DNA of 64,000 bases from Armatimonadota bacterium (GTDB taxonomy: Bacteria; Armatimonadota; Zipacnadia; Zipacnadales; UBA5352): positions 9,683 through 73,682 of the forward strand of contig JBNJEK010000001.1 of the NCBI GenBank assembly GCA_051745855.1, read 5' to 3'. The notes beneath the pieces are model-generated. The model made no database searches. It was not told where the DNA came from and saw only the letters and a program-made list of their open reading frames with translations. Both the position numbers and the translations under genes were made by a program. Below are positions 1 through 64,000 of the stretch, one piece after another; position 1 is the first letter of the stretch; each line of letters opens with the position of its first letter.

Positions 1-67
1 CCGTGCCGTCCTCCAGCTTGCCTGTGTAATGAACCTTCACTGTGTCGCCGGCCGATGCCTGCGCCAT
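1..67 (-). CDS. FKBP-type peptidyl-prolyl cis-trans isomerase, N-terminal fragment running off the window edge
   Basis: The minus-strand translation from the ATG at 67 reads MAQASAGDTVKVHYTGKLEDGT, the classic FKBP/SlyD/FkpB N-terminus (V.VHYTG.L.DGT). An in-frame alternative ATG lies at 82. GGAAGG sits 7 nt upstream of the 67 start. It is truncated by the window edge and is not in the ORF track because it is short. Confidence 0.5.
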   Translation of the reverse strand, partial: MAQASAGDTVKVHYTGKLEDGT

Positions 68-228
68 GATATGCCCTTCCATACTCATATGGCCCCCGGC
101 GTCAGTTGTTCCCGCCGGCGGCCTGCTCTTATTATGCCCCTTCGCGGCAAATCGCTCGAGGCCTTCCCTGATTTCGGCAGATTGCAGTCCGCTGACGCAG
201 GCGCCCCGAATACTGTCAGGGCGTCACC

Positions 229-1650
229 TCACTCGATGAGATTCCCGCGCCCGGGTATGACGCTGCTCCATGGCCTGCCCGCGATGAGCTTCCCGTCCTC
301 GACGAAGCCCTCCGGGCGGTCGCGTAGTTCATCGATCAGGCGCGAGCGCCACAGTTCCACGCTCTCGGAGTGCGTGTCGCTGCCGACGAGGTTGCGGCAC
401 TCGTTCGGGTCCTCGCGCAGGTCGAAGAACTGCTCGCTGCCATCCTTCGGGTCCCAGATGAACTTCTCGAAGCCGTTCGTCAGCCCCATGTGTTCGTTCG
501 CGTGCTCTATGTGAACGTAGTCGCGCCACTGCGTCTCTTCGCCGCGCATCAGCGGCAGCAGCGAGCGGCCGTCCACCGTGTCGGGGATGTCCACCCCCGC
601 CATCTCCAGCAGCGTCGGCATGATATCCGCGTGGGTTGCGGGGGCATCGACGGTGGTGGTCCGCTGCAGACCGAAGCGCTCGGGCGCTCGGACGATGAAC
701 GGGACGCGGGCGCAGCCCTCGTAGGCCCGCTGCTTGCGCCAGAGGTAGTGATCGCCGAGCATCTCGCCGTGGTCGGAGGTGAACACCACGATCGTGTCAC
801 GGTCGAGGTCGCGCCCGATGCCAACCACCGGGTTGAGGAGGCGTCGAAGCTGGTCATCGACGTGGTTGATCAGGCCATAGTACGCCGCGCGGGTGCTCAG
901 CAGCGCCTCGCCCCTCAGATGCACGCGCTGGGGCGCCACGTGCTCGCCGCCCTCGCCGAAGGCCGGTTCATCGGCCCAGTCGCCGATGAACGGCTCAGGG
1001 ACGCCGGTGCGGAGGTAGCGCTCGAAGTAGGGCTTCGGCGGCTGCAGCGGCGGGTGGGGGGCGATGAAGCCGATGGTGAGGAAGTAAGGCGATGACGGGT
1101 CACGGCGCTCGAGGAAGCGCAGGGTCCGCTGCATCGTCCAGTTTGTGAAGTGCAGATGCTCCTCCAGCGGCCATGGATGCGCGGTGTAATCATTGTGCAT
1201 GACGCCACCGCCGAACCAGCCACCGTTGTCCTCGGGCCCCACCTTTTCCAGCCAGTCGAGGTAGGACGAACTGCCGTCCGGGCGGTTCGTCTCCATCTCC
1301 TCAAAGCCGTAGCGCTTCGCAGGCGGATGCTGGTGCATCGAGCGGCCGATCAGGCGTGTCTGATAGCCCGCGTCGCGCAATACGCCGGGGAGGGTCGGCG
1401 GGGCGTCCCACTCGAGATTCCCGCGGTAGCCGACCATCCCGTGTGTCTGGCAGTGCTGGCCGGAGAGCATCGAGCGTCGGACCGCGATGCAGCTTGGGGA
1501 GCCGGCGTAGAAGTGCGTGAAGCGCACTCCCTGGGCGGCGAGGCCGTCCATGTTCGGTGTGAGCAGCACCGGATGCCCCTCGCAACTGAGGCAGTCCCCG
1601 CGCTGTTGGTCGGTGTTGATGAAGATGATGTTCGGTCGCTGGTCGGGCAT
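229..1650 (-). CDS. Sulfatase (S1 / alkaline-phosphatase superfamily)
   Basis: The N-terminus is MPDQRPNIIFINTDQQRGD, the metal-binding start of the family. A formylglycine-type motif SPSCIAVRRSMLSG follows, and the sulfatase core ends VFTSDHGEMLGDH. I placed the start at the internal ATG (MPDQRP) because GGAGGT lies 6 nt upstream; the 44 aa upstream of it in the ORF-track entry look non-native. Confidence 0.85.
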   Translation of the reverse strand: MPDQRPNIIFINTDQQRGDCLSCEGHPVLLTPNMDGLAAQGVRFTHFYAGSPSCIAVRRSMLSGQHCQTHGMVGYRGNLEWDAPPTLPGVLRDAGYQTRLIGRSMHQHPPAKRYGFEEMETNRPDGSSSYLDWLEKVGPEDNGGWFGGGVMHNDYTAHPWPLEEHLHFTNWTMQRTLRFLERRDPSSPYFLTIGFIAPHPPLQPPKPYFERYLRTGVPEPFIGDWADEPAFGEGGEHVAPQRVHLRGEALLSTRAAYYGLINHVDDQLRRLLNPVVGIGRDLDRDTIVVFTSDHGEMLGDHYLWRKQRAYEGCARVPFIVRAPERFGLQRTTTVDAPATHADIMPTLLEMAGVDIPDTVDGRSLLPLMRGEETQWRDYVHIEHANEHMGLTNGFEKFIWDPKDGSEQFFDLREDPNECRNLVGSDTHSESVELWRSRLIDELRDRPEGFVEDGKLIAGRPWSSVIPGRGNLIE

Positions 1651-1720
1651 GAGATGACCTCCGGAAGGCTCTTGTGCGTTCACTGGAAGTGACCTGACGT
1701 GCCCGCGTCCTCGTCGCGGG

Positions 1721-2287
1721 CTATTCCCGATGCAGCGTCGCGGCAAGCAATGTCCCGACGGCCGCGACAAGCAGCGTGTCATCCTCCGTGAGTGGCTTGC
1801 GGCCGTAGCTGGAGGCGATCACCACGCCCAGCAGCGTGCCGTCGGTGGCGATTGGAGCGACGCATGCGTAGCCGATGCCCTGGCTGCGGACGGCGTCCGC
1901 GGCCAGGTTGCCGATGCGCTCATGTGGGGCGATCGCGCGCGCTAACTCCGCGACCTGGCTGATGCCCTTCAACTCGGCCAGCTTTCCGTACAAGAAGAAG
2001 TCCGCGAGCATTGGCTCGTCATCGAGCGGGATGACGACGCTGTGCAGGTCCATGCTCATCGACTCGCGGATCTGCTCGCGCTCATACGTGCCGAGGCTGG
2101 CGTAGCGTATCCTGAGCGATGCGTCGCCGTTCTCGCGGACCATGACGAACACCTGGTCGAGGTGTGTCTCACGCCGCAGGCCGTCGGCGGCGGCCTCGAT
2201 GATGTCCCCGGCATCCGCGCCGTCGTGCACCATGGTCTCGATCGAATCCAGCAGCGACTGTCGCCTGTCAGAGTCGCGCATGCTCAT
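1721..2287 (-). CDS. GAF domain-containing protein
   Basis: The 189-aa product has a GAF-like pattern (LDQVFVMVRENGD...LRIRYA...PLDDEPMLADFFLYG...GIGYACVAPI). I chose the start at MSMRDSD because AGGAGGT lies upstream. Confidence 0.7.
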   Translation of the reverse strand: MSMRDSDRRQSLLDSIETMVHDGADAGDIIEAAADGLRRETHLDQVFVMVRENGDASLRIRYASLGTYEREQIRESMSMDLHSVVIPLDDEPMLADFFLYGKLAELKGISQVAELARAIAPHERIGNLAADAVRSQGIGYACVAPIATDGTLLGVVIASSYGRKPLTEDDTLLVAAVGTLLAATLHRE

Positions 2288-2466
2288 CCTGTCGGTACCT
2301 CCTGAGCGTGCATCCGGTTGCGCCATCCGCCTGGTGGTGCGCGTGGTCGCATGACAATTCTCGATGGACAGTCGAGGGTCCTTCGCGGGGAAAGAAGGAA
2401 GAGCAGGTGATGGCGGGCAAATCTTACGCGAACAACGACTGACGACCAATGCTCCAGGTGATGAAT

Positions 2467-5238
2467 ATGAGACGCGCATGCTTCATCGTGATGGCCGCAA
2501 TCTTTGGCTCGGCATCTCTGAACGCTCAGCCGGCGGAGGATCTCTGCCCGGACGGCAGCTTTGAGACTGCCGGGGGCTGGGAACTCGTGCTCGAGCAGGG
2601 CGCCGAGGGGATGCTGGAGTACGACGCCTCCCGCGCCCGCTCAGGCGAGCAGTCGCTGAAGCTCACGAAGACCAACGGCAGGGGCTACCTCGTTCTGCGC
2701 TCGGTGGAGCCCGTCAGCCCCGAGGTGGGGGAGACATACTTCTTCCGGGGATGGTTTCACGCCGATGAGGCGCCTGTGTCCTCGGTGCTGATGTTCCGCG
2801 TACGGGAGAAGGACGCGAACCTGTCGTACGATTCGATCGATCGCTCCCACGGCTGGTCGGCGCACAGTTTCATCGTGCCGGCGCCGCCGGGCGAGTGGGA
2901 GAAGCGCGTCATCAGCTTCGAGGCCGCTGAGCAGCGCGAGGTACATCTGCACGCGGTGATCTACGGGAATCCGTGCACGGTCTGGCTCGATGACCTGCAG
3001 TTCACGACCGAAGAGATCCGACTTGAATCCGAGAAGCCGGAGCCGATAGAGCGTTTCACCGATGAACAGGTGGACGCGCTGCTCGCGTTGCGCTCCCCGT
3101 CCACCGGCGCGATCGAAGTGCGCGACGGGGTCAGCACCATGGTCGTTGACGGCGAGGCTGTCCCGCCAATGCTCTACAAGGTCTCGGGCTGGGAGAAGGC
3201 GCACTACGCGGATCTCGCATACGCAGGCGTGGACCTCATTACCGTGCCGGTGCAGCTTGGGAACATCCCGATCAGGCCGGGCGTCTGGCTGGGCGAGGAT
3301 GACTACGACTTTACGCTTGCGGAGACGATCATCCGCAACGCCCTGCGCCGCAACCCCAACGCGCGGATCATCCTCGACGTCTGGGCCTACCCCTACGCTG
3401 CATGGGGCGACGAGCACCCGGATGAGTGCTGGACAAACGCGGAGGGGCAGCGGGCCTACACCGACTTCTTCAATGTGAAGGGGTTCGCGGACAGCCTCGA
3501 GGAGTTGGAGGGCGGACGCGACACGTTCTACTGGTACCCCTCGTACAACTCCGACGTGTGGCGCGAGGACGCGTCGGAGGCCATCACGGCGCTGATCGAT
3601 CATCTCAACGACACGCCGCTCGGTAAGGCGATCTGCGCCGCCTTCATCACCGGCGGACATGACGGGCAGTTCGTGATGCTGCGGCCGTACCACGATTTCA
3701 GCGACGGGAGTGTCGAGAAGTGGCACGCGTGGCTGCGCGAGAGCTTCACACTCGACGAGATCGAAGTCCGCTGGGGTGAACGCTACGACAGCTACGAAGA
3801 CATCCCCGTTCCCGCGGCGCCGCCGCGCGGGCAGGGGATGGAGACGAAGCCGCCCTACCAGGGACCGAGTCCGGACCTCGACTACCGCACCTTCGCTGAG
3901 GACCAGACGTGGACGCTGCGCGATCGGCTGGCGCAGGCGGCGAAGGAGGCCATCGGGCGCCCGATCTTCACGCTGGCCTACTCCGCGGGCTCGGACGGCA
4001 TCTTCGACACCGAGCACCTCGACGTCGTGGGGCACATGAGTTACTACCCCTACCGCCGTGCCGGACTGCCGGCTGGCTACGACATCTCTGACGCCTACGC
4101 GCTCCACGGGAAGATGTTCATCCAGGAGCTTGACCTGCGTTCGTGGGTCGGCTCGGTCTACCCGGAAGTCTATCAGACGTGGATCGGCGCGGGGCTCAAG
4201 CCCGATGAGTTCCGCAATATCCACCGGAAGCTGGTGGGGCTGTCACTCGCCGGCGGGCATGGCTGGTGGTACTACGACATGCACCACTACTTCGCCGCGC
4301 CTGAGATTCTGTCGGAGATCAACCGAGTGCGCGAGATTGCGGCCACCGCACAGCCTGAAGGCAGCTTCCAACCCGACGTGTGTGTCGTTTACAAGCCCGG
4401 GCAGGACGCCTACGTCTCCGCGCCGCTGTCCTCGATCATGGGCGGCGAAACCTATCAGATGATGCTGTTGGACACCAGCGGCGTGGCGTATGACAGCCAC
4501 TTCCTTGGCGATGTCCTCGAGCACGAGGAGCTTCAGGACTACCGCGTGTACATCTTCGCCAACACCCGGATGCTCACCGAGGCCGAGCGGGCTGCGATTG
4601 GCGAACGACTTGCGGGCGGCGGCCGCTGGCTGGTCTTCCTCGCCGACAGCGGGTACGTCACGGAGACGGGACCGTCGGTGGAGGCGCTCTCGGATCTCGT
4701 CGGGATGACGATCGCCACTGACGGCGACTACGCGCGCGCTCCTGCATTCGTGGACGTTGCGCACCCGCTGACCGAGGGCGTGCTACCCTTCCAGGGGATG
4801 AGCGAGCTTCTCGTAAGCATCATGACACAGACGGGCGCAAGCTCCTTCACTGGCCGGCCGCAGCGCTTCCGGGTTGAGGACAATGACGCGACCGCGCTGG
4901 CGCATTACGAAGACGGTTCGGTGGCGATGGCGGTGCGCGACCGTGGCGACTGGACGAGCGCATACCTCGGCGCGCCGAACAGCCTTGGTGCGGGGATGCT
5001 GCGGAACATCGCGGAGCAGGCGGGGGCATTTGTCCTCGGCGCAGAGGGCCATGACACGCAGATGAGCGACCGGCTGATCTCTCTGCACGCGCGTCGGACC
5101 GGGCCGACGCGGTTGAACATGCCGGACGGCGTCGAGCGCGTGACGGTGCTGCCGGGCGAAGATGTTGTGGCGGTGGAGGATGGCTCGGTCACGCTGGAGA
5201 CGACGGCGCAGGAGACGTACTGGCTGCTGATGGAGTGA
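2467..5238 (+). CDS. Secreted glycoside-hydrolase-like protein with an N-terminal CBM-like beta-sandwich
   Basis: It has a signal peptide (MRRACFIVMAAIFGSASLNAQP). A CBM4_9-like motif follows (DGSFETAGGWEL...SGEQSLKL), then a long TIM-barrel-like region. The C-terminal region (YRVYIFANTRMLTEAE...RWLVFLADSGY) resembles the GH42-type trimerisation (class-I GATase-like) domain. AGGTGA lies 5 nt before the ATG. Confidence 0.8.
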   Translation: MRRACFIVMAAIFGSASLNAQPAEDLCPDGSFETAGGWELVLEQGAEGMLEYDASRARSGEQSLKLTKTNGRGYLVLRSVEPVSPEVGETYFFRGWFHADEAPVSSVLMFRVREKDANLSYDSIDRSHGWSAHSFIVPAPPGEWEKRVISFEAAEQREVHLHAVIYGNPCTVWLDDLQFTTEEIRLESEKPEPIERFTDEQVDALLALRSPSTGAIEVRDGVSTMVVDGEAVPPMLYKVSGWEKAHYADLAYAGVDLITVPVQLGNIPIRPGVWLGEDDYDFTLAETIIRNALRRNPNARIILDVWAYPYAAWGDEHPDECWTNAEGQRAYTDFFNVKGFADSLEELEGGRDTFYWYPSYNSDVWREDASEAITALIDHLNDTPLGKAICAAFITGGHDGQFVMLRPYHDFSDGSVEKWHAWLRESFTLDEIEVRWGERYDSYEDIPVPAAPPRGQGMETKPPYQGPSPDLDYRTFAEDQTWTLRDRLAQAAKEAIGRPIFTLAYSAGSDGIFDTEHLDVVGHMSYYPYRRAGLPAGYDISDAYALHGKMFIQELDLRSWVGSVYPEVYQTWIGAGLKPDEFRNIHRKLVGLSLAGGHGWWYYDMHHYFAAPEILSEINRVREIAATAQPEGSFQPDVCVVYKPGQDAYVSAPLSSIMGGETYQMMLLDTSGVAYDSHFLGDVLEHEELQDYRVYIFANTRMLTEAERAAIGERLAGGGRWLVFLADSGYVTETGPSVEALSDLVGMTIATDGDYARAPAFVDVAHPLTEGVLPFQGMSELLVSIMTQTGASSFTGRPQRFRVEDNDATALAHYEDGSVAMAVRDRGDWTSAYLGAPNSLGAGMLRNIAEQAGAFVLGAEGHDTQMSDRLISLHARRTGPTRLNMPDGVERVTVLPGEDVVAVEDGSVTLETTAQETYWLLME

Positions 5239-5257
5239 CTGCGGAGGAGATGAGAAG

Positions 5258-6310
5258 ATGAAGTATTCACATGAGAACGTGATCTTCGCGTATGAACCGC
5301 GCATTATCTTCGAGCGCGATGAGACCTGGACATACGCACGGGAGCCGGTCTTCAGGCGCATGCCCGACGACAGCTTCGTCTGCCTGCACTACGCAGGCGG
5401 GCCGCGGGAGCCGCATGATGACAACCTCGTGCTGATCACGCGCAGCGACGATGACGGCGACACGTGGAGCGAGCCGGAGGTGCTCTTCGATCACCCGCAT
5501 CGCGGGGTCTGGTGCACTGAGCTTTTCGTCGAGGAGGGGCCGCCGTGCGCGTTTGTGCACACACTCGAGGCGGCCAGCCGCTACTGCGACCTGCACACCT
5601 TTCGCTCGTGGACCTATGACAGCGGGAGGACGTGGACCGAACCGGCGTCGTTGCCGGGGACGCCGACTCATGTTTCGACCCGCCAGGGGATTGTGCTGGG
5701 CGACGGTGCATGGCTTTTCCCCGTCTACTGGCAGGAGCAGGTGAGCGGCTTTTCGTGGGAGCGCGATCCGGATGACCGGAAGCCGCTTGCGACGCGAAGC
5801 TGGCCTTTCCGCTGCGGGGTGATGCGCTCGGAGGACGGCGGGGAGAGCTTCACCCAGCACGGGTACATCCGCCATCCGGAGGTGACGCTGTGGGAGCCGA
5901 ATGTGGCCGAGGTGGCGGACGGCTGCCTGATGATGCTGATGCGCGCGGAGGGGACGGGCGCGCTGTGGCGCAGTGACTCGTGTGATGGCGGCCTCACGTG
6001 GTCGGAGCCGCATCCGACGGATATTCCGAATCCCTCGACGAAGCTGACGTTGCTGACGCATGACGACGCTGTGATTCTGCTGAACAACCCGAGCGCAGTG
6101 AAAGGGGAGCGCAGGCCGCTTGAGCTGTGGGTGAGCCGCGACCGCGGAGCGACCTGGCCCACGCGACTGACGCTTGCGGACGTGACCGAGGGCCGGGGGG
6201 TGTACTATCCGCACGGTCAGATTGACGCCGAGCGCGGAACGCTCTACGTGGCCTGCGACACCTCGCAGGTGCATTACCTGCTGAAAGTGCCACTGGCGGA
6301 CTTTCTCTGA
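5258..6310 (+). CDS. BNR/Asp-box repeat exo-alpha-sialidase-like (GH33-like) protein
   Basis: Five Asp-box motifs are present: SDDDGDTW, SGRTW, SEDGGESF, SCDGGLTW and SRDRGATW. GGAGGA lies upstream. It has no signal peptide and starts 20 bp after the preceding GH gene, so the two are probably co-transcribed. Confidence 0.8.
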   Translation: MKYSHENVIFAYEPRIIFERDETWTYAREPVFRRMPDDSFVCLHYAGGPREPHDDNLVLITRSDDDGDTWSEPEVLFDHPHRGVWCTELFVEEGPPCAFVHTLEAASRYCDLHTFRSWTYDSGRTWTEPASLPGTPTHVSTRQGIVLGDGAWLFPVYWQEQVSGFSWERDPDDRKPLATRSWPFRCGVMRSEDGGESFTQHGYIRHPEVTLWEPNVAEVADGCLMMLMRAEGTGALWRSDSCDGGLTWSEPHPTDIPNPSTKLTLLTHDDAVILLNNPSAVKGERRPLELWVSRDRGATWPTRLTLADVTEGRGVYYPHGQIDAERGTLYVACDTSQVHYLLKVPLADFL

Positions 6311-6328
6311 GCGGGGGCCGGCCTCGCG

Positions 6329-6685
6329 TCAGATCGCATTGGCGGCGATGATGCTTTCGAGCAGTCGGCCGAGGATCAGCGCGTCGGCCGCATCGTCCTC
6401 GGACGCGTACTGCTCGGGGTCGCGGTTCACCCACGCCTCCGCGACCCGCCAGCAGTCGCCGTCGTCCTGCAGTCTGACACGGAAGATGCAGTTGCCGGTC
6501 CAGCTTCGGCACAGAGAGAACCAGCCGTCATCCTCGAATGCAAACCACCTGTCTTCCTGCGAGCGGGGGATCACCCCCTGGATCAAGGCATTGTACTGCG
6601 AGTCGCTGAGCGTGCGGTTCAGATCAAGCTGTGCCCGTTGGTCAGGCATTCGCTTGTGCGTGTGATTCCCCGGAGTTGCCCTCAT
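6329..6685 (-). CDS. Hypothetical protein (118 aa)
   Basis: The ORF has a good GGGAGGT RBS 6 nt upstream of its ATG. I recognised no domain. It is convergent with the sialidase-like gene. Confidence 0.5.
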   Translation of the reverse strand: MRATPGNHTHKRMPDQRAQLDLNRTLSDSQYNALIQGVIPRSQEDRWFAFEDDGWFSLCRSWTGNCIFRVRLQDDGDCWRVAEAWVNRDPEQYASEDDAADALILGRLLESIIAANAI

Positions 6686-6925
6686 GCAACTACCTCCCGA
6701 CCTGGTCTGTCCCCGTGAGGTATTTCGCGGCCCCGGGGAGGAGGGCCTCCGCGACCTGGTCAGTATGGACCATCGTGCAGACGCGACCTCCGGTGTGAGG
6801 CGTGGCGAGCGAACGGCGGCGAAGACCGGTGGCGGTGAGCGCGGAATGACAATCGTGGGAGGTAGACTGCACCGGGACTGCGAAACTCAATATGCGGGCA
6901 CAGACGCGACATGGAGGTGGCAGCG

Positions 6926-7861
6926 ATGCTTTACCGTGAGTTCGGAAGCACCGGATGGGACGTCTCCGCGATCGGGATGGGGACGTGGAACATCGGCAAT
7001 CAGTGGGGAGAGCTTGATGACGCGACCGCCTGGGAGACGGTTCGCACTGCGTTCGATGAGGGCATGAATCTTTTTGACACCGCCGAATCCTACGGCATTC
7101 CCAACGGCCTGTCGGAGATGCGCCTCGGGGAGGCGCTGTCGGGGATTCGCCACCAGGTTTATGTTGTCTCGAAGATCGGTCACTGGGGGCAGCGGACGGG
7201 CCAGGGAGTACCTTACACGACCGTGGACATGATCCGCATGTCATGCCACGCCTCGCTGCACCGGCTGCGCACCGACTGGGTGGATGTCATGCTCTGCCAC
7301 GTGGCGGACATCGAAGACCCGAGCATCTTCCTGGAGGCATTCGATGTCCTGCAGCAGCGCGGCAAAGTCCGCGTCTACGGCATCTCGACGAACGACCTCG
7401 ACGTACTCAAGCGCTTCAACCGGGACGGCAACTGCTCAGTGGTTGAGGTGAACTACTCGTTGCTGAACTCAGAGCCTGAGCAGGAGTTTCTGCCCTACTG
7501 CGAGGAGCATGGCATCGCGGTGCTGGTGCGGGGGCCGCTGCGGCGGGGGCTGCTGGCTGGCAAGTATGACCTGGACACGGAATTCACGGACAACGTTCGA
7601 CAGGCCTTCAACCCCGGTGGAGAGCAGCGCGAGCAGTACGAGCGCGACATCGCGGGCGTCGAGCGGCTCAAGGAGGTCGTGGAGCCGGGCGAGGAGATGG
7701 TCACCGCCGCACTGCGCTTTGTGATCTCCCACCCGGCGAACCCGGTGGCGATCCCGGGCTGCAAGTCACCCGAGCAGGCGCGGATGAATGCCGCCGCCGG
7801 CGAGCGCGCGCTCACCGGATCAGAGATGGCCGCCTTGCGTGGGGCCCTGCAGGAGGAGTGA
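6926..7861 (+). CDS. Aldo/keto reductase
   Basis: AKR family signatures are present (GMGTWNIG, FDTAESYG, YGISTND). I placed the start at MLYREFG because GGAGGTG lies 6 nt upstream. Confidence 0.9.
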   Translation: MLYREFGSTGWDVSAIGMGTWNIGNQWGELDDATAWETVRTAFDEGMNLFDTAESYGIPNGLSEMRLGEALSGIRHQVYVVSKIGHWGQRTGQGVPYTTVDMIRMSCHASLHRLRTDWVDVMLCHVADIEDPSIFLEAFDVLQQRGKVRVYGISTNDLDVLKRFNRDGNCSVVEVNYSLLNSEPEQEFLPYCEEHGIAVLVRGPLRRGLLAGKYDLDTEFTDNVRQAFNPGGEQREQYERDIAGVERLKEVVEPGEEMVTAALRFVISHPANPVAIPGCKSPEQARMNAAAGERALTGSEMAALRGALQEE

Positions 7862-7866
7862 GCGGA

Positions 7867-8910
7867 ATGCCTGATGGCACCATCCGCTACGCGTGCATCG
7901 GCTGCGGGAGCATTGCCAACAACTATCACCTGCCAGCGCTGGCGCGGATCGAGGCGGCGCAATTTGTCGTCGCCTGCGACATCGATGAGGAGCGCGCACG
8001 TGCCACCGGTGACAGATGGGACGCCCCTGAGATCGCGACCGACTGGGAACTGATCGTCGAGCGCGACGACCTCGATCTCATCTGCGTGTTCACGAAGGTG
8101 GACGCCCACGCGGAGATCACCGTGGCCGCGGCGAATGCGGGGCGGCATGTCTTCGTGCAGAAGCCATTCGCCCGCACTGTCGCCGAAGGGCAGGCGATGG
8201 TGGAGGCGGCGCACGTGGCCGGGGTGCGGATGGTGCCGTCGTTCATGCACAGGTACTTCGATGAGTCGCTGAAGGCGGCGGAACTCGTCCGCGAGGGCGC
8301 GGTGGGGGAGATCGAGTTCATCCGCCAGCGCAACGCGACGCGTAATCCGCGACAGACCGCGCCGGGCTACGGCGGGGCGTTGATGGACATCGGCGCGCAC
8401 GGGATCGACCTGGTGCGCGCGATCTCGGGCAGTGAGATCACGCGCGTCTGCTCGAGGCTCGATGATCCGGGCGTGTCGCCCGACAAAGTGCGCGAGGAGC
8501 GCGATCTGCGCGGCGGCGAGGTCAACGCGTTCATGCTTTACGAGCTTGAGTCGGGCGCGGCGGTGAGTCACGAGGTGCAGTGGTCGCAGGCGGCCGGGGC
8601 TTCGCGCTTTCAGACGGAGATCTACGGCACACACGGGACCATCCTGCTCCGCTCGCCACTGACCGAGGCGGACCTCGCGGTGCATTCGACACCGGACGCC
8701 GAGGACCCGCTCGACGAGTCGATCGACTGGCGGACGCCGGAGTTGCCCGGGCGTGAGATGGGCGCCGCACAGCATGAGGCACTGATCGAGGCCCTGCTGA
8801 CCGGCGAGGACGGCGCGCAGACCGCGGAGGACGGGCTGGCGGTGCTCAGGGTCTGTGAGGCCGCACGGCAGTCGGCGGTGTGTGATCGGTGGGAGGATGT
8901 TTTCGAGTAG
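7867..8910 (+). CDS. Gfo/Idh/MocA family oxidoreductase
   Basis: The N-terminal Rossmann motif IRYACIGCGSIANNYHLPA and HVFVQKPFA are present, followed by the Gfo/Idh/MocA C-terminal fold. An alternative GTG start at 7858 would overlap the AKR stop. Confidence 0.88.
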   Translation: MPDGTIRYACIGCGSIANNYHLPALARIEAAQFVVACDIDEERARATGDRWDAPEIATDWELIVERDDLDLICVFTKVDAHAEITVAAANAGRHVFVQKPFARTVAEGQAMVEAAHVAGVRMVPSFMHRYFDESLKAAELVREGAVGEIEFIRQRNATRNPRQTAPGYGGALMDIGAHGIDLVRAISGSEITRVCSRLDDPGVSPDKVREERDLRGGEVNAFMLYELESGAAVSHEVQWSQAAGASRFQTEIYGTHGTILLRSPLTEADLAVHSTPDAEDPLDESIDWRTPELPGREMGAAQHEALIEALLTGEDGAQTAEDGLAVLRVCEAARQSAVCDRWEDVFE

Positions 8911-9075
8911 GAACGCGGTGGCGGAGGGGAGAAGCGGCGTCGGGCCAGGGCAGGCCCGACCTCCGGACAGCAACGACGAACGGCCCCCTCCGCGCAGTGG
9001 CGGCGCAAACGACGCGCCGCGGGCGGGAGAGTGGAGTAGGACAGACGTATCAGCAACCGAGGGAGGTCACCAACC

Positions 9076-9849
9076 GTGCGCGTTTCATTCATTGTTCGGC
9101 CGGGAGATGACAGGAGAGAGGCGGCGGCTTTTGCGGCGGGCGAGGGGATTGAGGGGCTGGAATTGATGTACCACTCGCCAGAGGCGGGCGACTTCGACGA
9201 CGCCGACGAGGTGCTCGCCATCTGCGAGCAGTACCAGGTGCGCGTCTCAGCGGTCGGCGTCTGGCACATCGGCCTCTCCGATCCGCCTGAGAAGGGCACG
9301 CGGGAGATTGTCGCGGAGGGCCTGGAGTACGCCGGGAAGGTCGGGGCGGACTGCTTCTTCACCGGCGCCGGGGAGCCCGAGGACGAGGACCAGGTGGGCG
9401 CGCTGGCCGAGGTGTGGCCGCACTGGAGCGATCTTGCGAGGGCGCAGGCGTTGGATCTTGCGGTCTACCTCGGTCACAAGGGGAGCTTCCTGTGCAGCGA
9501 AGCGCAGGTCGCGGCAGCGATCGAGCGCGTTGATGGGATCGGACTGAAGCTCGATCCGGTGGGGATTATCCGCAACCTCAATGCCGACCCTTACGACTTC
9601 CTCCACCGCTTCGGAGCAAGCTGCGCGTTCTTCCACGCGAAGGATAAGCTCGCGCTCAGCGACGGTGAGATCGAGCCGCCGCCGGGGATGGGCGAGCTTG
9701 AGTGGGGGCAGATGTTCGGGATATTGTATCAGCACGGCTACGATGGCTGGGTGAGCATCGAGCCGCACGGGAAGTTCTGGAATGCGGCGGACAACCGATG
9801 GCGTTACGTTCGGCTTGCCGAGCGGCACCTGCGGCAGTTCATGGCGTAA
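9076..9849 (+). CDS. Sugar phosphate isomerase/epimerase (xylose-isomerase-like TIM barrel)
   Basis: It has the AP-endonuclease-2 / xylose-isomerase-like TIM pattern (GIEGLEL...HAKD...WVSIEPH). The GTG start has GGGAGGT 8 nt upstream. Confidence 0.85.
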   Translation: MRVSFIVRPGDDRREAAAFAAGEGIEGLELMYHSPEAGDFDDADEVLAICEQYQVRVSAVGVWHIGLSDPPEKGTREIVAEGLEYAGKVGADCFFTGAGEPEDEDQVGALAEVWPHWSDLARAQALDLAVYLGHKGSFLCSEAQVAAAIERVDGIGLKLDPVGIIRNLNADPYDFLHRFGASCAFFHAKDKLALSDGEIEPPPGMGELEWGQMFGILYQHGYDGWVSIEPHGKFWNAADNRWRYVRLAERHLRQFMA

Positions 9850-9868
9850 CCTGAGCACGGTCAGCGGG

Positions 9869-10915
9869 ATGATGGTCATGAGTTCAGTGTCAGAAGAGCT
9901 TTCACGACCACGGACAGTCGACGCCGACATGCCGGACGACATCGAGCCGATCTTCCCTACCGGCGATGAGCCCACGCTGAGCGAGTGGCTGGCGATGCGC
10001 CCGGCGCTGCTCGGGCGGTGGCGCTCGGCGGTCGGAGAGCCGTCTTTCGGCGAATTTGACCGCACGCCCGAGGTGGTCGATGAGTTCGCGACCGACTACT
10101 GCCGTGGCACGGTGCTTCTGCAGCCCACCGGTCCGGAGCAGCGACAGCAGGTTGTCCTGCTGGAGCCGACGGGCGCAGCGACTTCCCCGCGCCCCGCCGC
10201 CGTCGTCCCCTTCTACCACCCCGACCTGATGGCGGGCTTCGATCTTGAGAGGCGCGAGCCTATCGCGGAGCGCCCCAACGTGCAGTTCGGCCGGCACCTC
10301 GTCGAGCAGGGCTTCGTGGTGGCATGCACAGAAGCCTATCCCTTCAACACCGTCCCCGAGCCTGAAGATTCCGCCGGATTTGCGTGGTGGGAAGCGGCCA
10401 CGGAGAAGCTGCTGCGTGAGAACCCGCGCTGGACGGGGATCGGCAAGCTGACGTGGGACACATCGCGAGCCGCCGATCTGCTGCTGGCGCAGCCCGCGGT
10501 TGATGACACGCGGGTGCTGGCGATGGGGCACTCGCTCGGCGGGAAGATGGCGTTTTACGCGACCGCGTTCGACGAACGGATCACCGCGTGCATCGCGTCC
10601 GACTTCGGGATCGCGTGGGATTTCACCAACTGGGATGCTCCGTGGTACTTCGGTGAGCAGATTCACGGCGATGACTTCACGCTCAACGGCCATCACGCGC
10701 TGGCGCTGATCGCGCCACGGTCGTTCCTGTGCATCGCCGGCGAGGCGGATCGGCCCGCAAGCTGGCATTACATCCGGGACGCGCAGCGCGTCTACCGGCT
10801 TTACGATCGCGAGCATGGCGCCGGCTGCTTTTTGCACATGAGCGGCCACCAGCCCACCGAGGAGTCGATCCGTACCGCGTACGCGTGGCTGGGCGAGCAG
10901 TTCGCGCAGGAGTGA
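9869..10915 (+). CDS. Alpha/beta hydrolase (GHSLGG nucleophile elbow), putative esterase
   Basis: It carries a GHSLGG serine elbow and the alpha/beta-hydrolase topology. The start is uncertain (9869 or 9878) because the RBS is weak. Confidence 0.75.
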   Translation: MMVMSSVSEELSRPRTVDADMPDDIEPIFPTGDEPTLSEWLAMRPALLGRWRSAVGEPSFGEFDRTPEVVDEFATDYCRGTVLLQPTGPEQRQQVVLLEPTGAATSPRPAAVVPFYHPDLMAGFDLERREPIAERPNVQFGRHLVEQGFVVACTEAYPFNTVPEPEDSAGFAWWEAATEKLLRENPRWTGIGKLTWDTSRAADLLLAQPAVDDTRVLAMGHSLGGKMAFYATAFDERITACIASDFGIAWDFTNWDAPWYFGEQIHGDDFTLNGHHALALIAPRSFLCIAGEADRPASWHYIRDAQRVYRLYDREHGAGCFLHMSGHQPTEESIRTAYAWLGEQFAQE

Positions 10916-10929
10916 GCAATGCGCCTGCC

Positions 10930-11649
10930 TCACAGCCGGTCGACGTATTGCCCGGGATCGGCCATGAAGTCGCGGTAGAGCTGATAGTGGTCGGTCTCTT
11001 CATACTCGATGGGGGCGATCTGCCCACCATCAAAGCTGAAGATCGTGGCATTCGGGCAGGCCAGCAGGATGGGGGAGTGGGTGGCGATGATGAACTGCGA
11101 ATCCCCGCCGCGCGCGCACTCCACCAGCAACTCAAGCAGCTCAAGCTGCGTGCGCGGCGACAGCGCAGTCTCCGGCTCATCCAGCAGGTAAAGCCCCTTG
11201 ATCGGGTAGCGCGCGCGGAAGTACGACATCAGCGACTGGCCGTGCGACTGTGTCAGCAGCGATTCGCCCCCGAAGTACTTGAGCTGTCCCGGATCATCGT
11301 GCGCCCACTCGTCGAGGATCACCGCGAAGTCGTTGAACGTGTCGGAGCCGAAGTATGAGCCGGGGACGCGCCCGTGCGCCCACTTGATGCGGATGAAGTC
11401 GCCGAGGCGATCCTCCCACGGGTTGTTCACCACGCGCTGGCGGCTCTCCAGCCGCCACTGGTGGACACGGCAGCGCCGGGCGATGGCCGACAGCACCGTC
11501 GACTTGCCGGAGCCGTTCTCGCCCACGAAGAGTGTCACTGGCTCCTCAAAGCGAAGCGTAATGTGTTCGCTGAGGACCGTGAGATTGAAGGGATATGCGT
11601 CATCTGTCGGGTATCTCGCCGGATCAAGGTCAACGCCGTTCAGATGCAT
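10930..11649 (-). CDS. AAA_21-type minimal ABC-like ATPase (orphan)
   Basis: Walker A (GENGSGKST), Walker B (YLLDEPETALSP) and the H-loop (IATHSP) are all present. The protein is 239 aa and has no adjacent partner nuclease. Confidence 0.8.
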   Translation of the reverse strand: MHLNGVDLDPARYPTDDAYPFNLTVLSEHITLRFEEPVTLFVGENGSGKSTVLSAIARRCRVHQWRLESRQRVVNNPWEDRLGDFIRIKWAHGRVPGSYFGSDTFNDFAVILDEWAHDDPGQLKYFGGESLLTQSHGQSLMSYFRARYPIKGLYLLDEPETALSPRTQLELLELLVECARGGDSQFIIATHSPILLACPNATIFSFDGGQIAPIEYEETDHYQLYRDFMADPGQYVDRL

Positions 11650-11801
11650 TCAGGGGCCTGCCTCAGTGAGGACTGCTCGCGCTCGCGAGTATTTCGCCGG
11701 AACGGCGCGAGGACCTGCCCTGCCGGCGAACGCAGGGATTGCGCGGCGGACCGTGGAATGTGTTTCGTATGAAAGCCGATGAGCCGCGAGGGGTGAGTTC
11801 T

Positions 11802-12950
11802 ATGACCGAATCCCATCGGCATCGCGCGCGATGGCTGCTGCTTGTGACTCTCTGTGCGCTCACGTTTTCCGGCTACGCCCGCGCCGAGACATTCGAGGGC
11901 GGCAAACTCGAAATGTACATCAGCACCCACGCCGACCTGCAGGCCGGCAGATATGTCCTCGAAGAAGAGATCGTGGACTTCATCAGCGACGCGCACGCGA
12001 CCCTCGACATTGCGGTGCAGGAGATACGCCGGGAGGAGAATGGCCAGTGGCCGATCGCGGATGCGATCGTGGCGGCCGCGGGGCGCGGAGTGCGGGTGCG
12101 CGCCATCGTCGAGGGCGACTACTACGACGACGGTCACCCCGGCAACCTCGCGTTCTTCGAGCAGCTTGAGCGCGAGCCCGGGGTGGAGATCATCCGGGAT
12201 GGCAACCCCGCGATCTTCCACAACAAATTCGTGATCCGGGATGCGGGCGGAGAGAACGCCGCTCTGCTGACCGGCTCAACGAATTTCACGGACACCGGGA
12301 CGCGCGCGAATTACAATCACATCGTGGTCGTCAACTTCCCGCCGGTGAGCCGGCCGCCGTCATACTACGCGATGCTCGCGCGCTATCAGGAGGAGTTCGA
12401 CGAGGCGTGGAGCGGCGTCTTCGGCAATCAGGCTCCCTCGGAGGAGCCGCTGCGCTGCTGGATCGGACGCACCTACGCGCGGGTGTACTTCGCGCCGGAC
12501 AACGATCCGGACGATCACCTGCTTGACCTGCTCCTCGGGGCGCGACAGTCGCTGGACGTGATGGTCTTCACCTTCGGCTCAAGCTCCCCGCTGATGGCGG
12601 GCGTCATCAACCGCTGGTTCACCTGGGAGCATCAGCGCGCGGGGGGCGCGACGGCTGACCGGCGACTCCGTGTGGCGACGGAGAGTCAGCAGGCGCAGTA
12701 CTGGTCCGCATATCCGCCGCTGCTGGCGATGGGAGTGCCGGTGCGGCTGGAGCGCAATCCGAACGCGAAGCTTCACCATAAGGTCGCGATCATCGACGAG
12801 GCCCGCGTGATCCTCGGGTCGTACAACTGGACACTCGCGGCGAATGATCGCAATGACGAGAACGTGCTTGTGCTGTCCAACCGCGAGGTTGCCGGTCTCT
12901 TCACCGCGGCCTTCGACGAACTGTGGGACGAGGTGCTCGTCGCCCCGTGA
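11802..12950 (+). CDS. Secreted phospholipase-D-family protein (two HKD motifs)
   Basis: It has a signal peptide (RARWLLLVTLCALTFSGYARA). Two HxK(x)4D motifs are present: FHNKFVIRD and LHHKVAIID. GAGGGGTGA lies upstream of the ATG at 11802. Confidence 0.85.
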   Translation: MTESHRHRARWLLLVTLCALTFSGYARAETFEGGKLEMYISTHADLQAGRYVLEEEIVDFISDAHATLDIAVQEIRREENGQWPIADAIVAAAGRGVRVRAIVEGDYYDDGHPGNLAFFEQLEREPGVEIIRDGNPAIFHNKFVIRDAGGENAALLTGSTNFTDTGTRANYNHIVVVNFPPVSRPPSYYAMLARYQEEFDEAWSGVFGNQAPSEEPLRCWIGRTYARVYFAPDNDPDDHLLDLLLGARQSLDVMVFTFGSSSPLMAGVINRWFTWEHQRAGGATADRRLRVATESQQAQYWSAYPPLLAMGVPVRLERNPNAKLHHKVAIIDEARVILGSYNWTLAANDRNDENVLVLSNREVAGLFTAAFDELWDEVLVAP

Positions 12951-12963
12951 GGCGGAGGGAGCC

Positions 12964-14199
12964 TCACTCCGGATCGAGGATCGTTCCGAACTCGCGCAGG
13001 CGCGCCTGGAGCGGCTCCACCGGCAGGTCACGAGCATCGCCGCCCGCGAGCGTCTGCGCGGCGCCGATGCCGGCCGCCTCGCCAAGCGCGAAACCCGGGG
13101 CCATCCGCCGCACCGACGAGTGTGCGACCGCATCGGCGGAGAGGCAGCGGCCCGTGAGTACCAGGTTGGCATACTTCTCCGTCACGAGCGAGCGCCACGG
13201 AACACCGTAGCTGCGCTTGAGACCGTGGTAGATGCCCCGGCCCTCGTTGTCACTCCCGTGGATGTCCACCGGGCATGATGCGCGGGCGATGGTGTCCTCG
13301 AAGTCCCTCCCGCTCTCCACGTCATCGCCACTGAGGGTGTGCAGGCCGCGGATGTGTCGGCTCTCACGCACCCCGAGCGCGGGAGCGGTCTGCGCGATGT
13401 ACGCGTCCTCGAAGCCCTCGACGTTCGCCCGGAGAGTGTTCATGACGCGCCACGCCTGGTCGCGGCACTCGATGGTCGCGGCCGTGAGGTCCTCCACGTC
13501 GAGCGGGTCGTGGTCCTCGACCTCCGTGACGTTCATGTACGCCGAACCGGGCTGCGGCGCCCAGAACATCGCCAGGCCGCGGTAGTTCACCGGGCCCGCC
13601 TCGCGGTAGATCTCGGCGATCTCCGTGCGGTCGGGGCACCGGTCGCGGTCGATGCCCGAGACGAGGAACATCAGCGTGATGCCCTGTGAGCCGACCTCGG
13701 CGGGCACTCCCGCGAAGGCCGCGATGTCGCCGTCGCCGGTCCCGTCCACGACCACGTTACCCCGCAGCGACGTCTCGCCGGACTTTGAGATGACACGGAG
13801 ACCCGTGATGCGGGCGCCGCAGGTCTCCACGCCGGTGACCCACGCGTGATAGAGAAGATCGATCCCGTGGTCGAGCGCGGTCCGCTCCAGCATGTGTTTG
13901 AGGTGCTCCGTTTCACATGACGGGCCGTAGTGCGACATCTCGGTGGCGCTGCCGGGGCGCTGCTGGATCATCTGCTCCAGCAGTCGCCTGCCGGTCCCGC
14001 CGATCACATACTGCCCGCCGATGCCCCAGGTGGTGATGGGCTGAACGAGCCCCAGCGTGGCCATCCCGCCGAGGGCGGCGTAGCGCTCAACGAGCAGGAC
14101 GCTTGCTCCCTCGCGCGCCGCGGCGATCGCCGCCATGCAGCCGGATATGCCGCCGCCCGCCACGATGACGTCCCACGTTTCCTCTCGCAATTGTGTCAT
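12964..14199 (-). CDS. FAD-dependent oxidoreductase
   Basis: It begins MTQLREETWDVIVAGGGISG, an FAD Rossmann fold. GGAGGC lies 6 nt upstream. The 51-codon extension in the ORF track lacks an RBS. Confidence 0.85.
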   Translation of the reverse strand: MTQLREETWDVIVAGGGISGCMAAIAAAREGASVLLVERYAALGGMATLGLVQPITTWGIGGQYVIGGTGRRLLEQMIQQRPGSATEMSHYGPSCETEHLKHMLERTALDHGIDLLYHAWVTGVETCGARITGLRVISKSGETSLRGNVVVDGTGDGDIAAFAGVPAEVGSQGITLMFLVSGIDRDRCPDRTEIAEIYREAGPVNYRGLAMFWAPQPGSAYMNVTEVEDHDPLDVEDLTAATIECRDQAWRVMNTLRANVEGFEDAYIAQTAPALGVRESRHIRGLHTLSGDDVESGRDFEDTIARASCPVDIHGSDNEGRGIYHGLKRSYGVPWRSLVTEKYANLVLTGRCLSADAVAHSSVRRMAPGFALGEAAGIGAAQTLAGGDARDLPVEPLQARLREFGTILDPE

Positions 14200-14416
14200 C
14201 TTCACGCCTCCTGGCGCGTCTTCTCGGGGCGTAGCAAGTTCGCCGAATTGGATCGGGGCACCTCCCGCGTGGAGGTGCTTCCGCGGCGGGGGGGAACCAC
14301 AGTTCGGTCGGCACGCCAATACGCGACGATGAGCTTTGCGCGCATGTAACATCGGCGTGCCGGCAGGACAATCACCGACGAGAAGCGCCGGACATCACCC
14401 ACAGCAGGAGGTCCTC

Positions 14417-15385
14417 ATGAGCTTTCCGAGTTCCCGCAACATTCTGATTGCCGCCACGCTGGCAGGAGTCATTGTTGCAGGCGTTGCCGTCACAGCGAGC
14501 GCGCAGACGCTGCCGATCACGTACAGGAACAGCCTTTACACCATCACCTACGACCAGTCGCAGAAGCTGCTGGAGTGCTCGTCGAATAACGTCAACGCCG
14601 TCTGGCGAACAGAAATCTCTCGTGAGGTGCCGTCCTTTTCGAACATCGGCGCGGTCGCGACGCCGGCCGGTCCTGTCATTGTGTACTGCGAGGATGACTA
14701 TCAGACGAAGTTCGCCATCCCGCACTTCAGGACCGGAAGCCTGCAGGTGGAGAACAGCGGGGAGCCGCTGACCGGTGTGATCGGCCGGGGCTGGTTGCTC
14801 AACGCGCTCTTCCAGGTCGAGGACTACGGCGCAAAGGCCGTCGTGCAATTGCTCGAGCCGCAGAGCGGGTTCAGGATGCGCGAGTACAAGCTGGACATCA
14901 ACATGTGGGGGACGCATCAGGTTCTTGAGACGAGCGACCTGCAGGACTGGACAACCGGGACCGCGCCCGAGTCAGACCGGGTCGTCAATCCCGCTCTCAA
15001 GTTCCAGCTTGATGTCCCCAAGGGCTTCAGGGGCACGCAGGTGGACGAGGTCTCCTACGCGATGTACGGGCCGACGGACAATGTGTTCATGTCGATCTTC
15101 TCGGATGCGGGCGGTTCACCGATTGAGGAGCTTGGTGAGGCGTACATGGCGGAGCTTGGTGTCGAGGTGGTTCACCGTTCGATGGAGACGCTCGACAACG
15201 GAGAGCCGGCCTACCTTCTGATGGGCAACGGGACGATCGAAGCGGTCCCGTCACTGCATGTCGGACTGGTCTACAGCAACGGCACGCACACGTGGGTTAT
15301 CTCGTACACTGGTCGCGCGGACGCCGCCGACGCGTACCTCGAGGCGTTCATGACGATGCTGAATTCGTTCCAGCCGCTGCCGTGA
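14417..15385 (+). CDS. Secreted hypothetical protein
   Basis: AGGAGGT lies 4 nt before the ATG. It has a signal peptide (ILIAATLAGVIVAGVAVTASAQ). I recognised no family. Confidence 0.7.
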   Translation: MSFPSSRNILIAATLAGVIVAGVAVTASAQTLPITYRNSLYTITYDQSQKLLECSSNNVNAVWRTEISREVPSFSNIGAVATPAGPVIVYCEDDYQTKFAIPHFRTGSLQVENSGEPLTGVIGRGWLLNALFQVEDYGAKAVVQLLEPQSGFRMREYKLDINMWGTHQVLETSDLQDWTTGTAPESDRVVNPALKFQLDVPKGFRGTQVDEVSYAMYGPTDNVFMSIFSDAGGSPIEELGEAYMAELGVEVVHRSMETLDNGEPAYLLMGNGTIEAVPSLHVGLVYSNGTHTWVISYTGRADAADAYLEAFMTMLNSFQPLP

Positions 15386-15469
15386 CATGGCGACGGCGAG
15401 GCCGCGAGCGTGTCGACATAGTGCGGGCTCCGTGAAAGTGCTCCGCGGGGCCCGCCTGTCCATGTGCGA

Positions 15470-18028
15470 TCAGGCGGCCCACCTGACATGTGCGGCGTCG
15501 GCGGGATCGACAAGTTCGCCGTGATTCGGCAGCACGCGCGCAGTGTATCCCCACCGTCCGGCGCCGTCGCAGACTATCTCGCCGATGAACCGCTCCCCGC
15601 CGGGGGCAGGGCCGGTGTGCCGCATCCTGATCTCGCGGGGCTCGAGGAATTCCCCCGAACTGTCCACGTTGCCGAACTGCAGTTGAACCATCACGTCGTC
15701 AGGCGAGAGTTCGCCGAGTGCCACGTCGGCGGTGACCGTGATCGTATCAGCATACCACGTGGCCTCGTCGATGTCGTCGGTGATGCGCAGGCACGCGACA
15801 TGAGGCCAGTTGCTCTCAACGCGACGCCGCCATGCCGCGAGATCGCGCGCAGTTCGGAAGCCCTCAGCGGCGAGGGCCTCACTGTGACTGATCGCGGGCA
15901 GGTAGAAGCGCTCGACGTACTCGCCGACCATGCGGTTGGAGTTGAATCGCGGGCAGATCGCCTGCATCGCGCTCTTCATCTTCGCGACCCACCCATGCGG
16001 CGTACCGTCCGCTCCGCGGTCATAGAAGAGGGGGATGATCTCCTGCTCAAGCAGCGTGTAAAGCGCCTCTGACTCCACCTGATCCTGGTGCTCGGGATCG
16101 GCATACTCCTCCCCGCGGCCGATCGCCCAGCCCGTCTCCGGCGAGTAGGCCTCATCCCACCAGCCGTCGAGGATCGAGCAGTTCAGTCCGCCGTTGGCGG
16201 TGACTTTCATCCCGCTGGTCCCGCTGGCTTCCATCGGCCTGCGCGGGGTATTGAGCCACACATCGACGCCCTGCACGATGTACCGCGCCAGTTGGAGGTC
16301 GTAGTCCTCGAGGAAGACGACACGCTGTCTCACCTCCGGGTCATTTGTGAAGTGCACCACGTCGCGGATAAGCTCCTTGCCCGGCCGGTCGTCGGGGTGC
16401 GCCTTGCCGGCGAATATGAGCTGGATGGGGCGGTCGCGGTCGGTGAGCATCGCCCGGAGGCGCTCGCCGTCGCGCAGGATCAAAGTGGCGCGCTTGTACG
16501 TGGCGAAGCGCCGGCCGAAACCAATCGTGAGCGCCTCGGGGTCGAGCGCCTCATGCGCCCGGCTCAGCGCCGCCTGGCCTGCGCCTCGGTGCTGCAGTTG
16601 GGAGTGAAGCTGCCGGCGCGCGACCGCGACCAGCCGCTCTCTGCGGCGCTCGTGGGCGCGCCACAGCTCCGTCTCGGGAATATCCGCGACGCGGGCCCAG
16701 ACGCTCTGATCGCCCGGCTCAGTGCGCCAGCCGGAGCCGAGGTAGCGGTCGAAGAGTGTCGCCATGTCGTCGGAGATGAAGGAGCCCGTGTGAATGCCGT
16801 TGGTGATCGAGTCGATCGGCGTCTCGTCGCAAGGCAGGTCGGGCCACTCATGCGACCAGGTGCTCCGCGAGACCCTGCCGTGCAGCTGGCTGACGCCGTT
16901 GCGCCACGCCGAGAAGCGCAGGGCGAGGACCGTCATCGAGAAGTGTTCGGAGCCGCCGGAGCGCCCGGCGCCGAGCGCCATGAACTCATCCGCGGTGAGG
17001 CCGAGCTTCGGATGATACTGCTCGAAGTAGCGCTCGATGAGGGAGCGCGGGAAGCGGTCATGGCCGGCGAGGACTGGAGTGTGCGTGGTGAAGATGTTGC
17101 CGACGCGAGTGGCCTCGACGGCGTCCTCGAAGGTCAGATCGTGATCCACCATCATCAGCCTCACGCGCTCCAGTGCAAGGAACGCCGCGTGGCCTTCGTT
17201 GAGATGGAATGTCCGCGGTGGCGTTTGAAGGCAGTGTTCGAGTGCCTGCACGCCGCCGATCCCGAGCAGCATCTCCTGGCGGATGCGCATGTCGAGATCG
17301 CCGCCGTAGAGTTGGTACGTTATCTGGCGGTCGGCGGGAGAGTTCGCCTCAGTATTGGTGTCGAGGAGATAAAGTGGGACGCGTCCGACCCTCACCCGCC
17401 AGACATTTGCGTGGACAATCCGGTCGCCGATCGGGACGCGGACGCACAGCGGGCACCTGTCATCCGCGCACTTGACCTGCTCGACCGGCATGGTGTGAAA
17501 GTCGCTTTCGGAGTATTCCTCCTGCTGCCAGCCGTCGGGGTTGAGGTACTGGCTGAAGTAGCCGACCTGGTAGAGCAGGCCAACCCCGACAAGCGGCACG
17601 CCCATGTCGCTGGCGCTCTTGAGATGGTCGCCGGCCAGCACACCGAGGCCGCCGGCGTAGATCGGGAGCGATTCGCTGATACCGTATTCGAGGCTGAAGT
17701 AGGCGATGGTGTCCTCCAGCCGATCCGGATGGTTGCGGGTGAACCATGTCTCACCGCTCAGGTAGCGCTCGAAGTCGGCTGCGACGCGGTCGAGGTGCCC
17801 GCGGAAAGATGCATCGGCGAGCAGTTTCTGCCACCGCTCCTGTCTGATCATACCGAGCATCTTGACAGGGTTGTGACCGGTCTCCTCCCACAGGTCGCGG
17901 TCGATTCGGCGCAGGAGTTCGCGCGCGTCCGGGGTGTAACTCCACCACAGGTTCATTGCAAGGTCTGTCAGCGGTCGCAGGCTCTCGGGCAATCGCGGTC
18001 GGACGGTGTAACTTCGGTAGGCTTTCAC
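15470..18028 (-). CDS. glgP: Alpha-glucan (glycogen/maltodextrin) phosphorylase, GlgP/DUF3417-type
   Basis: The characteristic N-terminus is present (YTVRPRLPESL...LAMNLWWSW-like), with the PLP-enzyme core (FAGKAHPDD, TSGMKV). I placed the GTG start at 18028 because GGAGGTG lies 6 nt upstream. Confidence 0.9.
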   Translation of the reverse strand: MKAYRSYTVRPRLPESLRPLTDLAMNLWWSYTPDARELLRRIDRDLWEETGHNPVKMLGMIRQERWQKLLADASFRGHLDRVAADFERYLSGETWFTRNHPDRLEDTIAYFSLEYGISESLPIYAGGLGVLAGDHLKSASDMGVPLVGVGLLYQVGYFSQYLNPDGWQQEEYSESDFHTMPVEQVKCADDRCPLCVRVPIGDRIVHANVWRVRVGRVPLYLLDTNTEANSPADRQITYQLYGGDLDMRIRQEMLLGIGGVQALEHCLQTPPRTFHLNEGHAAFLALERVRLMMVDHDLTFEDAVEATRVGNIFTTHTPVLAGHDRFPRSLIERYFEQYHPKLGLTADEFMALGAGRSGGSEHFSMTVLALRFSAWRNGVSQLHGRVSRSTWSHEWPDLPCDETPIDSITNGIHTGSFISDDMATLFDRYLGSGWRTEPGDQSVWARVADIPETELWRAHERRRERLVAVARRQLHSQLQHRGAGQAALSRAHEALDPEALTIGFGRRFATYKRATLILRDGERLRAMLTDRDRPIQLIFAGKAHPDDRPGKELIRDVVHFTNDPEVRQRVVFLEDYDLQLARYIVQGVDVWLNTPRRPMEASGTSGMKVTANGGLNCSILDGWWDEAYSPETGWAIGRGEEYADPEHQDQVESEALYTLLEQEIIPLFYDRGADGTPHGWVAKMKSAMQAICPRFNSNRMVGEYVERFYLPAISHSEALAAEGFRTARDLAAWRRRVESNWPHVACLRITDDIDEATWYADTITVTADVALGELSPDDVMVQLQFGNVDSSGEFLEPREIRMRHTGPAPGGERFIGEIVCDGAGRWGYTARVLPNHGELVDPADAAHVRWAA

Positions 18029-18181
18029 TGCGCGCACCTCCGGACGTTCATTCGCTCCCGCAACACCCCTGCAAGCGGCGTACCACGCGCGATTGACTGC
18101 CTGACGAGCGGAGGCGATCAGCAATGCCGGGGCGAAGAACAATCATGCGATGAGTGCGTCGTTGGTCCAAGGAGTGTGCGG

Positions 18182-19279
18182 ATGATGTGCGACGGGCTGA
18201 GAATTGGGCTGGAGATACTCGATTCCCTTGGAGACGCCATCGACGCCGGGATCACCCCCGGCGCGGTCTGCCTCGTCGGGCGCGGCGAGAGGACGCTCTG
18301 CCACGAGGCAGTCGGCCATCGCTGCCTCGAGCCTCAGCGCCTGCCGATGGAGCGCGACACCGTCTTCGATCTCGCTTCGCTGACGAAGCCGTTCGCCACC
18401 GCCACCGTGATTCTGCAACTCGCCGAGCGTGGCGCGCTGTCGCTGGACGATCGGGTTTCGCGCTGGCTGCCAGCGTTTGATCGCGGCGACCGCGCGGGCG
18501 TGACGCTCGCAGATCTGCTGGCGCACTGCTCGGGCCTGCCGGCGTACTGGCGACCGGGCGAGCGCGAGCGGAAGCTGCGGTTGAGCGAGCGCCGTGAGCA
18601 CATGATCGATGCGATCTGCAGCCTGCCGCTCGAATATGCGCCGGGCGAGGGATCAGTGTACTCCTGCCTCGGCTTCATTCTGCTCGCCTCGGTTGCTGAA
18701 GCAGCAGGCGGGTGCCCGCTTGCCGATCTTGCTCGCGAGGGCATCTTTGAGCCGCTGGGCATGGGGGACACGTGCTTTTGTCCGACGCCCGAACTCTGCG
18801 AACGTTGCGCCGGGACCGAGCGACTACCTGAGGGGACGCTGGTCGGCGTAGTGCATGACGAGAACGCGCGCTACCTCGGGGGCGTCGGAGGGAATGCGGG
18901 GCTCTTCAGCACCGCCGCGGATCTGGCGCGCTTCGTTCGGGCGATCCTCGGTGGGGGCGAGCTTGATGGTGTGCGAATCCTGAGCGAGGAGAGTGTTGGC
19001 GCGATGCTCGCGCCCCGCCCGCAACCTGGCGACGTGCCGCGCACGCTGGGGTGGAGGGGAGCGAATCTGGACGATGTTCACCTGCATGGCGCGCCGACAC
19101 GAGACAGCGTCGGTCACACCGGCTTCACCGGGACGTGTCTGTGGATTGACGAGGCGAGTGAGACCTTCATGATCCTGCTGACGAACCGGGTGCACATGGG
19201 GCGCGACGCCGAGATCGACAGGCTGCGTCGGCGCGTGGGAGAGATCGTGGGAGAGTTCATCGAGGAGAGTGCCGGATGA
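18182..19279 (+). CDS. Serine hydrolase, beta-lactamase/transpeptidase-like family
   Basis: The S-x-x-K active-site motif (FDLASLTKPF) and class-C-like beta-lactamase-family features are present. AAGGAG lies 7 nt upstream. The rest of the long +-strand ORF (16088..) is the shadow of glgP. Confidence 0.85.
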   Translation: MMCDGLRIGLEILDSLGDAIDAGITPGAVCLVGRGERTLCHEAVGHRCLEPQRLPMERDTVFDLASLTKPFATATVILQLAERGALSLDDRVSRWLPAFDRGDRAGVTLADLLAHCSGLPAYWRPGERERKLRLSERREHMIDAICSLPLEYAPGEGSVYSCLGFILLASVAEAAGGCPLADLAREGIFEPLGMGDTCFCPTPELCERCAGTERLPEGTLVGVVHDENARYLGGVGGNAGLFSTAADLARFVRAILGGGELDGVRILSEESVGAMLAPRPQPGDVPRTLGWRGANLDDVHLHGAPTRDSVGHTGFTGTCLWIDEASETFMILLTNRVHMGRDAEIDRLRRRVGEIVGEFIEESAG

Positions 19280-20619
19280 ATGAATACGATGCGCCGCGAG
19301 GCCGGTGGGCGGTCGTTGTTACGCTGCTGATCGCAGCTGCTCTGGTCGTGATCGCGATGACGGCATCCTGCCAGCAGCAGACCGATGCGCAGGCGCCGGC
19401 CGCCGCCGCGGACGCGCCGCCGCTTCCCGCCGAGGTCACGGAGGCTCCCGCCGACCGCTGGGCGCGATTCCGTGGATCGGTGGGCTCCGGCGTCGCGCAA
19501 TTTGACGAACTGCCGACCGTCTGGGATGCGCAGACCGGCGAGGGCATCGCGTGGCGCACCGAACTGCCGCTCCCGGGTGCGAACTCCCCGATCATCTGGC
19601 AGGACCGTCTCTTCGTCACCGGGGCGGACGAGCACCGGCGCGAGGTGTACTGCCTTGACCCGCATACCGGCGAGCGCGTGTGGACGGTGCCGGTCGCGGA
19701 GGGCGAGGACTGGCCTGTAGAGCGCATGCACGGCATGACCGGCCATGCGGCGCCGACCGGAGCGACTGACGGTGAGCGCTTCTACGCCTCGTTCCCGACC
19801 GGACATGTGCTCGCGGTTGATCTCGATGGGAACCCCGCGTGGGAGCGGTGGTTTGACTTCAGCGAGGATATCTACGGTCGGGCGACGTCGCTGGTGCTGC
19901 ATGACGGACTGCTCTTCGTGCAGATCGACCTCGGCAAGCCGGACATCGGCGCATCGCACCTGGTGGCGCTCGACAGCGCGACGGGGGAGACCGTGTGGGA
20001 GATCGACCGGCCGGTGCAGGGGTCGTGGACCACGCCGATCGTCATCGACATCGGGGAGCGCGAGGAGATTGTCACGAGCGCAAAGCCGTGGGTGATCGCC
20101 TACGATCCGACCACCGGCGAGGAGTACTGGCGCGCGCGGTGCATCGAAGGCGACTCGGCGCCGTCACCGATCTACGCGAACGGGCGCATCTACGTGGCGA
20201 ACATCTACGCGGAACTGACCGCGATCATCCCGGGTGGCAGCGGGGACGTCACCGAGACGCACATCGACTGGTCGGTGCGCGGGCAATTTCCTGACATCAC
20301 CAGTCCGCTGAGCGACGGCGAACGTGTCTGGACGCTGCACACAAGCGGCGTGCTCGGATGCTACGACGCCGACAGCGGTGAGGAGCAGTACGTGGAGCGT
20401 CTCGGATCGCGCTTCCGCGCGTCACCGTCGCTGGTGGGGGACAGGGTCTATCTGATCGGCGAATCGGGGGAGAGCAGCGTCATCTCCGCGGGCCGCGAGT
20501 TTGAGCAACTCGGCAGCGGGAGCTTCGGTGAAGACGTTCATTCCACGCCCTCGTTCGCGCACGGGAGGATGTATGTGCGGGGGATCGAGCATCTCTTCTG
20601 CGTGGGCTCCGGGGATTGA
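19276..20619 (+). CDS. PQQ-like beta-propeller repeat lipoprotein (BamB-like)
   Basis: Its ATG overlaps the upstream stop (ATGA). It has a lipoprotein signal (LIAAALVVIAMTAS-C) and repeated PQQ/beta-propeller blades. Confidence 0.8.
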   Translation: MNEYDAPRGRWAVVVTLLIAAALVVIAMTASCQQQTDAQAPAAAADAPPLPAEVTEAPADRWARFRGSVGSGVAQFDELPTVWDAQTGEGIAWRTELPLPGANSPIIWQDRLFVTGADEHRREVYCLDPHTGERVWTVPVAEGEDWPVERMHGMTGHAAPTGATDGERFYASFPTGHVLAVDLDGNPAWERWFDFSEDIYGRATSLVLHDGLLFVQIDLGKPDIGASHLVALDSATGETVWEIDRPVQGSWTTPIVIDIGEREEIVTSAKPWVIAYDPTTGEEYWRARCIEGDSAPSPIYANGRIYVANIYAELTAIIPGGSGDVTETHIDWSVRGQFPDITSPLSDGERVWTLHTSGVLGCYDADSGEEQYVERLGSRFRASPSLVGDRVYLIGESGESSVISAGREFEQLGSGSFGEDVHSTPSFAHGRMYVRGIEHLFCVGSGD

Positions 20620-20676
20620 GAAAGCGAGCGGAACGGCCGTGAAGCCGCCCCGCTCGTGGTTTGCATGTCGCAGCAT

Positions 20677-20922
20677 CTACGCCGGCTTCTGCGGCGCCCA
20701 CTCGTGTCCGCATTTCCAGCACTTGATCTGCTCGCCCCAGGTCTCAACGCGATTCTCGGCCTCGCAGTCGGGGCACACGGCGATCTGTGTGTCGCCATCT
20801 TCCGGCGGACCAGTGACAGTCGCAGAATCTTCCTCAGTCGAGCAACCCACGCCTGCAATTGCACCGAGACCCACCAGCAGGCCCCCGGCCCCGACGAGCC
20901 TTACAAACTCGCGGCGATCCAT
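20677..20922 (-). CDS. Small Tat-signal zinc-ribbon protein (81 aa)
   Basis: It begins with RREFVRLVGAGGLL, a twin-arginine-like signal. A CxxC...CxxC ribbon follows (CPDCEAEN...CWKCGH). GAGGTGGAG lies upstream. Confidence 0.5.
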   Translation of the reverse strand: MDRREFVRLVGAGGLLVGLGAIAGVGCSTEEDSATVTGPPEDGDTQIAVCPDCEAENRVETWGEQIKCWKCGHEWAPQKPA

Positions 20923-21006
20923 CGGACATCACTCCACCTCTCATGAAAGTCATCCCATCCCCCGGTGTGCTGACGTTCCGCACTCGCGAAGGTTCTGCCC
21001 GCCGGT

Positions 21007-21762
21007 CTATCTCAGCGCCGAGTGAATCAGCATCCCAGAGGCGATCAGCAGCACCGCGTAGAGGATGCGGCGGAAGATCGCTTCATCAACGCGGTAGTGC
21101 GCGAAGGTGCCGAGGATCAGGCCCGCGATCATGAACGGCGCGCACCAGCCTGCCAGCGTCAGCACCTCCGCGGTGAGGCGCCCCGAAGCCGCCCACTGGC
21201 CGATCAGGATCGTGTTCAGCACCAGCCACAGCAGGCTCATTGTCACGCGGAAGAGCGACTTATCCGGGAGGGCCCGGGCGCAATACACCACGAGCACCGG
21301 CCCGCCTGAGCCGAACGCGCCGTGCACGGCGCCTCCCAGGGGAAGGAGCGCGGTGATCCCGCGGCCCTTCCAGCCGCTGAGGCCACCGTCCTCGGCGCAG
21401 GGGGGATGCGGATGCGCGAGGCCGTGGACGCTGACGATGCCGGTGAACACGCCGAGGACGAGCTTCAGCGGGTTTTCGGGCAGATGCTCCGCCATCACGA
21501 TCCCGACCGGCAGGCCGATGACCACGAACGCGAGGAGCTTGCCGAATGCCGCCCAGTTGATGTGCCCACGGGCCTCGATGACGATGAAAGCCGCCAGCAG
21601 CCACGCCTGCATCACCAGCACCGGCACCGCGACCTCCAGGCCGATCAGCAGTGTGACAAAAGGCAGCGCGAGAACCGTCGCGCCAAAGCCGGTGATCGAC
21701 CCCTGGAAGTTCGTCAGGAAGACGACCAGGAAGATTAGCCCGAGCCGCGCCGCCTCGCTCAC
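21007..21762 (-). CDS. TSUP family (TauE/SafE) sulfite/sulfonate exporter
   Basis: It is a polytopic membrane protein with the TauE/SafE duplication pattern. Its GTG start lies 7 bp after the rpiB-like stop. Confidence 0.85.
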   Translation of the reverse strand: MSEAARLGLIFLVVFLTNFQGSITGFGATVLALPFVTLLIGLEVAVPVLVMQAWLLAAFIVIEARGHINWAAFGKLLAFVVIGLPVGIVMAEHLPENPLKLVLGVFTGIVSVHGLAHPHPPCAEDGGLSGWKGRGITALLPLGGAVHGAFGSGGPVLVVYCARALPDKSLFRVTMSLLWLVLNTILIGQWAASGRLTAEVLTLAGWCAPFMIAGLILGTFAHYRVDEAIFRRILYAVLLIASGMLIHSALR

Positions 21763-21768
21763 AGGTGC

Positions 21769-22269
21769 CTACTCGAGCGTCTCGAGGTCGCGATCGGTGG
21801 CCTCGTCGCCGCGGGCAGCGATCTCGTCGCGGGCCTCCGCCCAGAAGTCGAGTACATCCTGCGGGATGCCCTCGACATCCTGGAACTTCTCGGTCAGGAA
21901 GACCTCCGCCATCCGCTTGCCCTGGTCGGGCGTGACGAGGCTCTCGCCCATGCACATGCAGTTCGCATCATTGACCCACCGCACGAACTCCGCCGCCATC
22001 ACGCTCTCGCAGGAGACCGCGCAGACGCCCCTGAACTTGTTCGCGGCGAGGCTCATTCCCGTGCCGCTGCCGCAGCAGAGGATCGCCCGGTCGGCCTTAT
22101 CCTGCTGGAGCACCCACGCGGCACGCTCGGCGATGGACGGGAACTTGACGAACGTGTCGAAGTCATACGCGCCCACGTCAATGTATTCATATTCGTTCTG
22201 CTCCAGCCACTCGACGATGGCGTTCTTGAGCAGAAGTCCCTTGACGACCGATCCGACGACAACTTTCAT
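21769..22269 (-). CDS. rpiB: RpiB/LacA/LacB family sugar-phosphate isomerase
   Basis: The CCGSGTGMSLAANK active-site motif is present. It lies 5 bp downstream of the transketolase C-subunit gene. Confidence 0.85.
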   Translation of the reverse strand: MKVVVGSVVKGLLLKNAIVEWLEQNEYEYIDVGAYDFDTFVKFPSIAERAAWVLQQDKADRAILCCGSGTGMSLAANKFRGVCAVSCESVMAAEFVRWVNDANCMCMGESLVTPDQGKRMAEVFLTEKFQDVEGIPQDVLDFWAEARDEIAARGDEATDRDLETLE

Positions 22270-22273
22270 GGCG

Positions 22274-23215
22274 CTAACCCTCTCTGCAGGCCTGCTTGAT
22301 GTGCTCGACGTTCATCTCGTGTTTGTCCAGCAGATACTGCTCGGTCGCGACCTCGCCGAACTGATCGTTCACGCCGAGGCGCGTCACGCGCGTCGGCATC
22401 TTCTCCGACAGCACTTCGCACGCCGCCCCGCCGAGGCCGCCGATCACGCTCTGATTCTCCACGGTCACCACGTGCCCGGTCGTCGCCGCCGATTCCAGCA
22501 GGCTGTCCTCGTCGAAGGGCTTGACGGACGCGTAGTGAAAGTGATCGACCGCCACGCCGTCGTCCTCGAGTTCGGCCACCGCCTGCTGCGCGAACTGCGT
22601 CATCCATCCAGTGCTGATCAGTGTCGCCGCGTCCCCCTCGCTCATGCGCACCGCGGTCGCGGGGTCGAACGCGTAGTCGTGGTCGAAGATCTGCGGCTGC
22701 GTGGGGCGGATCATCTGCATGTACATCGGGCCCTCGTGCTCGGCCATCCAGCGGACGCATGAGGCAAGCTCGTACACATCGCACGGAGAGAAGACGGTCA
22801 TGTTCGGCATCGCGCGCATGATCGCGAGATCCTGAAAGCACATGTGCGTGCCACCGTTGGCGCCGGTGGTGATGCCCGGCGCAGTGCCGACGATCTTCAC
22901 GTTCGCGTCGGCGTAGGCCACGGAGATCGTGATCGCGTCGTAGACCCGGCGGGTCGCGAAGGGCGTGAAGCTCGCGCAGAAGGGGATGAATCCCTCCACG
23001 GCCATCCCAGCGCCGATGCCGATCATGTTCGCCTCCGCCACGCCGGTGTCGATGAACCGATCCGGATGCGCTTCAGAGAACGTCGGGATCGTCCCGGAGG
23101 CTTTCCCGAGATCGGCCTCGATGACGGCGATGTTCGGATTACTGTCCGCAAGGTCCACCAGCGTCAGCGCGTAGACGTTGCGCATCTCAAGTTCGTGAAG
23201 CGGAATGTCAGTCAT
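22274..23215 (-). CDS. Transketolase, C-terminal (pyrimidine-binding) subunit of a split enzyme
   Basis: The transketolase Pyr domain (GIAEANMIGIGAGMA) and C-terminal domain are present. Confidence 0.9.
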   Translation of the reverse strand: MTDIPLHELEMRNVYALTLVDLADSNPNIAVIEADLGKASGTIPTFSEAHPDRFIDTGVAEANMIGIGAGMAVEGFIPFCASFTPFATRRVYDAITISVAYADANVKIVGTAPGITTGANGGTHMCFQDLAIMRAMPNMTVFSPCDVYELASCVRWMAEHEGPMYMQMIRPTQPQIFDHDYAFDPATAVRMSEGDAATLISTGWMTQFAQQAVAELEDDGVAVDHFHYASVKPFDEDSLLESAATTGHVVTVENQSVIGGLGGAACEVLSEKMPTRVTRLGVNDQFGEVATEQYLLDKHEMNVEHIKQACREG

Positions 23216-23218
23216 CTC

Positions 23219-24076
23219 TCACTCCACCTCGTAGGGAAGCTCATAATCCTGACAATCGAGGGCGCACATGTACTTCTCAAAATCCTCAGCGTCGCCCACC
23301 TTGATGTTGTGACTCTCCGGCCGATCCTGCACCACCGCGCAGCCGCGTGCCTTCGTGGTGTGTGCGATGATCATGACCGGCCCGCCCTCGAATTCGCGCG
23401 CGGCTTTGACGGTGTCGTGGATGTCATCCCAGTCGTGACCGTCCATCTCCATCACTTCCCAGTTGAACGAGCGCCACTTGTCCGCCAGCGGCTCAAGCGT
23501 CACGACCTCGTCGGTCCTGCCGTCGATCTGCAGCTTGTTGTAATCCGTGATGCCGATGAGGTTGCTCAGCCTGTTGTGACCGGCGAACATCGCCGCCTCC
23601 CAGACCATCCCCTCATCACTCTCACCGTCGCCGACGATGCAGTACACATCGTGACTCTGCCCGCGGATGCGCGCCGCCAGCGCAAAGCCGCAGGCCGCCG
23701 ACATCCCCTGCCCGAGCGAACCGGCGGTCATGTCGATGCCCGTGGTGAGCAGCCGGTCGCAGTGGCTGGGAAGGTTCGTCCCGTTCTCATTGATCGTCTT
23801 GAGCTCTTCCTTCGGGAAGAACCCCTGGTAGGCCAGCGCGACGTAAAGCACCGGTCCCGCGTGGCCCTTGGACATGATCAGGCGGTCGCGTTCCTCCCAC
23901 TGCGGATTGTCGGGGTCGAACTTCATGATCCGCCAGTAAAGACTGATCACCGTCTCCACGAGGCTCAACGAGCCACCGAGGTGGCCCGAGCCGGAGCGGC
24001 AGATCATGTCCGTGATGACGTAGCGAAACTCACCCGCCAGGTCATCGAACGCTTCGCGGTCGAATGCTTCGCTCAT
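23219..24076 (-). CDS. Transketolase, N-terminal (TPP-binding) subunit of a split enzyme
   Basis: The TPP-binding motif GDGESDEG and HLGGSLS are present. Confidence 0.9.
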   Translation of the reverse strand: MSEAFDREAFDDLAGEFRYVITDMICRSGSGHLGGSLSLVETVISLYWRIMKFDPDNPQWEERDRLIMSKGHAGPVLYVALAYQGFFPKEELKTINENGTNLPSHCDRLLTTGIDMTAGSLGQGMSAACGFALAARIRGQSHDVYCIVGDGESDEGMVWEAAMFAGHNRLSNLIGITDYNKLQIDGRTDEVVTLEPLADKWRSFNWEVMEMDGHDWDDIHDTVKAAREFEGGPVMIIAHTTKARGCAVVQDRPESHNIKVGDAEDFEKYMCALDCQDYELPYEVE

Positions 24077-24085
24077 AGAATCTCC

Positions 24086-25213
24086 TCAGAGCATCCGTCG
24101 GTAGATCCCGGCGAGTTGCTCGGGCGTGACCTCGCGCGGGTTGTTCTCCATCAGCGGGTGGAAGCTGCCCTCGACGAGCACCGGGATGTCGTCCGTGGTG
24201 ACGCCGAAGTCAGACAGCCGCGTGGGCAGGCCGGACCTCGCCTTCATCGCCGCGAACGCGTCCGCCATCTGCGCCATGGTCTCAAAGCCTCCGGCCCGTG
24301 CGAGGCGTTCGCCTCGCCCACCCATCGCGGGCGCGTTGAAGCGCATGAAGTGATCGAGCGTTAGCGCGCACGCCGTTCCGTGCGGGAGATGATAGGTGGC
24401 GGAGAACGGGAACGAGCAGGCGTGGACGGCCGCGTTCTTGGGCGCCTGAAAGGCCATCCCGCCCAGCAGCGCGGCCAGCGACATCCCCTCGCGCGCGGCC
24501 AGGTCGGAACCATCCTGCATTACCCGGGGCATGTGCTCAAAGAAGAGCCGCACGGCCTCCAGCGCAAGCGCGTCGGAGATCGGGTTGTGATTGCGCGACC
24601 AGTAGCCCTCGACCGCGTGCGCGAGTGCGTCGAAGCCCGTCGAGGCGGTGACTTTCGGCGGCATCGACTCCGTCAGAGCCGGGTCCACCAGCGCCACCGC
24701 CGGGAAAAAGTTGTCATGTACCAGCGGCGCCTTGACTCCCTTCTCAGGGTCATCGAGCACCGCGATCGGCGTGACCTCACTGCCCGTGCCGGCGGTGGTC
24801 GGGATCGCGATCAGCGGAAGGTGGCGCTCGTCGAGCGCGCCGCCCTCTGAATGATACTTCCGCGCCGGACCGCCCTGCTGTGAGACCGATCCGGCGGCCT
24901 TGGCGCAATCAAGCGAGCTTCCGCCGCCGGCCGCCACCAGCAGATCGGCGTCATGCTCGCGGATCTGCTCACTCAGCGCGTCCACCATCTCCACCGTCGG
25001 ATTCGGCTCGATGTCGGCAAAGACGGGGGTGTCGGCAGGCAGGCGCTCGCGCAGGTCCTCGATGATCGGCAGCTCTGCGAGGCCGCTGTCCGTCACGAGG
25101 ACCGGCCGCCTGCCCAGCGTCTGCGTGATCCCCGGCAGTGTAATCCGTGCGCCTCTGCCGAAGTGGATCTCGGTGGGGTCCGCGAATCTCCAGACATCAG
25201 CGGTCGCTGCCAT
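24086..25213 (-). CDS. Iron-containing (group III) alcohol dehydrogenase
   Basis: The Fe-ADH fold is recognisable (AAGGGSSLDCAKA, metal-site His residues). It is the first gene of the minus-strand operon. Confidence 0.9.
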   Translation of the reverse strand: MAATADVWRFADPTEIHFGRGARITLPGITQTLGRRPVLVTDSGLAELPIIEDLRERLPADTPVFADIEPNPTVEMVDALSEQIREHDADLLVAAGGGSSLDCAKAAGSVSQQGGPARKYHSEGGALDERHLPLIAIPTTAGTGSEVTPIAVLDDPEKGVKAPLVHDNFFPAVALVDPALTESMPPKVTASTGFDALAHAVEGYWSRNHNPISDALALEAVRLFFEHMPRVMQDGSDLAAREGMSLAALLGGMAFQAPKNAAVHACSFPFSATYHLPHGTACALTLDHFMRFNAPAMGGRGERLARAGGFETMAQMADAFAAMKARSGLPTRLSDFGVTTDDIPVLVEGSFHPLMENNPREVTPEQLAGIYRRML

Positions 25214-25454
25214 GTTGGCTCCCCTGCCCTCTTCTATGCCGTGCGCCTGGCTGTCATCAGGTTCCCCGCCCGCCTCCCGATGCCCTTCCGCGCCGCCTCG
25301 CCAGCTGCGGTTTCCCCGCCCCTCGCAAGCTTTCCGACAGGTTTCGCGTCACTTTGCAGGTCCCCGCGTCTTTTCGTGGAAACAATCGAATGCGTGTTGC
25401 TGACTCGTGGTGGCGATCGCCGCCATTTCAGGATCCGCCCGGGAGGGTCATGCG

Positions 25455-26633
25455 ATGGATCAGATCAATGTTGGGCTCGTCGGCTACAACTTCATGGGCC
25501 GCGCACACTCCAATGCCTACCGCCAGGTGCCGTTTTTCTTCCCCGAGCTTGAAGCTGAGCCGGTGATGAAGGTGCTCTGCGGAAGGACGAAGGAGCGCGT
25601 GGACGCCTGCGCTGAGCAGTTCGGGTGGGAGGAGACCGTCTACGACGTCGATGACCTCCTCGCCCGCGACGATATCGACCTCGTTGATATCACTGCGCCG
25701 AACAACCAGCACGCCGAACTGGCCATCAAGGCCGCCGAGGCGGGCAAGCACGTGTTCTGCGAAAAGCCACTCGCGACCAGCGTCGAGGACGGCGAGCGGA
25801 TGGTCAAGGCCGTCCAGGACGCCGGCGTCATCCACATGATCTGCCACAACTACCGCCGCGCGCCCGCGATCTCGCTTGCGAAGAAGATGATCGACAATGG
25901 CGACCTCGGCGAGATCTACCACTGGCGCTCGCTCTACCTGCAGGACTGGCTGATGCCGCCGGAGGTCCCGATGATGTGGCGCGTGCGCAAGGAGATCGCG
26001 GGCTCCGGCTCGCTGGGCGATCTGATGGCCCACTCGATCGACCTCGCGCTCTGGATGCTGGGCGACATTGAGTCACTCGCCTGCACCATGGAGACCTTCA
26101 TCGAGGAGCGCCCGAAGATGGAGAGCTTCGACACCGGACTCGGCGGAAGGGCCTCCGAGGACGCCGAGATGGGCACCGTGGACGTGGACGACGGCGTCGT
26201 TGCGCTCTGCCGCTTCGCCAACGGCGCACTCGGAACGATGGAGGCCACGCGTTTCGCGGCCGGCCACAAGAATTACAACTGGTTCGAGGTCAACGGCTCG
26301 AAGGGCTCGATCCGCTTCAACCTTGAGCGCATGAACGAGCTTGAGTACTACGACTGCGAGGATCCCGGCGACCGCACCGGTTTCCGCCTGATCCAGGCGA
26401 CAGACGACTCGCACCCGTACATGGGCCTGCCTGATGAGGGCGGCCCGCGCTACTGGCCGGTGGCGCATATCATCGGCTACGAGCACACCTTCATCAACAC
26501 GGTCTTCGACCTCTGCCAGGGCATCGCGAAGAATGAGCAGCCGTGGCCGAGCTTCGAGGACGGCCTGCGCACCCAGAAGGTCCTCGCGGCCTGTGAACTG
26601 GCCTCCGATGACGGGATGTGGGTGGAAGTGTGA
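25455..26633 (+). CDS. Gfo/Idh/MocA family oxidoreductase
   Basis: It begins MDQINVGLVGYNFMGRAHS, with EKPLATSVEDG. GGGAGGG lies 7 nt upstream. Confidence 0.9.
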   Translation: MDQINVGLVGYNFMGRAHSNAYRQVPFFFPELEAEPVMKVLCGRTKERVDACAEQFGWEETVYDVDDLLARDDIDLVDITAPNNQHAELAIKAAEAGKHVFCEKPLATSVEDGERMVKAVQDAGVIHMICHNYRRAPAISLAKKMIDNGDLGEIYHWRSLYLQDWLMPPEVPMMWRVRKEIAGSGSLGDLMAHSIDLALWMLGDIESLACTMETFIEERPKMESFDTGLGGRASEDAEMGTVDVDDGVVALCRFANGALGTMEATRFAAGHKNYNWFEVNGSKGSIRFNLERMNELEYYDCEDPGDRTGFRLIQATDDSHPYMGLPDEGGPRYWPVAHIIGYEHTFINTVFDLCQGIAKNEQPWPSFEDGLRTQKVLAACELASDDGMWVEV

Positions 26634-27043
26634 GGAGAGCGGCCAGTCGCCAGCGGCCGCCTACCAGCGAACGGCTGGACGGCCGGGAGCGCGTCGTCCC
26701 GTCGTGCCGTTTAGCCGTTGTCGTTGTGGCCCCGGCGCCCTCGCCGGGGGGGCGTTGCAGGCGTAGCCGTCTGCCGTTCTGGAGGGGCCGGAGAGGGCGA
26801 GATGCCGTTTATCTCGCCCGACGCCGGCCCGGCCGTTCGCCGTAGTCGTTGTCGTCCCGCCGAACGACAAACGGCCGGGCGCAGGCGGAACCACCGGCGT
26901 CGCCGCCCTCGCAAACGGCGCGAGGGCGTGCTCTCCGGCCCCTCCAAACGGCTGGACAAACGACGTGTAACACACCCATCCCGGGCGCCGCGGGGTCCGC
27001 GCCCGATAAAACGACATCCGATCCCTGGAGAGGAGCCGCCCAA

Positions 27044-27187
27044 GTGACCTGGGGGACGGCGATACTGCTCGTGTTCGGAATCTTCATCGTGCTGGGAATC
27101 ATCTTCGGCATCATTGCGCCGAGATTGATGCGTCTCGGAAAGAAGAAACGTGGCCCGTCCGACCGAGGGTTCAAAAGGGAGGAGTAG
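27044..27187 (+). CDS. Small single-TM membrane peptide (47 aa)
   Basis: It has a GTG start with GGAGAGGAG 8 nt upstream. The product is a hydrophobic helix followed by a basic tail (RLMRLGKKKRG). Confidence 0.35.
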   Translation: MTWGTAILLVFGIFIVLGIIFGIIAPRLMRLGKKKRGPSDRGFKREE

Positions 27188-27214
27188 CCGCAGGCAGTCG
27201 GGAGGAACTGGACC

Positions 27215-27421
27215 GTGAGCCGGCGCTGGATACTCGCACTCCTAATCGTCTGGATGGCGGTGCGTCTGGTCTGGTACGTGCCATTGCTGCTGGGAGTGCA
27301 GCAGCCGTCCCCGGCGGCCCTCACTCTCATCATGGCCGTGCTGGACGTACTTGTCTTCATCGTGGTCGTTGCCCACCTGATCCGCTCCGCTGTCGCCCCG
27401 CGATCCGACGGCAGCGAGTAA
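27215..27421 (+). CDS. Small two-TM membrane protein (68 aa)
   Basis: It has a GTG start with GGGAGGA 8 nt upstream and two hydrophobic segments. Confidence 0.4.
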   Translation: MSRRWILALLIVWMAVRLVWYVPLLLGVQQPSPAALTLIMAVLDVLVFIVVVAHLIRSAVAPRSDGSE

Positions 27422-27493
27422 CCTGAACACGGGACCCGTCAAAGGATCCAAACCAACCTTCGTGTCGCTCAATACTGAGGGAGGAGCACAGTC

Positions 27494-28462
27494 ATGAAAG
27501 TAGGAGCGCTTTCCGCCGCGTGGAGTGACCAGTCGCTCGAGGACGTCTGCGCGTACTTCGCTGAGGCCGGACTCGACACCATCGAGATCGGCACCGGCAA
27601 CTACCCCGGCAACGCGCACGCAGATCCGTTCGAACTCAAGGGGAACAAGAAAAAGCGCGAGGACTTTCTCGCCACCGTCAAGGACCACGGCCTTGAGATC
27701 TCCGCGTTCTCATGCCACGGCAACCCCCTGCACCCCGATGATACGGTTGCCGAGGAGCACCACGAGGTCTGGCGCGCCACCTGCGACCTCGCGCAGCAGT
27801 GTGAGGTCACCTGCGTCAACGGCTTCTCCGGCCTTCCCGGCGGCGGCCCCAATGACGAGACGCCCAACTGGGTTGTCGCGCCGTGGCCCGAAGACCATCT
27901 CGAAGCGCTGGAGTACCAGTGGGACCTCGCCATCGACTACTGGAAGCGCGAGAACGATTACGCCGACAAGCGCGGCGTAAACTTCTGCTTCGAGATGCAC
28001 CCGAACTTCCTCGTGTACAATCCCGAGACCCTCATCAAGCTCCGCGAGGCCTGCGGCGACCGCATGTGCGCGAACTTCGATCCCTCGCACCTGTGGTGGC
28101 AGGGCATGGACCCGTCCTCATGCGTCCGCTGGCTGCAGGAGCACGGCGAGGTCATCCAGCACTTCCACGCCAAGGACGTCGCGGTCTACGACTGGAACGC
28201 GCGCGTCAACGGCGTGCTCGACACGAAGCACTACGGCGACGAGGTCAACCGCTCGTGGATCTTCCGCGCGCTCGGCTACGGCCATGACCAGCTTGAGTGG
28301 AATGAGCTCATCTCCACGTTGCGCATGTGCGGCTACGACGGGCCGCTGTCGATCGAGCACGAGGACTCGCTGATGACCGCCAACGAGGGCTTCATGAAAG
28401 CCATTGCATTCCTCCAGGAGGTCGCCATCCAGGAGGAGCCCGGCGAGATGACGTGGGCGTGA
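27494..28462 (+). CDS. Sugar phosphate isomerase/epimerase (xylose-isomerase-like TIM barrel)
   Basis: GGGAGGAG lies 7 nt upstream. TIM-barrel AP-endonuclease-2-like motifs are present (IEIGTG, FEMHP, HAKD, LSIEHED). Confidence 0.9.
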   Translation: MKVGALSAAWSDQSLEDVCAYFAEAGLDTIEIGTGNYPGNAHADPFELKGNKKKREDFLATVKDHGLEISAFSCHGNPLHPDDTVAEEHHEVWRATCDLAQQCEVTCVNGFSGLPGGGPNDETPNWVVAPWPEDHLEALEYQWDLAIDYWKRENDYADKRGVNFCFEMHPNFLVYNPETLIKLREACGDRMCANFDPSHLWWQGMDPSSCVRWLQEHGEVIQHFHAKDVAVYDWNARVNGVLDTKHYGDEVNRSWIFRALGYGHDQLEWNELISTLRMCGYDGPLSIEHEDSLMTANEGFMKAIAFLQEVAIQEEPGEMTWA

Positions 28463-28608
28463 ACGGCAGCTAACGTCGGCGCACGCCGGCGAACGGCAGC
28501 CAACGACAGCAAGCAGCGACGGCAACGGCAACGACAGCGGGCGGATGGCAGGACCTGCCATCCGCCCGCCCCGACAACCCGCTCAGATGGCCCGCTGGAG
28601 GTGGCGTC

Positions 28609-30492
28609 ATGCCGACACGAACCTCCGTTCTTGTGCTCCTGACCGCGCTGCTTGTCGCGTCCCCCCTCATCGCTCAGCCCGGGATGCTCCCTCCGCCCGC
28701 GCAGTCCGATGCACATGCTTCCAGCGTCGCGTTCAGCCCCGACGGTGCTCGCCTCTCCGCCGCCGCGGGGTACACCGTCCGGACCTGGCAGATTGCCTCC
28801 GGCGAGCCCGTCGAGGCGCTCAGCGGACTGGGCGAGGGCGTCATCTGCGTGGCATTCGGCCCCGACGGCAGCCGACTTGCCGCCGCCGGCACCGACGGGG
28901 CGGTGCGCCTCTACGACTCTGAGGGCGCCCTCATTGCCACGCTCGAAGGCCACACCGACTTCGTCCGCGACCTCGACTTCAGCCCCGCAGGCAGCATCCT
29001 CGCCTCAGCCTCCGACGACGGCTCGGTGCGGCTGTGGGACGTCGCCTCGGAAGAACTGCTCCGGGAGATCCCCGGGCATCCGGATTACGTGCGATCGGTC
29101 GCATTCGGCCCGCGCGGGCAACTCATTGCCAGCGGCTGCGACGACGGCATCGTCCGCCTCTGGGACGCCGACACCGGCGAGCTTCTGAGGGAGCTGACCG
29201 GCCACACCGACTACGTGCGCGGCGTTGACATCAGCCCCGAGGGTGACCTTGTTGCCTCGGGCAGCGACGACACCACCGTGCGGCTGTGGAACGCATCCAG
29301 CGGCGAGGAGGTCGCGATCCTGCGAGGACACTCCGACTGGGTGCGCGACGTAGCTTTCAGCCCCGACGGCGCGACTCTCGCCTCCGGCGCCGACGATGGG
29401 CTCGTGAATCTGTGGGACGTGGCCTCAGAGGAGATCGCAGGTGCGCTTGAGTCCGGGGCGTGGGTGATGTCCGTCGCCTTCAGTTCCGACGGTTCGCGCC
29501 TTGCAGCGGCCTCCTCAGACGGCATCGTGAGCCTCTGGGACCCGGCCGGGGAGACGCTGCTCGCGCGGGCGGGAGGCGCGACCCCGATGCTCATGCGCCT
29601 GGCCCTCAGCCCCGACGGGCTGACGCTTGCCGCGGGCGCGCAGACCGGGGAGGTCTGGTTGTGGGACCTGCACAGCGATGATGCCCCGGCGCGCACCATC
29701 GACCTCTCCGGCGTGGATTCTGTCGCCGCGCTTGCATTCAGCCGCGACGGAACGGTGCTGGCGGCGGGAGGTGACGGCGCGCAAGTCCCACTGATCGATC
29801 CGGCCTCGGGTGAGATCATCCGCCGCCTCGACGGTTCGCGGGGAATCGTCACGCTGCACTTCGACCGGCGCGGGCGCCTCCGGGCCGCCGGCGCGGATGG
29901 CTCCGTGCGGGCGTGGAATGTCGAGGAGGGTAGCGTCATCTACGAGGCGGGCGGCGCCGGTCATTCGGTGACGGTGGTGTCCGCGGCCTCGGGCAAGGTG
30001 CTCAAGGGCAGTCGGCGGCCCGCCGACTTCGGTGCGGCCATCTTCACCGCCGATGGCGAGCGCGTACTGGCCGGCTCAGGGCAGGATGGCGCGCTGTGCC
30101 TGGCGCTGTCGCCCGATGAGCGGCTGCTCGCGACCGGAAGCAGGATGGGTACGGTGCAGCTCGGTTCCGCCGAAAAGCTTGACGGCACGATCCTGTCGGG
30201 AGATGCGCACACCGACTACGTGCGCGCGGTCAGTTTCAGCCCCGACGGGCGCTTTGTCGCCTCCGCAAGTGATGACGGCACCGTGAAGCTGTGGTCGGTC
30301 ACACGTCGGAAGCTGGTGCGCACGTTCGAGGGGCACACGGACTGGGTGCGCGACGTGCGTTTCATCGACAACGACCGCCTCGTCTCGGGCGCCGACGATG
30401 GCACGGCGAGAATCTGGAGCGCACGGACGGGTGATCAAGTGCGGGTGCTGCATACCGTCGGTCCGGCCTCCGACAGACTTGCCGCACCGTGA
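28609..30492 (+). CDS. Secreted WD40-repeat beta-propeller protein
   Basis: It has a signal peptide and about 14 WD40 units (e.g. GHTDFVRDLDFSPAGSILASASDDGSVRLWD). GGAGGTGG lies upstream. Confidence 0.9.
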   Translation: MPTRTSVLVLLTALLVASPLIAQPGMLPPPAQSDAHASSVAFSPDGARLSAAAGYTVRTWQIASGEPVEALSGLGEGVICVAFGPDGSRLAAAGTDGAVRLYDSEGALIATLEGHTDFVRDLDFSPAGSILASASDDGSVRLWDVASEELLREIPGHPDYVRSVAFGPRGQLIASGCDDGIVRLWDADTGELLRELTGHTDYVRGVDISPEGDLVASGSDDTTVRLWNASSGEEVAILRGHSDWVRDVAFSPDGATLASGADDGLVNLWDVASEEIAGALESGAWVMSVAFSSDGSRLAAASSDGIVSLWDPAGETLLARAGGATPMLMRLALSPDGLTLAAGAQTGEVWLWDLHSDDAPARTIDLSGVDSVAALAFSRDGTVLAAGGDGAQVPLIDPASGEIIRRLDGSRGIVTLHFDRRGRLRAAGADGSVRAWNVEEGSVIYEAGGAGHSVTVVSAASGKVLKGSRRPADFGAAIFTADGERVLAGSGQDGALCLALSPDERLLATGSRMGTVQLGSAEKLDGTILSGDAHTDYVRAVSFSPDGRFVASASDDGTVKLWSVTRRKLVRTFEGHTDWVRDVRFIDNDRLVSGADDGTARIWSARTGDQVRVLHTVGPASDRLAAP

Positions 30493-30515
30493 CATGCTGC
30501 GGCCTTCGCGGGGTT

Positions 30516-30732
30516 GGACAGGAGAGGTTCGTATCAACGGTTAAGGATTCGGAGACCGCGGCAACGACTCTCCAGGCGAGGGCGCCTGGAGTCCGGAATC
30601 GCAAGACCGATCGGAGTCCGGGCGCCTCGCCCGGACGTCGTTTCCCGCCACCCGGAACCACCTGCGCGGCGTGACACGCCTTTCCTGACCCTATCCTTAA
30701 CCGTTGATACGAAGCCGGACAGGAGATGTTCG
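30516..30732. repeat. Inverted-repeat (MITE-like or structured) element
   Basis: The perfect 19-bp inverted repeat CGTATCAACGGTTAAGGAT (30530-30548) pairs with ATCCTTAACCGTTGATACG (30693-30711). The two repeats enclose 144 bp containing internal hairpins. The element is flanked by a 15/16-bp direct repeat, GGACAGGAGA(G/T)GTTCG, at 30516-30531 and 30717-30732. Confidence 0.6.
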
Positions 30733-30894
30733 CGCGGACCGCGAAGTTGCGAGTAGGCGAAGATGTGTGCTACAATCTGAACGAACGATGGCGGCAGGAC
30801 AGCCATCGGCCGCACTGCGCACTAATGACGGTTGACGGTCGGTGTCAGCCGCATCCTTCCGCCGATGAGCGGGACAGACGGGGAGCGACAAGTG

Positions 30895-31773
30895 ATGGCG
30901 CAACAGATTTACATGGATGGCGAACTGGTCGATCGCGATGAAGCGAAGGTGTCCGTCTACGACCACGGGCTGTTGTACGGCGATGGAGTATTCGAGGGGA
31001 TCCGCGTCTACAACGGGCGGGTTTTCCGGCTTGAGGAGCATATCAGGCGGCTCGAGCGCTCGGCCCGCGCCATCATGCTCGACATCCCGCTCTCCGTCGA
31101 GGAACTGATCGAAGCGCATGTGGAGACGTGCCGCGCGAATGACGTGCACGAGGGCTACATCCGCACGCTGGTGACGCGCGGTGTCGGCGACCTGGGCCTC
31201 GATCCTCGCAAGTGCCCGAAGCCGAGCATCATAATCATCGCGGCGAACATCCAGCTTTACAACCCGGAGCTTTACGAGACCGGCCTGTCGCTGATCACCT
31301 GTTCGACGCGGCGCAACACTGCGGCGAGCCTCGACCCGGGTATCAAGTCGCTCAACTATCTGAACAATATCCTGGCCAAGATAGAATGCAATCTTGCCGA
31401 TGTACAGGAAGGCATCATGCTCACGAGCAATGGCATGGTCTCCGAGTGCACCGGTGACAACATCTTCATCGTGAGCGACGGTGAGGTGGTGACCCCGCCG
31501 ATCTCCGCGGGGATTCTCAACGGCATCACGCGGGCCGCGGTGATGGAGTGCGCGGAGGAACTCGGCATCGCTGTCTCCGAGAAGCTCTTCCCGGTCACAG
31601 AGGTGTACACCGCAGAAGAGTGCTTTCTCACCGGCACTGCCGCCGAACTGGTTCCGGTCATCGAAGTAGATGGAAGAATCATCGGGAATGGGAAACCTGG
31701 AGCGACCACCAAACGTCTATTGGACCGGTTGCACGAACTTACGACCTCAGAAGGAACGCCGATATACGACTAA
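30895..31773 (+). CDS. ilvE: Branched-chain amino acid aminotransferase (class IV PLP)
   Basis: The IlvE N-terminus is present (MAQQIYMDGELV...YGDGVFEGIRVY) with the class IV aminotransferase fold. Confidence 0.9.
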   Translation: MAQQIYMDGELVDRDEAKVSVYDHGLLYGDGVFEGIRVYNGRVFRLEEHIRRLERSARAIMLDIPLSVEELIEAHVETCRANDVHEGYIRTLVTRGVGDLGLDPRKCPKPSIIIIAANIQLYNPELYETGLSLITCSTRRNTAASLDPGIKSLNYLNNILAKIECNLADVQEGIMLTSNGMVSECTGDNIFIVSDGEVVTPPISAGILNGITRAAVMECAEELGIAVSEKLFPVTEVYTAEECFLTGTAAELVPVIEVDGRIIGNGKPGATTKRLLDRLHELTTSEGTPIYD

Positions 31774-32124
31774 AGTGAACCGGATTCGGGAATGATCAAA
31801 TCGGGGACTGGCGATCCGATCCGTTAAACCGACGGTTCGGTCGCGCAGAAGCACCGGACAGATGCCCTCCGTCCCGCCCAGGACTCCGGTGAGAGATCAG
31901 TTGCGGTGGGACCTGACCATGTGAACCTTCGGGGAGATGACGCGGCGCAGGATATGCGGCCGCGCGTCGTGCGACCAGTTTTTTCAAGGCGCGCGCCCCG
32001 ACCTCCCTCTTTCGTGTGCCAATGGTAGACCGCCCGGCGGGCGGCGCGCGGGCTTCAAGTCAGAGCCAGACGCGGAGTCATTCTCTATTCCGGCGCACTC
32101 TCGTGATAAGGAGCTTAATGCAGC

Positions 32125-34572
32125 ATGGAATTGTGGCAAAGATTTACACATCGCGCTCGCAGAGCCATCCTCATTGCCCACGATGAGGCCTCGCAGATGC
32201 GGATGCACCTGATTGGGACGGAGCATCTGCTGCTGGGCCTTATTCGTCTGGGTGAGGGCATGGCTGCCGAGATCCTCCGGTCGATGAACGTGGATCTGCA
32301 CGAACTTCGGGCCGACCTGCGGCGCAACATCGACATGGGATCAGAAGACCAGCCTTCCAACGAAATCTCGTTCACGCCCGAGGCCCAGCGCGTATTGCAG
32401 CTTGCATACGGGCAGGCCAGAGAGCTGGACGATCATCATATCGGAACCGAACACATCCTCCTGGGTCTGGCGCGCGAGGGACGCGGCGCGGCATATCGCA
32501 CCCTGCGCCGGCACAACGTTGAGGCCGCTCGCGTGCGCACCGCGATCCTGAACCTCGCTCGTGCGGACGATGACGGTGACGAGGATGAGAGTGAAACGCC
32601 TACGCTCGATCATTTCAGCCGCGATCTCACCGAGTTGGCCCGCGAGGGGCAACTCGATCCGATCATCGGCCGGGGCGTCGAGCTTGAGCGGGTGGTGCAG
32701 ATCCTCTGCCGCCGCACCAAGAACAATCCGTGCCTGATCGGCGACGCGGGTGTGGGGAAGACCGCGATCGCTGAGGGCCTTGCCCAGCGGATCGCCGAGA
32801 GCGACATCCCCGGGCCGTTGCGCAATCGGCGCCTCGTGGCGCTGGACCTTGCGAGCCTCGTCGCTGGCACGAAATACCGCGGTGAGTTCGAGGAGCGGAT
32901 GAAGCGCGTGATGGAGGAGATTCGAGCCTCCGAGGGCCGAATCATGATCTTCATCGATGAGCTGCACACCATCGTCGGCACGGGCGCGGCGGAGGGCGCG
33001 ATGGACGCGTCCAACATTCTCAAGCCCGCGCTGGCCCGCGGTGAACTGCAGTGCATCGGCGCGACCACCCCAGATGAATACCGCAAGCACGTGGAGAAGA
33101 CGCCCTCACTTGAGCGGCGCTTCCAGGCCGTGCGCGTTGAGGAGCCGACGCCGGAAGAGGCGCTGGATATCCTCTACGGAATCAAGAACCGCTACGAGGA
33201 CTTCCACCATGTGGACCTCACCGAGGACGCGCTGACGGCGGCAGTTGATCTCTCCGCGCGCTACATCACCGAGCGCGCGCTGCCCGACAAGGCGATCGAC
33301 CTGATCGATGAGGCGGGTTCGCGCGTGAAGCTGCGGCGTTATCGCGAAGCGTGTGAGGCGGGTGCGTTCGATGCCGACAGCGAGGCCGGTGATTTTGACA
33401 CGGACTTTTGCGTCGGTGTCGAGAGCGACAGCCCGGAGATGTTCTACTTCCCGGAAAGCGACGAGGACGGACTGGACCTGCCCGACGAGACGGCGGAGCC
33501 GCGGCCTGAGGTGCTTCGGACCGACATCGCGGAGATCGTCTCCACCTGGACAGGCGTGCCCGTCACGCAGCTTTCGCAGGAAGAATCCGAGCGGCTGCTG
33601 GAGATGGAGGGTTCGCTGCGGCAGCGGGTGATCGGCCAGGACGAGTCGATCGCCACGGTCTCACGAGCGGTCCGACGAGCCCGCGCCGGTGTCAAGGACC
33701 CGCGCCGGCCGATCGGCTCATTCATGTTCCTCGGGCCAACCGGTGTCGGCAAGACGCTGCTTGCGCGTGTGCTGGCCGACTACCTCTTCGGCGATGAAGA
33801 TGCGATGATCCGCATTGACATGTCGGAGTACATGGAGCGTTTCGCGGTCTCGCGCCTGATTGGCGCGCCTCCCGGCTACGTGGGCTACGAGGAAGCCGGA
33901 CAGCTTTCCGAGGCGGTCCGCCGCCGCCCCTACTCGGTGGTGCTTTTCGACGAGATTGAGAAGGCGCACCCTGAGGTCTTCAGCATCCTGCTGCAGATCA
34001 TGGAGGACGGGCGTCTGACCGATGCCCAGGGGCGCGTCGTTGACTTCAAGAACACGGTCGTGATCATGACGAGCAATGTCGGCGCTCGGACGATCTCGGA
34101 GACGACCAAGATGGGGTTCTCGACTGCTCAGATCGAGAAGAATGTCGAGCAGGACAAGAAAGAATACGCGCGGATGAAGTCGAAGGTGACCGAGGAGCTG
34201 AAGAAGGCCTTCAGCCCCGAGTTCCTCAACCGTGTGGACGACGTCGTGGTCTTCCACTCGCTCACACAGGAGCAGATTCGCGACATCGTGCAGCTTGAAG
34301 TCGGCTACCTCAACGAGCGGCTGGCCGAGCAGGAGATCCACCTTTCGGTGAGCGAAGAGGTGGAGGAGTTGCTCGCGAAAAAGGGCTTCGACCCGGCGTT
34401 CGGCGCCCGGCCGCTACGGCGTCAGATCCGCTCGCTCATTGAGGATCCGCTGGCCGAGCAGATTCTTTCCTGCGAGGCCCACGAGGGCTGTGAGATACTC
34501 GCGGACCTCGATGAGGACGATGAGCTGACTTTCCGCTTCATCGAAACGGCCGTTACACCCCATCCGGCCTGA
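32125..34572 (+). CDS. clpC: ATP-dependent Clp protease ATP-binding subunit ClpC-like (double AAA+)
   Basis: Two Clp_N repeats are followed by two AAA+ modules (GDAGVGKTA; GPTGVGKT). The linker/M-domain is replaced by an acidic low-complexity insert. Confidence 0.9.
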   Translation: MELWQRFTHRARRAILIAHDEASQMRMHLIGTEHLLLGLIRLGEGMAAEILRSMNVDLHELRADLRRNIDMGSEDQPSNEISFTPEAQRVLQLAYGQARELDDHHIGTEHILLGLAREGRGAAYRTLRRHNVEAARVRTAILNLARADDDGDEDESETPTLDHFSRDLTELAREGQLDPIIGRGVELERVVQILCRRTKNNPCLIGDAGVGKTAIAEGLAQRIAESDIPGPLRNRRLVALDLASLVAGTKYRGEFEERMKRVMEEIRASEGRIMIFIDELHTIVGTGAAEGAMDASNILKPALARGELQCIGATTPDEYRKHVEKTPSLERRFQAVRVEEPTPEEALDILYGIKNRYEDFHHVDLTEDALTAAVDLSARYITERALPDKAIDLIDEAGSRVKLRRYREACEAGAFDADSEAGDFDTDFCVGVESDSPEMFYFPESDEDGLDLPDETAEPRPEVLRTDIAEIVSTWTGVPVTQLSQEESERLLEMEGSLRQRVIGQDESIATVSRAVRRARAGVKDPRRPIGSFMFLGPTGVGKTLLARVLADYLFGDEDAMIRIDMSEYMERFAVSRLIGAPPGYVGYEEAGQLSEAVRRRPYSVVLFDEIEKAHPEVFSILLQIMEDGRLTDAQGRVVDFKNTVVIMTSNVGARTISETTKMGFSTAQIEKNVEQDKKEYARMKSKVTEELKKAFSPEFLNRVDDVVVFHSLTQEQIRDIVQLEVGYLNERLAEQEIHLSVSEEVEELLAKKGFDPAFGARPLRRQIRSLIEDPLAEQILSCEAHEGCEILADLDEDDELTFRFIETAVTPHPA

Positions 34573-34594
34573 CGCCGGGGACGCAGGTAAACCG

Positions 34595-34631
34595 AGAATC
34601 GCCGCCGCCTGTCACGGTCGGCGGCGATTCT
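34595..34631 (+). terminator. Strong hairpin terminator after clpC
   Basis: It is a perfect 13-bp stem (AGAATCGCCGCCG / CGGCGGCGATTCT) with an 11-nt loop, 23 bp after the clpC stop. No U-tract follows. Confidence 0.55.
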
Positions 34632-34781
34632 GCGTTACATAATGGAGGACCGCCCCGTCGGGCGGCGAAATGCCTGACGTCAAATACTGCACATCTGCCG
34701 GAAAGTTTTACACATCCGGGCGCAAAATCACGCGCCCACCGCGAAGCCGTTTGAACACGCGGAATGCAGGGGAGTGAGTTC

Positions 34782-35876
34782 ATGCTCATACGCTGGTTGT
34801 GGTTCCTGTTCGTAGCAGCCGTCACTTTCGCATTCGTTCTCGTCGGCCACTGGGTCGGCAGCATGCTCGGAGACAACCTGATCGGTCCCGACGCCGGTCG
34901 CGACATGCTTCTTTTTCTGGTCGGCGTGAACGCGATCTTCGGTCTGGTCGGCTTCCTCGTCGGATTGTTCCTCTTTCGCAAGCTCATCGGCTGGCTGCAG
35001 CACCTCGAGGAGGTGCCGGTCCTTGACAAGATGGCGGCGCTTGTGGGGACGATCGTGGGTCTCGCCGTCGCCCTGCTTGCGACGATTCCGCTCAACTCAC
35101 TGGAATTCGGACTTGGCCTGCAGATATTCGCATCGATCATCGGCGCGATCCTCGGCGTCATCTTCGCAATGAGCGCCAAGGAGCAGCTTGTCTACGTGTT
35201 TCCGGGTCTGGCGCAACTTGGCAGGAACGTCCAGTCTGATCTGCCGCCGGGGACGAAGATGCTCGACACCAACATCATCATCGACGGTCGCATCTACGAC
35301 ATCTGCTCCACCGGCTTCATTGAGGGCCCGATCTGCATCCCGAACTTCATCCTGCAGGAGCTTCGCCACATCGCCGACTCGGCGGAGGGGCTCAAGCGGG
35401 AGCGAGGCCGCCGTGGCCTCGACGTGCTGAACCGCCTGAAGGCGCTGCCGGAGACAGATGTGATCATCTACCACGACCCCAGCCCTCCGCGCGAGCACAT
35501 GGAGGTGGACGCGCGCCTGGTCAATCTCGCCGCCCGCACCAACTCGGCGGTCGTCACGAACGACTACTCCGTCAACCGGATCGCCAGTCTCGAGGGCGTG
35601 AACGTGCTCAACGTCAATGAGCTTGCCGGCGCGATGCGCCCGACCTTCCTGCCCGGTGAGGACATCACCGTCACGATCATCAAGGAGGGCAAGGAGCCCG
35701 GACAGGGCGTCGGCTACCTTGATGATGGGACGATGGTGGTCGTGGAGCGCGCCGCGCGCATGGTCGGCGAGACGCTCACGGTGATGGTCACCAGTGTGCT
35801 GCAGACCAACGCGGGCAAGATGCTCTTCGCGGAGGTCAGTAGCAACGCGAACGAAAGCGACGGCGAGGACGACTGA
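34782..35876 (+). CDS. PIN/TRAM domain membrane protein (YacL-like)
   Basis: It has N-terminal TM helices, a PIN domain ([11 protein letters not shown]) and a C-terminal TRAM domain. GGGGAG lies 7 nt upstream. The clpC-yacL-ispDF synteny matches that of Firmicutes. Confidence 0.8.
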
Positions 35877-35878
35877 CC

Positions 35879-37087
35879 GTGTCCGAGTCCGACACGACTG
35901 ACACCGGCGGCGTCAGAGCGGCTGCGGTCATCGTGGCGGCCGGGCGTGGCACGCGCTTCGGTGGACCGGTGCCGAAAGTTTTCGTGCCCCTGGCGGGCCG
36001 GCCGATGGTCGAGTGGTCGCTGATCGCCTACGACCGATGCGCGGCCGTCAGTGATATCGTCCTCGTGGTCGCCGCAGACTTCATGGACGAGGCTCGGAAG
36101 ATTGCCGGCGACCGCTATGCGAAGGTGCGCGCGGTCGTCCCCGGGGGGGAGGAGCGTCCCGACTCGGTGCGCGCGGGCCTCGAGGCCCTGCGCGAGGCGT
36201 GGCCGGAGATCGTCTGCGTGCATGACGGCGCGCGGCCGCTCATCGACGAGGAGAGCATAGTTCGCTCGATCGAGGTTGCGCGCGAACACGGTGGCGCAGT
36301 CACCGCGGTCCCCGCGACGGACACGATCAAGCGGTGCGCCGAGGACGGCCGCATCGAAGCAACCCCGCCCCGCTGCGACCTCTACCACGCGCAGACCCCA
36401 CAGACCTTCCGCTATGCGCTGCTGCTGGAGGCATACGAGCGCGCGCGTACGGAAGGGCGCGATGTCACCGACGATGCCTCGCTCGTGGAGCGCATGGGGC
36501 ATCCGGTCTATGTGAGCGAGGGCCATCGCGACAACTTCAAGATCACGACCGCCGAGGACCATGCGCGCGCTCAGTGGCTGCTTGGCAGGCGGGGAGAGGG
36601 CAGGCGAGAGCCGATGCGTGTCGGCAGCGGCTACGACGTGCACGCCCTCGTTGAGGGCAGAGAACTCATCCTCGGCGGTGTGCGCTTTGACGCCGCGGCC
36701 GGGCTTGCCGGTCATTCGGACGCGGACGTGCTCTTCCACGCGATTTGCGACGCACTGCTCGGCGCGGCAGCTCTCGGTGACATTGGCCGGCATTTCCCGG
36801 ACAGCGACCCATCGCTGAAGGGAGCCGACAGCGCGGAGCTTGCGCGGAAGGTAGCGCGGACAGTGGCCGATGCCGGCTGGCGGCCCGTCAATGTGGACGC
36901 GACGGTCATCTGCGAGCGCCCGAAGCTGGCGCCGCGGATCGACGAGATACGCGGCAATATCGCCGCCGCGCTCGGTCTCGACGTGGACGCGGTCTCGGTC
37001 AAGGCGACCACCACCGAGCGGCTTGGCTTCGAGGGCCGCGGCGAGGGCATCGCCGCGGAGGCCGTCGTGCTTGTCGCCCCGAAGTAA
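35879..37087 (+). CDS. ispDF: Bifunctional IspD/IspF (MEP cytidylyltransferase / MEcPP synthase)
   Basis: The N-terminal half is IspD ([12 protein letters not shown]) and the C-terminal half is IspF (GSGYDVHAL...HSDADV). Its GTG start sits immediately after the preceding stop. Confidence 0.9.
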
Positions 37088-37110
37088 CGGCGCACACCGA
37101 GGAGATTGCG

Positions 37111-38589
37111 ATGCATGTCCGCACGGTCCTGCTGCTGTCATGCTGCACCCTTGCGCTCACCACGACGGCCTTCGCTGATCAACTCATCCCTGAGCACGGG
37201 AAGTACTCTGAGAGCTATCAGAGCGACTGGTCGAAGCTGCCGACCGGCAATGAACTGACCGGCCGAGACGAGGCGGATTTTGAGGCGCTGCGCGAGGTGT
37301 CGGGCGAGGATGTTCGGCGCCGTTTCATCGACGAGAAAGAGGTGCGGCTGTCCGGGGACCGCTACGCCGTGCGCTGGGATGACCCCGAGTGTGACAAATA
37401 CGCGCACACGCTCTACTACTTCCGCAACTGCGACCGCGTGATCATCGAGGACATGATGGTCGTTCAGCGCGACCCCGACTGGCGCGCGTCCTCCACGTTC
37501 TTCTTCGAAAGCTGCGGGCGGGTCGAGATACGGAACAGCTACCTCGCCGGGACCTCTGGACGGGCGTTCATCCGCATCGAGGGCTGCGAGGAGTATTTCG
37601 TGGACCGCGTGGAGATCTCAGGACGCGTCTATGAAGAAGTCGGCGGCCCGGCGCGCTGCGGACCGGGCATCTGGGTGAACAACGGCGCTGGATTTCAGCC
37701 GGAGACGGGGCGGCAGCGGTACATCTCAGATGACAATGCCCGCGATCTGCGCTTCGGCGTCATTCAGAACTCGTACTTCCACGACTACGGCCTCACTGAC
37801 CCGGTGCACAACCACGACGCCATCCTCTTCCACGCCCCCGCTGACGGGATCGTCTTCAACTGCTGGTTTGAGAACTGGGAGGCCGATTCGGCGCTTGATG
37901 ATTCTCACCGGCGCAACGACCCCGCGTATCAGAACCACCTTCATCGCATCGAACGGTGCGTTTTCAAGGATTGCCACCGCGTGAAGACGAACGGGGCGGT
38001 GGGCAGTGCCTCATGCTCAATCCTGTGGTGCAACAACCTTTACGTTGACAGTTCGCTCACCGACTATCACACCGGCTGGGAGAACTGGCGCGTCCATGAG
38101 ACATACGTCTTCACGCGGAACAAGGGATACTTCCACGTGATGCACTACCGCGACGGTCTGAAGCTCTTCCGCAACTGCCTGCTTCATTCGGCGGTCTCTC
38201 TGAGGAGCATGTACGAGTCGATGGGCGACACGCCCGATCAGGACATCCACCAGCTTCGCCCCGATTTTTTCATGTACCTGATGCCGGAGCCAGCGAACTG
38301 GCTGCATCCACGCACGGGCAATACGCCGACCATCGAGACATGGCAGCAGTGGCGCGAGGCAGGCCTCGACGAACACAGTACGCTGGCTGAGATCGATCCG
38401 CGGTTCGTCGATGCGGCCTCCGGCGACTATCGCCTGCTGCCCGGATCGCCCGCCGGTGGCGCCGGCACGCCTGAGATGCTGCGCTCGACGGCCCTGCGCC
38501 CGGCCGTGACCCGTGATTTCTACGGCAACCCCCGCCCGAACCCGCCCGGTTGCGGCGCGTTTGAGGTCGCGAAGGTCCCGGTCGAGTGA
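37111..38589 (+). CDS. Secreted right-handed parallel beta-helix protein (pectate-lyase-like fold)
   Basis: It has a signal peptide and repeated PbH1-like beta-helix rungs. GAGGAG lies 7 nt upstream. Confidence 0.8.
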   Translation: MHVRTVLLLSCCTLALTTTAFADQLIPEHGKYSESYQSDWSKLPTGNELTGRDEADFEALREVSGEDVRRRFIDEKEVRLSGDRYAVRWDDPECDKYAHTLYYFRNCDRVIIEDMMVVQRDPDWRASSTFFFESCGRVEIRNSYLAGTSGRAFIRIEGCEEYFVDRVEISGRVYEEVGGPARCGPGIWVNNGAGFQPETGRQRYISDDNARDLRFGVIQNSYFHDYGLTDPVHNHDAILFHAPADGIVFNCWFENWEADSALDDSHRRNDPAYQNHLHRIERCVFKDCHRVKTNGAVGSASCSILWCNNLYVDSSLTDYHTGWENWRVHETYVFTRNKGYFHVMHYRDGLKLFRNCLLHSAVSLRSMYESMGDTPDQDIHQLRPDFFMYLMPEPANWLHPRTGNTPTIETWQQWREAGLDEHSTLAEIDPRFVDAASGDYRLLPGSPAGGAGTPEMLRSTALRPAVTRDFYGNPRPNPPGCGAFEVAKVPVE

Positions 38590-38756
38590 GCCGCATTGCA
38601 GGCCGCTCTGCGACTCGATCATCATGATGCCGGAGGACGAACGGGGCCTCGCGGCGAATGTTCGTCCTGCACGGGAACGAAACGAGCCTGACGGGCGATG
38701 CAGCGCGGACGGACGCCAGAGCCGGGCGCTTTCGGATCGCACGAGGAGGACACAGC

Positions 38757-39584
38757 ATGAGATCGGGGATTGAGCTTGTTGCGGAGGGCTTCGAGTTCCC
38801 GGAAGGGCCGGCGTTTGATGCCCACGGGACGCTTTACATCACGCAGTGCGCCAACGGCTGGATCAGCCGCATCGCCGGCGGCGAGACCGGTGACTACGTG
38901 AACTCGGGAGGCAAGCCGAACGGTCTTGCGTTCGACGAGGAGAACGTGCTCTGGATTGCGGAGGCCGGGACCAACCAGCTTCTGCGCTACGATGGGGAGG
39001 AGCTGATTGAGATCGCCTCTGAGTGGCATGGGGAGCCGCTGCAGAAGCCGAACGATCTGGTCTTCCATCCGGATGGCTCGATCTTCATGACCGGCCCCGG
39101 CGGGTCCACTGAGGACACGCCCATCGGAAAGGTCTACCATGTGACTCCCGACGGAGAACTCACGGTCGTCGCGGATGGTCTGGCCTTCCCGAACGGCCTC
39201 GCGCTGACGGAGGATGCGTCGCAGCTTTACGTGGTGGAGACACACCGGCAACAGATCGTGATCTACGACGTCGACGACGACGGCTCGCTCGATGGCCCGG
39301 ATGAGTTCGCGCAGACGCCCGGTGGTGTAGGCGGAGACGGGATGGCGCTGGATGTTGACGGCAATCTCTACCTCGCGCACTTCGGCATGGGGGAGATTGT
39401 GGTATTTGACGTGGAGGGTTCGCGCATCGACACGCTGCCGGCAGGCGGAGAGAAGCCGACGAACGTGGCTTTCGGCGACGATGACATGCGCGGGCTTTAC
39501 GTGACGGAGGTCGAGACCGGGGCGGTCTATCGTCTTGAGCCGGGACCAGAGGGGCTGCGGCCTTTCCGCGATCCGCGCGGCTGA
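38757..39584 (+). CDS. SMP-30/gluconolactonase/LRE-like six-bladed beta-propeller protein
   Basis: Family motifs are present (EGPAFD, NGLAFD, PNDLVFHPDG, FPNGLAL). GAGGAGG lies 7 nt upstream. Confidence 0.85.
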   Translation: MRSGIELVAEGFEFPEGPAFDAHGTLYITQCANGWISRIAGGETGDYVNSGGKPNGLAFDEENVLWIAEAGTNQLLRYDGEELIEIASEWHGEPLQKPNDLVFHPDGSIFMTGPGGSTEDTPIGKVYHVTPDGELTVVADGLAFPNGLALTEDASQLYVVETHRQQIVIYDVDDDGSLDGPDEFAQTPGGVGGDGMALDVDGNLYLAHFGMGEIVVFDVEGSRIDTLPAGGEKPTNVAFGDDDMRGLYVTEVETGAVYRLEPGPEGLRPFRDPRG

Positions 39585-39676
39585 AGGGCCGCGCGCGGGC
39601 CTCTCCCCCCGGCCCCCTCTCCCGCACTTCGCGCAGCGAAGTGAACGGGACGAGGGGGAGAAGGACAGGGGCGCTG

Positions 39677-39698
39677 GCGGGCTGGAAGCCCGCGTTTT
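39677..39698 (+). terminator. Rho-independent terminator
   Basis: The stem GCGGGC-TGGAA-GCCCGC is followed by GTTTT. It is preceded by a longer imperfect hairpin at 39600-39660. Confidence 0.6.
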
Positions 39699-39782
39699 AG
39701 TCTGGAAATCCGAGACCTTTTCGCGCTCACAGGTGTTATTGATGACACGCGCAGATGAATCAGGCAGCGTGAACGGATACTG

Positions 39783-40760
39783 ATGAGAGAGGTTTTCTAC
39801 TCACACGCAATTCGCGAGGCGCTGGAGGAGGAGATGGCGCGCGACGAGCGCGTCATCCTCATTGGCGAGGATATTGCCGAATACGGCGGGGCATTCAAGA
39901 TCACCCGCGACATGGCGGAGCGTTTCGGCGCGCATCGGGTGCGCAATACGCCGATCAGTGAGAACGGCTTCGTCGGCGTGGCGGTCGGTGCGGCGATGAC
40001 CGGCCTGAGACCGGTCGCAGAGCTTATGTTCATGGATTTCCTCACGCTGGCGATGGACCAGCTTTGCAACCACGCGGCGAAATTTCGCTACCAGTACGGC
40101 GAGCAATGCACGATCCCGCTGGTGCTGCGCTGTCCGGCCGGGGCGGGGCGCTGCTACGGTCCGACACATTCACAGAGCCTCGAACGCTGGCTGATGAGCA
40201 CGCCGGGGTTGCTGGTGGCCGCGCCCGCGACCGCGGAGGACGCCAAGGGCATGCTCAAGTCCGCGATCCGCTGCGATGATCCGGTGGTCTTCATCGAGAG
40301 CAAGCTGCTCTATGGGAAGACGCAGGCTGTGCCGGAGGGTGATTATACGGTTCCGCTCGGCGAGGCGGTGGTTCGCCGCGAGGGCGAGCACGTCACGATC
40401 GTGGCATACTCGCGGATGGTGGATGAGGCGCTGCGGGCCGCCGAGGCGCTGGTCGAGCACGGTGTCGAGGCCGAGGTCATCGATCTGCGCACACTCGCGC
40501 CGCTGGACATCGACACGGTTGCCGCGTCGGTGGAGGCGACCGGCCGCGCAGTTGTGGTCGAGGAGGGAACGCTGACCGGTGGGGTTGCCGCGGAGGTGGC
40601 GCAGCGCATCACGGAGGAGTGTTTCGACGTGCTGGTAGCGCCGCCGATGCGCGTGGCGGCCCTCGACGTGCCGATCCCGTCCAGCCAGGTGCTGGAGGAG
40701 GCGGCGACACCGGACTGGCGTGACATTGCGCAGGCCGCCGCAGATGCCCTGAAGTACTGA
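39783..40760 (+). CDS. 2-oxoacid dehydrogenase E1 component beta subunit (transketolase-like), orphan
   Basis: Its full length matches PDH/BCKDH E1-beta (pyrimidine-binding plus C-terminal domain). No E1-alpha gene is adjacent. Confidence 0.85.
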   Translation: MREVFYSHAIREALEEEMARDERVILIGEDIAEYGGAFKITRDMAERFGAHRVRNTPISENGFVGVAVGAAMTGLRPVAELMFMDFLTLAMDQLCNHAAKFRYQYGEQCTIPLVLRCPAGAGRCYGPTHSQSLERWLMSTPGLLVAAPATAEDAKGMLKSAIRCDDPVVFIESKLLYGKTQAVPEGDYTVPLGEAVVRREGEHVTIVAYSRMVDEALRAAEALVEHGVEAEVIDLRTLAPLDIDTVAASVEATGRAVVVEEGTLTGGVAAEVAQRITEECFDVLVAPPMRVAALDVPIPSSQVLEEAATPDWRDIAQAAADALKY

Positions 40761-40776
40761 AGTGAGGAGAATAACC

Positions 40777-41655
40777 GTGGCCCCGGGCACTCTGGATGCG
40801 ACGATCATCGTTGTGAGTTACAACAAGCGCAAGTACACTGAGCTTTGCCTGACGAGCATGCTCCAGGGCGACCCGATGCCCGGACAGATCGTGGTGATTG
40901 ACAACGGCTCCACCGACGGGACGGTGCCCTTTCTCGAGGACGACTTTCCAGGGCAGGCGGAGGCGGAGGGCGTGCGCTTTGATCTGATCCGCAATGATTC
41001 GAACGTGGGAGCATGCACCGCGCGCAATCAGGGCCTGGCACTCGCCCTCGGTGAATACATCGGGTTCATGGACAATGACATCGCGGTGCGGAGCAGCGGA
41101 TGGCTGTCCACGCTGGCTTCGGTGCTGCGGGAAGATGACGACCACGGAATCGTCGGGCCGAAGCTGGTGTATCCTTTCGAGCCTTACAACATCCAGCACG
41201 CCGGCGCGGCGATCTCGAAGACAGGGCGAGTGAAGTATCTCGGCCGCGGTGAGCCGATTGACGCGCCTGAGCACAACAGGCGGCGTGAGGTGCAGTGTCT
41301 GATCAGTGCGTGCTGGCTGATGAAGTCCGAGATCCCCGAGTGCATCGGGGGGCTTGATGAAGTGTTCAACCCCGCGCAGTTCGAGGACTTTGACTTCTGC
41401 TACCGCGCGCGTGAGGCGGGGTGGACCGTGCTTTACGATCCGGTGGCCGAGATGTATCACTACGAGAGCGTCACCACGGATGCGTCGCCGGATGTCAACT
41501 ACAAGTACATCACGATCCGCAACGGCATGGAGTTCAAGCGGCGGTGGAAGCAGATGTTTGCCGAAGAGGACGGGCCGCCGGACGAAGAGTGCCAGTGGAA
41601 GCAGCTTGAGACGCGGCCGATCGAGCAGACGGGCATCCCACCGATCATCGACTGA
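40777..41655 (+). CDS. Glycosyltransferase family 2
   Basis: GT-A fold features are present (IIVVSYNK, DNGSTDGT, DxD FMDND). I prefer the GTG at 40777 because GAGGAG lies 7 nt upstream. Confidence 0.85.
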   Translation: MAPGTLDATIIVVSYNKRKYTELCLTSMLQGDPMPGQIVVIDNGSTDGTVPFLEDDFPGQAEAEGVRFDLIRNDSNVGACTARNQGLALALGEYIGFMDNDIAVRSSGWLSTLASVLREDDDHGIVGPKLVYPFEPYNIQHAGAAISKTGRVKYLGRGEPIDAPEHNRRREVQCLISACWLMKSEIPECIGGLDEVFNPAQFEDFDFCYRAREAGWTVLYDPVAEMYHYESVTTDASPDVNYKYITIRNGMEFKRRWKQMFAEEDGPPDEECQWKQLETRPIEQTGIPPIID

Positions 41656-41715
41656 CCGCAGCAGTTGCGATACGCACGGGGATGAGATGGATTATAATAA
41701 GGAGTTGAGACGCGG

Positions 41716-41970
41716 ATGTCAGACGGGCAGTTGAAGCAGCGGATCAAGGACATGATCGTCGAGCGCCTCTTCCTCGACGCCGACCCGAATGAGATCGAAG
41801 ATGATGAGAACCTGATGGAAAACTACGAGATCGACTCGGTGAATCTCTTCGAGATCGTCGTCGGGCTTGAGGAGGAGTTCGAGATCTCGTTTGAGGACGA
41901 AGATTTCAGCGTGGATCTCTTCGCCACGGTCAACAACCTTGCCGAGTACGTCGAGCAGAAGCGGAGTTGA
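41716..41970 (+). CDS. Acyl carrier protein
   Basis: It is an 84-aa acidic protein with the phosphopantetheine-site motif IDSVNLFE. Confidence 0.8.
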   Translation: MSDGQLKQRIKDMIVERLFLDADPNEIEDDENLMENYEIDSVNLFEIVVGLEEEFEISFEDEDFSVDLFATVNNLAEYVEQKRS

Positions 41971-41977
41971 CCGGATT

Positions 41978-42790
41978 GTGAGCGGCAGCGAGGAGCGACT
42001 GGTGACCTTCGAGAGCGGAGGGGAGCCGCTCCACGGTGTACTTCACGTGCCCCGCGAGCCGAGCGGAAATGTGTTGGTTTTCTGCCACCCTTTCGCCGAG
42101 GAGAAGAAGTGCGCCCACCGGACGATGGTGGAGGCGGCCCGGGCCTGCGCCGTGGCGGGGTGGGCGGTGCTGGCCTTCGATCAACGCGGCTGCGGCGACA
42201 GCCCCGGCGTATTCGGCGCCCAGGACCTCGCCAACTGGCGCGAGGACATTCGCAAGGCGATGGAGTGCGCCACGCGGGAGACGTCGGCGCGGGCAGGGCT
42301 ACTCGGGCTGCGACTCGGGGGCGCGCTTGCCGCGGAGGTCGCCGAGCATCACGCGGATGTCGCGTGTCTCGTGCTGTGGGAGCCGATCATCGACGGGGAG
42401 CGTTACATCAAGCAGAACCTGCGCCGCTCGATGATCAAGGCGATGATGACGCGTCACGAGGGGGGCGAGAAGAGCGAGGGCGCGGCGGCCGAAGCGGGCG
42501 CGCTGGGGGAGGGAACCGTGGATTTCGACGGTTACCGCGTCCCGGAGGCGATGCGCGAGCAGATCGAGCAGATCGACCTGCTGGAGCCGCCACCTCACTT
42601 TGAAGGCCCGACGCTGGTGCTCAACATTGGGGCCAGCGACAGCGTCTCCGAGCAGATGGAGCAGCTCGCCGATGCCTATCCTCAAGGCAGCGCCATCGCG
42701 GTGCGGCAGGAGCCGATCTGGCAGCGCATCGGCGTGATTGACGCAAACCCGACTATCTCAGCGACGGTTGATTGGTTGCGACAGCAGTGA
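41978..42790 (+). CDS. Alpha/beta hydrolase fold protein with Arg at the nucleophile-elbow position
   Basis: It shows alpha/beta hydrolase topology (FDQRGCGDS, then GLRLGG where the consensus is GxSxG). I inferred the GTG start just after the ACP stop. Confidence 0.7.
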   Translation: MSGSEERLVTFESGGEPLHGVLHVPREPSGNVLVFCHPFAEEKKCAHRTMVEAARACAVAGWAVLAFDQRGCGDSPGVFGAQDLANWREDIRKAMECATRETSARAGLLGLRLGGALAAEVAEHHADVACLVLWEPIIDGERYIKQNLRRSMIKAMMTRHEGGEKSEGAAAEAGALGEGTVDFDGYRVPEAMREQIEQIDLLEPPPHFEGPTLVLNIGASDSVSEQMEQLADAYPQGSAIAVRQEPIWQRIGVIDANPTISATVDWLRQQ

Positions 42791-43665
42791 GCGTAAGGCA
42801 GCGTGAAGCGACGCACAGGCATCTTTTCTTCGACAGCGACGGGCAGCGGGTACTCGGCGTACTGCAAACTCCCGACAGGCCGATGCGCCCGGGCGCGCTG
42901 GTCTTTCTGCACGGATGGGCCGGCTACAGGATCGGCCCGCATCAGATGTTCACCAAGGCGGCGCGGCAGGCTGCCGAGCTGGGCTTCGCATCGCTGCGCT
43001 TCGACTTCCGCGGCCGCGGCGACAGTCAGGGCGACGCGGCGGCCACGACACTTTCTACGATGATCGAGGACGCGCAGCGAGCGGTGGAAGTGGTCTGCGA
43101 CGAGACCGGTGCTGAGCGGGTCGCCCTGATCGGCGACTGCTCGGGCAGCGAGGTGGCGATCGGCGCGGCCACGCTTGATGAGCGCATCGACTCACTGGTG
43201 CTGTGGTCGGCGCCGATCGTGGCAGGCGACCGCTCCGAGGCTGACGCCGCGAAGCGCAGGAGTATGTACTCGACGTATCTCCGCAAGATCTTCCGGCGGG
43301 AGACGTGGTCGAAGCTGCTGGGCGGCCGGCTGCAGCCGGGGATGATCCTCAAGGCACTCACGCGCGGAGGGAAGGGCGCCGGTGAGGAGGGCGCAGAGAG
43401 CGACCGGGAGATCGACTGGTATCATCGCTTCGTGGATTTTGCCGGCGAGGTCATGCTTATCTACGGGGGAAACGACCCGACGACCGACAGCGCACTTGAG
43501 CACTACCGCGAACTGTCGCGGAAGGCCGGGCGCGAGCTCAACCATCACATCGTCGATGGGGCCAACCACGCCTTTTACTCGCTGGGCTGGGAGCAGGAGG
43601 TGCTCGAGGTGAGCCTCGAGTGGCTGTGCGAGCGCTACGCCGCGGGCGAGGGCGCCGATGGCTGA
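42787..43665 (+). CDS. Alpha/beta hydrolase with a Cys nucleophile elbow (GDCSG)
   Basis: It is paralogous to the upstream hydrolase (FDFRGRGDS...IGDCSGS). Its GTG start overlaps the upstream stop (GTGA). Confidence 0.7.
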   Translation: MSVRQREATHRHLFFDSDGQRVLGVLQTPDRPMRPGALVFLHGWAGYRIGPHQMFTKAARQAAELGFASLRFDFRGRGDSQGDAAATTLSTMIEDAQRAVEVVCDETGAERVALIGDCSGSEVAIGAATLDERIDSLVLWSAPIVAGDRSEADAAKRRSMYSTYLRKIFRRETWSKLLGGRLQPGMILKALTRGGKGAGEEGAESDREIDWYHRFVDFAGEVMLIYGGNDPTTDSALEHYRELSRKAGRELNHHIVDGANHAFYSLGWEQEVLEVSLEWLCERYAAGEGADG

Positions 43666-44815
43666 GCGAACACCCAGGCGGGTGATGCTGGTCAACCACG
43701 TGGGCGAGGTGAGCGGCGCGGAGGAGAGCATGCTCACGCTTGTGCGGCACCTTGACCGCGCGCGCTTCGAGCCGGTTGCGGCGGTGCCGGCGGGGCGGCT
43801 GGCCAGGGAGCTTGAAAAACTCGAGGTGCCGGTGAGGCTGATCCCGGAGTTGCGGCTGTCGCGGCGGAGCCTGTGGACCACGCTCGTTGGCGGGATAAAG
43901 CTGCGATCGTGGGCGGGCAGGGTGCGGAGTGTCGTTGAGGAAGCCGGAGCGCATCTCGTGGCGGCCAACAGCCTGACGACGGCGCTGGGCTGTGCGATGC
44001 GTGTAAGTGACGACTGGCCGATGGTCTGGCATGCGCGCGACCTGCAGGCGCCCCGGCGGGCGGTGGGTTACGTGGTGCCACGGGCGCGGCGCATCGCGGC
44101 GATCTCGGCCTGTGTGGCCGATGCGTTGATTGAAAGCCATCGCGACGCCCGATCGAAGACGGTCATGATTCACAACGGTGTTGACACACTGGCCTTCCAA
44201 CCGACGCGGACGGAGCTTGAGGTGCGCGAGGAACTTGGGCTCCCGGTGGCCGCTCCCGTGATCGGGACGATCGGTCAGCTTGTTCCGTGGAAGCGACAGG
44301 ACGTCTTTCTTGAGACTGCGGCGCATATCCTCGCGCACAACAAGGACGCGCACTTCCTGGTGGTGGGCGCGGATTTGTTCGGCGAACACCCCGACTACGT
44401 CGCTGAGCTTCACGCGCTGAGCGAGAGTCTCAATGTGAGCGATCGCGTGATCTTCACGGGCTTTCGTGAGGACATCGCGTCGGTTATGAGCGCGCTCGAT
44501 GTTCTGATACACACCGCTGAGAACGAGCCGCTGGGACGGGTAGTGCTGGAATCGATGAGCCTCGGCGTGCCGTGCGTTGCGGTGGACAGTTGCGGGCCGG
44601 CTGAGATCATCAGAGACGGCGACAGCGGCATCCTCGTATCCCGGCCTGATGCGCGTCAGATGGCCGCGCGCGTCGTCGAGTTGCTCTCGCGACAGGGCGG
44701 CGTGGAGCGCATGGGGCAGGCCGCGCGGCGCCGGATCAACGAATTCTTCAGCGCCGAGCGCATGGCGGAACTGACCGCGGACCTTTACGAGGAGGCGCTA
44801 ACCGCGACGCGGTGA
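43658..44815 (+). CDS. Glycosyltransferase family 4
   Basis: The GT-B C-terminal motif E..G.VVLESMSLGVPCVA is present. Its ATG overlaps the upstream gene by 8 nt. Confidence 0.85.
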   Translation: MAERTPRRVMLVNHVGEVSGAEESMLTLVRHLDRARFEPVAAVPAGRLARELEKLEVPVRLIPELRLSRRSLWTTLVGGIKLRSWAGRVRSVVEEAGAHLVAANSLTTALGCAMRVSDDWPMVWHARDLQAPRRAVGYVVPRARRIAAISACVADALIESHRDARSKTVMIHNGVDTLAFQPTRTELEVREELGLPVAAPVIGTIGQLVPWKRQDVFLETAAHILAHNKDAHFLVVGADLFGEHPDYVAELHALSESLNVSDRVIFTGFREDIASVMSALDVLIHTAENEPLGRVVLESMSLGVPCVAVDSCGPAEIIRDGDSGILVSRPDARQMAARVVELLSRQGGVERMGQAARRRINEFFSAERMAELTADLYEEALTATR

Positions 44816-45975
44816 TGAAGACGGATGCGTCGGATGACGATCGGCTTCACGTGGGAATCGACTGCCTGGTGGTCGCGGATCGGCCCTCCGGTGTCGAGCG
44901 GGCAGTCGTGGGGCTGGCGGAAGGCCTCGCTGAGATCGCGCCGGCGGACCAGCGGTTCAGTCTGATGGTGGCGGCCGGCCGCGAGGATGCGCTGCCGAGC
45001 GGAGAGGGCATTGCGCCCCTGGCGGCGCCGAGGTGGGCGGAGCGGAGGGCGGGTCGCGTCTTCTACGAGCAGGCGCTTGCGGCCACGCGACTGCGGGCGG
45101 AGCAGGTCGATGTGCTTCACGGGGCCGCCTACGTGCTGCCTCACAACTGGGAGGGGCCGTCGGTGGTGACAGTCCACGACGCCATCACCGTCTGCCACGA
45201 GCAGTGGTGTCAGTGGCACAACGTCATACACTACGGACTGGTCATGACGCGCAGCGCGCGCAATGCCAGCGCGGTGATTGTGCCAAGCGAGTTCACGAAG
45301 CGCGAGCTTGTCGAGCATGTCGGCGTTCAGAGGCGGCAGATTCGGGTCGTGCCCCTGGGCGTTGGTGATGAATTCGCGCCCGCCGGGGAGGATGCAGTCG
45401 AACGGGCGCGTCGGCGGCACGGATTGCCCGAGCGCTATGTGCTCTGCGTGGGGAATGTCGAGCCGCGCAAAAACCTGACGGCGGTCGTCAACGCCTTCAA
45501 CCGGGTCGCGGAGGAGACCCCGCACGGGCTGGTGATTGCCGGAAAGCGCGGGTGGAAGTGCGGTGAGATCTGCGCGGAGATGAAGCGGTCGCCTTTCTCC
45601 GAGAGGATCCGGTGGCTCGGCTGGGTGCCGCATGAAGACTTGCCGGCGCTTTACTCCGGTGCGGAGCTCTTCGTGCAGTGGTCGCTGCATGAGGGCTTCG
45701 GCCTGACGCCGCTGGAGGCGATGGCATGCGGGACACCGGCGGTCATATCCGACGGCGGTGCGCTGCCGGAGATCGCCGGTGATGCGGCGCGCGTGGTAGC
45801 GCTGAGCGAGGGGGCGGTGGGACTTTCCGGGGCGCTCGTCGAATTGGCAGGAGACGAGGACGCGCGGGCGGAGATGGCCGAGCGTGGCATCCGGCATGCG
45901 GTGAGATACACCTGGGCCGCGCACGCGGAGGCGGTCGCGCAGACCTACCGGGAGGTTGCCGGTGCGCAGGAGTGA
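44815..45975 (+). CDS. Glycosyltransferase family 4
   Basis: The GT4 motif EGFGLTPLEAMACGTPAV is present. Its start overlaps the upstream stop (TGATG). Confidence 0.85.
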   Translation: MKTDASDDDRLHVGIDCLVVADRPSGVERAVVGLAEGLAEIAPADQRFSLMVAAGREDALPSGEGIAPLAAPRWAERRAGRVFYEQALAATRLRAEQVDVLHGAAYVLPHNWEGPSVVTVHDAITVCHEQWCQWHNVIHYGLVMTRSARNASAVIVPSEFTKRELVEHVGVQRRQIRVVPLGVGDEFAPAGEDAVERARRRHGLPERYVLCVGNVEPRKNLTAVVNAFNRVAEETPHGLVIAGKRGWKCGEICAEMKRSPFSERIRWLGWVPHEDLPALYSGAELFVQWSLHEGFGLTPLEAMACGTPAVISDGGALPEIAGDAARVVALSEGAVGLSGALVELAGDEDARAEMAERGIRHAVRYTWAAHAEAVAQTYREVAGAQE

Positions 45976-47212
45976 ACGTCGTGGGCGGCTGGTCTACGTG
46001 CTCGGCAGTTTTCCGTCGCTGTCGGAGACGTTCATCCTGCGAGAGATGCTCGAGCTTGAGCGGAGGGGCTTCCAGCTTTCAATTCTGTCACTGGAGCCGG
46101 GGGAGGATGTGGTCCACGAGAGTGCGACGGAACTGGCGGACCGCACGGTCTATCGGCCGCCACCGCTGTCGTTGCGCTCGCTGATGGCGGGCGTGGTGGC
46201 GATGGTGCTGCGTCCCTTCGGCTTCTTCGGGGCGCTGCTCTACGCGCTCGGCTGCATCGCTCGTTCTCCCGGCGCCGCCAGCGAGGTGGTCCGGAGCTTC
46301 TGCGCGGCCGCGTTCTTCGCATGTGCCCTGCGCGGGACGCGCCCGAAGCATGTACACGCGCATTTCGCGTCGATGCCGGCGACAGCAGGCCTCCTGCTGG
46401 CGCAGATGCTGGAGACGACGTTCTCAGTTTCTGCGCACGCGAGGGACCTTTTCACCGACGAGTCCGTTCTGATGGACAGGAAGATGCGCGAGGCCGAGTT
46501 CGTGACCGTCTGCACGCAGTTCGGCCTCGAACAGCTCCGCCGTCAGCATCCAATGTCGAGCAGTGAGCGTCTCAATCTGATCTACCACGGGATCGACGTG
46601 GTGGAGCTTATCCCGTCGCCGGACCCGGTCAGCCTCGGAGATCCGCCGCTGATACTGTCGATCGGTCGGCTTGTGGAGAAGAAAGGCTTCCCGATCCTGC
46701 TGCGGGCGGCGGCGATGCTCAGACGCGAGGGCGTGGACTTCCGGCTGAGGATCGTCGGCACCGGACCAGAGGAGGCGGATCTGAGGCGGCTGGCATCGGG
46801 GCTGGCGCTTGAGGAATGCGTGGAGTTTGACGGGGCAATCGCGCACGAGGAACTGATCCCGCTTTTCTGCACGGCAGATCTCTTCGTGCTCGCGTCGATC
46901 GTCGCCAGCGATGGCGACCGCGACGGCCTGCCGAACGTGCTGCTGGAGGCGCTGGCGCTGGAGGTGCCGGTCGTCAGCACGCGCGTCTCCGCCATCCCCG
47001 AGTTGATCGAGCATGAGCGCACAGGCCTGCTTGCGAACCCCGGTGACCCGAAGGGACTCGCCGAGCATATGGAGCGCCTGCTCTTCGACGAGCAGCTTCG
47101 AGCGAAGGTCATCGAGCAGGGGCGCCGCGAGGTGGTTGAGCGCTTCGACGTGACGAGGAACGTCGGGACGCTCGCCGATCTCTTCAGCGAGGTCATGAAG
47201 CGCAGAAGATAA
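45962..47212 (+). CDS. Glycosyltransferase family 4 (WcaL-like)
   Basis: GGGAGGT lies 5 nt before the GTG. The GT4 C-terminal motif (DGLPNVLLEALA) is present. Confidence 0.8.
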   Translation: MRRSERRGRLVYVLGSFPSLSETFILREMLELERRGFQLSILSLEPGEDVVHESATELADRTVYRPPPLSLRSLMAGVVAMVLRPFGFFGALLYALGCIARSPGAASEVVRSFCAAAFFACALRGTRPKHVHAHFASMPATAGLLLAQMLETTFSVSAHARDLFTDESVLMDRKMREAEFVTVCTQFGLEQLRRQHPMSSSERLNLIYHGIDVVELIPSPDPVSLGDPPLILSIGRLVEKKGFPILLRAAAMLRREGVDFRLRIVGTGPEEADLRRLASGLALEECVEFDGAIAHEELIPLFCTADLFVLASIVASDGDRDGLPNVLLEALALEVPVVSTRVSAIPELIEHERTGLLANPGDPKGLAEHMERLLFDEQLRAKVIEQGRREVVERFDVTRNVGTLADLFSEVMKRRR

Positions 47213-47291
47213 ATAAGTGCCCGTGTGCAGTCGGAGAGGCCGGACCCGTTCCGGCCTGTGTCGTTGTCGTCCTGCCATCTTCATCTGAACG

Positions 47292-49109
47292 GTGAGTACT
47301 GTGAGCGACGCTCCTGACGATCGCGACGAACTGGACGAAACGAAGCCTTCGGAGAGAAGCGCGGGGGCTCAGATGACGATCGCCGCGATCATCATCAGCG
47401 CCTTCGGACTGCTCGGCAAGGTGCTCGGCTACGGCAAGGAGATCCTGATCGCCAACTGGTGGGGGCGGGGGGCGGCGGTCGATGCGTTTGTGGTCGTCTA
47501 CAAGTTCATCATCTTCCAGGTGTACACCAAGATTGAGAAGCTTCTGCGTCCCACCTACCTGCCGATCTTCGTCGATCACAGGTCTGAGGGCGAACAGCGA
47601 CAGGCGTGGCATTTCTTCCGCGTCATAGCGACGATCACATTCGTGGTGATGACGGCGATCTCAGTGGCCACCGTCATCTGGGCGCCGTGGATTGTGCGGA
47701 CGTTCTGGCCGGCGCTTGAACTGCCCGTGATCGGCGCGGAACTGCTGCGGATCTCCGCCGGCGCGCTGCTGCTGCTGGTCATGTCGGTGATGGTCGAGTT
47801 GACCCTGCACTCACACAAGGAGTTCACCATCCCGGCAATGGCCGACGCCGGCCGCCAGTTCGTGCTCTTCGGATGCATCGCGGGTCTGGTTGGCTTCGGC
47901 GTCTACGTCGCCGGGGAGCCCAGCGGCATGAAGGCTGCGGCGATCGGCGTACTTCTCGGTGGAGCGACAAGGCTTGTGATGCAGCTTCCGGCCCTCATTC
48001 GTCGCGCCCCTGACCTCCGTCCGGCCGCGCCCGGGAGCGACGAAGCGGGCCCTGTCCTCATTATCATATTCTTCTGGTGGTTTATCCTCCTCGCCGACGC
48101 CGTCCGCCACGTGGGGCGCAGGATTGGCGTCATCTCCGAGGCGACCGACGATGACCCGCGGTTGCTCGACCGCATCGCCGACTACGGCAAGGGCTCAACC
48201 TCCGACGTCGTGAAGATGTTCAGTCTCATCCCGCCGGTGATAGTGGGCCTGCTTTTCTCGATGCTGCGCGGCTACTTCGACAGCCGTTTCGGCACCGACG
48301 CAGGTGAGGGTGTCGTTGCGGCCCTCAACTACGGCCGAATGCTTGCCGACCTTCCGACATTGATCCTCCCCTTCGCTGTGAGTCTCGCCGTCTATCCCTT
48401 CGTGTCAGAGTGGGCCTCGCGCCAGGACAGGCAGGCGCTGGCGGACTCGCTGGTCTCGATGACCCGTGCGATGGTCTTCATCTTCCTCCCGGTGGCCCTC
48501 GGGATGATCGTGTTGGCGAATCCGATCATCGCGACCGCCTTCGAGCGGGGAGCGTTCACCGCACAGGACACCTCGGCGGTGACCCGCGCGCTCGTACCCT
48601 ACTCAGCTGGCCTGCCGTTCTTCGCGGTCGAAGCCTCGATCAACAACTGGTACTTCGCACTCGCCGACACCGCCACCCCCAACTACATCGGCGCGATCAT
48701 GGCGGTGCTGCACATCCTGATTGCCGGCTTCGGCGTCTACGCTCTCAGCGGCAGCATCGGCATCATCGCCGCGGCGCTGTCGGTGTCCAAGGCATTGAAG
48801 GTGATCGTGCTCTATGCCATGCTGCGCAGTCGCATCGGGGAGATCGATCGCGCGGCCGTGATGAGCTTCGTCAGCAGGATGCTTATCGCCACCGTCATCA
48901 TGATCGCGGTCGTCATCGCGATCCGGCAGGGCCTTGCGCCGATCCTGATGGTCGGCGGCACAGTCCACCGGCTCCTGTTTCTCGCCATCGTCGGCGTGTC
49001 CGGCGCCGGCGTCTACCTCGTGGCCGCCTGGGCGCTGCGCATCGAAGAGGTCGGGATGGTCGTCGAGTATGCCCGCGAGAAGATCTCCAGCAAGCTCGGG
49101 GGCAAGTAG
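47292..49109 (+). CDS. MOP-superfamily flippase (MurJ/Wzx-like polysaccharide biosynthesis protein)
   Basis: It has multiple TM helices with MurJ-like N-terminal helices. It carries an unusually long internal hydrophilic insert (about 290-370 aa). The start is uncertain: 47292 GTG or 47373 ATG. Confidence 0.75.
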   Translation: MSTVSDAPDDRDELDETKPSERSAGAQMTIAAIIISAFGLLGKVLGYGKEILIANWWGRGAAVDAFVVVYKFIIFQVYTKIEKLLRPTYLPIFVDHRSEGEQRQAWHFFRVIATITFVVMTAISVATVIWAPWIVRTFWPALELPVIGAELLRISAGALLLLVMSVMVELTLHSHKEFTIPAMADAGRQFVLFGCIAGLVGFGVYVAGEPSGMKAAAIGVLLGGATRLVMQLPALIRRAPDLRPAAPGSDEAGPVLIIIFFWWFILLADAVRHVGRRIGVISEATDDDPRLLDRIADYGKGSTSDVVKMFSLIPPVIVGLLFSMLRGYFDSRFGTDAGEGVVAALNYGRMLADLPTLILPFAVSLAVYPFVSEWASRQDRQALADSLVSMTRAMVFIFLPVALGMIVLANPIIATAFERGAFTAQDTSAVTRALVPYSAGLPFFAVEASINNWYFALADTATPNYIGAIMAVLHILIAGFGVYALSGSIGIIAAALSVSKALKVIVLYAMLRSRIGEIDRAAVMSFVSRMLIATVIMIAVVIAIRQGLAPILMVGGTVHRLLFLAIVGVSGAGVYLVAAWALRIEEVGMVVEYAREKISSKLGGK

Positions 49110-49113
49110 CCTG

Positions 49114-50283
49114 ATGGTCGACGCCGGCCGCATCACAGTCTGTCACGTGCTCGAGGCCACGGAGGGCGGCACCAGGCAGTATCTCAACGACGTGTTGCTC
49201 GGGCTTCCTGCCGACCGTTTCGAGCAGACTGCGGTGGTCTCCACCCTGCGCGCACCTGAATTCGCTGAGGACATCGAGCGTTTCCGCGAGGCCGGAGTGA
49301 GCGTGGAAGTCGTGGAGATGGTGCGCGAGATCGATCGCGAGCAGGACATGCGCGCGTACCGCGAGCTTCGCGCCTTCTTCAGGGCAAACGAGTTCGACGT
49401 CATTCATACGCACAGTTCGAAGGCCGGCTTCCTCGGTCGCGTCGCCGCGTGGCGGGCGCGTAACCCCGCCGTGAGAGTACATTCGCCACACGCTTTCGCT
49501 TTCGAGATGAACGCAGCGCCGTGGCGCAGGCTGCTTTTCCGCACCCTCGAGCGTCTCACCGGGCGCCTGACTCACCTGCTCGTGTGCACATGCGAGGGCG
49601 AGCGGGAAATCGCGGTTCGCAACCGGATCGTGCCGCCGGGTCGGGCCGCCGTAGTGCGCACCGGCGTCGATCTCAAGCGCTTTCACCCTCAGCCTCACGC
49701 ACATCGAATCCGCGAGGAAATCGGCCTGCCCGCGCGCCATCGGATCGTCGGCACGGTCGGCGCGATCGTCGAGCAGAAGGGACATCGAGCGCTGGTTGAG
49801 GCCGCGCCGGCCGTCATCGAGGAGATGCCGCACACCACATTCGTCATCGTCGGGGGCGGCGAGCTGCGTGAGGAGCTTGAAGCGCGCGTCAATGAGCTTG
49901 GTCTCGGCCGTCGGTTTCGCTTTCTCGGCTACCGAGATGATGTCCCGCGCGTGCTTGCCACCTTCGACCTCTTCGTGATGCCCTCGCTGTGGGAGGGCAT
50001 GCCCTACGCGCTGGTGGAGGCGATGGCCGTCGGCGTGCCGGTCGTTGGGAGCGACATTCCGGGGATCGCCGACATCGTGCGTCCTCGGCAGACCGGCCGA
50101 CTGGCGCCCCCCGGTGACCCTGCGGCGCTTGCAGACACGATCCTCACGGCGCTGCGGGAGGACGGGAAGTCCGCCACAATGGCGGAGACGGCTCGCGGGA
50201 TGGTCATGAGTGAGCACTCTCGTAAGCGCATGCTGGCCTCGCTGACGGCGTGTTACGTCCGGCTGATGGAGGACAGAGCGTGA
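49114..50283 (+). CDS. Glycosyltransferase family 4
   Basis: The GT4 motif EGMPYALVEAMAVGVPVV is present. It starts 5 bp after the flippase stop. Confidence 0.85.
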   Translation: MVDAGRITVCHVLEATEGGTRQYLNDVLLGLPADRFEQTAVVSTLRAPEFAEDIERFREAGVSVEVVEMVREIDREQDMRAYRELRAFFRANEFDVIHTHSSKAGFLGRVAAWRARNPAVRVHSPHAFAFEMNAAPWRRLLFRTLERLTGRLTHLLVCTCEGEREIAVRNRIVPPGRAAVVRTGVDLKRFHPQPHAHRIREEIGLPARHRIVGTVGAIVEQKGHRALVEAAPAVIEEMPHTTFVIVGGGELREELEARVNELGLGRRFRFLGYRDDVPRVLATFDLFVMPSLWEGMPYALVEAMAVGVPVVGSDIPGIADIVRPRQTGRLAPPGDPAALADTILTALREDGKSATMAETARGMVMSEHSRKRMLASLTACYVRLMEDRA

Positions 50284-50993
50284 GCAGGGGCAGGCAGGAC
50301 GTGGCCGACGGGCGTCTGCTTCGAGTGACCGACCTCGGTCGGATGGGGCATGCGGAGGCTGAGCGGCTGCAGGAGCGGCTTGTCGAGACGCGCCGCGCGG
50401 GCCGGGTGCCGGATACGCTGCTGCTGGTCGAGCATGACCCGGTGGTGACGATCGGCAGCGCGGTGGAGGAGGGGGCGGCCGAGGTGAGCGCGCAGTTGCT
50501 GGAATCGGCGGGCGCCGAAATGCGTCAGGTAAGCAGAGGCGGGCGAGCGACCTTTCACGGTCCGGGGCAGATCGTCGGCTATCCGATTCTCGATCTCCGG
50601 CAGCACCGCCGCGATCTGCACTGGTACCTTCGGTCGCTCGAGCAGGTGATCATCGACGCACTGGGCGACTTCGGGCTGGACGCCGGGCGCGAGGACGGCC
50701 TGACGGGCGTCTGGGCGGGGGGCAGGAAGATCGCCAGCATCGGGATCGCTGTACGCGGATGGGTGACGTGGCATGGATTTGCGCTCAATCTGGACGTTGA
50801 CGCCCACTGGTGGCGGATGATAGACCCCTGCGGGCTGCGCCCCGATCAGATGGGATCGCTGAGCGATCTCATGACGTCATGTCCATCACGCGAGAGCTTC
50901 TGCGATGCGCTTGCCAGGCAGTTGGGCCACGTCTTCGATCTGCGGGTGCAGAAGATAGTCACGACGGAACTTTTCGAGGAGTCGGCCTTCTAA
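50280..50993 (+). CDS. lipB: Lipoyl(octanoyl) transferase LipB
   Basis: The LipB core is present (FHGPGQIVGYPIL, K-containing GVWAGGRKIASIG). Its GTG start overlaps the upstream stop, and GGAGGA lies 6 nt upstream. Confidence 0.85.
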   Translation: MSRGRQDVADGRLLRVTDLGRMGHAEAERLQERLVETRRAGRVPDTLLLVEHDPVVTIGSAVEEGAAEVSAQLLESAGAEMRQVSRGGRATFHGPGQIVGYPILDLRQHRRDLHWYLRSLEQVIIDALGDFGLDAGREDGLTGVWAGGRKIASIGIAVRGWVTWHGFALNLDVDAHWWRMIDPCGLRPDQMGSLSDLMTSCPSRESFCDALARQLGHVFDLRVQKIVTTELFEESAF

Positions 50994-51081
50994 TATAAGC
51001 GAGCCGGTGGGCTTACGGCCCGCGGGAGTCGATTTCGGCAGCGTCGCATGACGTGATTCCTGGTGCAGCTCGGAGGACAGT

Positions 51082-51765
51082 GTGGCAGCCGAGCAGGTTG
51101 ACATGGCCGAGGAGCTTCGTCCGGTCGCATGGCCGATGTACGGGGTGCACGTCGGTCTCCTGATCGTCGTGTTCGGAACCGTGTACACGGCACAGGTGCA
51201 GGGCGCGGTGACGAGCCTGGAGTACGCCGGCTATGCCGTGATCGGGCTTGCGCTGCTGCTGACCGGGTCGATCAGGGCCGTGGATATCGGTTCGGTCGGC
51301 TCGCGGGGGCTGCTCGCGCTGGGCGCGGCGGTCGCGTTGTACCTTGCGTATGATCCGCAGGTGATGGCATTGCCAGGAGCTGGAATGCTCGCTGAGACTC
51401 CCGTGAGCGCCCTGGGGCCGAGCATGGCTCACTTCGGCGTGGTCATCGCGGGTCTCTTCCTCGGGCTGCAGGCGGCGGTTGATCGGCGCGCATTGCCGCG
51501 CCATGTGCCGTTCCGCGCGGCGGTGGTTGTGGCCGTGGCGCTGCTGGTGGGGCTGAGCATCATCACCTCCACGGCTCTGGGCAGAGTATATGACCTTTCG
51601 ATGACGACGGGCCCGTCGGTGCTTGCGTTTCGCGCAGTGGCATACGGACTGCTGATGATCGTCTGCGTGACGATCCCCGGCGTTCGCCGCGTCAGCCGCG
51701 CCCCACACATCTATCTCGGCCTGGCGCTGATCGGCGCCGTGGTCAGGAATCTCGTGGTGAACTGA
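51082..51765 (+). CDS. Polytopic membrane protein, unknown function
   Basis: It has about 6 TM helices. The GTG start has GGAGGA 4 nt upstream. Confidence 0.6.
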   Translation: MAAEQVDMAEELRPVAWPMYGVHVGLLIVVFGTVYTAQVQGAVTSLEYAGYAVIGLALLLTGSIRAVDIGSVGSRGLLALGAAVALYLAYDPQVMALPGAGMLAETPVSALGPSMAHFGVVIAGLFLGLQAAVDRRALPRHVPFRAAVVVAVALLVGLSIITSTALGRVYDLSMTTGPSVLAFRAVAYGLLMIVCVTIPGVRRVSRAPHIYLGLALIGAVVRNLVVN

Positions 51766-51767
51766 CT

Positions 51768-53099
51768 GTGGCAGCCGAGGCGCGGACAGAAGGTTCAAAG
51801 ACATTCATCGATCGCGTTGAGGATCTGCTCTGGCCACTGACGATCGTGCTTGTGCTGATCGCCCCGAGCCAGTTTTCGTACGCTCTTGACCCGAAGGACG
51901 GCCCGTTCATACTTTACGCCGACCTCTTCGCGGCGGCTCTCTTCGGGCTGTGGGCACTGGTGGTGCTGATCGGGCGGCGCTGGAAGAAGATAGCATATCC
52001 GCCAGCGGCGATCTGGGCGCTGCTTGCTGTGGCCGCGATCTCCGCGCTCGGGGCGACGAGCCTTTCTTCTGCGGTGGTGGAGATCGCCCAGCTCGGCCTC
52101 TACTTCGTGGCGGTCTACGCGCTTTTCGCCAATATCGTGCGCGGACAACACCGGCTGGTGCTGATCGCGAAGATCGTCGCCATCGGGACCACGGTAGCCA
52201 TCGGCTTTGCGCTCTATCAGTACTTCACCGTGGATGACCCGATGGACGTGAGGGGTACATTCGGCAACCGGAACGTATACTCCGCGTACCTCGTGATGGT
52301 GCTTCCGCTGCTCTACGGGATGGCCATCTGGACGCGCGACACCACGCACCGCGCCTGGTTTTTCGTGGTGGTGGCGCTTGGCGCGATGACGATGCTGGCC
52401 GGGCTGCAGTTCTGGTGCCTGATGCTGGTGCTGCTGGTTCTCAGCGCGCTGAAGAGTCTTCGATGGCTCGGATACTTCGTACTCGGTGCGGCGATCATCA
52501 TCACACTCTTTGTCGGCGTGCTGCACACCAACCGCGACGCGGTGTTTGCAGAGGTGACTGATCCGATCGAACGGGGGGAGACGTTCAAGCTCGGTCCGGG
52601 GCATGACCCGGAGCATGTCGTGAAGATGCGCTGGCTCGAGTGGCACCCGGCACTGGTAATGACGGCGGAGAATTTCCCCACAGGCGTGGGTGTCGGTAAC
52701 TATCAGAGGCACATAGGTGAATCAAGTTACTGGGGGATGGTCCCTCGCGCAACGAAGATCGAACCGGACACGAACAACTTGTATCTCGTCATTGCGGCCT
52801 CGATGGGCTTCGTGGGGCTGGTGGCGCTGCTGGCGTGGCTGGGACACCACTGGCGCCTCGCCGAGTCCAACTGGACGGAGGCGAAGGACGCCTGGTCGAT
52901 GGGTGTGTGCTGGGGTCTGCTCGGCAGCGTTTACGGGATAGTGCTGGTAAACATATTCTCCAGCCTCTTCGTCAGAGGAACAAGCTTAGTGTGGGCGTTG
53001 ATCTTCGCGATGATAGCTTCGGTGAGCATTCACGGGTTCGGGGGAAACGATGTTTCGAGCGTCGAGAACGCGTCAAAGCACAGGAGTCGGGAGGACTGA
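51768..53099 (+). CDS. O-antigen ligase / Wzy-type polymerase family membrane protein
   Basis: It has about 10-12 TM helices with a periplasmic loop typical of Wzy_C / O-antigen ligase. Confidence 0.7.
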   Translation: MAAEARTEGSKTFIDRVEDLLWPLTIVLVLIAPSQFSYALDPKDGPFILYADLFAAALFGLWALVVLIGRRWKKIAYPPAAIWALLAVAAISALGATSLSSAVVEIAQLGLYFVAVYALFANIVRGQHRLVLIAKIVAIGTTVAIGFALYQYFTVDDPMDVRGTFGNRNVYSAYLVMVLPLLYGMAIWTRDTTHRAWFFVVVALGAMTMLAGLQFWCLMLVLLVLSALKSLRWLGYFVLGAAIIITLFVGVLHTNRDAVFAEVTDPIERGETFKLGPGHDPEHVVKMRWLEWHPALVMTAENFPTGVGVGNYQRHIGESSYWGMVPRATKIEPDTNNLYLVIAASMGFVGLVALLAWLGHHWRLAESNWTEAKDAWSMGVCWGLLGSVYGIVLVNIFSSLFVRGTSLVWALIFAMIASVSIHGFGGNDVSSVENASKHRSRED

Positions 53100-53101
53100 A
53101 C

Positions 53102-53650
53102 ATGCGTCGCTTCATCGCAACAGCCGTTGTCACATCGCTCGTCGTTTTCGTGGTGGCGGGAGTCGCATCAGCCGCCATGGTGAAGATCGTAGTTGACGCG
53201 GCCGACTACACCTCGATCAAGCCGTCGATGGTGAAGACCACGACCGGCTCTGATGCGGTCGCGAACAAGGCGTACATCCAGATCCCGCTGCGCCGGCCGC
53301 ACGCTACCGAGGAGACGGGCCCCGCCGATGATGGGAATGCAGTGTACAAGATCAATGTGCCGGCGTCCGGCACGTACCAGCTCTGGGCTCGCACCTGGTG
53401 GTACGATTCGTGTGGGAACTCCTTCTTCGTGATCGTGGACAACAAGCCGTCGGTTTACATCGAGGATCCCACCTATCAGACATGGCACTGGGTGAAGGGC
53501 CCCCGGCTCACACTCAGCGCGGGGGAGCACACCATCCGCATTCAGAATCGCGAGGATGGTGCGCGGCTCGATCAGTTCATGCTGATCAACAACACGCAGT
53601 ATGTCCCGACTCGCATTGAGAGTCGCACATCACAGTACATCGTGAAGTAG
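53102..53650 (+). CDS. Secreted CBM-like beta-sandwich protein
   Basis: GGGAGGA lies 6 nt before the ATG. It has a signal peptide and a C-terminal pattern typical of carbohydrate-binding jelly-rolls (GEHTIRIQNREDGARLDQFMLI). Confidence 0.7.
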   Translation: MRRFIATAVVTSLVVFVVAGVASAAMVKIVVDAADYTSIKPSMVKTTTGSDAVANKAYIQIPLRRPHATEETGPADDGNAVYKINVPASGTYQLWARTWWYDSCGNSFFVIVDNKPSVYIEDPTYQTWHWVKGPRLTLSAGEHTIRIQNREDGARLDQFMLINNTQYVPTRIESRTSQYIVK

Positions 53651-53692
53651 CGGACACCACCCCCGAACTTATAACAGGGACTGGAACCGACG

Positions 53693-55720
53693 ATGACCAG
53701 GACGCAGCGATCACCCGGCATCGGAGGCACGCTCGCCGCCATCGCGGCCGCGCTCGTGGTATTGAGCGCGGCTGCAGCGGCACGTACGCCTGCCTTCGCT
53801 CAGGATGCGCCGAAGATGCTCGAAGATACCGCCGAGGCGCCCTACGCCCTCGCGGCCAACCTCCACGTGACAGACCCCGACGCCCTTCACCTGCAGATCT
53901 TCCTCGAACGCCAGGATGCTGACAACGGCTACGTCATCACCTGCACCGCGCGTGAGACATTCGTCGAACGTGTCGTAGACGGTGAGAACGTCCGGATCGG
54001 TCACGGCCGACCGATCGGCGAATTGGTCGCCGACAGCGATCTCGAGTTGACGGTCCGCCGCGACAACTGGCGGATCGTGTTCGTGCTTGACCGGCAGGTG
54101 CTCGCGCAGGCGTGGGACAGCACCCTTGCCGGCGGCGGAGTCGGGTATTCGGTCACAGGCGGCGAGGTCGGCGATGCGCTGGTTCAGCCGCTCGGCAGGG
54201 TGTACATGACCGATGACTTCATGCGCGTCGGTGAAGAGGCCAGTCAGTGGGAACCTGTCAGCGGCACGTGGGAGACGCAGGAACTGCGGGTAGATGAGCA
54301 GAGCGAGCGGATGGAGGCGGACAAGTCCGCGAACGCCTTCAGCTACTGGGGCAAGGGCGGTGAAGAAGAGCCGGCACTGGCCTCGACTGGCTACTGGTTC
54401 TGGAATAACTACCTGGTCGCCGCGGCCGTGCGCGCATCGGAGACAGATCCGCTGGGCCTCGTCGCGTACTACCAGGACCCGGAGAATTACCTGCTCGCCC
54501 GCTGGACTTCTGCCGTGTCGGAGGCGGTCGACGCGAACCTGCTTCAGCTTATCGGTGTTCGCGACGGCGAGCGATCGGTGCTCGCCGAGACCAGTGGCGG
54601 CCACCTCCCGGGACAGTGGTATCAGCTCGAGCTTCGTATCTGCGACGGAGTGGTGCAGTGTCTGGTGGATGACGAGCCGAGGCTGGTCGCGCACTTCGAC
54701 GCCTTCGGACAGGGCCAGCCCGCCCTTTACTGCGAGGGGGAGCGTGGCACATTCTTCGACAGTGTGGCGATCGAGGACTGGGAGGTTCTGAGCGAAGACT
54801 TCGAGCGAACGGCGCCGGGGAAGTGGGTCGTGAGTTCCGGTGACTGGAATCTCGACGGCGGCGCGATGGTCGCGGAGGGTGACGGTCCGCGCCTGGTGGT
54901 CACCGGCAGGCCCGACTGGCAGGGCTACTGGGTCGCCGCGACCGTGGAGATGCGGGGCGCGGCGGGGATCGCCGTCTGTGCCAATGACTCATCGATGTAC
55001 GGGCTGAGATTCGGGACACAGGGCTCCGGTGTGGAGTACGAGGGCCAGGCTCAGTTAGTGCGCGTGGCGGATGGGACCACCGAGGTGCTTTCCTCCGCGC
55101 CCGCGCAGATCGCCCCGGGCAGCAGGCATCGGCTGAAGGTCGTGGCGGATGATGGGCTGCTGACCGGATATCTGGATGGAAAACGGGTGCTTGATGCGTA
55201 CGATGCCGACGCGACCACAGGGCGCATCGGACTGGTCGCCGGGGGAGATGGGGCGGTTCATTTTGACGATGTCTACCTCACGATGATTCCGCCGAAGCGC
55301 ATCGCGCGGGTCACCAAGGAGTTCGCCGAGGATGACGCTCACCCCGAGATGGCGGAGTGGGCCTCCACGCGCGCTCCATGGCTCAAGCCTGACGAGGATG
55401 ACGTGGTCTGGTGGACGAAAGGTGATTACTTCGGCGACAAGACGATTACCCTTGAGATTCCGGGTGTCGAGGCCGCCGATGGCTCCGTCAGACTGACGCT
55501 CGAGGCCGCGCCCGGTGAGGAAGGCTCCGGGGCGACGCTCGTCATTGCGACGGTCGAGGGTGCCGCGAGCGTCACGGCCACGCTGACGGTGGACGGTGAA
55601 GAGATCGGTGAGGAGATAGTCGAGGTCGAGAGCGATCCCTGCCCGGTGCGTTTTGAGCGGAAGGGCACGTGGATCGTCGCTTCAATCGATGGTACTGTTG
55701 TTTTCAATGTAAAGCGCTGA
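53693..55720 (+). CDS. Secreted multi-domain LamG/DUF1080-like (concanavalin-type) protein
   Basis: It has a signal peptide and at least two DUF1080-like jelly-roll units (GKWVVSSGDWNLDGG...HFDDVYLT). Confidence 0.8.
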   Translation: MTRTQRSPGIGGTLAAIAAALVVLSAAAAARTPAFAQDAPKMLEDTAEAPYALAANLHVTDPDALHLQIFLERQDADNGYVITCTARETFVERVVDGENVRIGHGRPIGELVADSDLELTVRRDNWRIVFVLDRQVLAQAWDSTLAGGGVGYSVTGGEVGDALVQPLGRVYMTDDFMRVGEEASQWEPVSGTWETQELRVDEQSERMEADKSANAFSYWGKGGEEEPALASTGYWFWNNYLVAAAVRASETDPLGLVAYYQDPENYLLARWTSAVSEAVDANLLQLIGVRDGERSVLAETSGGHLPGQWYQLELRICDGVVQCLVDDEPRLVAHFDAFGQGQPALYCEGERGTFFDSVAIEDWEVLSEDFERTAPGKWVVSSGDWNLDGGAMVAEGDGPRLVVTGRPDWQGYWVAATVEMRGAAGIAVCANDSSMYGLRFGTQGSGVEYEGQAQLVRVADGTTEVLSSAPAQIAPGSRHRLKVVADDGLLTGYLDGKRVLDAYDADATTGRIGLVAGGDGAVHFDDVYLTMIPPKRIARVTKEFAEDDAHPEMAEWASTRAPWLKPDEDDVVWWTKGDYFGDKTITLEIPGVEAADGSVRLTLEAAPGEEGSGATLVIATVEGAASVTATLTVDGEEIGEEIVEVESDPCPVRFERKGTWIVASIDGTVVFNVKR

Positions 55721-55770
55721 TCGGCGCTGTCGCGCAACGTGAGAATGTGGCGTGCTGTGAGGAATCCGCG

Positions 55771-58700
55771 ATGGTCATGAAAAGGTCTGCGTTCACCGGC
55801 CTGCCGGAAGCAGTTTGCCTCTGTCTGCTGGTGCTGACGGGCATGTCCGCAGCGGCAGCGTCGCTCGACGAGGCGAAGCAGGCGATCGCGTCCGGGGATG
55901 CCGCCGGCGCGGCCGCGATGCTGTCGGAGATCGTGGAGGCGTCGCCGGATCAGCTTGCCGCGCAGTTCTGGCTCGGGCGCGCGCGTTTGGAACTGGGCGA
56001 CCTCAGGGGCGCGGTGTCGGCATTCGAGAATGTTCTCGCGGAGAAACCGGAGTCGGTTGAGTCGCGCTACTGGCTTGCGGAGGTGCTGCTGCGGCAGCGA
56101 CGCTACGCGGAGGCGCGGTCTCACCTCCAGAAGGTTCTTGAGCAGGATCCCGCGCACACGCAGGCACAGAGCGCCCTTGCGGGAGTGCAGGAGGAGCTTG
56201 ACCGCCAGGAGAGCTTGCTCGGGGGTATGCAAAGTGACTGGGTCTTTCCGGCGGACAATCGCATGGTGGCCCTTGAGACAGCGGGGTTGAAGGTCGAACC
56301 TGGCGAGGTGGACATTTACTCTGACCACGTCTACGACTACACCTTCTCCGACCCGCCGACCGACTGGCTGACCGCCGGTGGTCTCTGGGAGGCCACGAGC
56401 CGCTGGACCTGCAGTCCTCAGTGGTCGTGGTTCGGCGGATTCCAGCAGCACGGTCTCGCCGCGCTCTGGAACAAGCGGCAGTTCACGGGAGACATCACCG
56501 TCGAGGTACACGCTGCGTTCAAGATGGGCGTGCATCCGGCGGCGCGATCGTACCGCAACCCCAACGACATGAACGTGACGATCTTCGGGGACGGGATCAA
56601 CCCCTCGAGCGGGTACTCGTTCATCTACGGTGGAGAGCTTAACAGTGCATCGCGCATTATGAAGGGCACGGAGGTGCTGGCCGAGAACCGCGCCCCGGAG
56701 GCGTTGCTGCCGATCTTCGAGGACGGATATCCGTCCACCTACGAGTTTCACCGGAAGTGGTGGATGCTCCGTGCGAGGAAGGCCGGGGACACGCTGACCT
56801 TCTGGGTAGATGATGTGAAGGTGGCCGAGGTGACCGACCCTGATCCGCTCGAGACCGGTCGGGTCGCCATCTGGGCGCGTGACAACGGTCTGATCCTGTC
56901 GCGGATCAAGATTTACTACGAGGGTGAGCAGATCCCGCGGGATCCCATCCCGATGGGGCACCTTGCAGTACGACCGGAAACACAAGTCCACGCGCGACAG
57001 GCCACGATCTCAAGCAGCACGCATCCGGCGCGCGCGACTGACTTCGAGACGGACCTCGCCGGCGTCTCCACCCGCGACGGCGACCAGGGCGCGATGGTCA
57101 CACTCGCCGCGCCAGGTTCGGACGGCACCGGCCGCTGCGCGAAGCTCGTCAATACGTACGCGGGCGGGACTTTCGCGGCGAATCTGCGTGAGGGGCGCTT
57201 CGATCTGCACGAGTTTCCGCGCCTGGCCTTTGACTATCGCCTCGATCCTCAGGCGAAGGTGAATCTGCACCTGACGGTGGATGGTGAGCCGTGTGAGATC
57301 ACTTTCTCCGGACTTGAGACACCGGCTGGTGGACGAACGCTGCTTGGCAGGGTCTCGGGCGTGCGGGCAGACGGGCAATGGCATCACGTGGAGTTCGACC
57401 TGCTCGGACATGCGGAGCGGGCCTTCGGGCCCGACGCGAAGCTCGTGGCCAGCGATCTTTTCATCGGCAACATGTCCAGCGAGGGATATCTTGACGCAGG
57501 CTTTGGTGGGAATCACGCAGGCACAACGATCTGTCTTGACAACCTCGCACTGCTCAAGCCCGGCGGCGGTGACGTGGAGGTGGCTGCAAAGGCCGCGTCG
57601 GGAGTGAGTGTCGATGGCTGGGCGATCAGCTTCGATCAGGACCCGACCGGGCGGCCTGGCGCGGAAGTGACATCGGAGGATGGAACCGCGAGCTTCAGCG
57701 CCGAGGAAGACGGTGTGTGGTATGTTCACGCGATGCCGAGGCTGGCGGAGGATGAGTGGGGAGAGGTCGAACACCTGCCGATCAGACGGGACACCACGCC
57801 GCCGCGGATCGTCTCGGTGGAACCCGGAGGCGACGTGCTCGGCGACGGCGGGCCGGTGCGGATCCATCTCAGTGACGGCGACGGGATCGGCGTCGATCCG
57901 GCGAGCGTGAAGCTGCAGGTGGGGGAGCGCGAGCTGACGATTGAGGACACAGCAGTGAGCTTTGATCCTGCGTCCGAGACACTCAGCGTAGATGTCGCGC
58001 GGCTGGGAGAGACGTTCCCCTCAGGCGGGACGTTGCAGGTGACGCTGCTGGAGCTTGCGGACCGCAATCAGAACGCGGTTCGCGAGGAGAGCTGGGCCTT
58101 CGAGGTCGGCCCCGAGGTGGATAAGGCATCGCCGCCCGCGCCGCAGATCGTGGTGGGCGATGTGCCGGTGATCGCCAACGACTTTGAGGACGGGATGGGC
58201 GAGTGGAGCAACTGGGGTGCCGAGGGCGGGGCGGTCCTGAGCCTCGACCCGACGACCGCAGCGAGCGGCGAGCAGTCGCTGAAGCTTTACAATCCGACGA
58301 ACGGAGGGAGCTTCGGCGCGTATGTCCGAAAGACGGCCTTCGACGCGGGGCGCTACCGCGTGGTGCGTTTCGCGTACAAGATCCCCGAGCGGTTGCGCGC
58401 CGATCTGATGGTGCATGTGAACGGCTCGCGCAAGAGCATCCGATTCACCGACACGGACAGCAGCTACGAGCGGATCGGCGAGATCGAGGATGTGCGAGCG
58501 GACAATCAGTGGCATACCGCCGAGTTTAACCTTTACGAGATGCTCCGCCGGGATGACCCGCACGCGCCCGGGTACAGGGTCCTGCAGATGTGGATCGCCG
58601 ACAGCGGATGGACCTCGAATGCGCCGGGACAGAGCTATCACATCGATGACTTTGAGTTGATCCCGATCGTGAGCGCGGCGGAGCCGCTGCGTCTCGCATG

Positions 58701-60027
58701 GAATGTGCTGGATCTCACGGGCCTGGCGGGCGTCAACTGGACGATCACCGACAGTCCAGTGACTGAGTTGCCGGAGAAGCTGGCGACCACGGACGCGCAT
58801 GTTGAGTACGCTGAGGGTGGCGAGGTGGACGGCTGGCTGCATGTGCGGGCGCAGAACTCGGCGGGCGCCTGGTCGGAGACGGCACATCGGCGGCTGCTGG
58901 TTGACAGCACGCGTCCGACGGCCGCGCAGTTGTCGCCGGCGGCGGATGCGACGACCGCCACCTCGATCGTCGAACTGGAACTTGAGGATGACGGCATCGC
59001 GGGGGTCGATCCGGCGAGCATTGTGCTTGATGTCGGCGGGACGGACTATAAGGTGAGCAACACCGGGCTCACCTACCGCTCTGACCAGGGGCGGCTTGTG
59101 TGGAACTGCGAGGAGACCGCACCGTCGCCGGTGGTGTTCGAAGATGGAGCGGTGGTGGATGTTGCGTTGAAGTCGGCCAGCGACTACGCTGGCAATCCGG
59201 TGACGGGGCTACCGACGTGGACGTGGACGATGGACTACGCGCAGGACAAGCGTCCGCCTCAGATCGCTGAGATCGACTGCAGCACGCATCGGTCGCACAT
59301 TGCGCACACCTTCGAGGACGGCGTCGAGGGATGGGGCAACCGAGGCGGCGGTGAGGGCGCGAGCGTGGAGCATGACACGTCCACCGCCGCGAGCGGAGAG
59401 GGCAGTGTGAAGCTCACGCAGCAGCAGGACGGCGGACACATGCAGGCGCTGCTGACATCCGACGGCTTCGATGCCGAGCGCTTCCCGGTGATCGCCTTCG
59501 ACTACCGCTTCGACCCTGGAGTGAAGCTCGACCTGCTGGTTCATATGAACGGTCAGTGGCGTGCGATCGCGATGACCGACGATCCGAACGGCTCGATCGG
59601 GCGCGTGCCGGGGATGCGCGCGGATGGCAAGTGGCACCACGCATCGGTGAACATCGCTCCGATGCTGAGGCGGCATCAGCGCCGGGGCCCGATGGATGTG
59701 ACGGCGGTCATCGTGGGCGATCGCAACAGCCTTGACAACAAGAAGGGCGCGACGGCGCACTTCGACAACTTCGTCATCGGCAGCGTGGGGACGGTCAAGC
59801 CGGTCTTCCGCTGGAAGGCGACGGACACCACGGGGATCTCAGGGTACTCGTACGTGCTCGATCAGGAGCCGACGACGCAGCCTCCTCTCGAGACGATGGG
59901 GGACAGTGGGGCGAAAAGCTTCGAGGATCTCAAGAGCGGCCTGTGGTTCTTCCATGTGCGGGCGGTTGATGGCGCGGGCAACTGGGGTCCGACGTCACAC
60001 TACGCGATCATGCACTCGGCAGGCTGA
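55771..60027 (+). CDS. Giant secreted TPR / LamG / triple CBM-Ig-like repeat surface protein (1418 aa)
   Basis: It has a signal peptide, N-terminal TPR repeats and a DUF1080-like domain. Three paralogous units of about 330 aa follow, each Y_Y_Y-like, then Ig-like, then a CBM-like beta-sandwich (the CBM-like modules at about 57.03-57.56, 58.18-58.66 and 59.29-59.79 kb). GAGGAA lies 6 nt upstream. Confidence 0.85.
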   Translation: MVMKRSAFTGLPEAVCLCLLVLTGMSAAAASLDEAKQAIASGDAAGAAAMLSEIVEASPDQLAAQFWLGRARLELGDLRGAVSAFENVLAEKPESVESRYWLAEVLLRQRRYAEARSHLQKVLEQDPAHTQAQSALAGVQEELDRQESLLGGMQSDWVFPADNRMVALETAGLKVEPGEVDIYSDHVYDYTFSDPPTDWLTAGGLWEATSRWTCSPQWSWFGGFQQHGLAALWNKRQFTGDITVEVHAAFKMGVHPAARSYRNPNDMNVTIFGDGINPSSGYSFIYGGELNSASRIMKGTEVLAENRAPEALLPIFEDGYPSTYEFHRKWWMLRARKAGDTLTFWVDDVKVAEVTDPDPLETGRVAIWARDNGLILSRIKIYYEGEQIPRDPIPMGHLAVRPETQVHARQATISSSTHPARATDFETDLAGVSTRDGDQGAMVTLAAPGSDGTGRCAKLVNTYAGGTFAANLREGRFDLHEFPRLAFDYRLDPQAKVNLHLTVDGEPCEITFSGLETPAGGRTLLGRVSGVRADGQWHHVEFDLLGHAERAFGPDAKLVASDLFIGNMSSEGYLDAGFGGNHAGTTICLDNLALLKPGGGDVEVAAKAASGVSVDGWAISFDQDPTGRPGAEVTSEDGTASFSAEEDGVWYVHAMPRLAEDEWGEVEHLPIRRDTTPPRIVSVEPGGDVLGDGGPVRIHLSDGDGIGVDPASVKLQVGERELTIEDTAVSFDPASETLSVDVARLGETFPSGGTLQVTLLELADRNQNAVREESWAFEVGPEVDKASPPAPQIVVGDVPVIANDFEDGMGEWSNWGAEGGAVLSLDPTTAASGEQSLKLYNPTNGGSFGAYVRKTAFDAGRYRVVRFAYKIPERLRADLMVHVNGSRKSIRFTDTDSSYERIGEIEDVRADNQWHTAEFNLYEMLRRDDPHAPGYRVLQMWIADSGWTSNAPGQSYHIDDFELIPIVSAAEPLRLAWNVLDLTGLAGVNWTITDSPVTELPEKLATTDAHVEYAEGGEVDGWLHVRAQNSAGAWSETAHRRLLVDSTRPTAAQLSPAADATTATSIVELELEDDGIAGVDPASIVLDVGGTDYKVSNTGLTYRSDQGRLVWNCEETAPSPVVFEDGAVVDVALKSASDYAGNPVTGLPTWTWTMDYAQDKRPPQIAEIDCSTHRSHIAHTFEDGVEGWGNRGGGEGASVEHDTSTAASGEGSVKLTQQQDGGHMQALLTSDGFDAERFPVIAFDYRFDPGVKLDLLVHMNGQWRAIAMTDDPNGSIGRVPGMRADGKWHHASVNIAPMLRRHQRRGPMDVTAVIVGDRNSLDNKKGATAHFDNFVIGSVGTVKPVFRWKATDTTGISGYSYVLDQEPTTQPPLETMGDSGAKSFEDLKSGLWFFHVRAVDGAGNWGPTSHYAIMHSAG

Positions 60028-60097
60028 TGAGCGCCGAAGATAACCCGGGCGGCGCCAGGCGCATGCGCTCGGCGCCGCCTTTTCGTGGGAGGGGAGC

Positions 60098-61777
60098 ATG
60101 GCACAGGCGCAATTGCGGGGTAACGCAGACGACAGCCGCGCGAAAATCGGGCGGATAGCCGGGATCGTGGTGGTGCTGGCGGTTGCGCTGGCCGTCCGGT
60201 TGATCGGCATCGGCTGGGGGCTGCCCGATGACACGCATCTCTTCTCCTATCACCCGGATGAGTTTCACTCGCTCCGCGGGGCACTTTCGTTGGCGCTTGG
60301 CGATGCGAATCCGCACTTCTTCAACTACGGCAGCCTCTACCTTTACCTCGTTGCGGCTGCCGCGGCCCTTGCCAATCCCACGCTCTTCTCACAGGTTGCC
60401 ACAGCGACACCCGGAGGCCCGGTGTTGCCTGAGGCCCTGCGCGAGTGGACCTTCGACGCCCGGATCGTGACGGTGTTGCTTGCGGTCGCGACGGTGGCGG
60501 TGGTGTACGCGACGGCTCGTCGGATCTGGGGGCATCGCGAGGGCCTCGCGGCGGGGCTGCTGCTGGCGCTGGCGCCGCTGCATGTGCTGCACTCGCACTA
60601 CGCGACGGTGGACGTGCCCGGTGCATTCTTCACCGCGTTGGCTTGTTATTTCGCGGTGGCGATGGTGGATGAGCTTAGCTGGCGGAATGTGTTGTGGGCG
60701 GGAGCGGCGTCGGGGCTCGCGGCGAGTATGAAGTACTCAGGCGGGGTGGCGCTGGTGGCGCCGCTGATGGCGTGGGCGATCGTCCGGTGGCGGAAGCGGG
60801 GAGGCGAAGAGGGCGCCTCGTGGAGAGCGTTGGTGGTGATGCCGCTTGTTGCTTTTGCGGCATTCGCATTGACCTCGCCTTACACGTTCATTGACTGGTC
60901 GAGCGCATGGCGTGACATCTCCTTTGAGATGCAACACATGCAGGCAGGCGACGACCCGGGGATGATCGCGCTTTACCCGAGCGGCTGGCTTTTCCATCTC
61001 GGCAACGTGGCACAGGGGAGCGGGTACATCATGCTCGCGGCCGCGGCGGTCGGCCTCGGCACGGGGCTTATGCTGAGACGTCGAGCGCTCTGGCCGCTGC
61101 TGGTGTTCGGCGTGCTGGTATTCGCGATGATCGGTGGCGCGCAGGTGCGTTACGCGCGTTACGCGGTCCCGCTTATACCCCTCGTGGCGGTGTTGGCGGG
61201 CGGAATCGTATCGGAGGACCTTTTCGCGGCGGTTCGCGGCGGCGCCTGGATCACCGCCGGAGCGATCTCAGTGTTGATGGTAGGTTCGGTGCTGGCCTCG
61301 GGGATGATGAGCTACCGCATGCTGGATCGGCTCGTCGCCACCAATGCTCGCGCACAGGCGCTGGAGGTGCTGGAGCGGGAGGTGCCTGAGAAGGGAAGGA
61401 TCGGGCTGATCACCGAGCCGTGGTTCTACCATCCGCCAGTGGACTACTGCAACGGCGGCGTGGCGTTGCGGAGCAACCCGCTCTGGGGAGCGTACCGCGA
61501 TCCGGTCCGCGATTTTGCGATCCTCGGCCTCGATGGCGAGGTCCTGCGCGAGCAGATGCCGGACGCGGTCGTTGTTACCAGGTTCGAGGTTGGCGTCCGC
61601 CTGGCGGCCGGGGATGAAGAGGCTGAGAACTTCATGCGTGTACTCGATGACTCGGGCTACGAGCGGATCAGCTGGTTCCTCAATGTGCCGTGGGGGAGGG
61701 GGGGCGCTCGGCCTCTCGCGCAGGATCTGACCTACCCCTTCCCGTGGATTGAACTGTGGATTCGCGAGGCCGACTGA
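60098..61777 (+). CDS. GT39/GT83-type (PMT/ArnT-like) membrane glycosyltransferase
   Basis: It has N-terminal TM helices with the DD/DE loop motif (GLPDDTHLFSYHPDE) and multiple TM helices. Confidence 0.8.
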   Translation: MAQAQLRGNADDSRAKIGRIAGIVVVLAVALAVRLIGIGWGLPDDTHLFSYHPDEFHSLRGALSLALGDANPHFFNYGSLYLYLVAAAAALANPTLFSQVATATPGGPVLPEALREWTFDARIVTVLLAVATVAVVYATARRIWGHREGLAAGLLLALAPLHVLHSHYATVDVPGAFFTALACYFAVAMVDELSWRNVLWAGAASGLAASMKYSGGVALVAPLMAWAIVRWRKRGGEEGASWRALVVMPLVAFAAFALTSPYTFIDWSSAWRDISFEMQHMQAGDDPGMIALYPSGWLFHLGNVAQGSGYIMLAAAAVGLGTGLMLRRRALWPLLVFGVLVFAMIGGAQVRYARYAVPLIPLVAVLAGGIVSEDLFAAVRGGAWITAGAISVLMVGSVLASGMMSYRMLDRLVATNARAQALEVLEREVPEKGRIGLITEPWFYHPPVDYCNGGVALRSNPLWGAYRDPVRDFAILGLDGEVLREQMPDAVVVTRFEVGVRLAAGDEEAENFMRVLDDSGYERISWFLNVPWGRGGARPLAQDLTYPFPWIELWIREAD

Positions 61778-61810
61778 TGACAGGTTGTGCGTCCGGTGGT
61801 ATGATCGTCA

Positions 61811-62278
61811 ATGATGAGCGTGAGCGAAGCGCCGAACCGGCTTCGAGGGCAGTGCAGCGTGAAATCCGCGCGCGACTACCGCGTTGAGGCGGCCGCGGTG
61901 CTGCTGATCTCGGCGGCCGTGCTGATCCTGGCACGGATCATGCAGCCAAGCCCGGCGGGGTTCGGCACACATGAGCAGCTTTTTGTGATCCCCTGCGCAT
62001 TTCGATGGCTGACGGGCCTGCCGTGCCCTGCCTGCGGTCTGACGACGGCGTTTGCCCTGATGTCCCGGGGCGAGGTTTTTGCGGCGTTTGGGGCGCATGT
62101 GCTCGGGCCGGCGCTTTATCTCTCGACGTGGGGGATGGCCCTGACCGCAGTCACGGCGCTTGCGCGAGGGAGGCCGGCGCTGCCGCAGTGGTTGCGCGGG
62201 AGCGATGGGGCGCGGGTCATGATGGTGCTGATCGGCACCGGCTGGGTGGCAAACCTCGCGATCCATCTTTTGCACTGA
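61811..62278 (+). CDS. DUF2752-like membrane protein (CPxCG motif)
   Basis: The LPCPACGLTTAF motif and 4 TM helices are present. Confidence 0.65.
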   Translation: MMSVSEAPNRLRGQCSVKSARDYRVEAAAVLLISAAVLILARIMQPSPAGFGTHEQLFVIPCAFRWLTGLPCPACGLTTAFALMSRGEVFAAFGAHVLGPALYLSTWGMALTAVTALARGRPALPQWLRGSDGARVMMVLIGTGWVANLAIHLLH

Positions 62279-62456
62279 TCTCGACTCAGATCGCGAGCAG
62301 GACCCGCACTGCGGAGAGAGCGCCGCACCGGGTGGGCGTCATTGGGGAGGCACTCCTCTCGCAGCAGGCGGGGGGCGGTTGTCGTCTTGCCCGCCAAAGC
62401 CGCGTTCGTTTATACTGACTGCCCACAGGCTTAGACGAACCGGGGGAATACTCAGG

Positions 62457-63863
62457 ATGACTGCTCCGCCTGCGACTATCAGACTCCGCTGCATCACCGG
62501 ACTGCTTCTCGTAGTGATGGGTCTCGTGTGCATCAGCCTTCCGGTCGGGGCCGACGGAGAGCCCTGGCGGCTCGGTGTGGACGATGTTGTGTCGGTGCAT
62601 GTGCTCCACCAGCCCGACTTCAGCGTGAATGAGGCGACCGTGAGGCCGGATGGCAGGATCAACGTGCCGGTTGCGGGCGAGGTGGTGGTGGCCGGGAGGA
62701 CGGTGGAGGAGGTCGCGGCACAGATCGAGGACGCATTGCGCGAGGAACTCCGTGAGCCGCGGGTTTCGGTGCGCCTGGTCAGGCGGCATGTGAAGCCGAT
62801 CTACGTGCTGGGGGCGGTGCGCGCGCCCGGTGCGGTGGAGGTGCGTGAGCCGGTGACCGTCGCGGAGGCGATCGCACTCGCACAGGGCCTGAGTGACACG
62901 GCCGCTCCCCGCCAGGCAGTGTTGATCGACGAGGCCGGGGGAGGGCGACGCATCGATGTGTTGAAGGCTTTGCACAGACCCGAGGGCGGCGGCACTGTGA
63001 GGATCAGGCCCGGCGAGACCCTGCTGGTGAGCGCGCAGTTCCTGGTGACAGTGGTGGGACAGGTGGGGGTGTCTGGTCGCTATCCGGCCGAGGAGGGTGA
63101 CCGCGTGGCCGACGCGCTGGCCGCGGCGGGCGGACTGAGCGAGGATGCGGCGGAGGCGGGTTCGGTGGTTCGGGCAGACGGCGAGACGGTGGAGCTTGAC
63201 CTTGAGGCGCTCCTCGACCGCGGCGAAGAAGGAAGCAACGTTGCGCTGCTGCCCGGTGACATGATTGTTGTGCCGCGGGCACGCCGCCGGGTCGCGCTGG
63301 TCGGGGCGCTCAACCAGTCCGGCAAGTATGACTTTGATCCCGGCGATCGTGTGTCAGATGCATTGGCCCTCGGGGGGGATGTTGCGGAGGATGCACTACC
63401 GCGCTCCGCGATGCTGCTGCGACAGGACGGCACCTCGCGCCGGGTTGACGTGGAGGCTCTGCTGCAGGCGAGCGAGGGCGCCGAGAATCCGGAGTTGAGA
63501 GACGGCGACACACTCGTGCTGCCACGGGCGACGGATCGGATCGCGGTGGTGGGGATGGTCGCCAGCCCCGGGCCGCTTCTGCTCGAGCCGGAGATGACGG
63601 TGATGGACGCGATCGCGGCGGCGGGTGGCTGGGAGGCGGAGAAGGCGCATCCTGAGAGGACGATCCTGTGGCGTCAGACCACGGACGGCGTGGAGATGGC
63701 TCATGTGAACGCCAGGAAGCTTCTGCGCGGAGAGGAGGGCGTGGACAATCCGGTGCTGGCAGCCGGAGACATCGTCTTCGTGCCGCGCGATGCATCGATC
63801 ACGCTTGACGAGGTCGCTCGACTGCTGCTGGGCGTCTCCGGCCTGCTGCGCGTCGCATTCTGA
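62457..63863 (+). CDS. Polysaccharide export protein (Wza-like, multiple SLBB domains)
   Basis: It has a signal peptide, a Poly_export domain (LGVDDVVSVHV...DGRINVPVAGEVVVAGRTVEEV) and repeated SLBB units (GDMIVVPR, GDTLVLPR, GDIVFVPR). Confidence 0.85.
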   Translation: MTAPPATIRLRCITGLLLVVMGLVCISLPVGADGEPWRLGVDDVVSVHVLHQPDFSVNEATVRPDGRINVPVAGEVVVAGRTVEEVAAQIEDALREELREPRVSVRLVRRHVKPIYVLGAVRAPGAVEVREPVTVAEAIALAQGLSDTAAPRQAVLIDEAGGGRRIDVLKALHRPEGGGTVRIRPGETLLVSAQFLVTVVGQVGVSGRYPAEEGDRVADALAAAGGLSEDAAEAGSVVRADGETVELDLEALLDRGEEGSNVALLPGDMIVVPRARRRVALVGALNQSGKYDFDPGDRVSDALALGGDVAEDALPRSAMLLRQDGTSRRVDVEALLQASEGAENPELRDGDTLVLPRATDRIAVVGMVASPGPLLLEPEMTVMDAIAAAGGWEAEKAHPERTILWRQTTDGVEMAHVNARKLLRGEEGVDNPVLAAGDIVFVPRDASITLDEVARLLLGVSGLLRVAF

Positions 63864-63866
63864 GGA

Positions 63867-64000
63867 TTATGACTGAATCTTCCGGCGAATCGGCGACTTT
63901 GCGCGAGCACCTGCGGATACTGCGACGCCGGGGTTGGTTGCTGCTTGGCGTGGTGGCAATCTGCGTCGGAGGGGCCGCGGCATGGGCGTTTATCACGCAT
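63867..64000 (+). CDS. Wzz/GumC-like chain-length determinant, N-terminal fragment
   Basis: The N-terminus MTESSGESATLREHLRILRRRGWLLLGVVAICV matches the Wzz N-terminal TM. It is truncated by the window end. Confidence 0.45.

Follow-up and report, generated by a model that had tools for sequence, protein, structure and literature searches.

An acyl carrier protein gene followed by two paralogous alpha/beta-hydrolase-fold genes, with Arg and Cys at the predicted nucleophile elbows, in a polysaccharide operon of an Armatimonadota bacterium

Results

An ACP gene coupled to two hydrolase-fold genes

The locus lies in an operon for polysaccharide synthesis in an uncultured member of the Armatimonadota, within a 64-kb stretch of DNA that we analyzed as a whole (the window). 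Three forward-strand genes follow one another: an acyl carrier protein (ACP) of 84 aa (41716..41970, PF00550); hydrolase A, a 270-aa paralog with the alpha/beta-hydrolase fold and predicted to be without a catalytic triad (41978..42790; TIGR03101 and AlphaFold2); and hydrolase B, a 292-aa protein of the same fold with a predicted Cys-Asp-His triad (42787..43665; TIGR03100 and AlphaFold2). These boundaries agree with the gene layout given in an earlier note on this DNA, as do the two junctions described there. The TGA stop codon of the ACP gene (41968-41970) is separated by 7 nt from the GTG start codon of hydrolase A at 41978, and the GTG start codon of hydrolase B at 42787 shares bases, in a GTGA overlap, with the stop codon of hydrolase A, which ends at 42790. 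The ACP gene is translationally coupled to the two paralogous genes, and the end of hydrolase B in turn overlaps by 8 nt a GT4 glycosyltransferase gene that starts at 43658. The sequence of hydrolase B is identical to that of a database protein (P0001).

The ACP scored 41.9 bits against the Pfam PP-binding family PF00550, for which the gathering score is 20.8. Its IDSVNLFE motif, reported previously, contains Ser41 (codon 41836-41838), by sequence the putative phosphopantetheine-attachment site, and this serine (motif DSV) is invariant in 55 of 55 related ACPs. The protein is very acidic and is dedicated to the locus. NCBIfam ACP-specific models all scored below their cutoffs (the best, AmcB, at 60.4 versus 80), and none of its 17 NCBIfam matches was to an exosortase-related model. 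No enzyme for loading the ACP (AMP-ligase, acyltransferase, or PPTase) was found within the 64-kb window. A lipoyl-carrier role was ruled out; lipoyl and E2 domains are absent throughout the surrounding cassette.

Hydrolases A and B are homologous to each other, as had been proposed (BLASTP, 36% identity over 157 aa, E 1e-19). Both match Pfam Hydrolase_4 and Abhydrolase_1 above the gathering scores, and no signal peptide could be read from either sequence. Foldseek comparison of their models with serine esterases gave E values of 1e-17 to 1e-14 and TM scores of 0.6-0.75, and phmmer comparison of the sequences with solved esterases gave E values down to 1.7e-26. The closest solved structures are the thermophilic lipase TTL (7q4h/9h0z), PET46 (8b4u), the MHETase MHT043-5 (9pjb), and feruloyl esterases, which belong to the same fold subclass but, unlike A and B, are single active enzymes with a Ser nucleophile. 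Natural A-B fusions account for 48 of 149 representatives and 10 of 85 loci, always in the order A then B, which argues for A and B acting together. Several other assignments were rejected: no PhaC model was among the NCBIfam or Pfam matches of A or B at E <= 0.01, the UilS model for an AHL-lactonase role scored about 40 bits against a cutoff of 400, and BioH/pimeloyl-ACP esterase is a generic JGI label (TIGR01738, 17 bits).

Predicted nucleophile elbows of hydrolases A and B

The GDCSG sequence of hydrolase B comprises residues 116-120, and both esterase alignment and AlphaFold2 place Cys118 at the nucleophile elbow, as the earlier note had it. When aligned by phmmer with 9pjb, Cys118 falls on the catalytic Ser (LIGDCSGSEVA versus VIGLSMGGRVA). 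In the AlphaFold2 model (pLDDT 86.3), C118 follows beta5, D230 follows beta7, and H261 follows beta8, which are the canonical positions. From sequence and model, hydrolase B is predicted to keep the full Cys118-Asp230-His261 triad, encoded at 43138-43140, 43474-43476, and 43567-43569, respectively. The three residues are invariant in 54 close homologs; across a representative set of 149 sequences, with identities as low as about 30%, the aligned positions held Cys in 148/148, Asp in 135/136, and His in 133/134. Residues 42-52 form an HGWxGxRxGPH loop. Hydrolase B also passed the Pfam dienelactone-hydrolase family PF01738 (31.9 bits, gathering score 21) with its N-terminal half, over profile positions 3-127 of 217, and its match to Abhydrolase_1 (50.2 bits) was stronger.

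The corresponding sequence in hydrolase A is GLRLGG, residues 110-115, and the same two approaches put Arg112 (codon 42311-42313) at the elbow. The phmmer alignment to solved serine esterases pairs Arg112 with the catalytic Ser of 9h0z/7q4h (GLLGLRLGGALA versus GLLGLSLGGAIA), and the AlphaFold2 model (pLDDT 87.9) has a strand at 105-111 (beta5), then R112, then a helix at 113-123. In both models, then, the elbow residue lies between beta5 and the next helix, which bears out assignments previously made from sequence. Arg occupies this position in about 115 of 120 close homologs of hydrolase A and in the A domain of all 47 aligned natural A-B fusion proteins. The Ser, Asp, and His of the triad all appear to be lost, in keeping with the earlier suggestion that hydrolase A is a probably inactive paralog: an EP-I-W248 motif fills the place expected for the catalytic His, and no conserved His or acid for a triad was found among hydrolase A homologs. 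Hydrolase A retains its own conserved polar set, Glu41, Glu42, Arg48, and Arg112. The elbow motifs of A and B are conserved far above chance.

Relationship to the exosortase-associated hydrolase families

The best curated families for the two proteins are TIGR03101 (hydr2_PEP) for hydrolase A and TIGR03100 (hydr1_PEP) for hydrolase B, so that the gene order is hydrolase 2 then hydrolase 1. Both are NCBIfam/TIGRFAM "hypothetical equivalog" models associated with the exosortase A system, with function left blank. That these models would recognize the pair had been anticipated, and they are indeed the best matches, but both scores fall below the curated cutoffs: 135.6 bits versus 202.75 for hydrolase A and 120.9 bits versus 168.45 for hydrolase B. 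A and B are therefore relatives of these equivalog families and not members. Ten diverse relatives, fusion proteins included, also scored below the TIGR03100 cutoff (84-152 bits), and fused relatives reached 134-171 bits on TIGR03101, again below its cutoff.

We then rescored A and B carrying single substitutions on the curated HMMs, to read the residue preference of each column. On TIGR03100, the wild-type score of B dropped to 114.9 bits with C118S, 115.1 with C118A, 115.2 with H261A, and 116.4 with D230A; the substitutions R48A and H52A cost 4.5 and 4.7 bits, and Trp44 was not preferred by the model. Introducing a cysteine into hydrolase A (R112C) raised its score on TIGR03100 from 53.2 to 59.0 bits. 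On TIGR03101, hydrolase A fell to 132.3 bits with R112S, 132.2 with R112A, and 131.6 with R112C, and lost 4.3, 2.9, and 3.1 bits with E41A, E42A, and R48A; the control substitutions K44A and D182A cost 0.3 and 0.5 bits. B is thus like TIGR03100 in its model-preferred residues Cys118, Asp230, His261, Arg48, and His52, and A is like TIGR03101 in Arg112, Glu41, Glu42, and Arg48. The earlier note had called the Arg and Cys unusual; for the family they are not, since the curated models prefer exactly these residues there.

As in the TIGR03100/TIGR03101 systems, the A and B genes are adjacent and sit in a polysaccharide locus. We take the TIGR03100 model to describe a protein encoded beside a hydrolase-2 (TIGR03101-like) partner; here hydrolase A lies directly upstream of B, and the arrangement recurs in 50 or more related loci. 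Unlike those systems, the present one has an ACP, E1beta, and LipB context, in Armatimonadota, and no AMP-ligase (TIGR03098) or PLP-decarboxylase (TIGR03099) was found within the 64-kb window. Model searches of the window also confirmed that it holds no exosortase, and detected no EpsI, PrsK/R, or PEP-CTERM tail. An exosortase hidden in an unscanned gap was ruled out: the largest such ORF (28609-30492) encodes a WD40 protein, and PEP-CTERM tails were absent.

The earlier description of ACP plus two hydrolases as a known exosortase-associated trio holds in part. The exosortase association of the hydrolase pair is described, but we could not document a tie to an ACP, and because no exosortase-specific ACP model matched this ACP, the claim was overstated. 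Our literature search found no publication pairing XrtA with an acyl carrier protein, no experimental work on the hydrolase 1/hydrolase 2 pair, and nothing on function under the TIGR03100 and TIGR03101 accessions except one comment on Bcam1334. Craig et al., in 2011, are said to have linked N-acyl amino acid synthases to exosortase.

A conserved glycan cassette surrounds the trio

The trio is embedded in a Wzx/Wzy-type cassette with a dedicated ACP in Armatimonadota and neighboring phyla. In the order E1beta, GT2, ACP, A, B, three GT4s, a flippase resembling MurJ, a further GT4, LipB, and Wzy, the cassette was recognized in about 50 related loci. Wherever hydrolase A is a separate protein and the sequence extends far enough upstream, the ACP is present too; these trio loci number 50, and the ACP-to-A spacing across them is a few nucleotides. 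Nine of the 10 loci with fused A-B have no ACP nearby.

In the window, all cassette genes lie on the forward strand. Directly upstream of the ACP is a GT2 glycosyltransferase (40762..41655, present in 40/43 trio loci), preceded by a PDH-E1-beta-like TPP-enzyme subunit (39783..40760; NF006667, 372 bits versus a cutoff of 321; upstream in 29/35 trio loci). An E1alpha gene adjoins E1beta in 14 relatives and is absent from this window. Downstream of hydrolase B, three consecutive GT4 genes (43658..47212) are joined by overlapping junctions; they span 43658-44815, 44812-45975, and 45956-47212 and occur in 45/46, 41/43, and 38/40 trio loci, respectively. They are followed by a MurJ/Wzx-like flippase (47292..49109; PF03023, 187.5 bits; 32/35 trio loci) and a fourth GT4 (49069..50283; 30/33), whose best curated match is the XrtA-system stp2 model TIGR03088, at 158.6 bits, far below the cutoff of 409. 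The gene for LipB, an octanoyl-ACP:protein transferase, overlaps the end of the fourth GT4 gene (50250..50993; TIGR00214, 152.9 bits versus 83.55; 20/30 trio loci), and its product contains RKIASIG and PCG motifs. The row ends with genes for a polytopic membrane protein (51082-51765) and a Wzy_C polymerase/ligase-like protein (51768-53099; Wzy in 21/28 trio loci). LipB also uses acyl-ACP and may be the enzyme that this ACP actually serves.

A scan of genome contigs recovered 80 loci, almost all from Armatimonadota or the PVC group. In a comparison limited to genes similar to those of the window, the genes shared by relatives are those of the glycan cassette. A profile search of a 5.8-billion-protein set returned only proteins of Planctomycetota and Armatimonadota type, named "alpha/beta fold hydrolase," and tblastn against plasmids gave generic hydrolases only. 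Gene content varies among the loci: one (L001) carries a FabF-like double ketosynthase and E1alpha as acyl-supply genes, another (L063) has an AMP-binding ligase beside a fused A-B, and L003 and similar loci retain ACP-A-B without E1 or LipB, which indicates that the trio functions independently of E1 and LipB.

Discussion

A and B are a sub-threshold variant of a known, uncharacterized family pair. What is new here is that the hydrolase 1/2 pair, as read from sequences and models, appears to combine a Cys-His-Asp enzyme with a conserved, noncatalytic paralog bearing Arg at the elbow, sometimes in one polypeptide. The trio probably attaches or removes an acyl group. We tentatively favor, at somewhat less than an even chance, a role in the cytoplasm as the acyl-handling part of an exopolysaccharide pathway of the Wzx/Wzy type, in which an A/B heterodimer would carry out ACP-dependent acyl transfer through a thioester on Cys118. 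B alone would be catalytic within this heterodimer. The acyl group would pass from its thioester on the ACP to Cys118, giving an acyl-S-enzyme. Before flipping, it would be handed on to the lipid-linked sugar repeat unit or its reducing-end anchor, with a hydroxyl or an amine as the accepting group. With its Arg/Glu pocket, hydrolase A may bind the phosphopantetheine of the ACP or the acceptor. The acyl group itself may come from the conserved E1(alpha)beta 2-oxoacid enzyme encoded upstream, whose place is taken in other lineages by an AMP-ligase or FabF-like ketosynthase, or from fatty-acid synthesis.

Known enzymes offer partial parallels to acyl transfer of this kind. TviD, the cytoplasmic, hydrolase-fold O-acetyltransferase of the Vi antigen, needs Cys18 and His253 (PMC8760489) and is a functional analog of our proposal, in that Cys and His are needed for polysaccharide O-acylation beside a GT4; unlike A and B, it has an SGNH-like fold, and no ACP or inactive paralog is reported for it. 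PhaC, a dimeric enzyme of the alpha/beta-hydrolase fold, has a Cys-Asp-His site and acyl-thioester intermediates, and its two protomers behave differently (PMC7214940). It differs from A/B in using CoA thioesters, in making a polyester, and in being a homodimer of active subunits, with no sequence-family match. Thioesters on carrier proteins are the substrates of a thioesterase domain that depends on Cys (PMC13288461).

It is also conceivable, if unlikely, that B is a thioesterase: Cys118 would hydrolyze acyl-S-ACP, freeing the acid for a later step or editing mis-primed ACP, with A as a structural partner only and no transfer to glycan. Plain hydrolases such as dienelactone hydrolase can be Cys-His-Asp alpha/beta hydrolases, so the Cys is no proof of transfer. 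B shares that triad and fold and passes PF01738, a family that hydrolyzes via Cys-His-Asp; unlike B, dienelactone hydrolase is a monomeric lactone hydrolase without a link to an ACP. The closest solved structures (the TTL lipase, PET46, and feruloyl esterases) are all hydrolases, and stand-alone alpha/beta-fold type II thioesterases are common beside carrier proteins. However, simple hydrolysis would need neither a conserved inactive partner with an Arg/Glu pocket nor fusion to one, the strict replacement of Ser by Cys (148/148) would be more typical of enzymes that retain an acyl group and then hand it over, and the close packing among glycosyltransferase genes points to a glycan as the acceptor.

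The lack of any other candidate ACP loader in the window raises a further explanation, which we consider quite unlikely: A/B would be a transacylase that charges holo-ACP via Cys118, taking the acyl group from acyl-CoA, the TPP-dependent E1 enzyme, or the product of an AMP-ligase, and LipB or a membrane acyltransferase would then use the acyl-ACP. The conservation of E1beta just upstream, together with E1alpha in the 14 relatives, and the acyl-ACP-consuming LipB in the same operon are consistent with this, yet loci such as L003 hold ACP-A-B without E1 or LipB. Likewise, A and B weakly match the alpha/beta-hydrolase part of NF011457, an acetoin-dehydrogenase acetyltransferase subunit (15.0 and 21.6 bits), but these are generic fold matches far below the cutoff of 307 bits, and the lipoyl domain and E2 core are missing from the cassette.

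The family matches also raise an exosortase connection, in which the module would make or modify the attachment molecule for sorted PEP-CTERM proteins, as in XrtA/PEP-CTERM systems, with the exosortase encoded elsewhere in the genome. Besides the hydrolase 2 and hydrolase 1 models, the best, sub-threshold matches of two neighbors point in this direction: an exporter gene just below the cutoff of XrtA-system TIGR03027 (178.7 versus 180 bits), and the fourth GT4 with TIGR03088. We regard the connection as very unlikely, given that exosortase, EpsI, PrsK/R, and PEP-CTERM tails are all absent from the 64-kb window, that the window-like genes of relatives make up a glycan cassette, and that TIGR03100-like proteins occur in exopolysaccharide clusters described with no mention of exosortase, such as that of Bcam1334 (PMC3584217). 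This protein, of the Burkholderia cenocepacia Bep cluster, is termed a predicted hydrolase only; like B, it is a TIGR03100-like alpha/beta-fold protein among GT4s, a flippase, and export genes, and unlike B, as compared by description, it has no hydrolase-2 partner or ACP listed in its cluster.

Least probable, to the point of being nearly dismissed, is an ACP-unrelated polysaccharide esterase or "quality-control" hydrolase, with the ACP adjacent by chance and B stripping esters or trimming polymer, the latter as suggested for Bcam1334 in the sole published comment found on a TIGR03100-like protein (PMC3584217) and in line with the acetyl-xylan and feruloyl esterases among the fold relatives: an ACP lies beside every separate A-B pair with readable upstream sequence, and A and B lack signal peptides, which makes action on exported polymer impossible.

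Ever since their models were built, hydrolase 1 and hydrolase 2 have been named yet functionally blank components of loci for exopolysaccharides and exosortases, and ACP-dependent acyl transfer via a cysteine thioester turns this blank annotation into a testable hypothesis. If true, it would explain how environmental biofilm or floc polysaccharides of a widespread class are acylated or anchored, and the alpha/beta-hydrolase superfamily would gain a clear pair of enzyme and pseudo-enzyme; if B is a plain thioesterase, the result would be a routine refinement of annotation only. A broader proposal, which we offer as speculation and consider quite unlikely, is that the cassette of E1(alpha)beta, GT2, ACP, A, B, GT4s, flippase, and LipB is an undescribed route to decorate or anchor exopolysaccharide. 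An acyl group made by the pyruvate-dehydrogenase-like E1, or extended in some lineages by the FabF-like enzyme, would be carried on the dedicated ACP and delivered to the lipid-linked glycan by a hard-wired, asymmetric heterodimer of a Cys-His-Asp enzyme and an Arg-for-Ser pseudo-enzyme, and the same chemistry would explain the exosortase-A hydrolase 1/2 pair. B-like Cys proteins also stand alone in unrelated contexts in Planctomycetota (after PBP2, RodA, and a radical SAM gene), which indicates that the fold is not generally tied to ACPs.

The two hydrolases beside the ACP are sub-threshold relatives of an exosortase-associated pair

Three co-directional ORFs of the window (G+C ~65%) encode an 84-aa acyl carrier protein (ACP; 41716-41970, + strand), the 270-aa hydrolase A (41978-42790, GTG start) and the 292-aa hydrolase B (42787-43665, GTG start). 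The ACP stop codon is separated by 7 nt from the start of A, which has a GGAG 11 nt on its 5′ side, and the stop of A and the start of B share a GTGA overlap; our ORF reading thus agrees with the coordinates and junctions of the earlier note. A GT4 glycosyltransferase gene begins at 43658, 8 nt before the end of B. Both Pfam Hydrolase_4 and Abhydrolase_1 scored above gathering for each hydrolase, and A and B are alpha/beta-fold paralogues with 36% identity across 157 aa (E 1e-19). Neither carries a signal peptide. B matches, at 100% identity over its full length, a protein (P0001) of a metagenome-assembled Armatimonadota genome.

We compared the three proteins with curated family models. The best family of A was TIGR03101 (hydrolase 2; 135.6 bits versus a cut-off of 202.75) and that of B was TIGR03100 (hydrolase 1; 120.9 bits versus 168.45). 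The resemblance noticed earlier therefore holds below the cut-offs, and A and B are sub-threshold relatives of the exosortase-A-associated pair, with hydrolase 2 encoded first and hydrolase 1 second. Ten diverse relatives, fusion proteins among them, likewise fell under both cut-offs. The ACP scored 41.9 bits on PF00550 (gathering 20.8) and was under the cut-off of every specific NCBIfam ACP model; none of its 17 NCBIfam matches was exosortase-related, which speaks against the earlier description of the three genes as a known trio of exosortase loci. Our literature search for TIGR03100 returned a sole mention, Bcam1334, called a "predicted hydrolase" (PMC3584217). The family pair is known but uncharacterized. 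A and B are a variant of it that scores below the cut-offs and occurs in a new phylum and gene context, and the interest of this variant is that it makes the function of the hydrolase 1/hydrolase 2 pair testable.

Cys and Arg at the nucleophile elbow are family hallmarks

In phmmer alignments against PDB sequences, GLLGLRLGGALA of A paired with GLLGLSLGGAIA of the TTL lipase 9h0z/7q4h, and LIGDCSGSEVA of B with VIGLSMGGRVA of 9pjb, which places Arg112 of A and Cys118 of B at the catalytic-serine position. AlphaFold2 models built from 54-sequence alignments (pLDDT 87.9 for A, 86.3 for B) also upheld the earlier assignment of both residues to the elbow. In the model of B, Cys118 is flanked by strand 111-117 and helix 119-128, Asp230 comes after strand 221-227 and His261 after strand 252-256, the canonical positions of nucleophile, acid and base. 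The model of A likewise has Arg112 between strand 105-111 and helix 113-123, but a search for a conserved acid after beta7 found none, and an invariant Pro-x-Trp248 fills the base position. B is thus predicted to be catalytically complete, with Cys-His-Asp, and the models bear out the proposed pairing of a Cys-active B with an Arg-inactive A. A has no triad, yet charged residues of its own remain conserved around the former active site. By Foldseek, both models grouped with the serine esterases PET46, TTL and feruloyl esterases (E 1e-17 to 1e-14).

The elbow residues were conserved well beyond the window. G-x-C-S-G was present in all 120 of the closest B homologues and G-[LV]-R-x-G in ~115 of the 120 closest to A, with Gln in 3. 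An exhaustive HMMER search with B over 1.84 billion cluster representatives listed 150 proteins, down to ~30% identity; among the 149 used for counts, Cys was found in 148/148 that aligned there, Asp in 135/136 and His in 133/134. Forty-eight of the 149 were proteins of ~560-640 aa that resemble A in their N-terminal half and B in their C-terminal half, and the elbow Arg was present in all 47 A-like domains of these fusions that aligned at that position.

We also probed the residue preference of the curated models by scoring point mutants. On TIGR03100, B fell from 120.9 bits to 114.9 (C118S), 115.1 (C118A), 115.2 (H261A) and 116.4 (D230A), and R112C lifted A from 53.2 to 59.0. On TIGR03101, A fell from 135.6 to 132.3 (R112S), 132.2 (R112A) and 131.6 (R112C). 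The control substitutions K44A and D182A shifted scores by at most 0.5 bit; Glu41, Glu42 and Arg48 of A and Arg48 and His52 of B were also favored. Cys and Arg are therefore the elbow residues of the curated families themselves, and the residues that the earlier note implied to be rare are hallmarks of both families and not a local peculiarity. Its observation is confirmed and its interpretation supported in part.

The trio belongs to a conserved glycan cassette

Around the trio, the genes form an operon-like series whose junctions overlap or are very short. A pyruvate dehydrogenase (PDH) E1beta-like gene (39783-40760) and a GT2 gene (40762-41655) precede the ACP, and three GT4 genes (43658-47212), a MurJ/Wzx-like flippase (47292-49109), a further GT4 (49069-50283), LipB (50250-50993; RKIASIG and PCG motifs intact), a polytopic membrane protein and a Wzy_C protein (51768-53099) follow B. 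The E1beta-like and LipB genes are embedded by 1-nt or overlapping junctions; no lipoyl domain or E2 core was found in the cassette. Downstream of the Wzy gene lie genes for a 1452-aa protein, recognizable only by TPR at its N terminus, and a PMT_2/GT-C family membrane glycosyltransferase (55669-61777, +).

We compared 85 related loci, mostly from Armatimonadota (Zipacnadia, WS1, Armatimonadia, Abditibacteriaceae, Fimbriimonadaceae), the remainder from Planctomycetota, Lentisphaerae and Kiritimatiellia. The trio occurred in 50, and the attachment serine of the ACP, Ser41, was invariant in 55/55. In trio loci whose flanks were long enough to read, GT2 was found in 40/43, E1beta in 29/35, the four GT4 genes in 45/46, 41/43, 38/40 and 30/33, the MurJ-like flippase in 32/35, LipB in 20/30 and Wzy in 21/28. 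The trio is tied to those steps of a Wzx/Wzy glycan pathway that take place in the cytoplasm. E1alpha, missing from the window, adjoins E1beta in 14 loci, a Lentisphaerae locus among them (relatives with embedded E1beta, LipB or E1alpha: L001, L026, L035, L048-L051, L055, L056, L060, L061, L069, L070, L082); locus L003 has the trio and glycan genes without E1 or LipB. Conservation of E1beta and LipB could point to a 2-oxo acid as the source of the acyl group, or to LipB as the true consumer of the trio's ACP. In L001, a FabF-like tandem (double) ketosynthase, E1alpha, a HEAT-repeat protein and a PFL-family glycyl-radical enzyme are encoded 5′ of the ACP (1-8738), which suggests that the ACP-bound acyl group is elaborated differently by lineage.

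A possible role in acyl transfer

A and B are translationally coupled in the window and fused in other loci. Our tentative reading, which we hold to be somewhat short of probable, is acyl transfer: A and B would pair as a heterodimer, an acyl thioester on the ACP would pass to Cys118 of B and on to an acceptor on the glycan or lipid anchor, and A would supply binding of the ACP or acceptor. There are precedents for the proposed Cys chemistry: acyl thioesters can be carried by the Cys-Asp-His alpha/beta-hydrolase-fold dimer of PhaC (PMC7214940), capsule O-acetylation by the cytoplasmic hydrolase-fold enzyme TviD depends on essential Cys and His (PMC8760489), and carrier-protein thioesters are substrates of a Cys-dependent thioesterase (PMC13288461). 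B could instead be a plain thioesterase, and dienelactone hydrolase shows that Cys-His-Asp is able to merely hydrolyze; we consider this unlikely. Loading of the ACP by A and B is less likely still.

A role linked to an exosortase that is encoded outside the window is improbable. The two hydrolases aside, the strongest XrtA-type signal of the window is a Wza-like exporter (62379-63863, +), narrowly below the cut-off of TIGR03027, the XrtA/PEP-CTERM system exopolysaccharide export protein (178.7 versus 180 bits). Our scan of all large ORFs in the 64 kb confirmed that no exosortase is present and found no PEP-CTERM regulator, AMP-forming ligase or PLP-decarboxylase, and no ORF of the window ends in a PEP-CTERM-like tail. 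An ACP-independent glycan esterase is the most improbable reading; an ACP was found wherever A is a separate gene with 1.3 kb or more of sequence upstream of it.

Fused and stand-alone homologues and other genes

Fused representatives fall in P0241-P0380, with Abditibacteriaceae, Fimbriimonadaceae and Lentisphaeria as hosts. Of the 10 loci with fused A-B genes (L060, L062-L064, L066, L068, L071, L080, L081, L084), 9 had no ACP within 2.5 kb. At L063, the fused gene has an AMP-binding fatty-acid-CoA-ligase-like gene upstream and SDR and GNAT genes downstream; between ligase and fusion lie an AAA ATPase and HNH nuclease resembling retron Ec78 PtuA/PtuB effectors (6806-8988). Stand-alone B-like representatives occur in Bacteroidota. 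In Brocadiia and other Planctomycetota (L004/L072, L005; 10001-10846), stand-alone B-like Cys-His-Asp hydrolases without A or ACP are encoded immediately downstream of PBP2, RodA and a large radical-SAM gene, a different and equally uncharacterized context for the Cys family of B.

The window had no Rfam matches. A weak defense-system match, a PtuA-like or restriction-associated AAA ATPase (10930-11649, -), adjoins a divergent gene weakly matching a PLD-family DrmC/NucT-like nuclease (11739-12950, +), and a 627-aa protein of many WD40 repeats (PF00400 354.6 bits, 8 matched stretches) is encoded at 28609-30492 (+).
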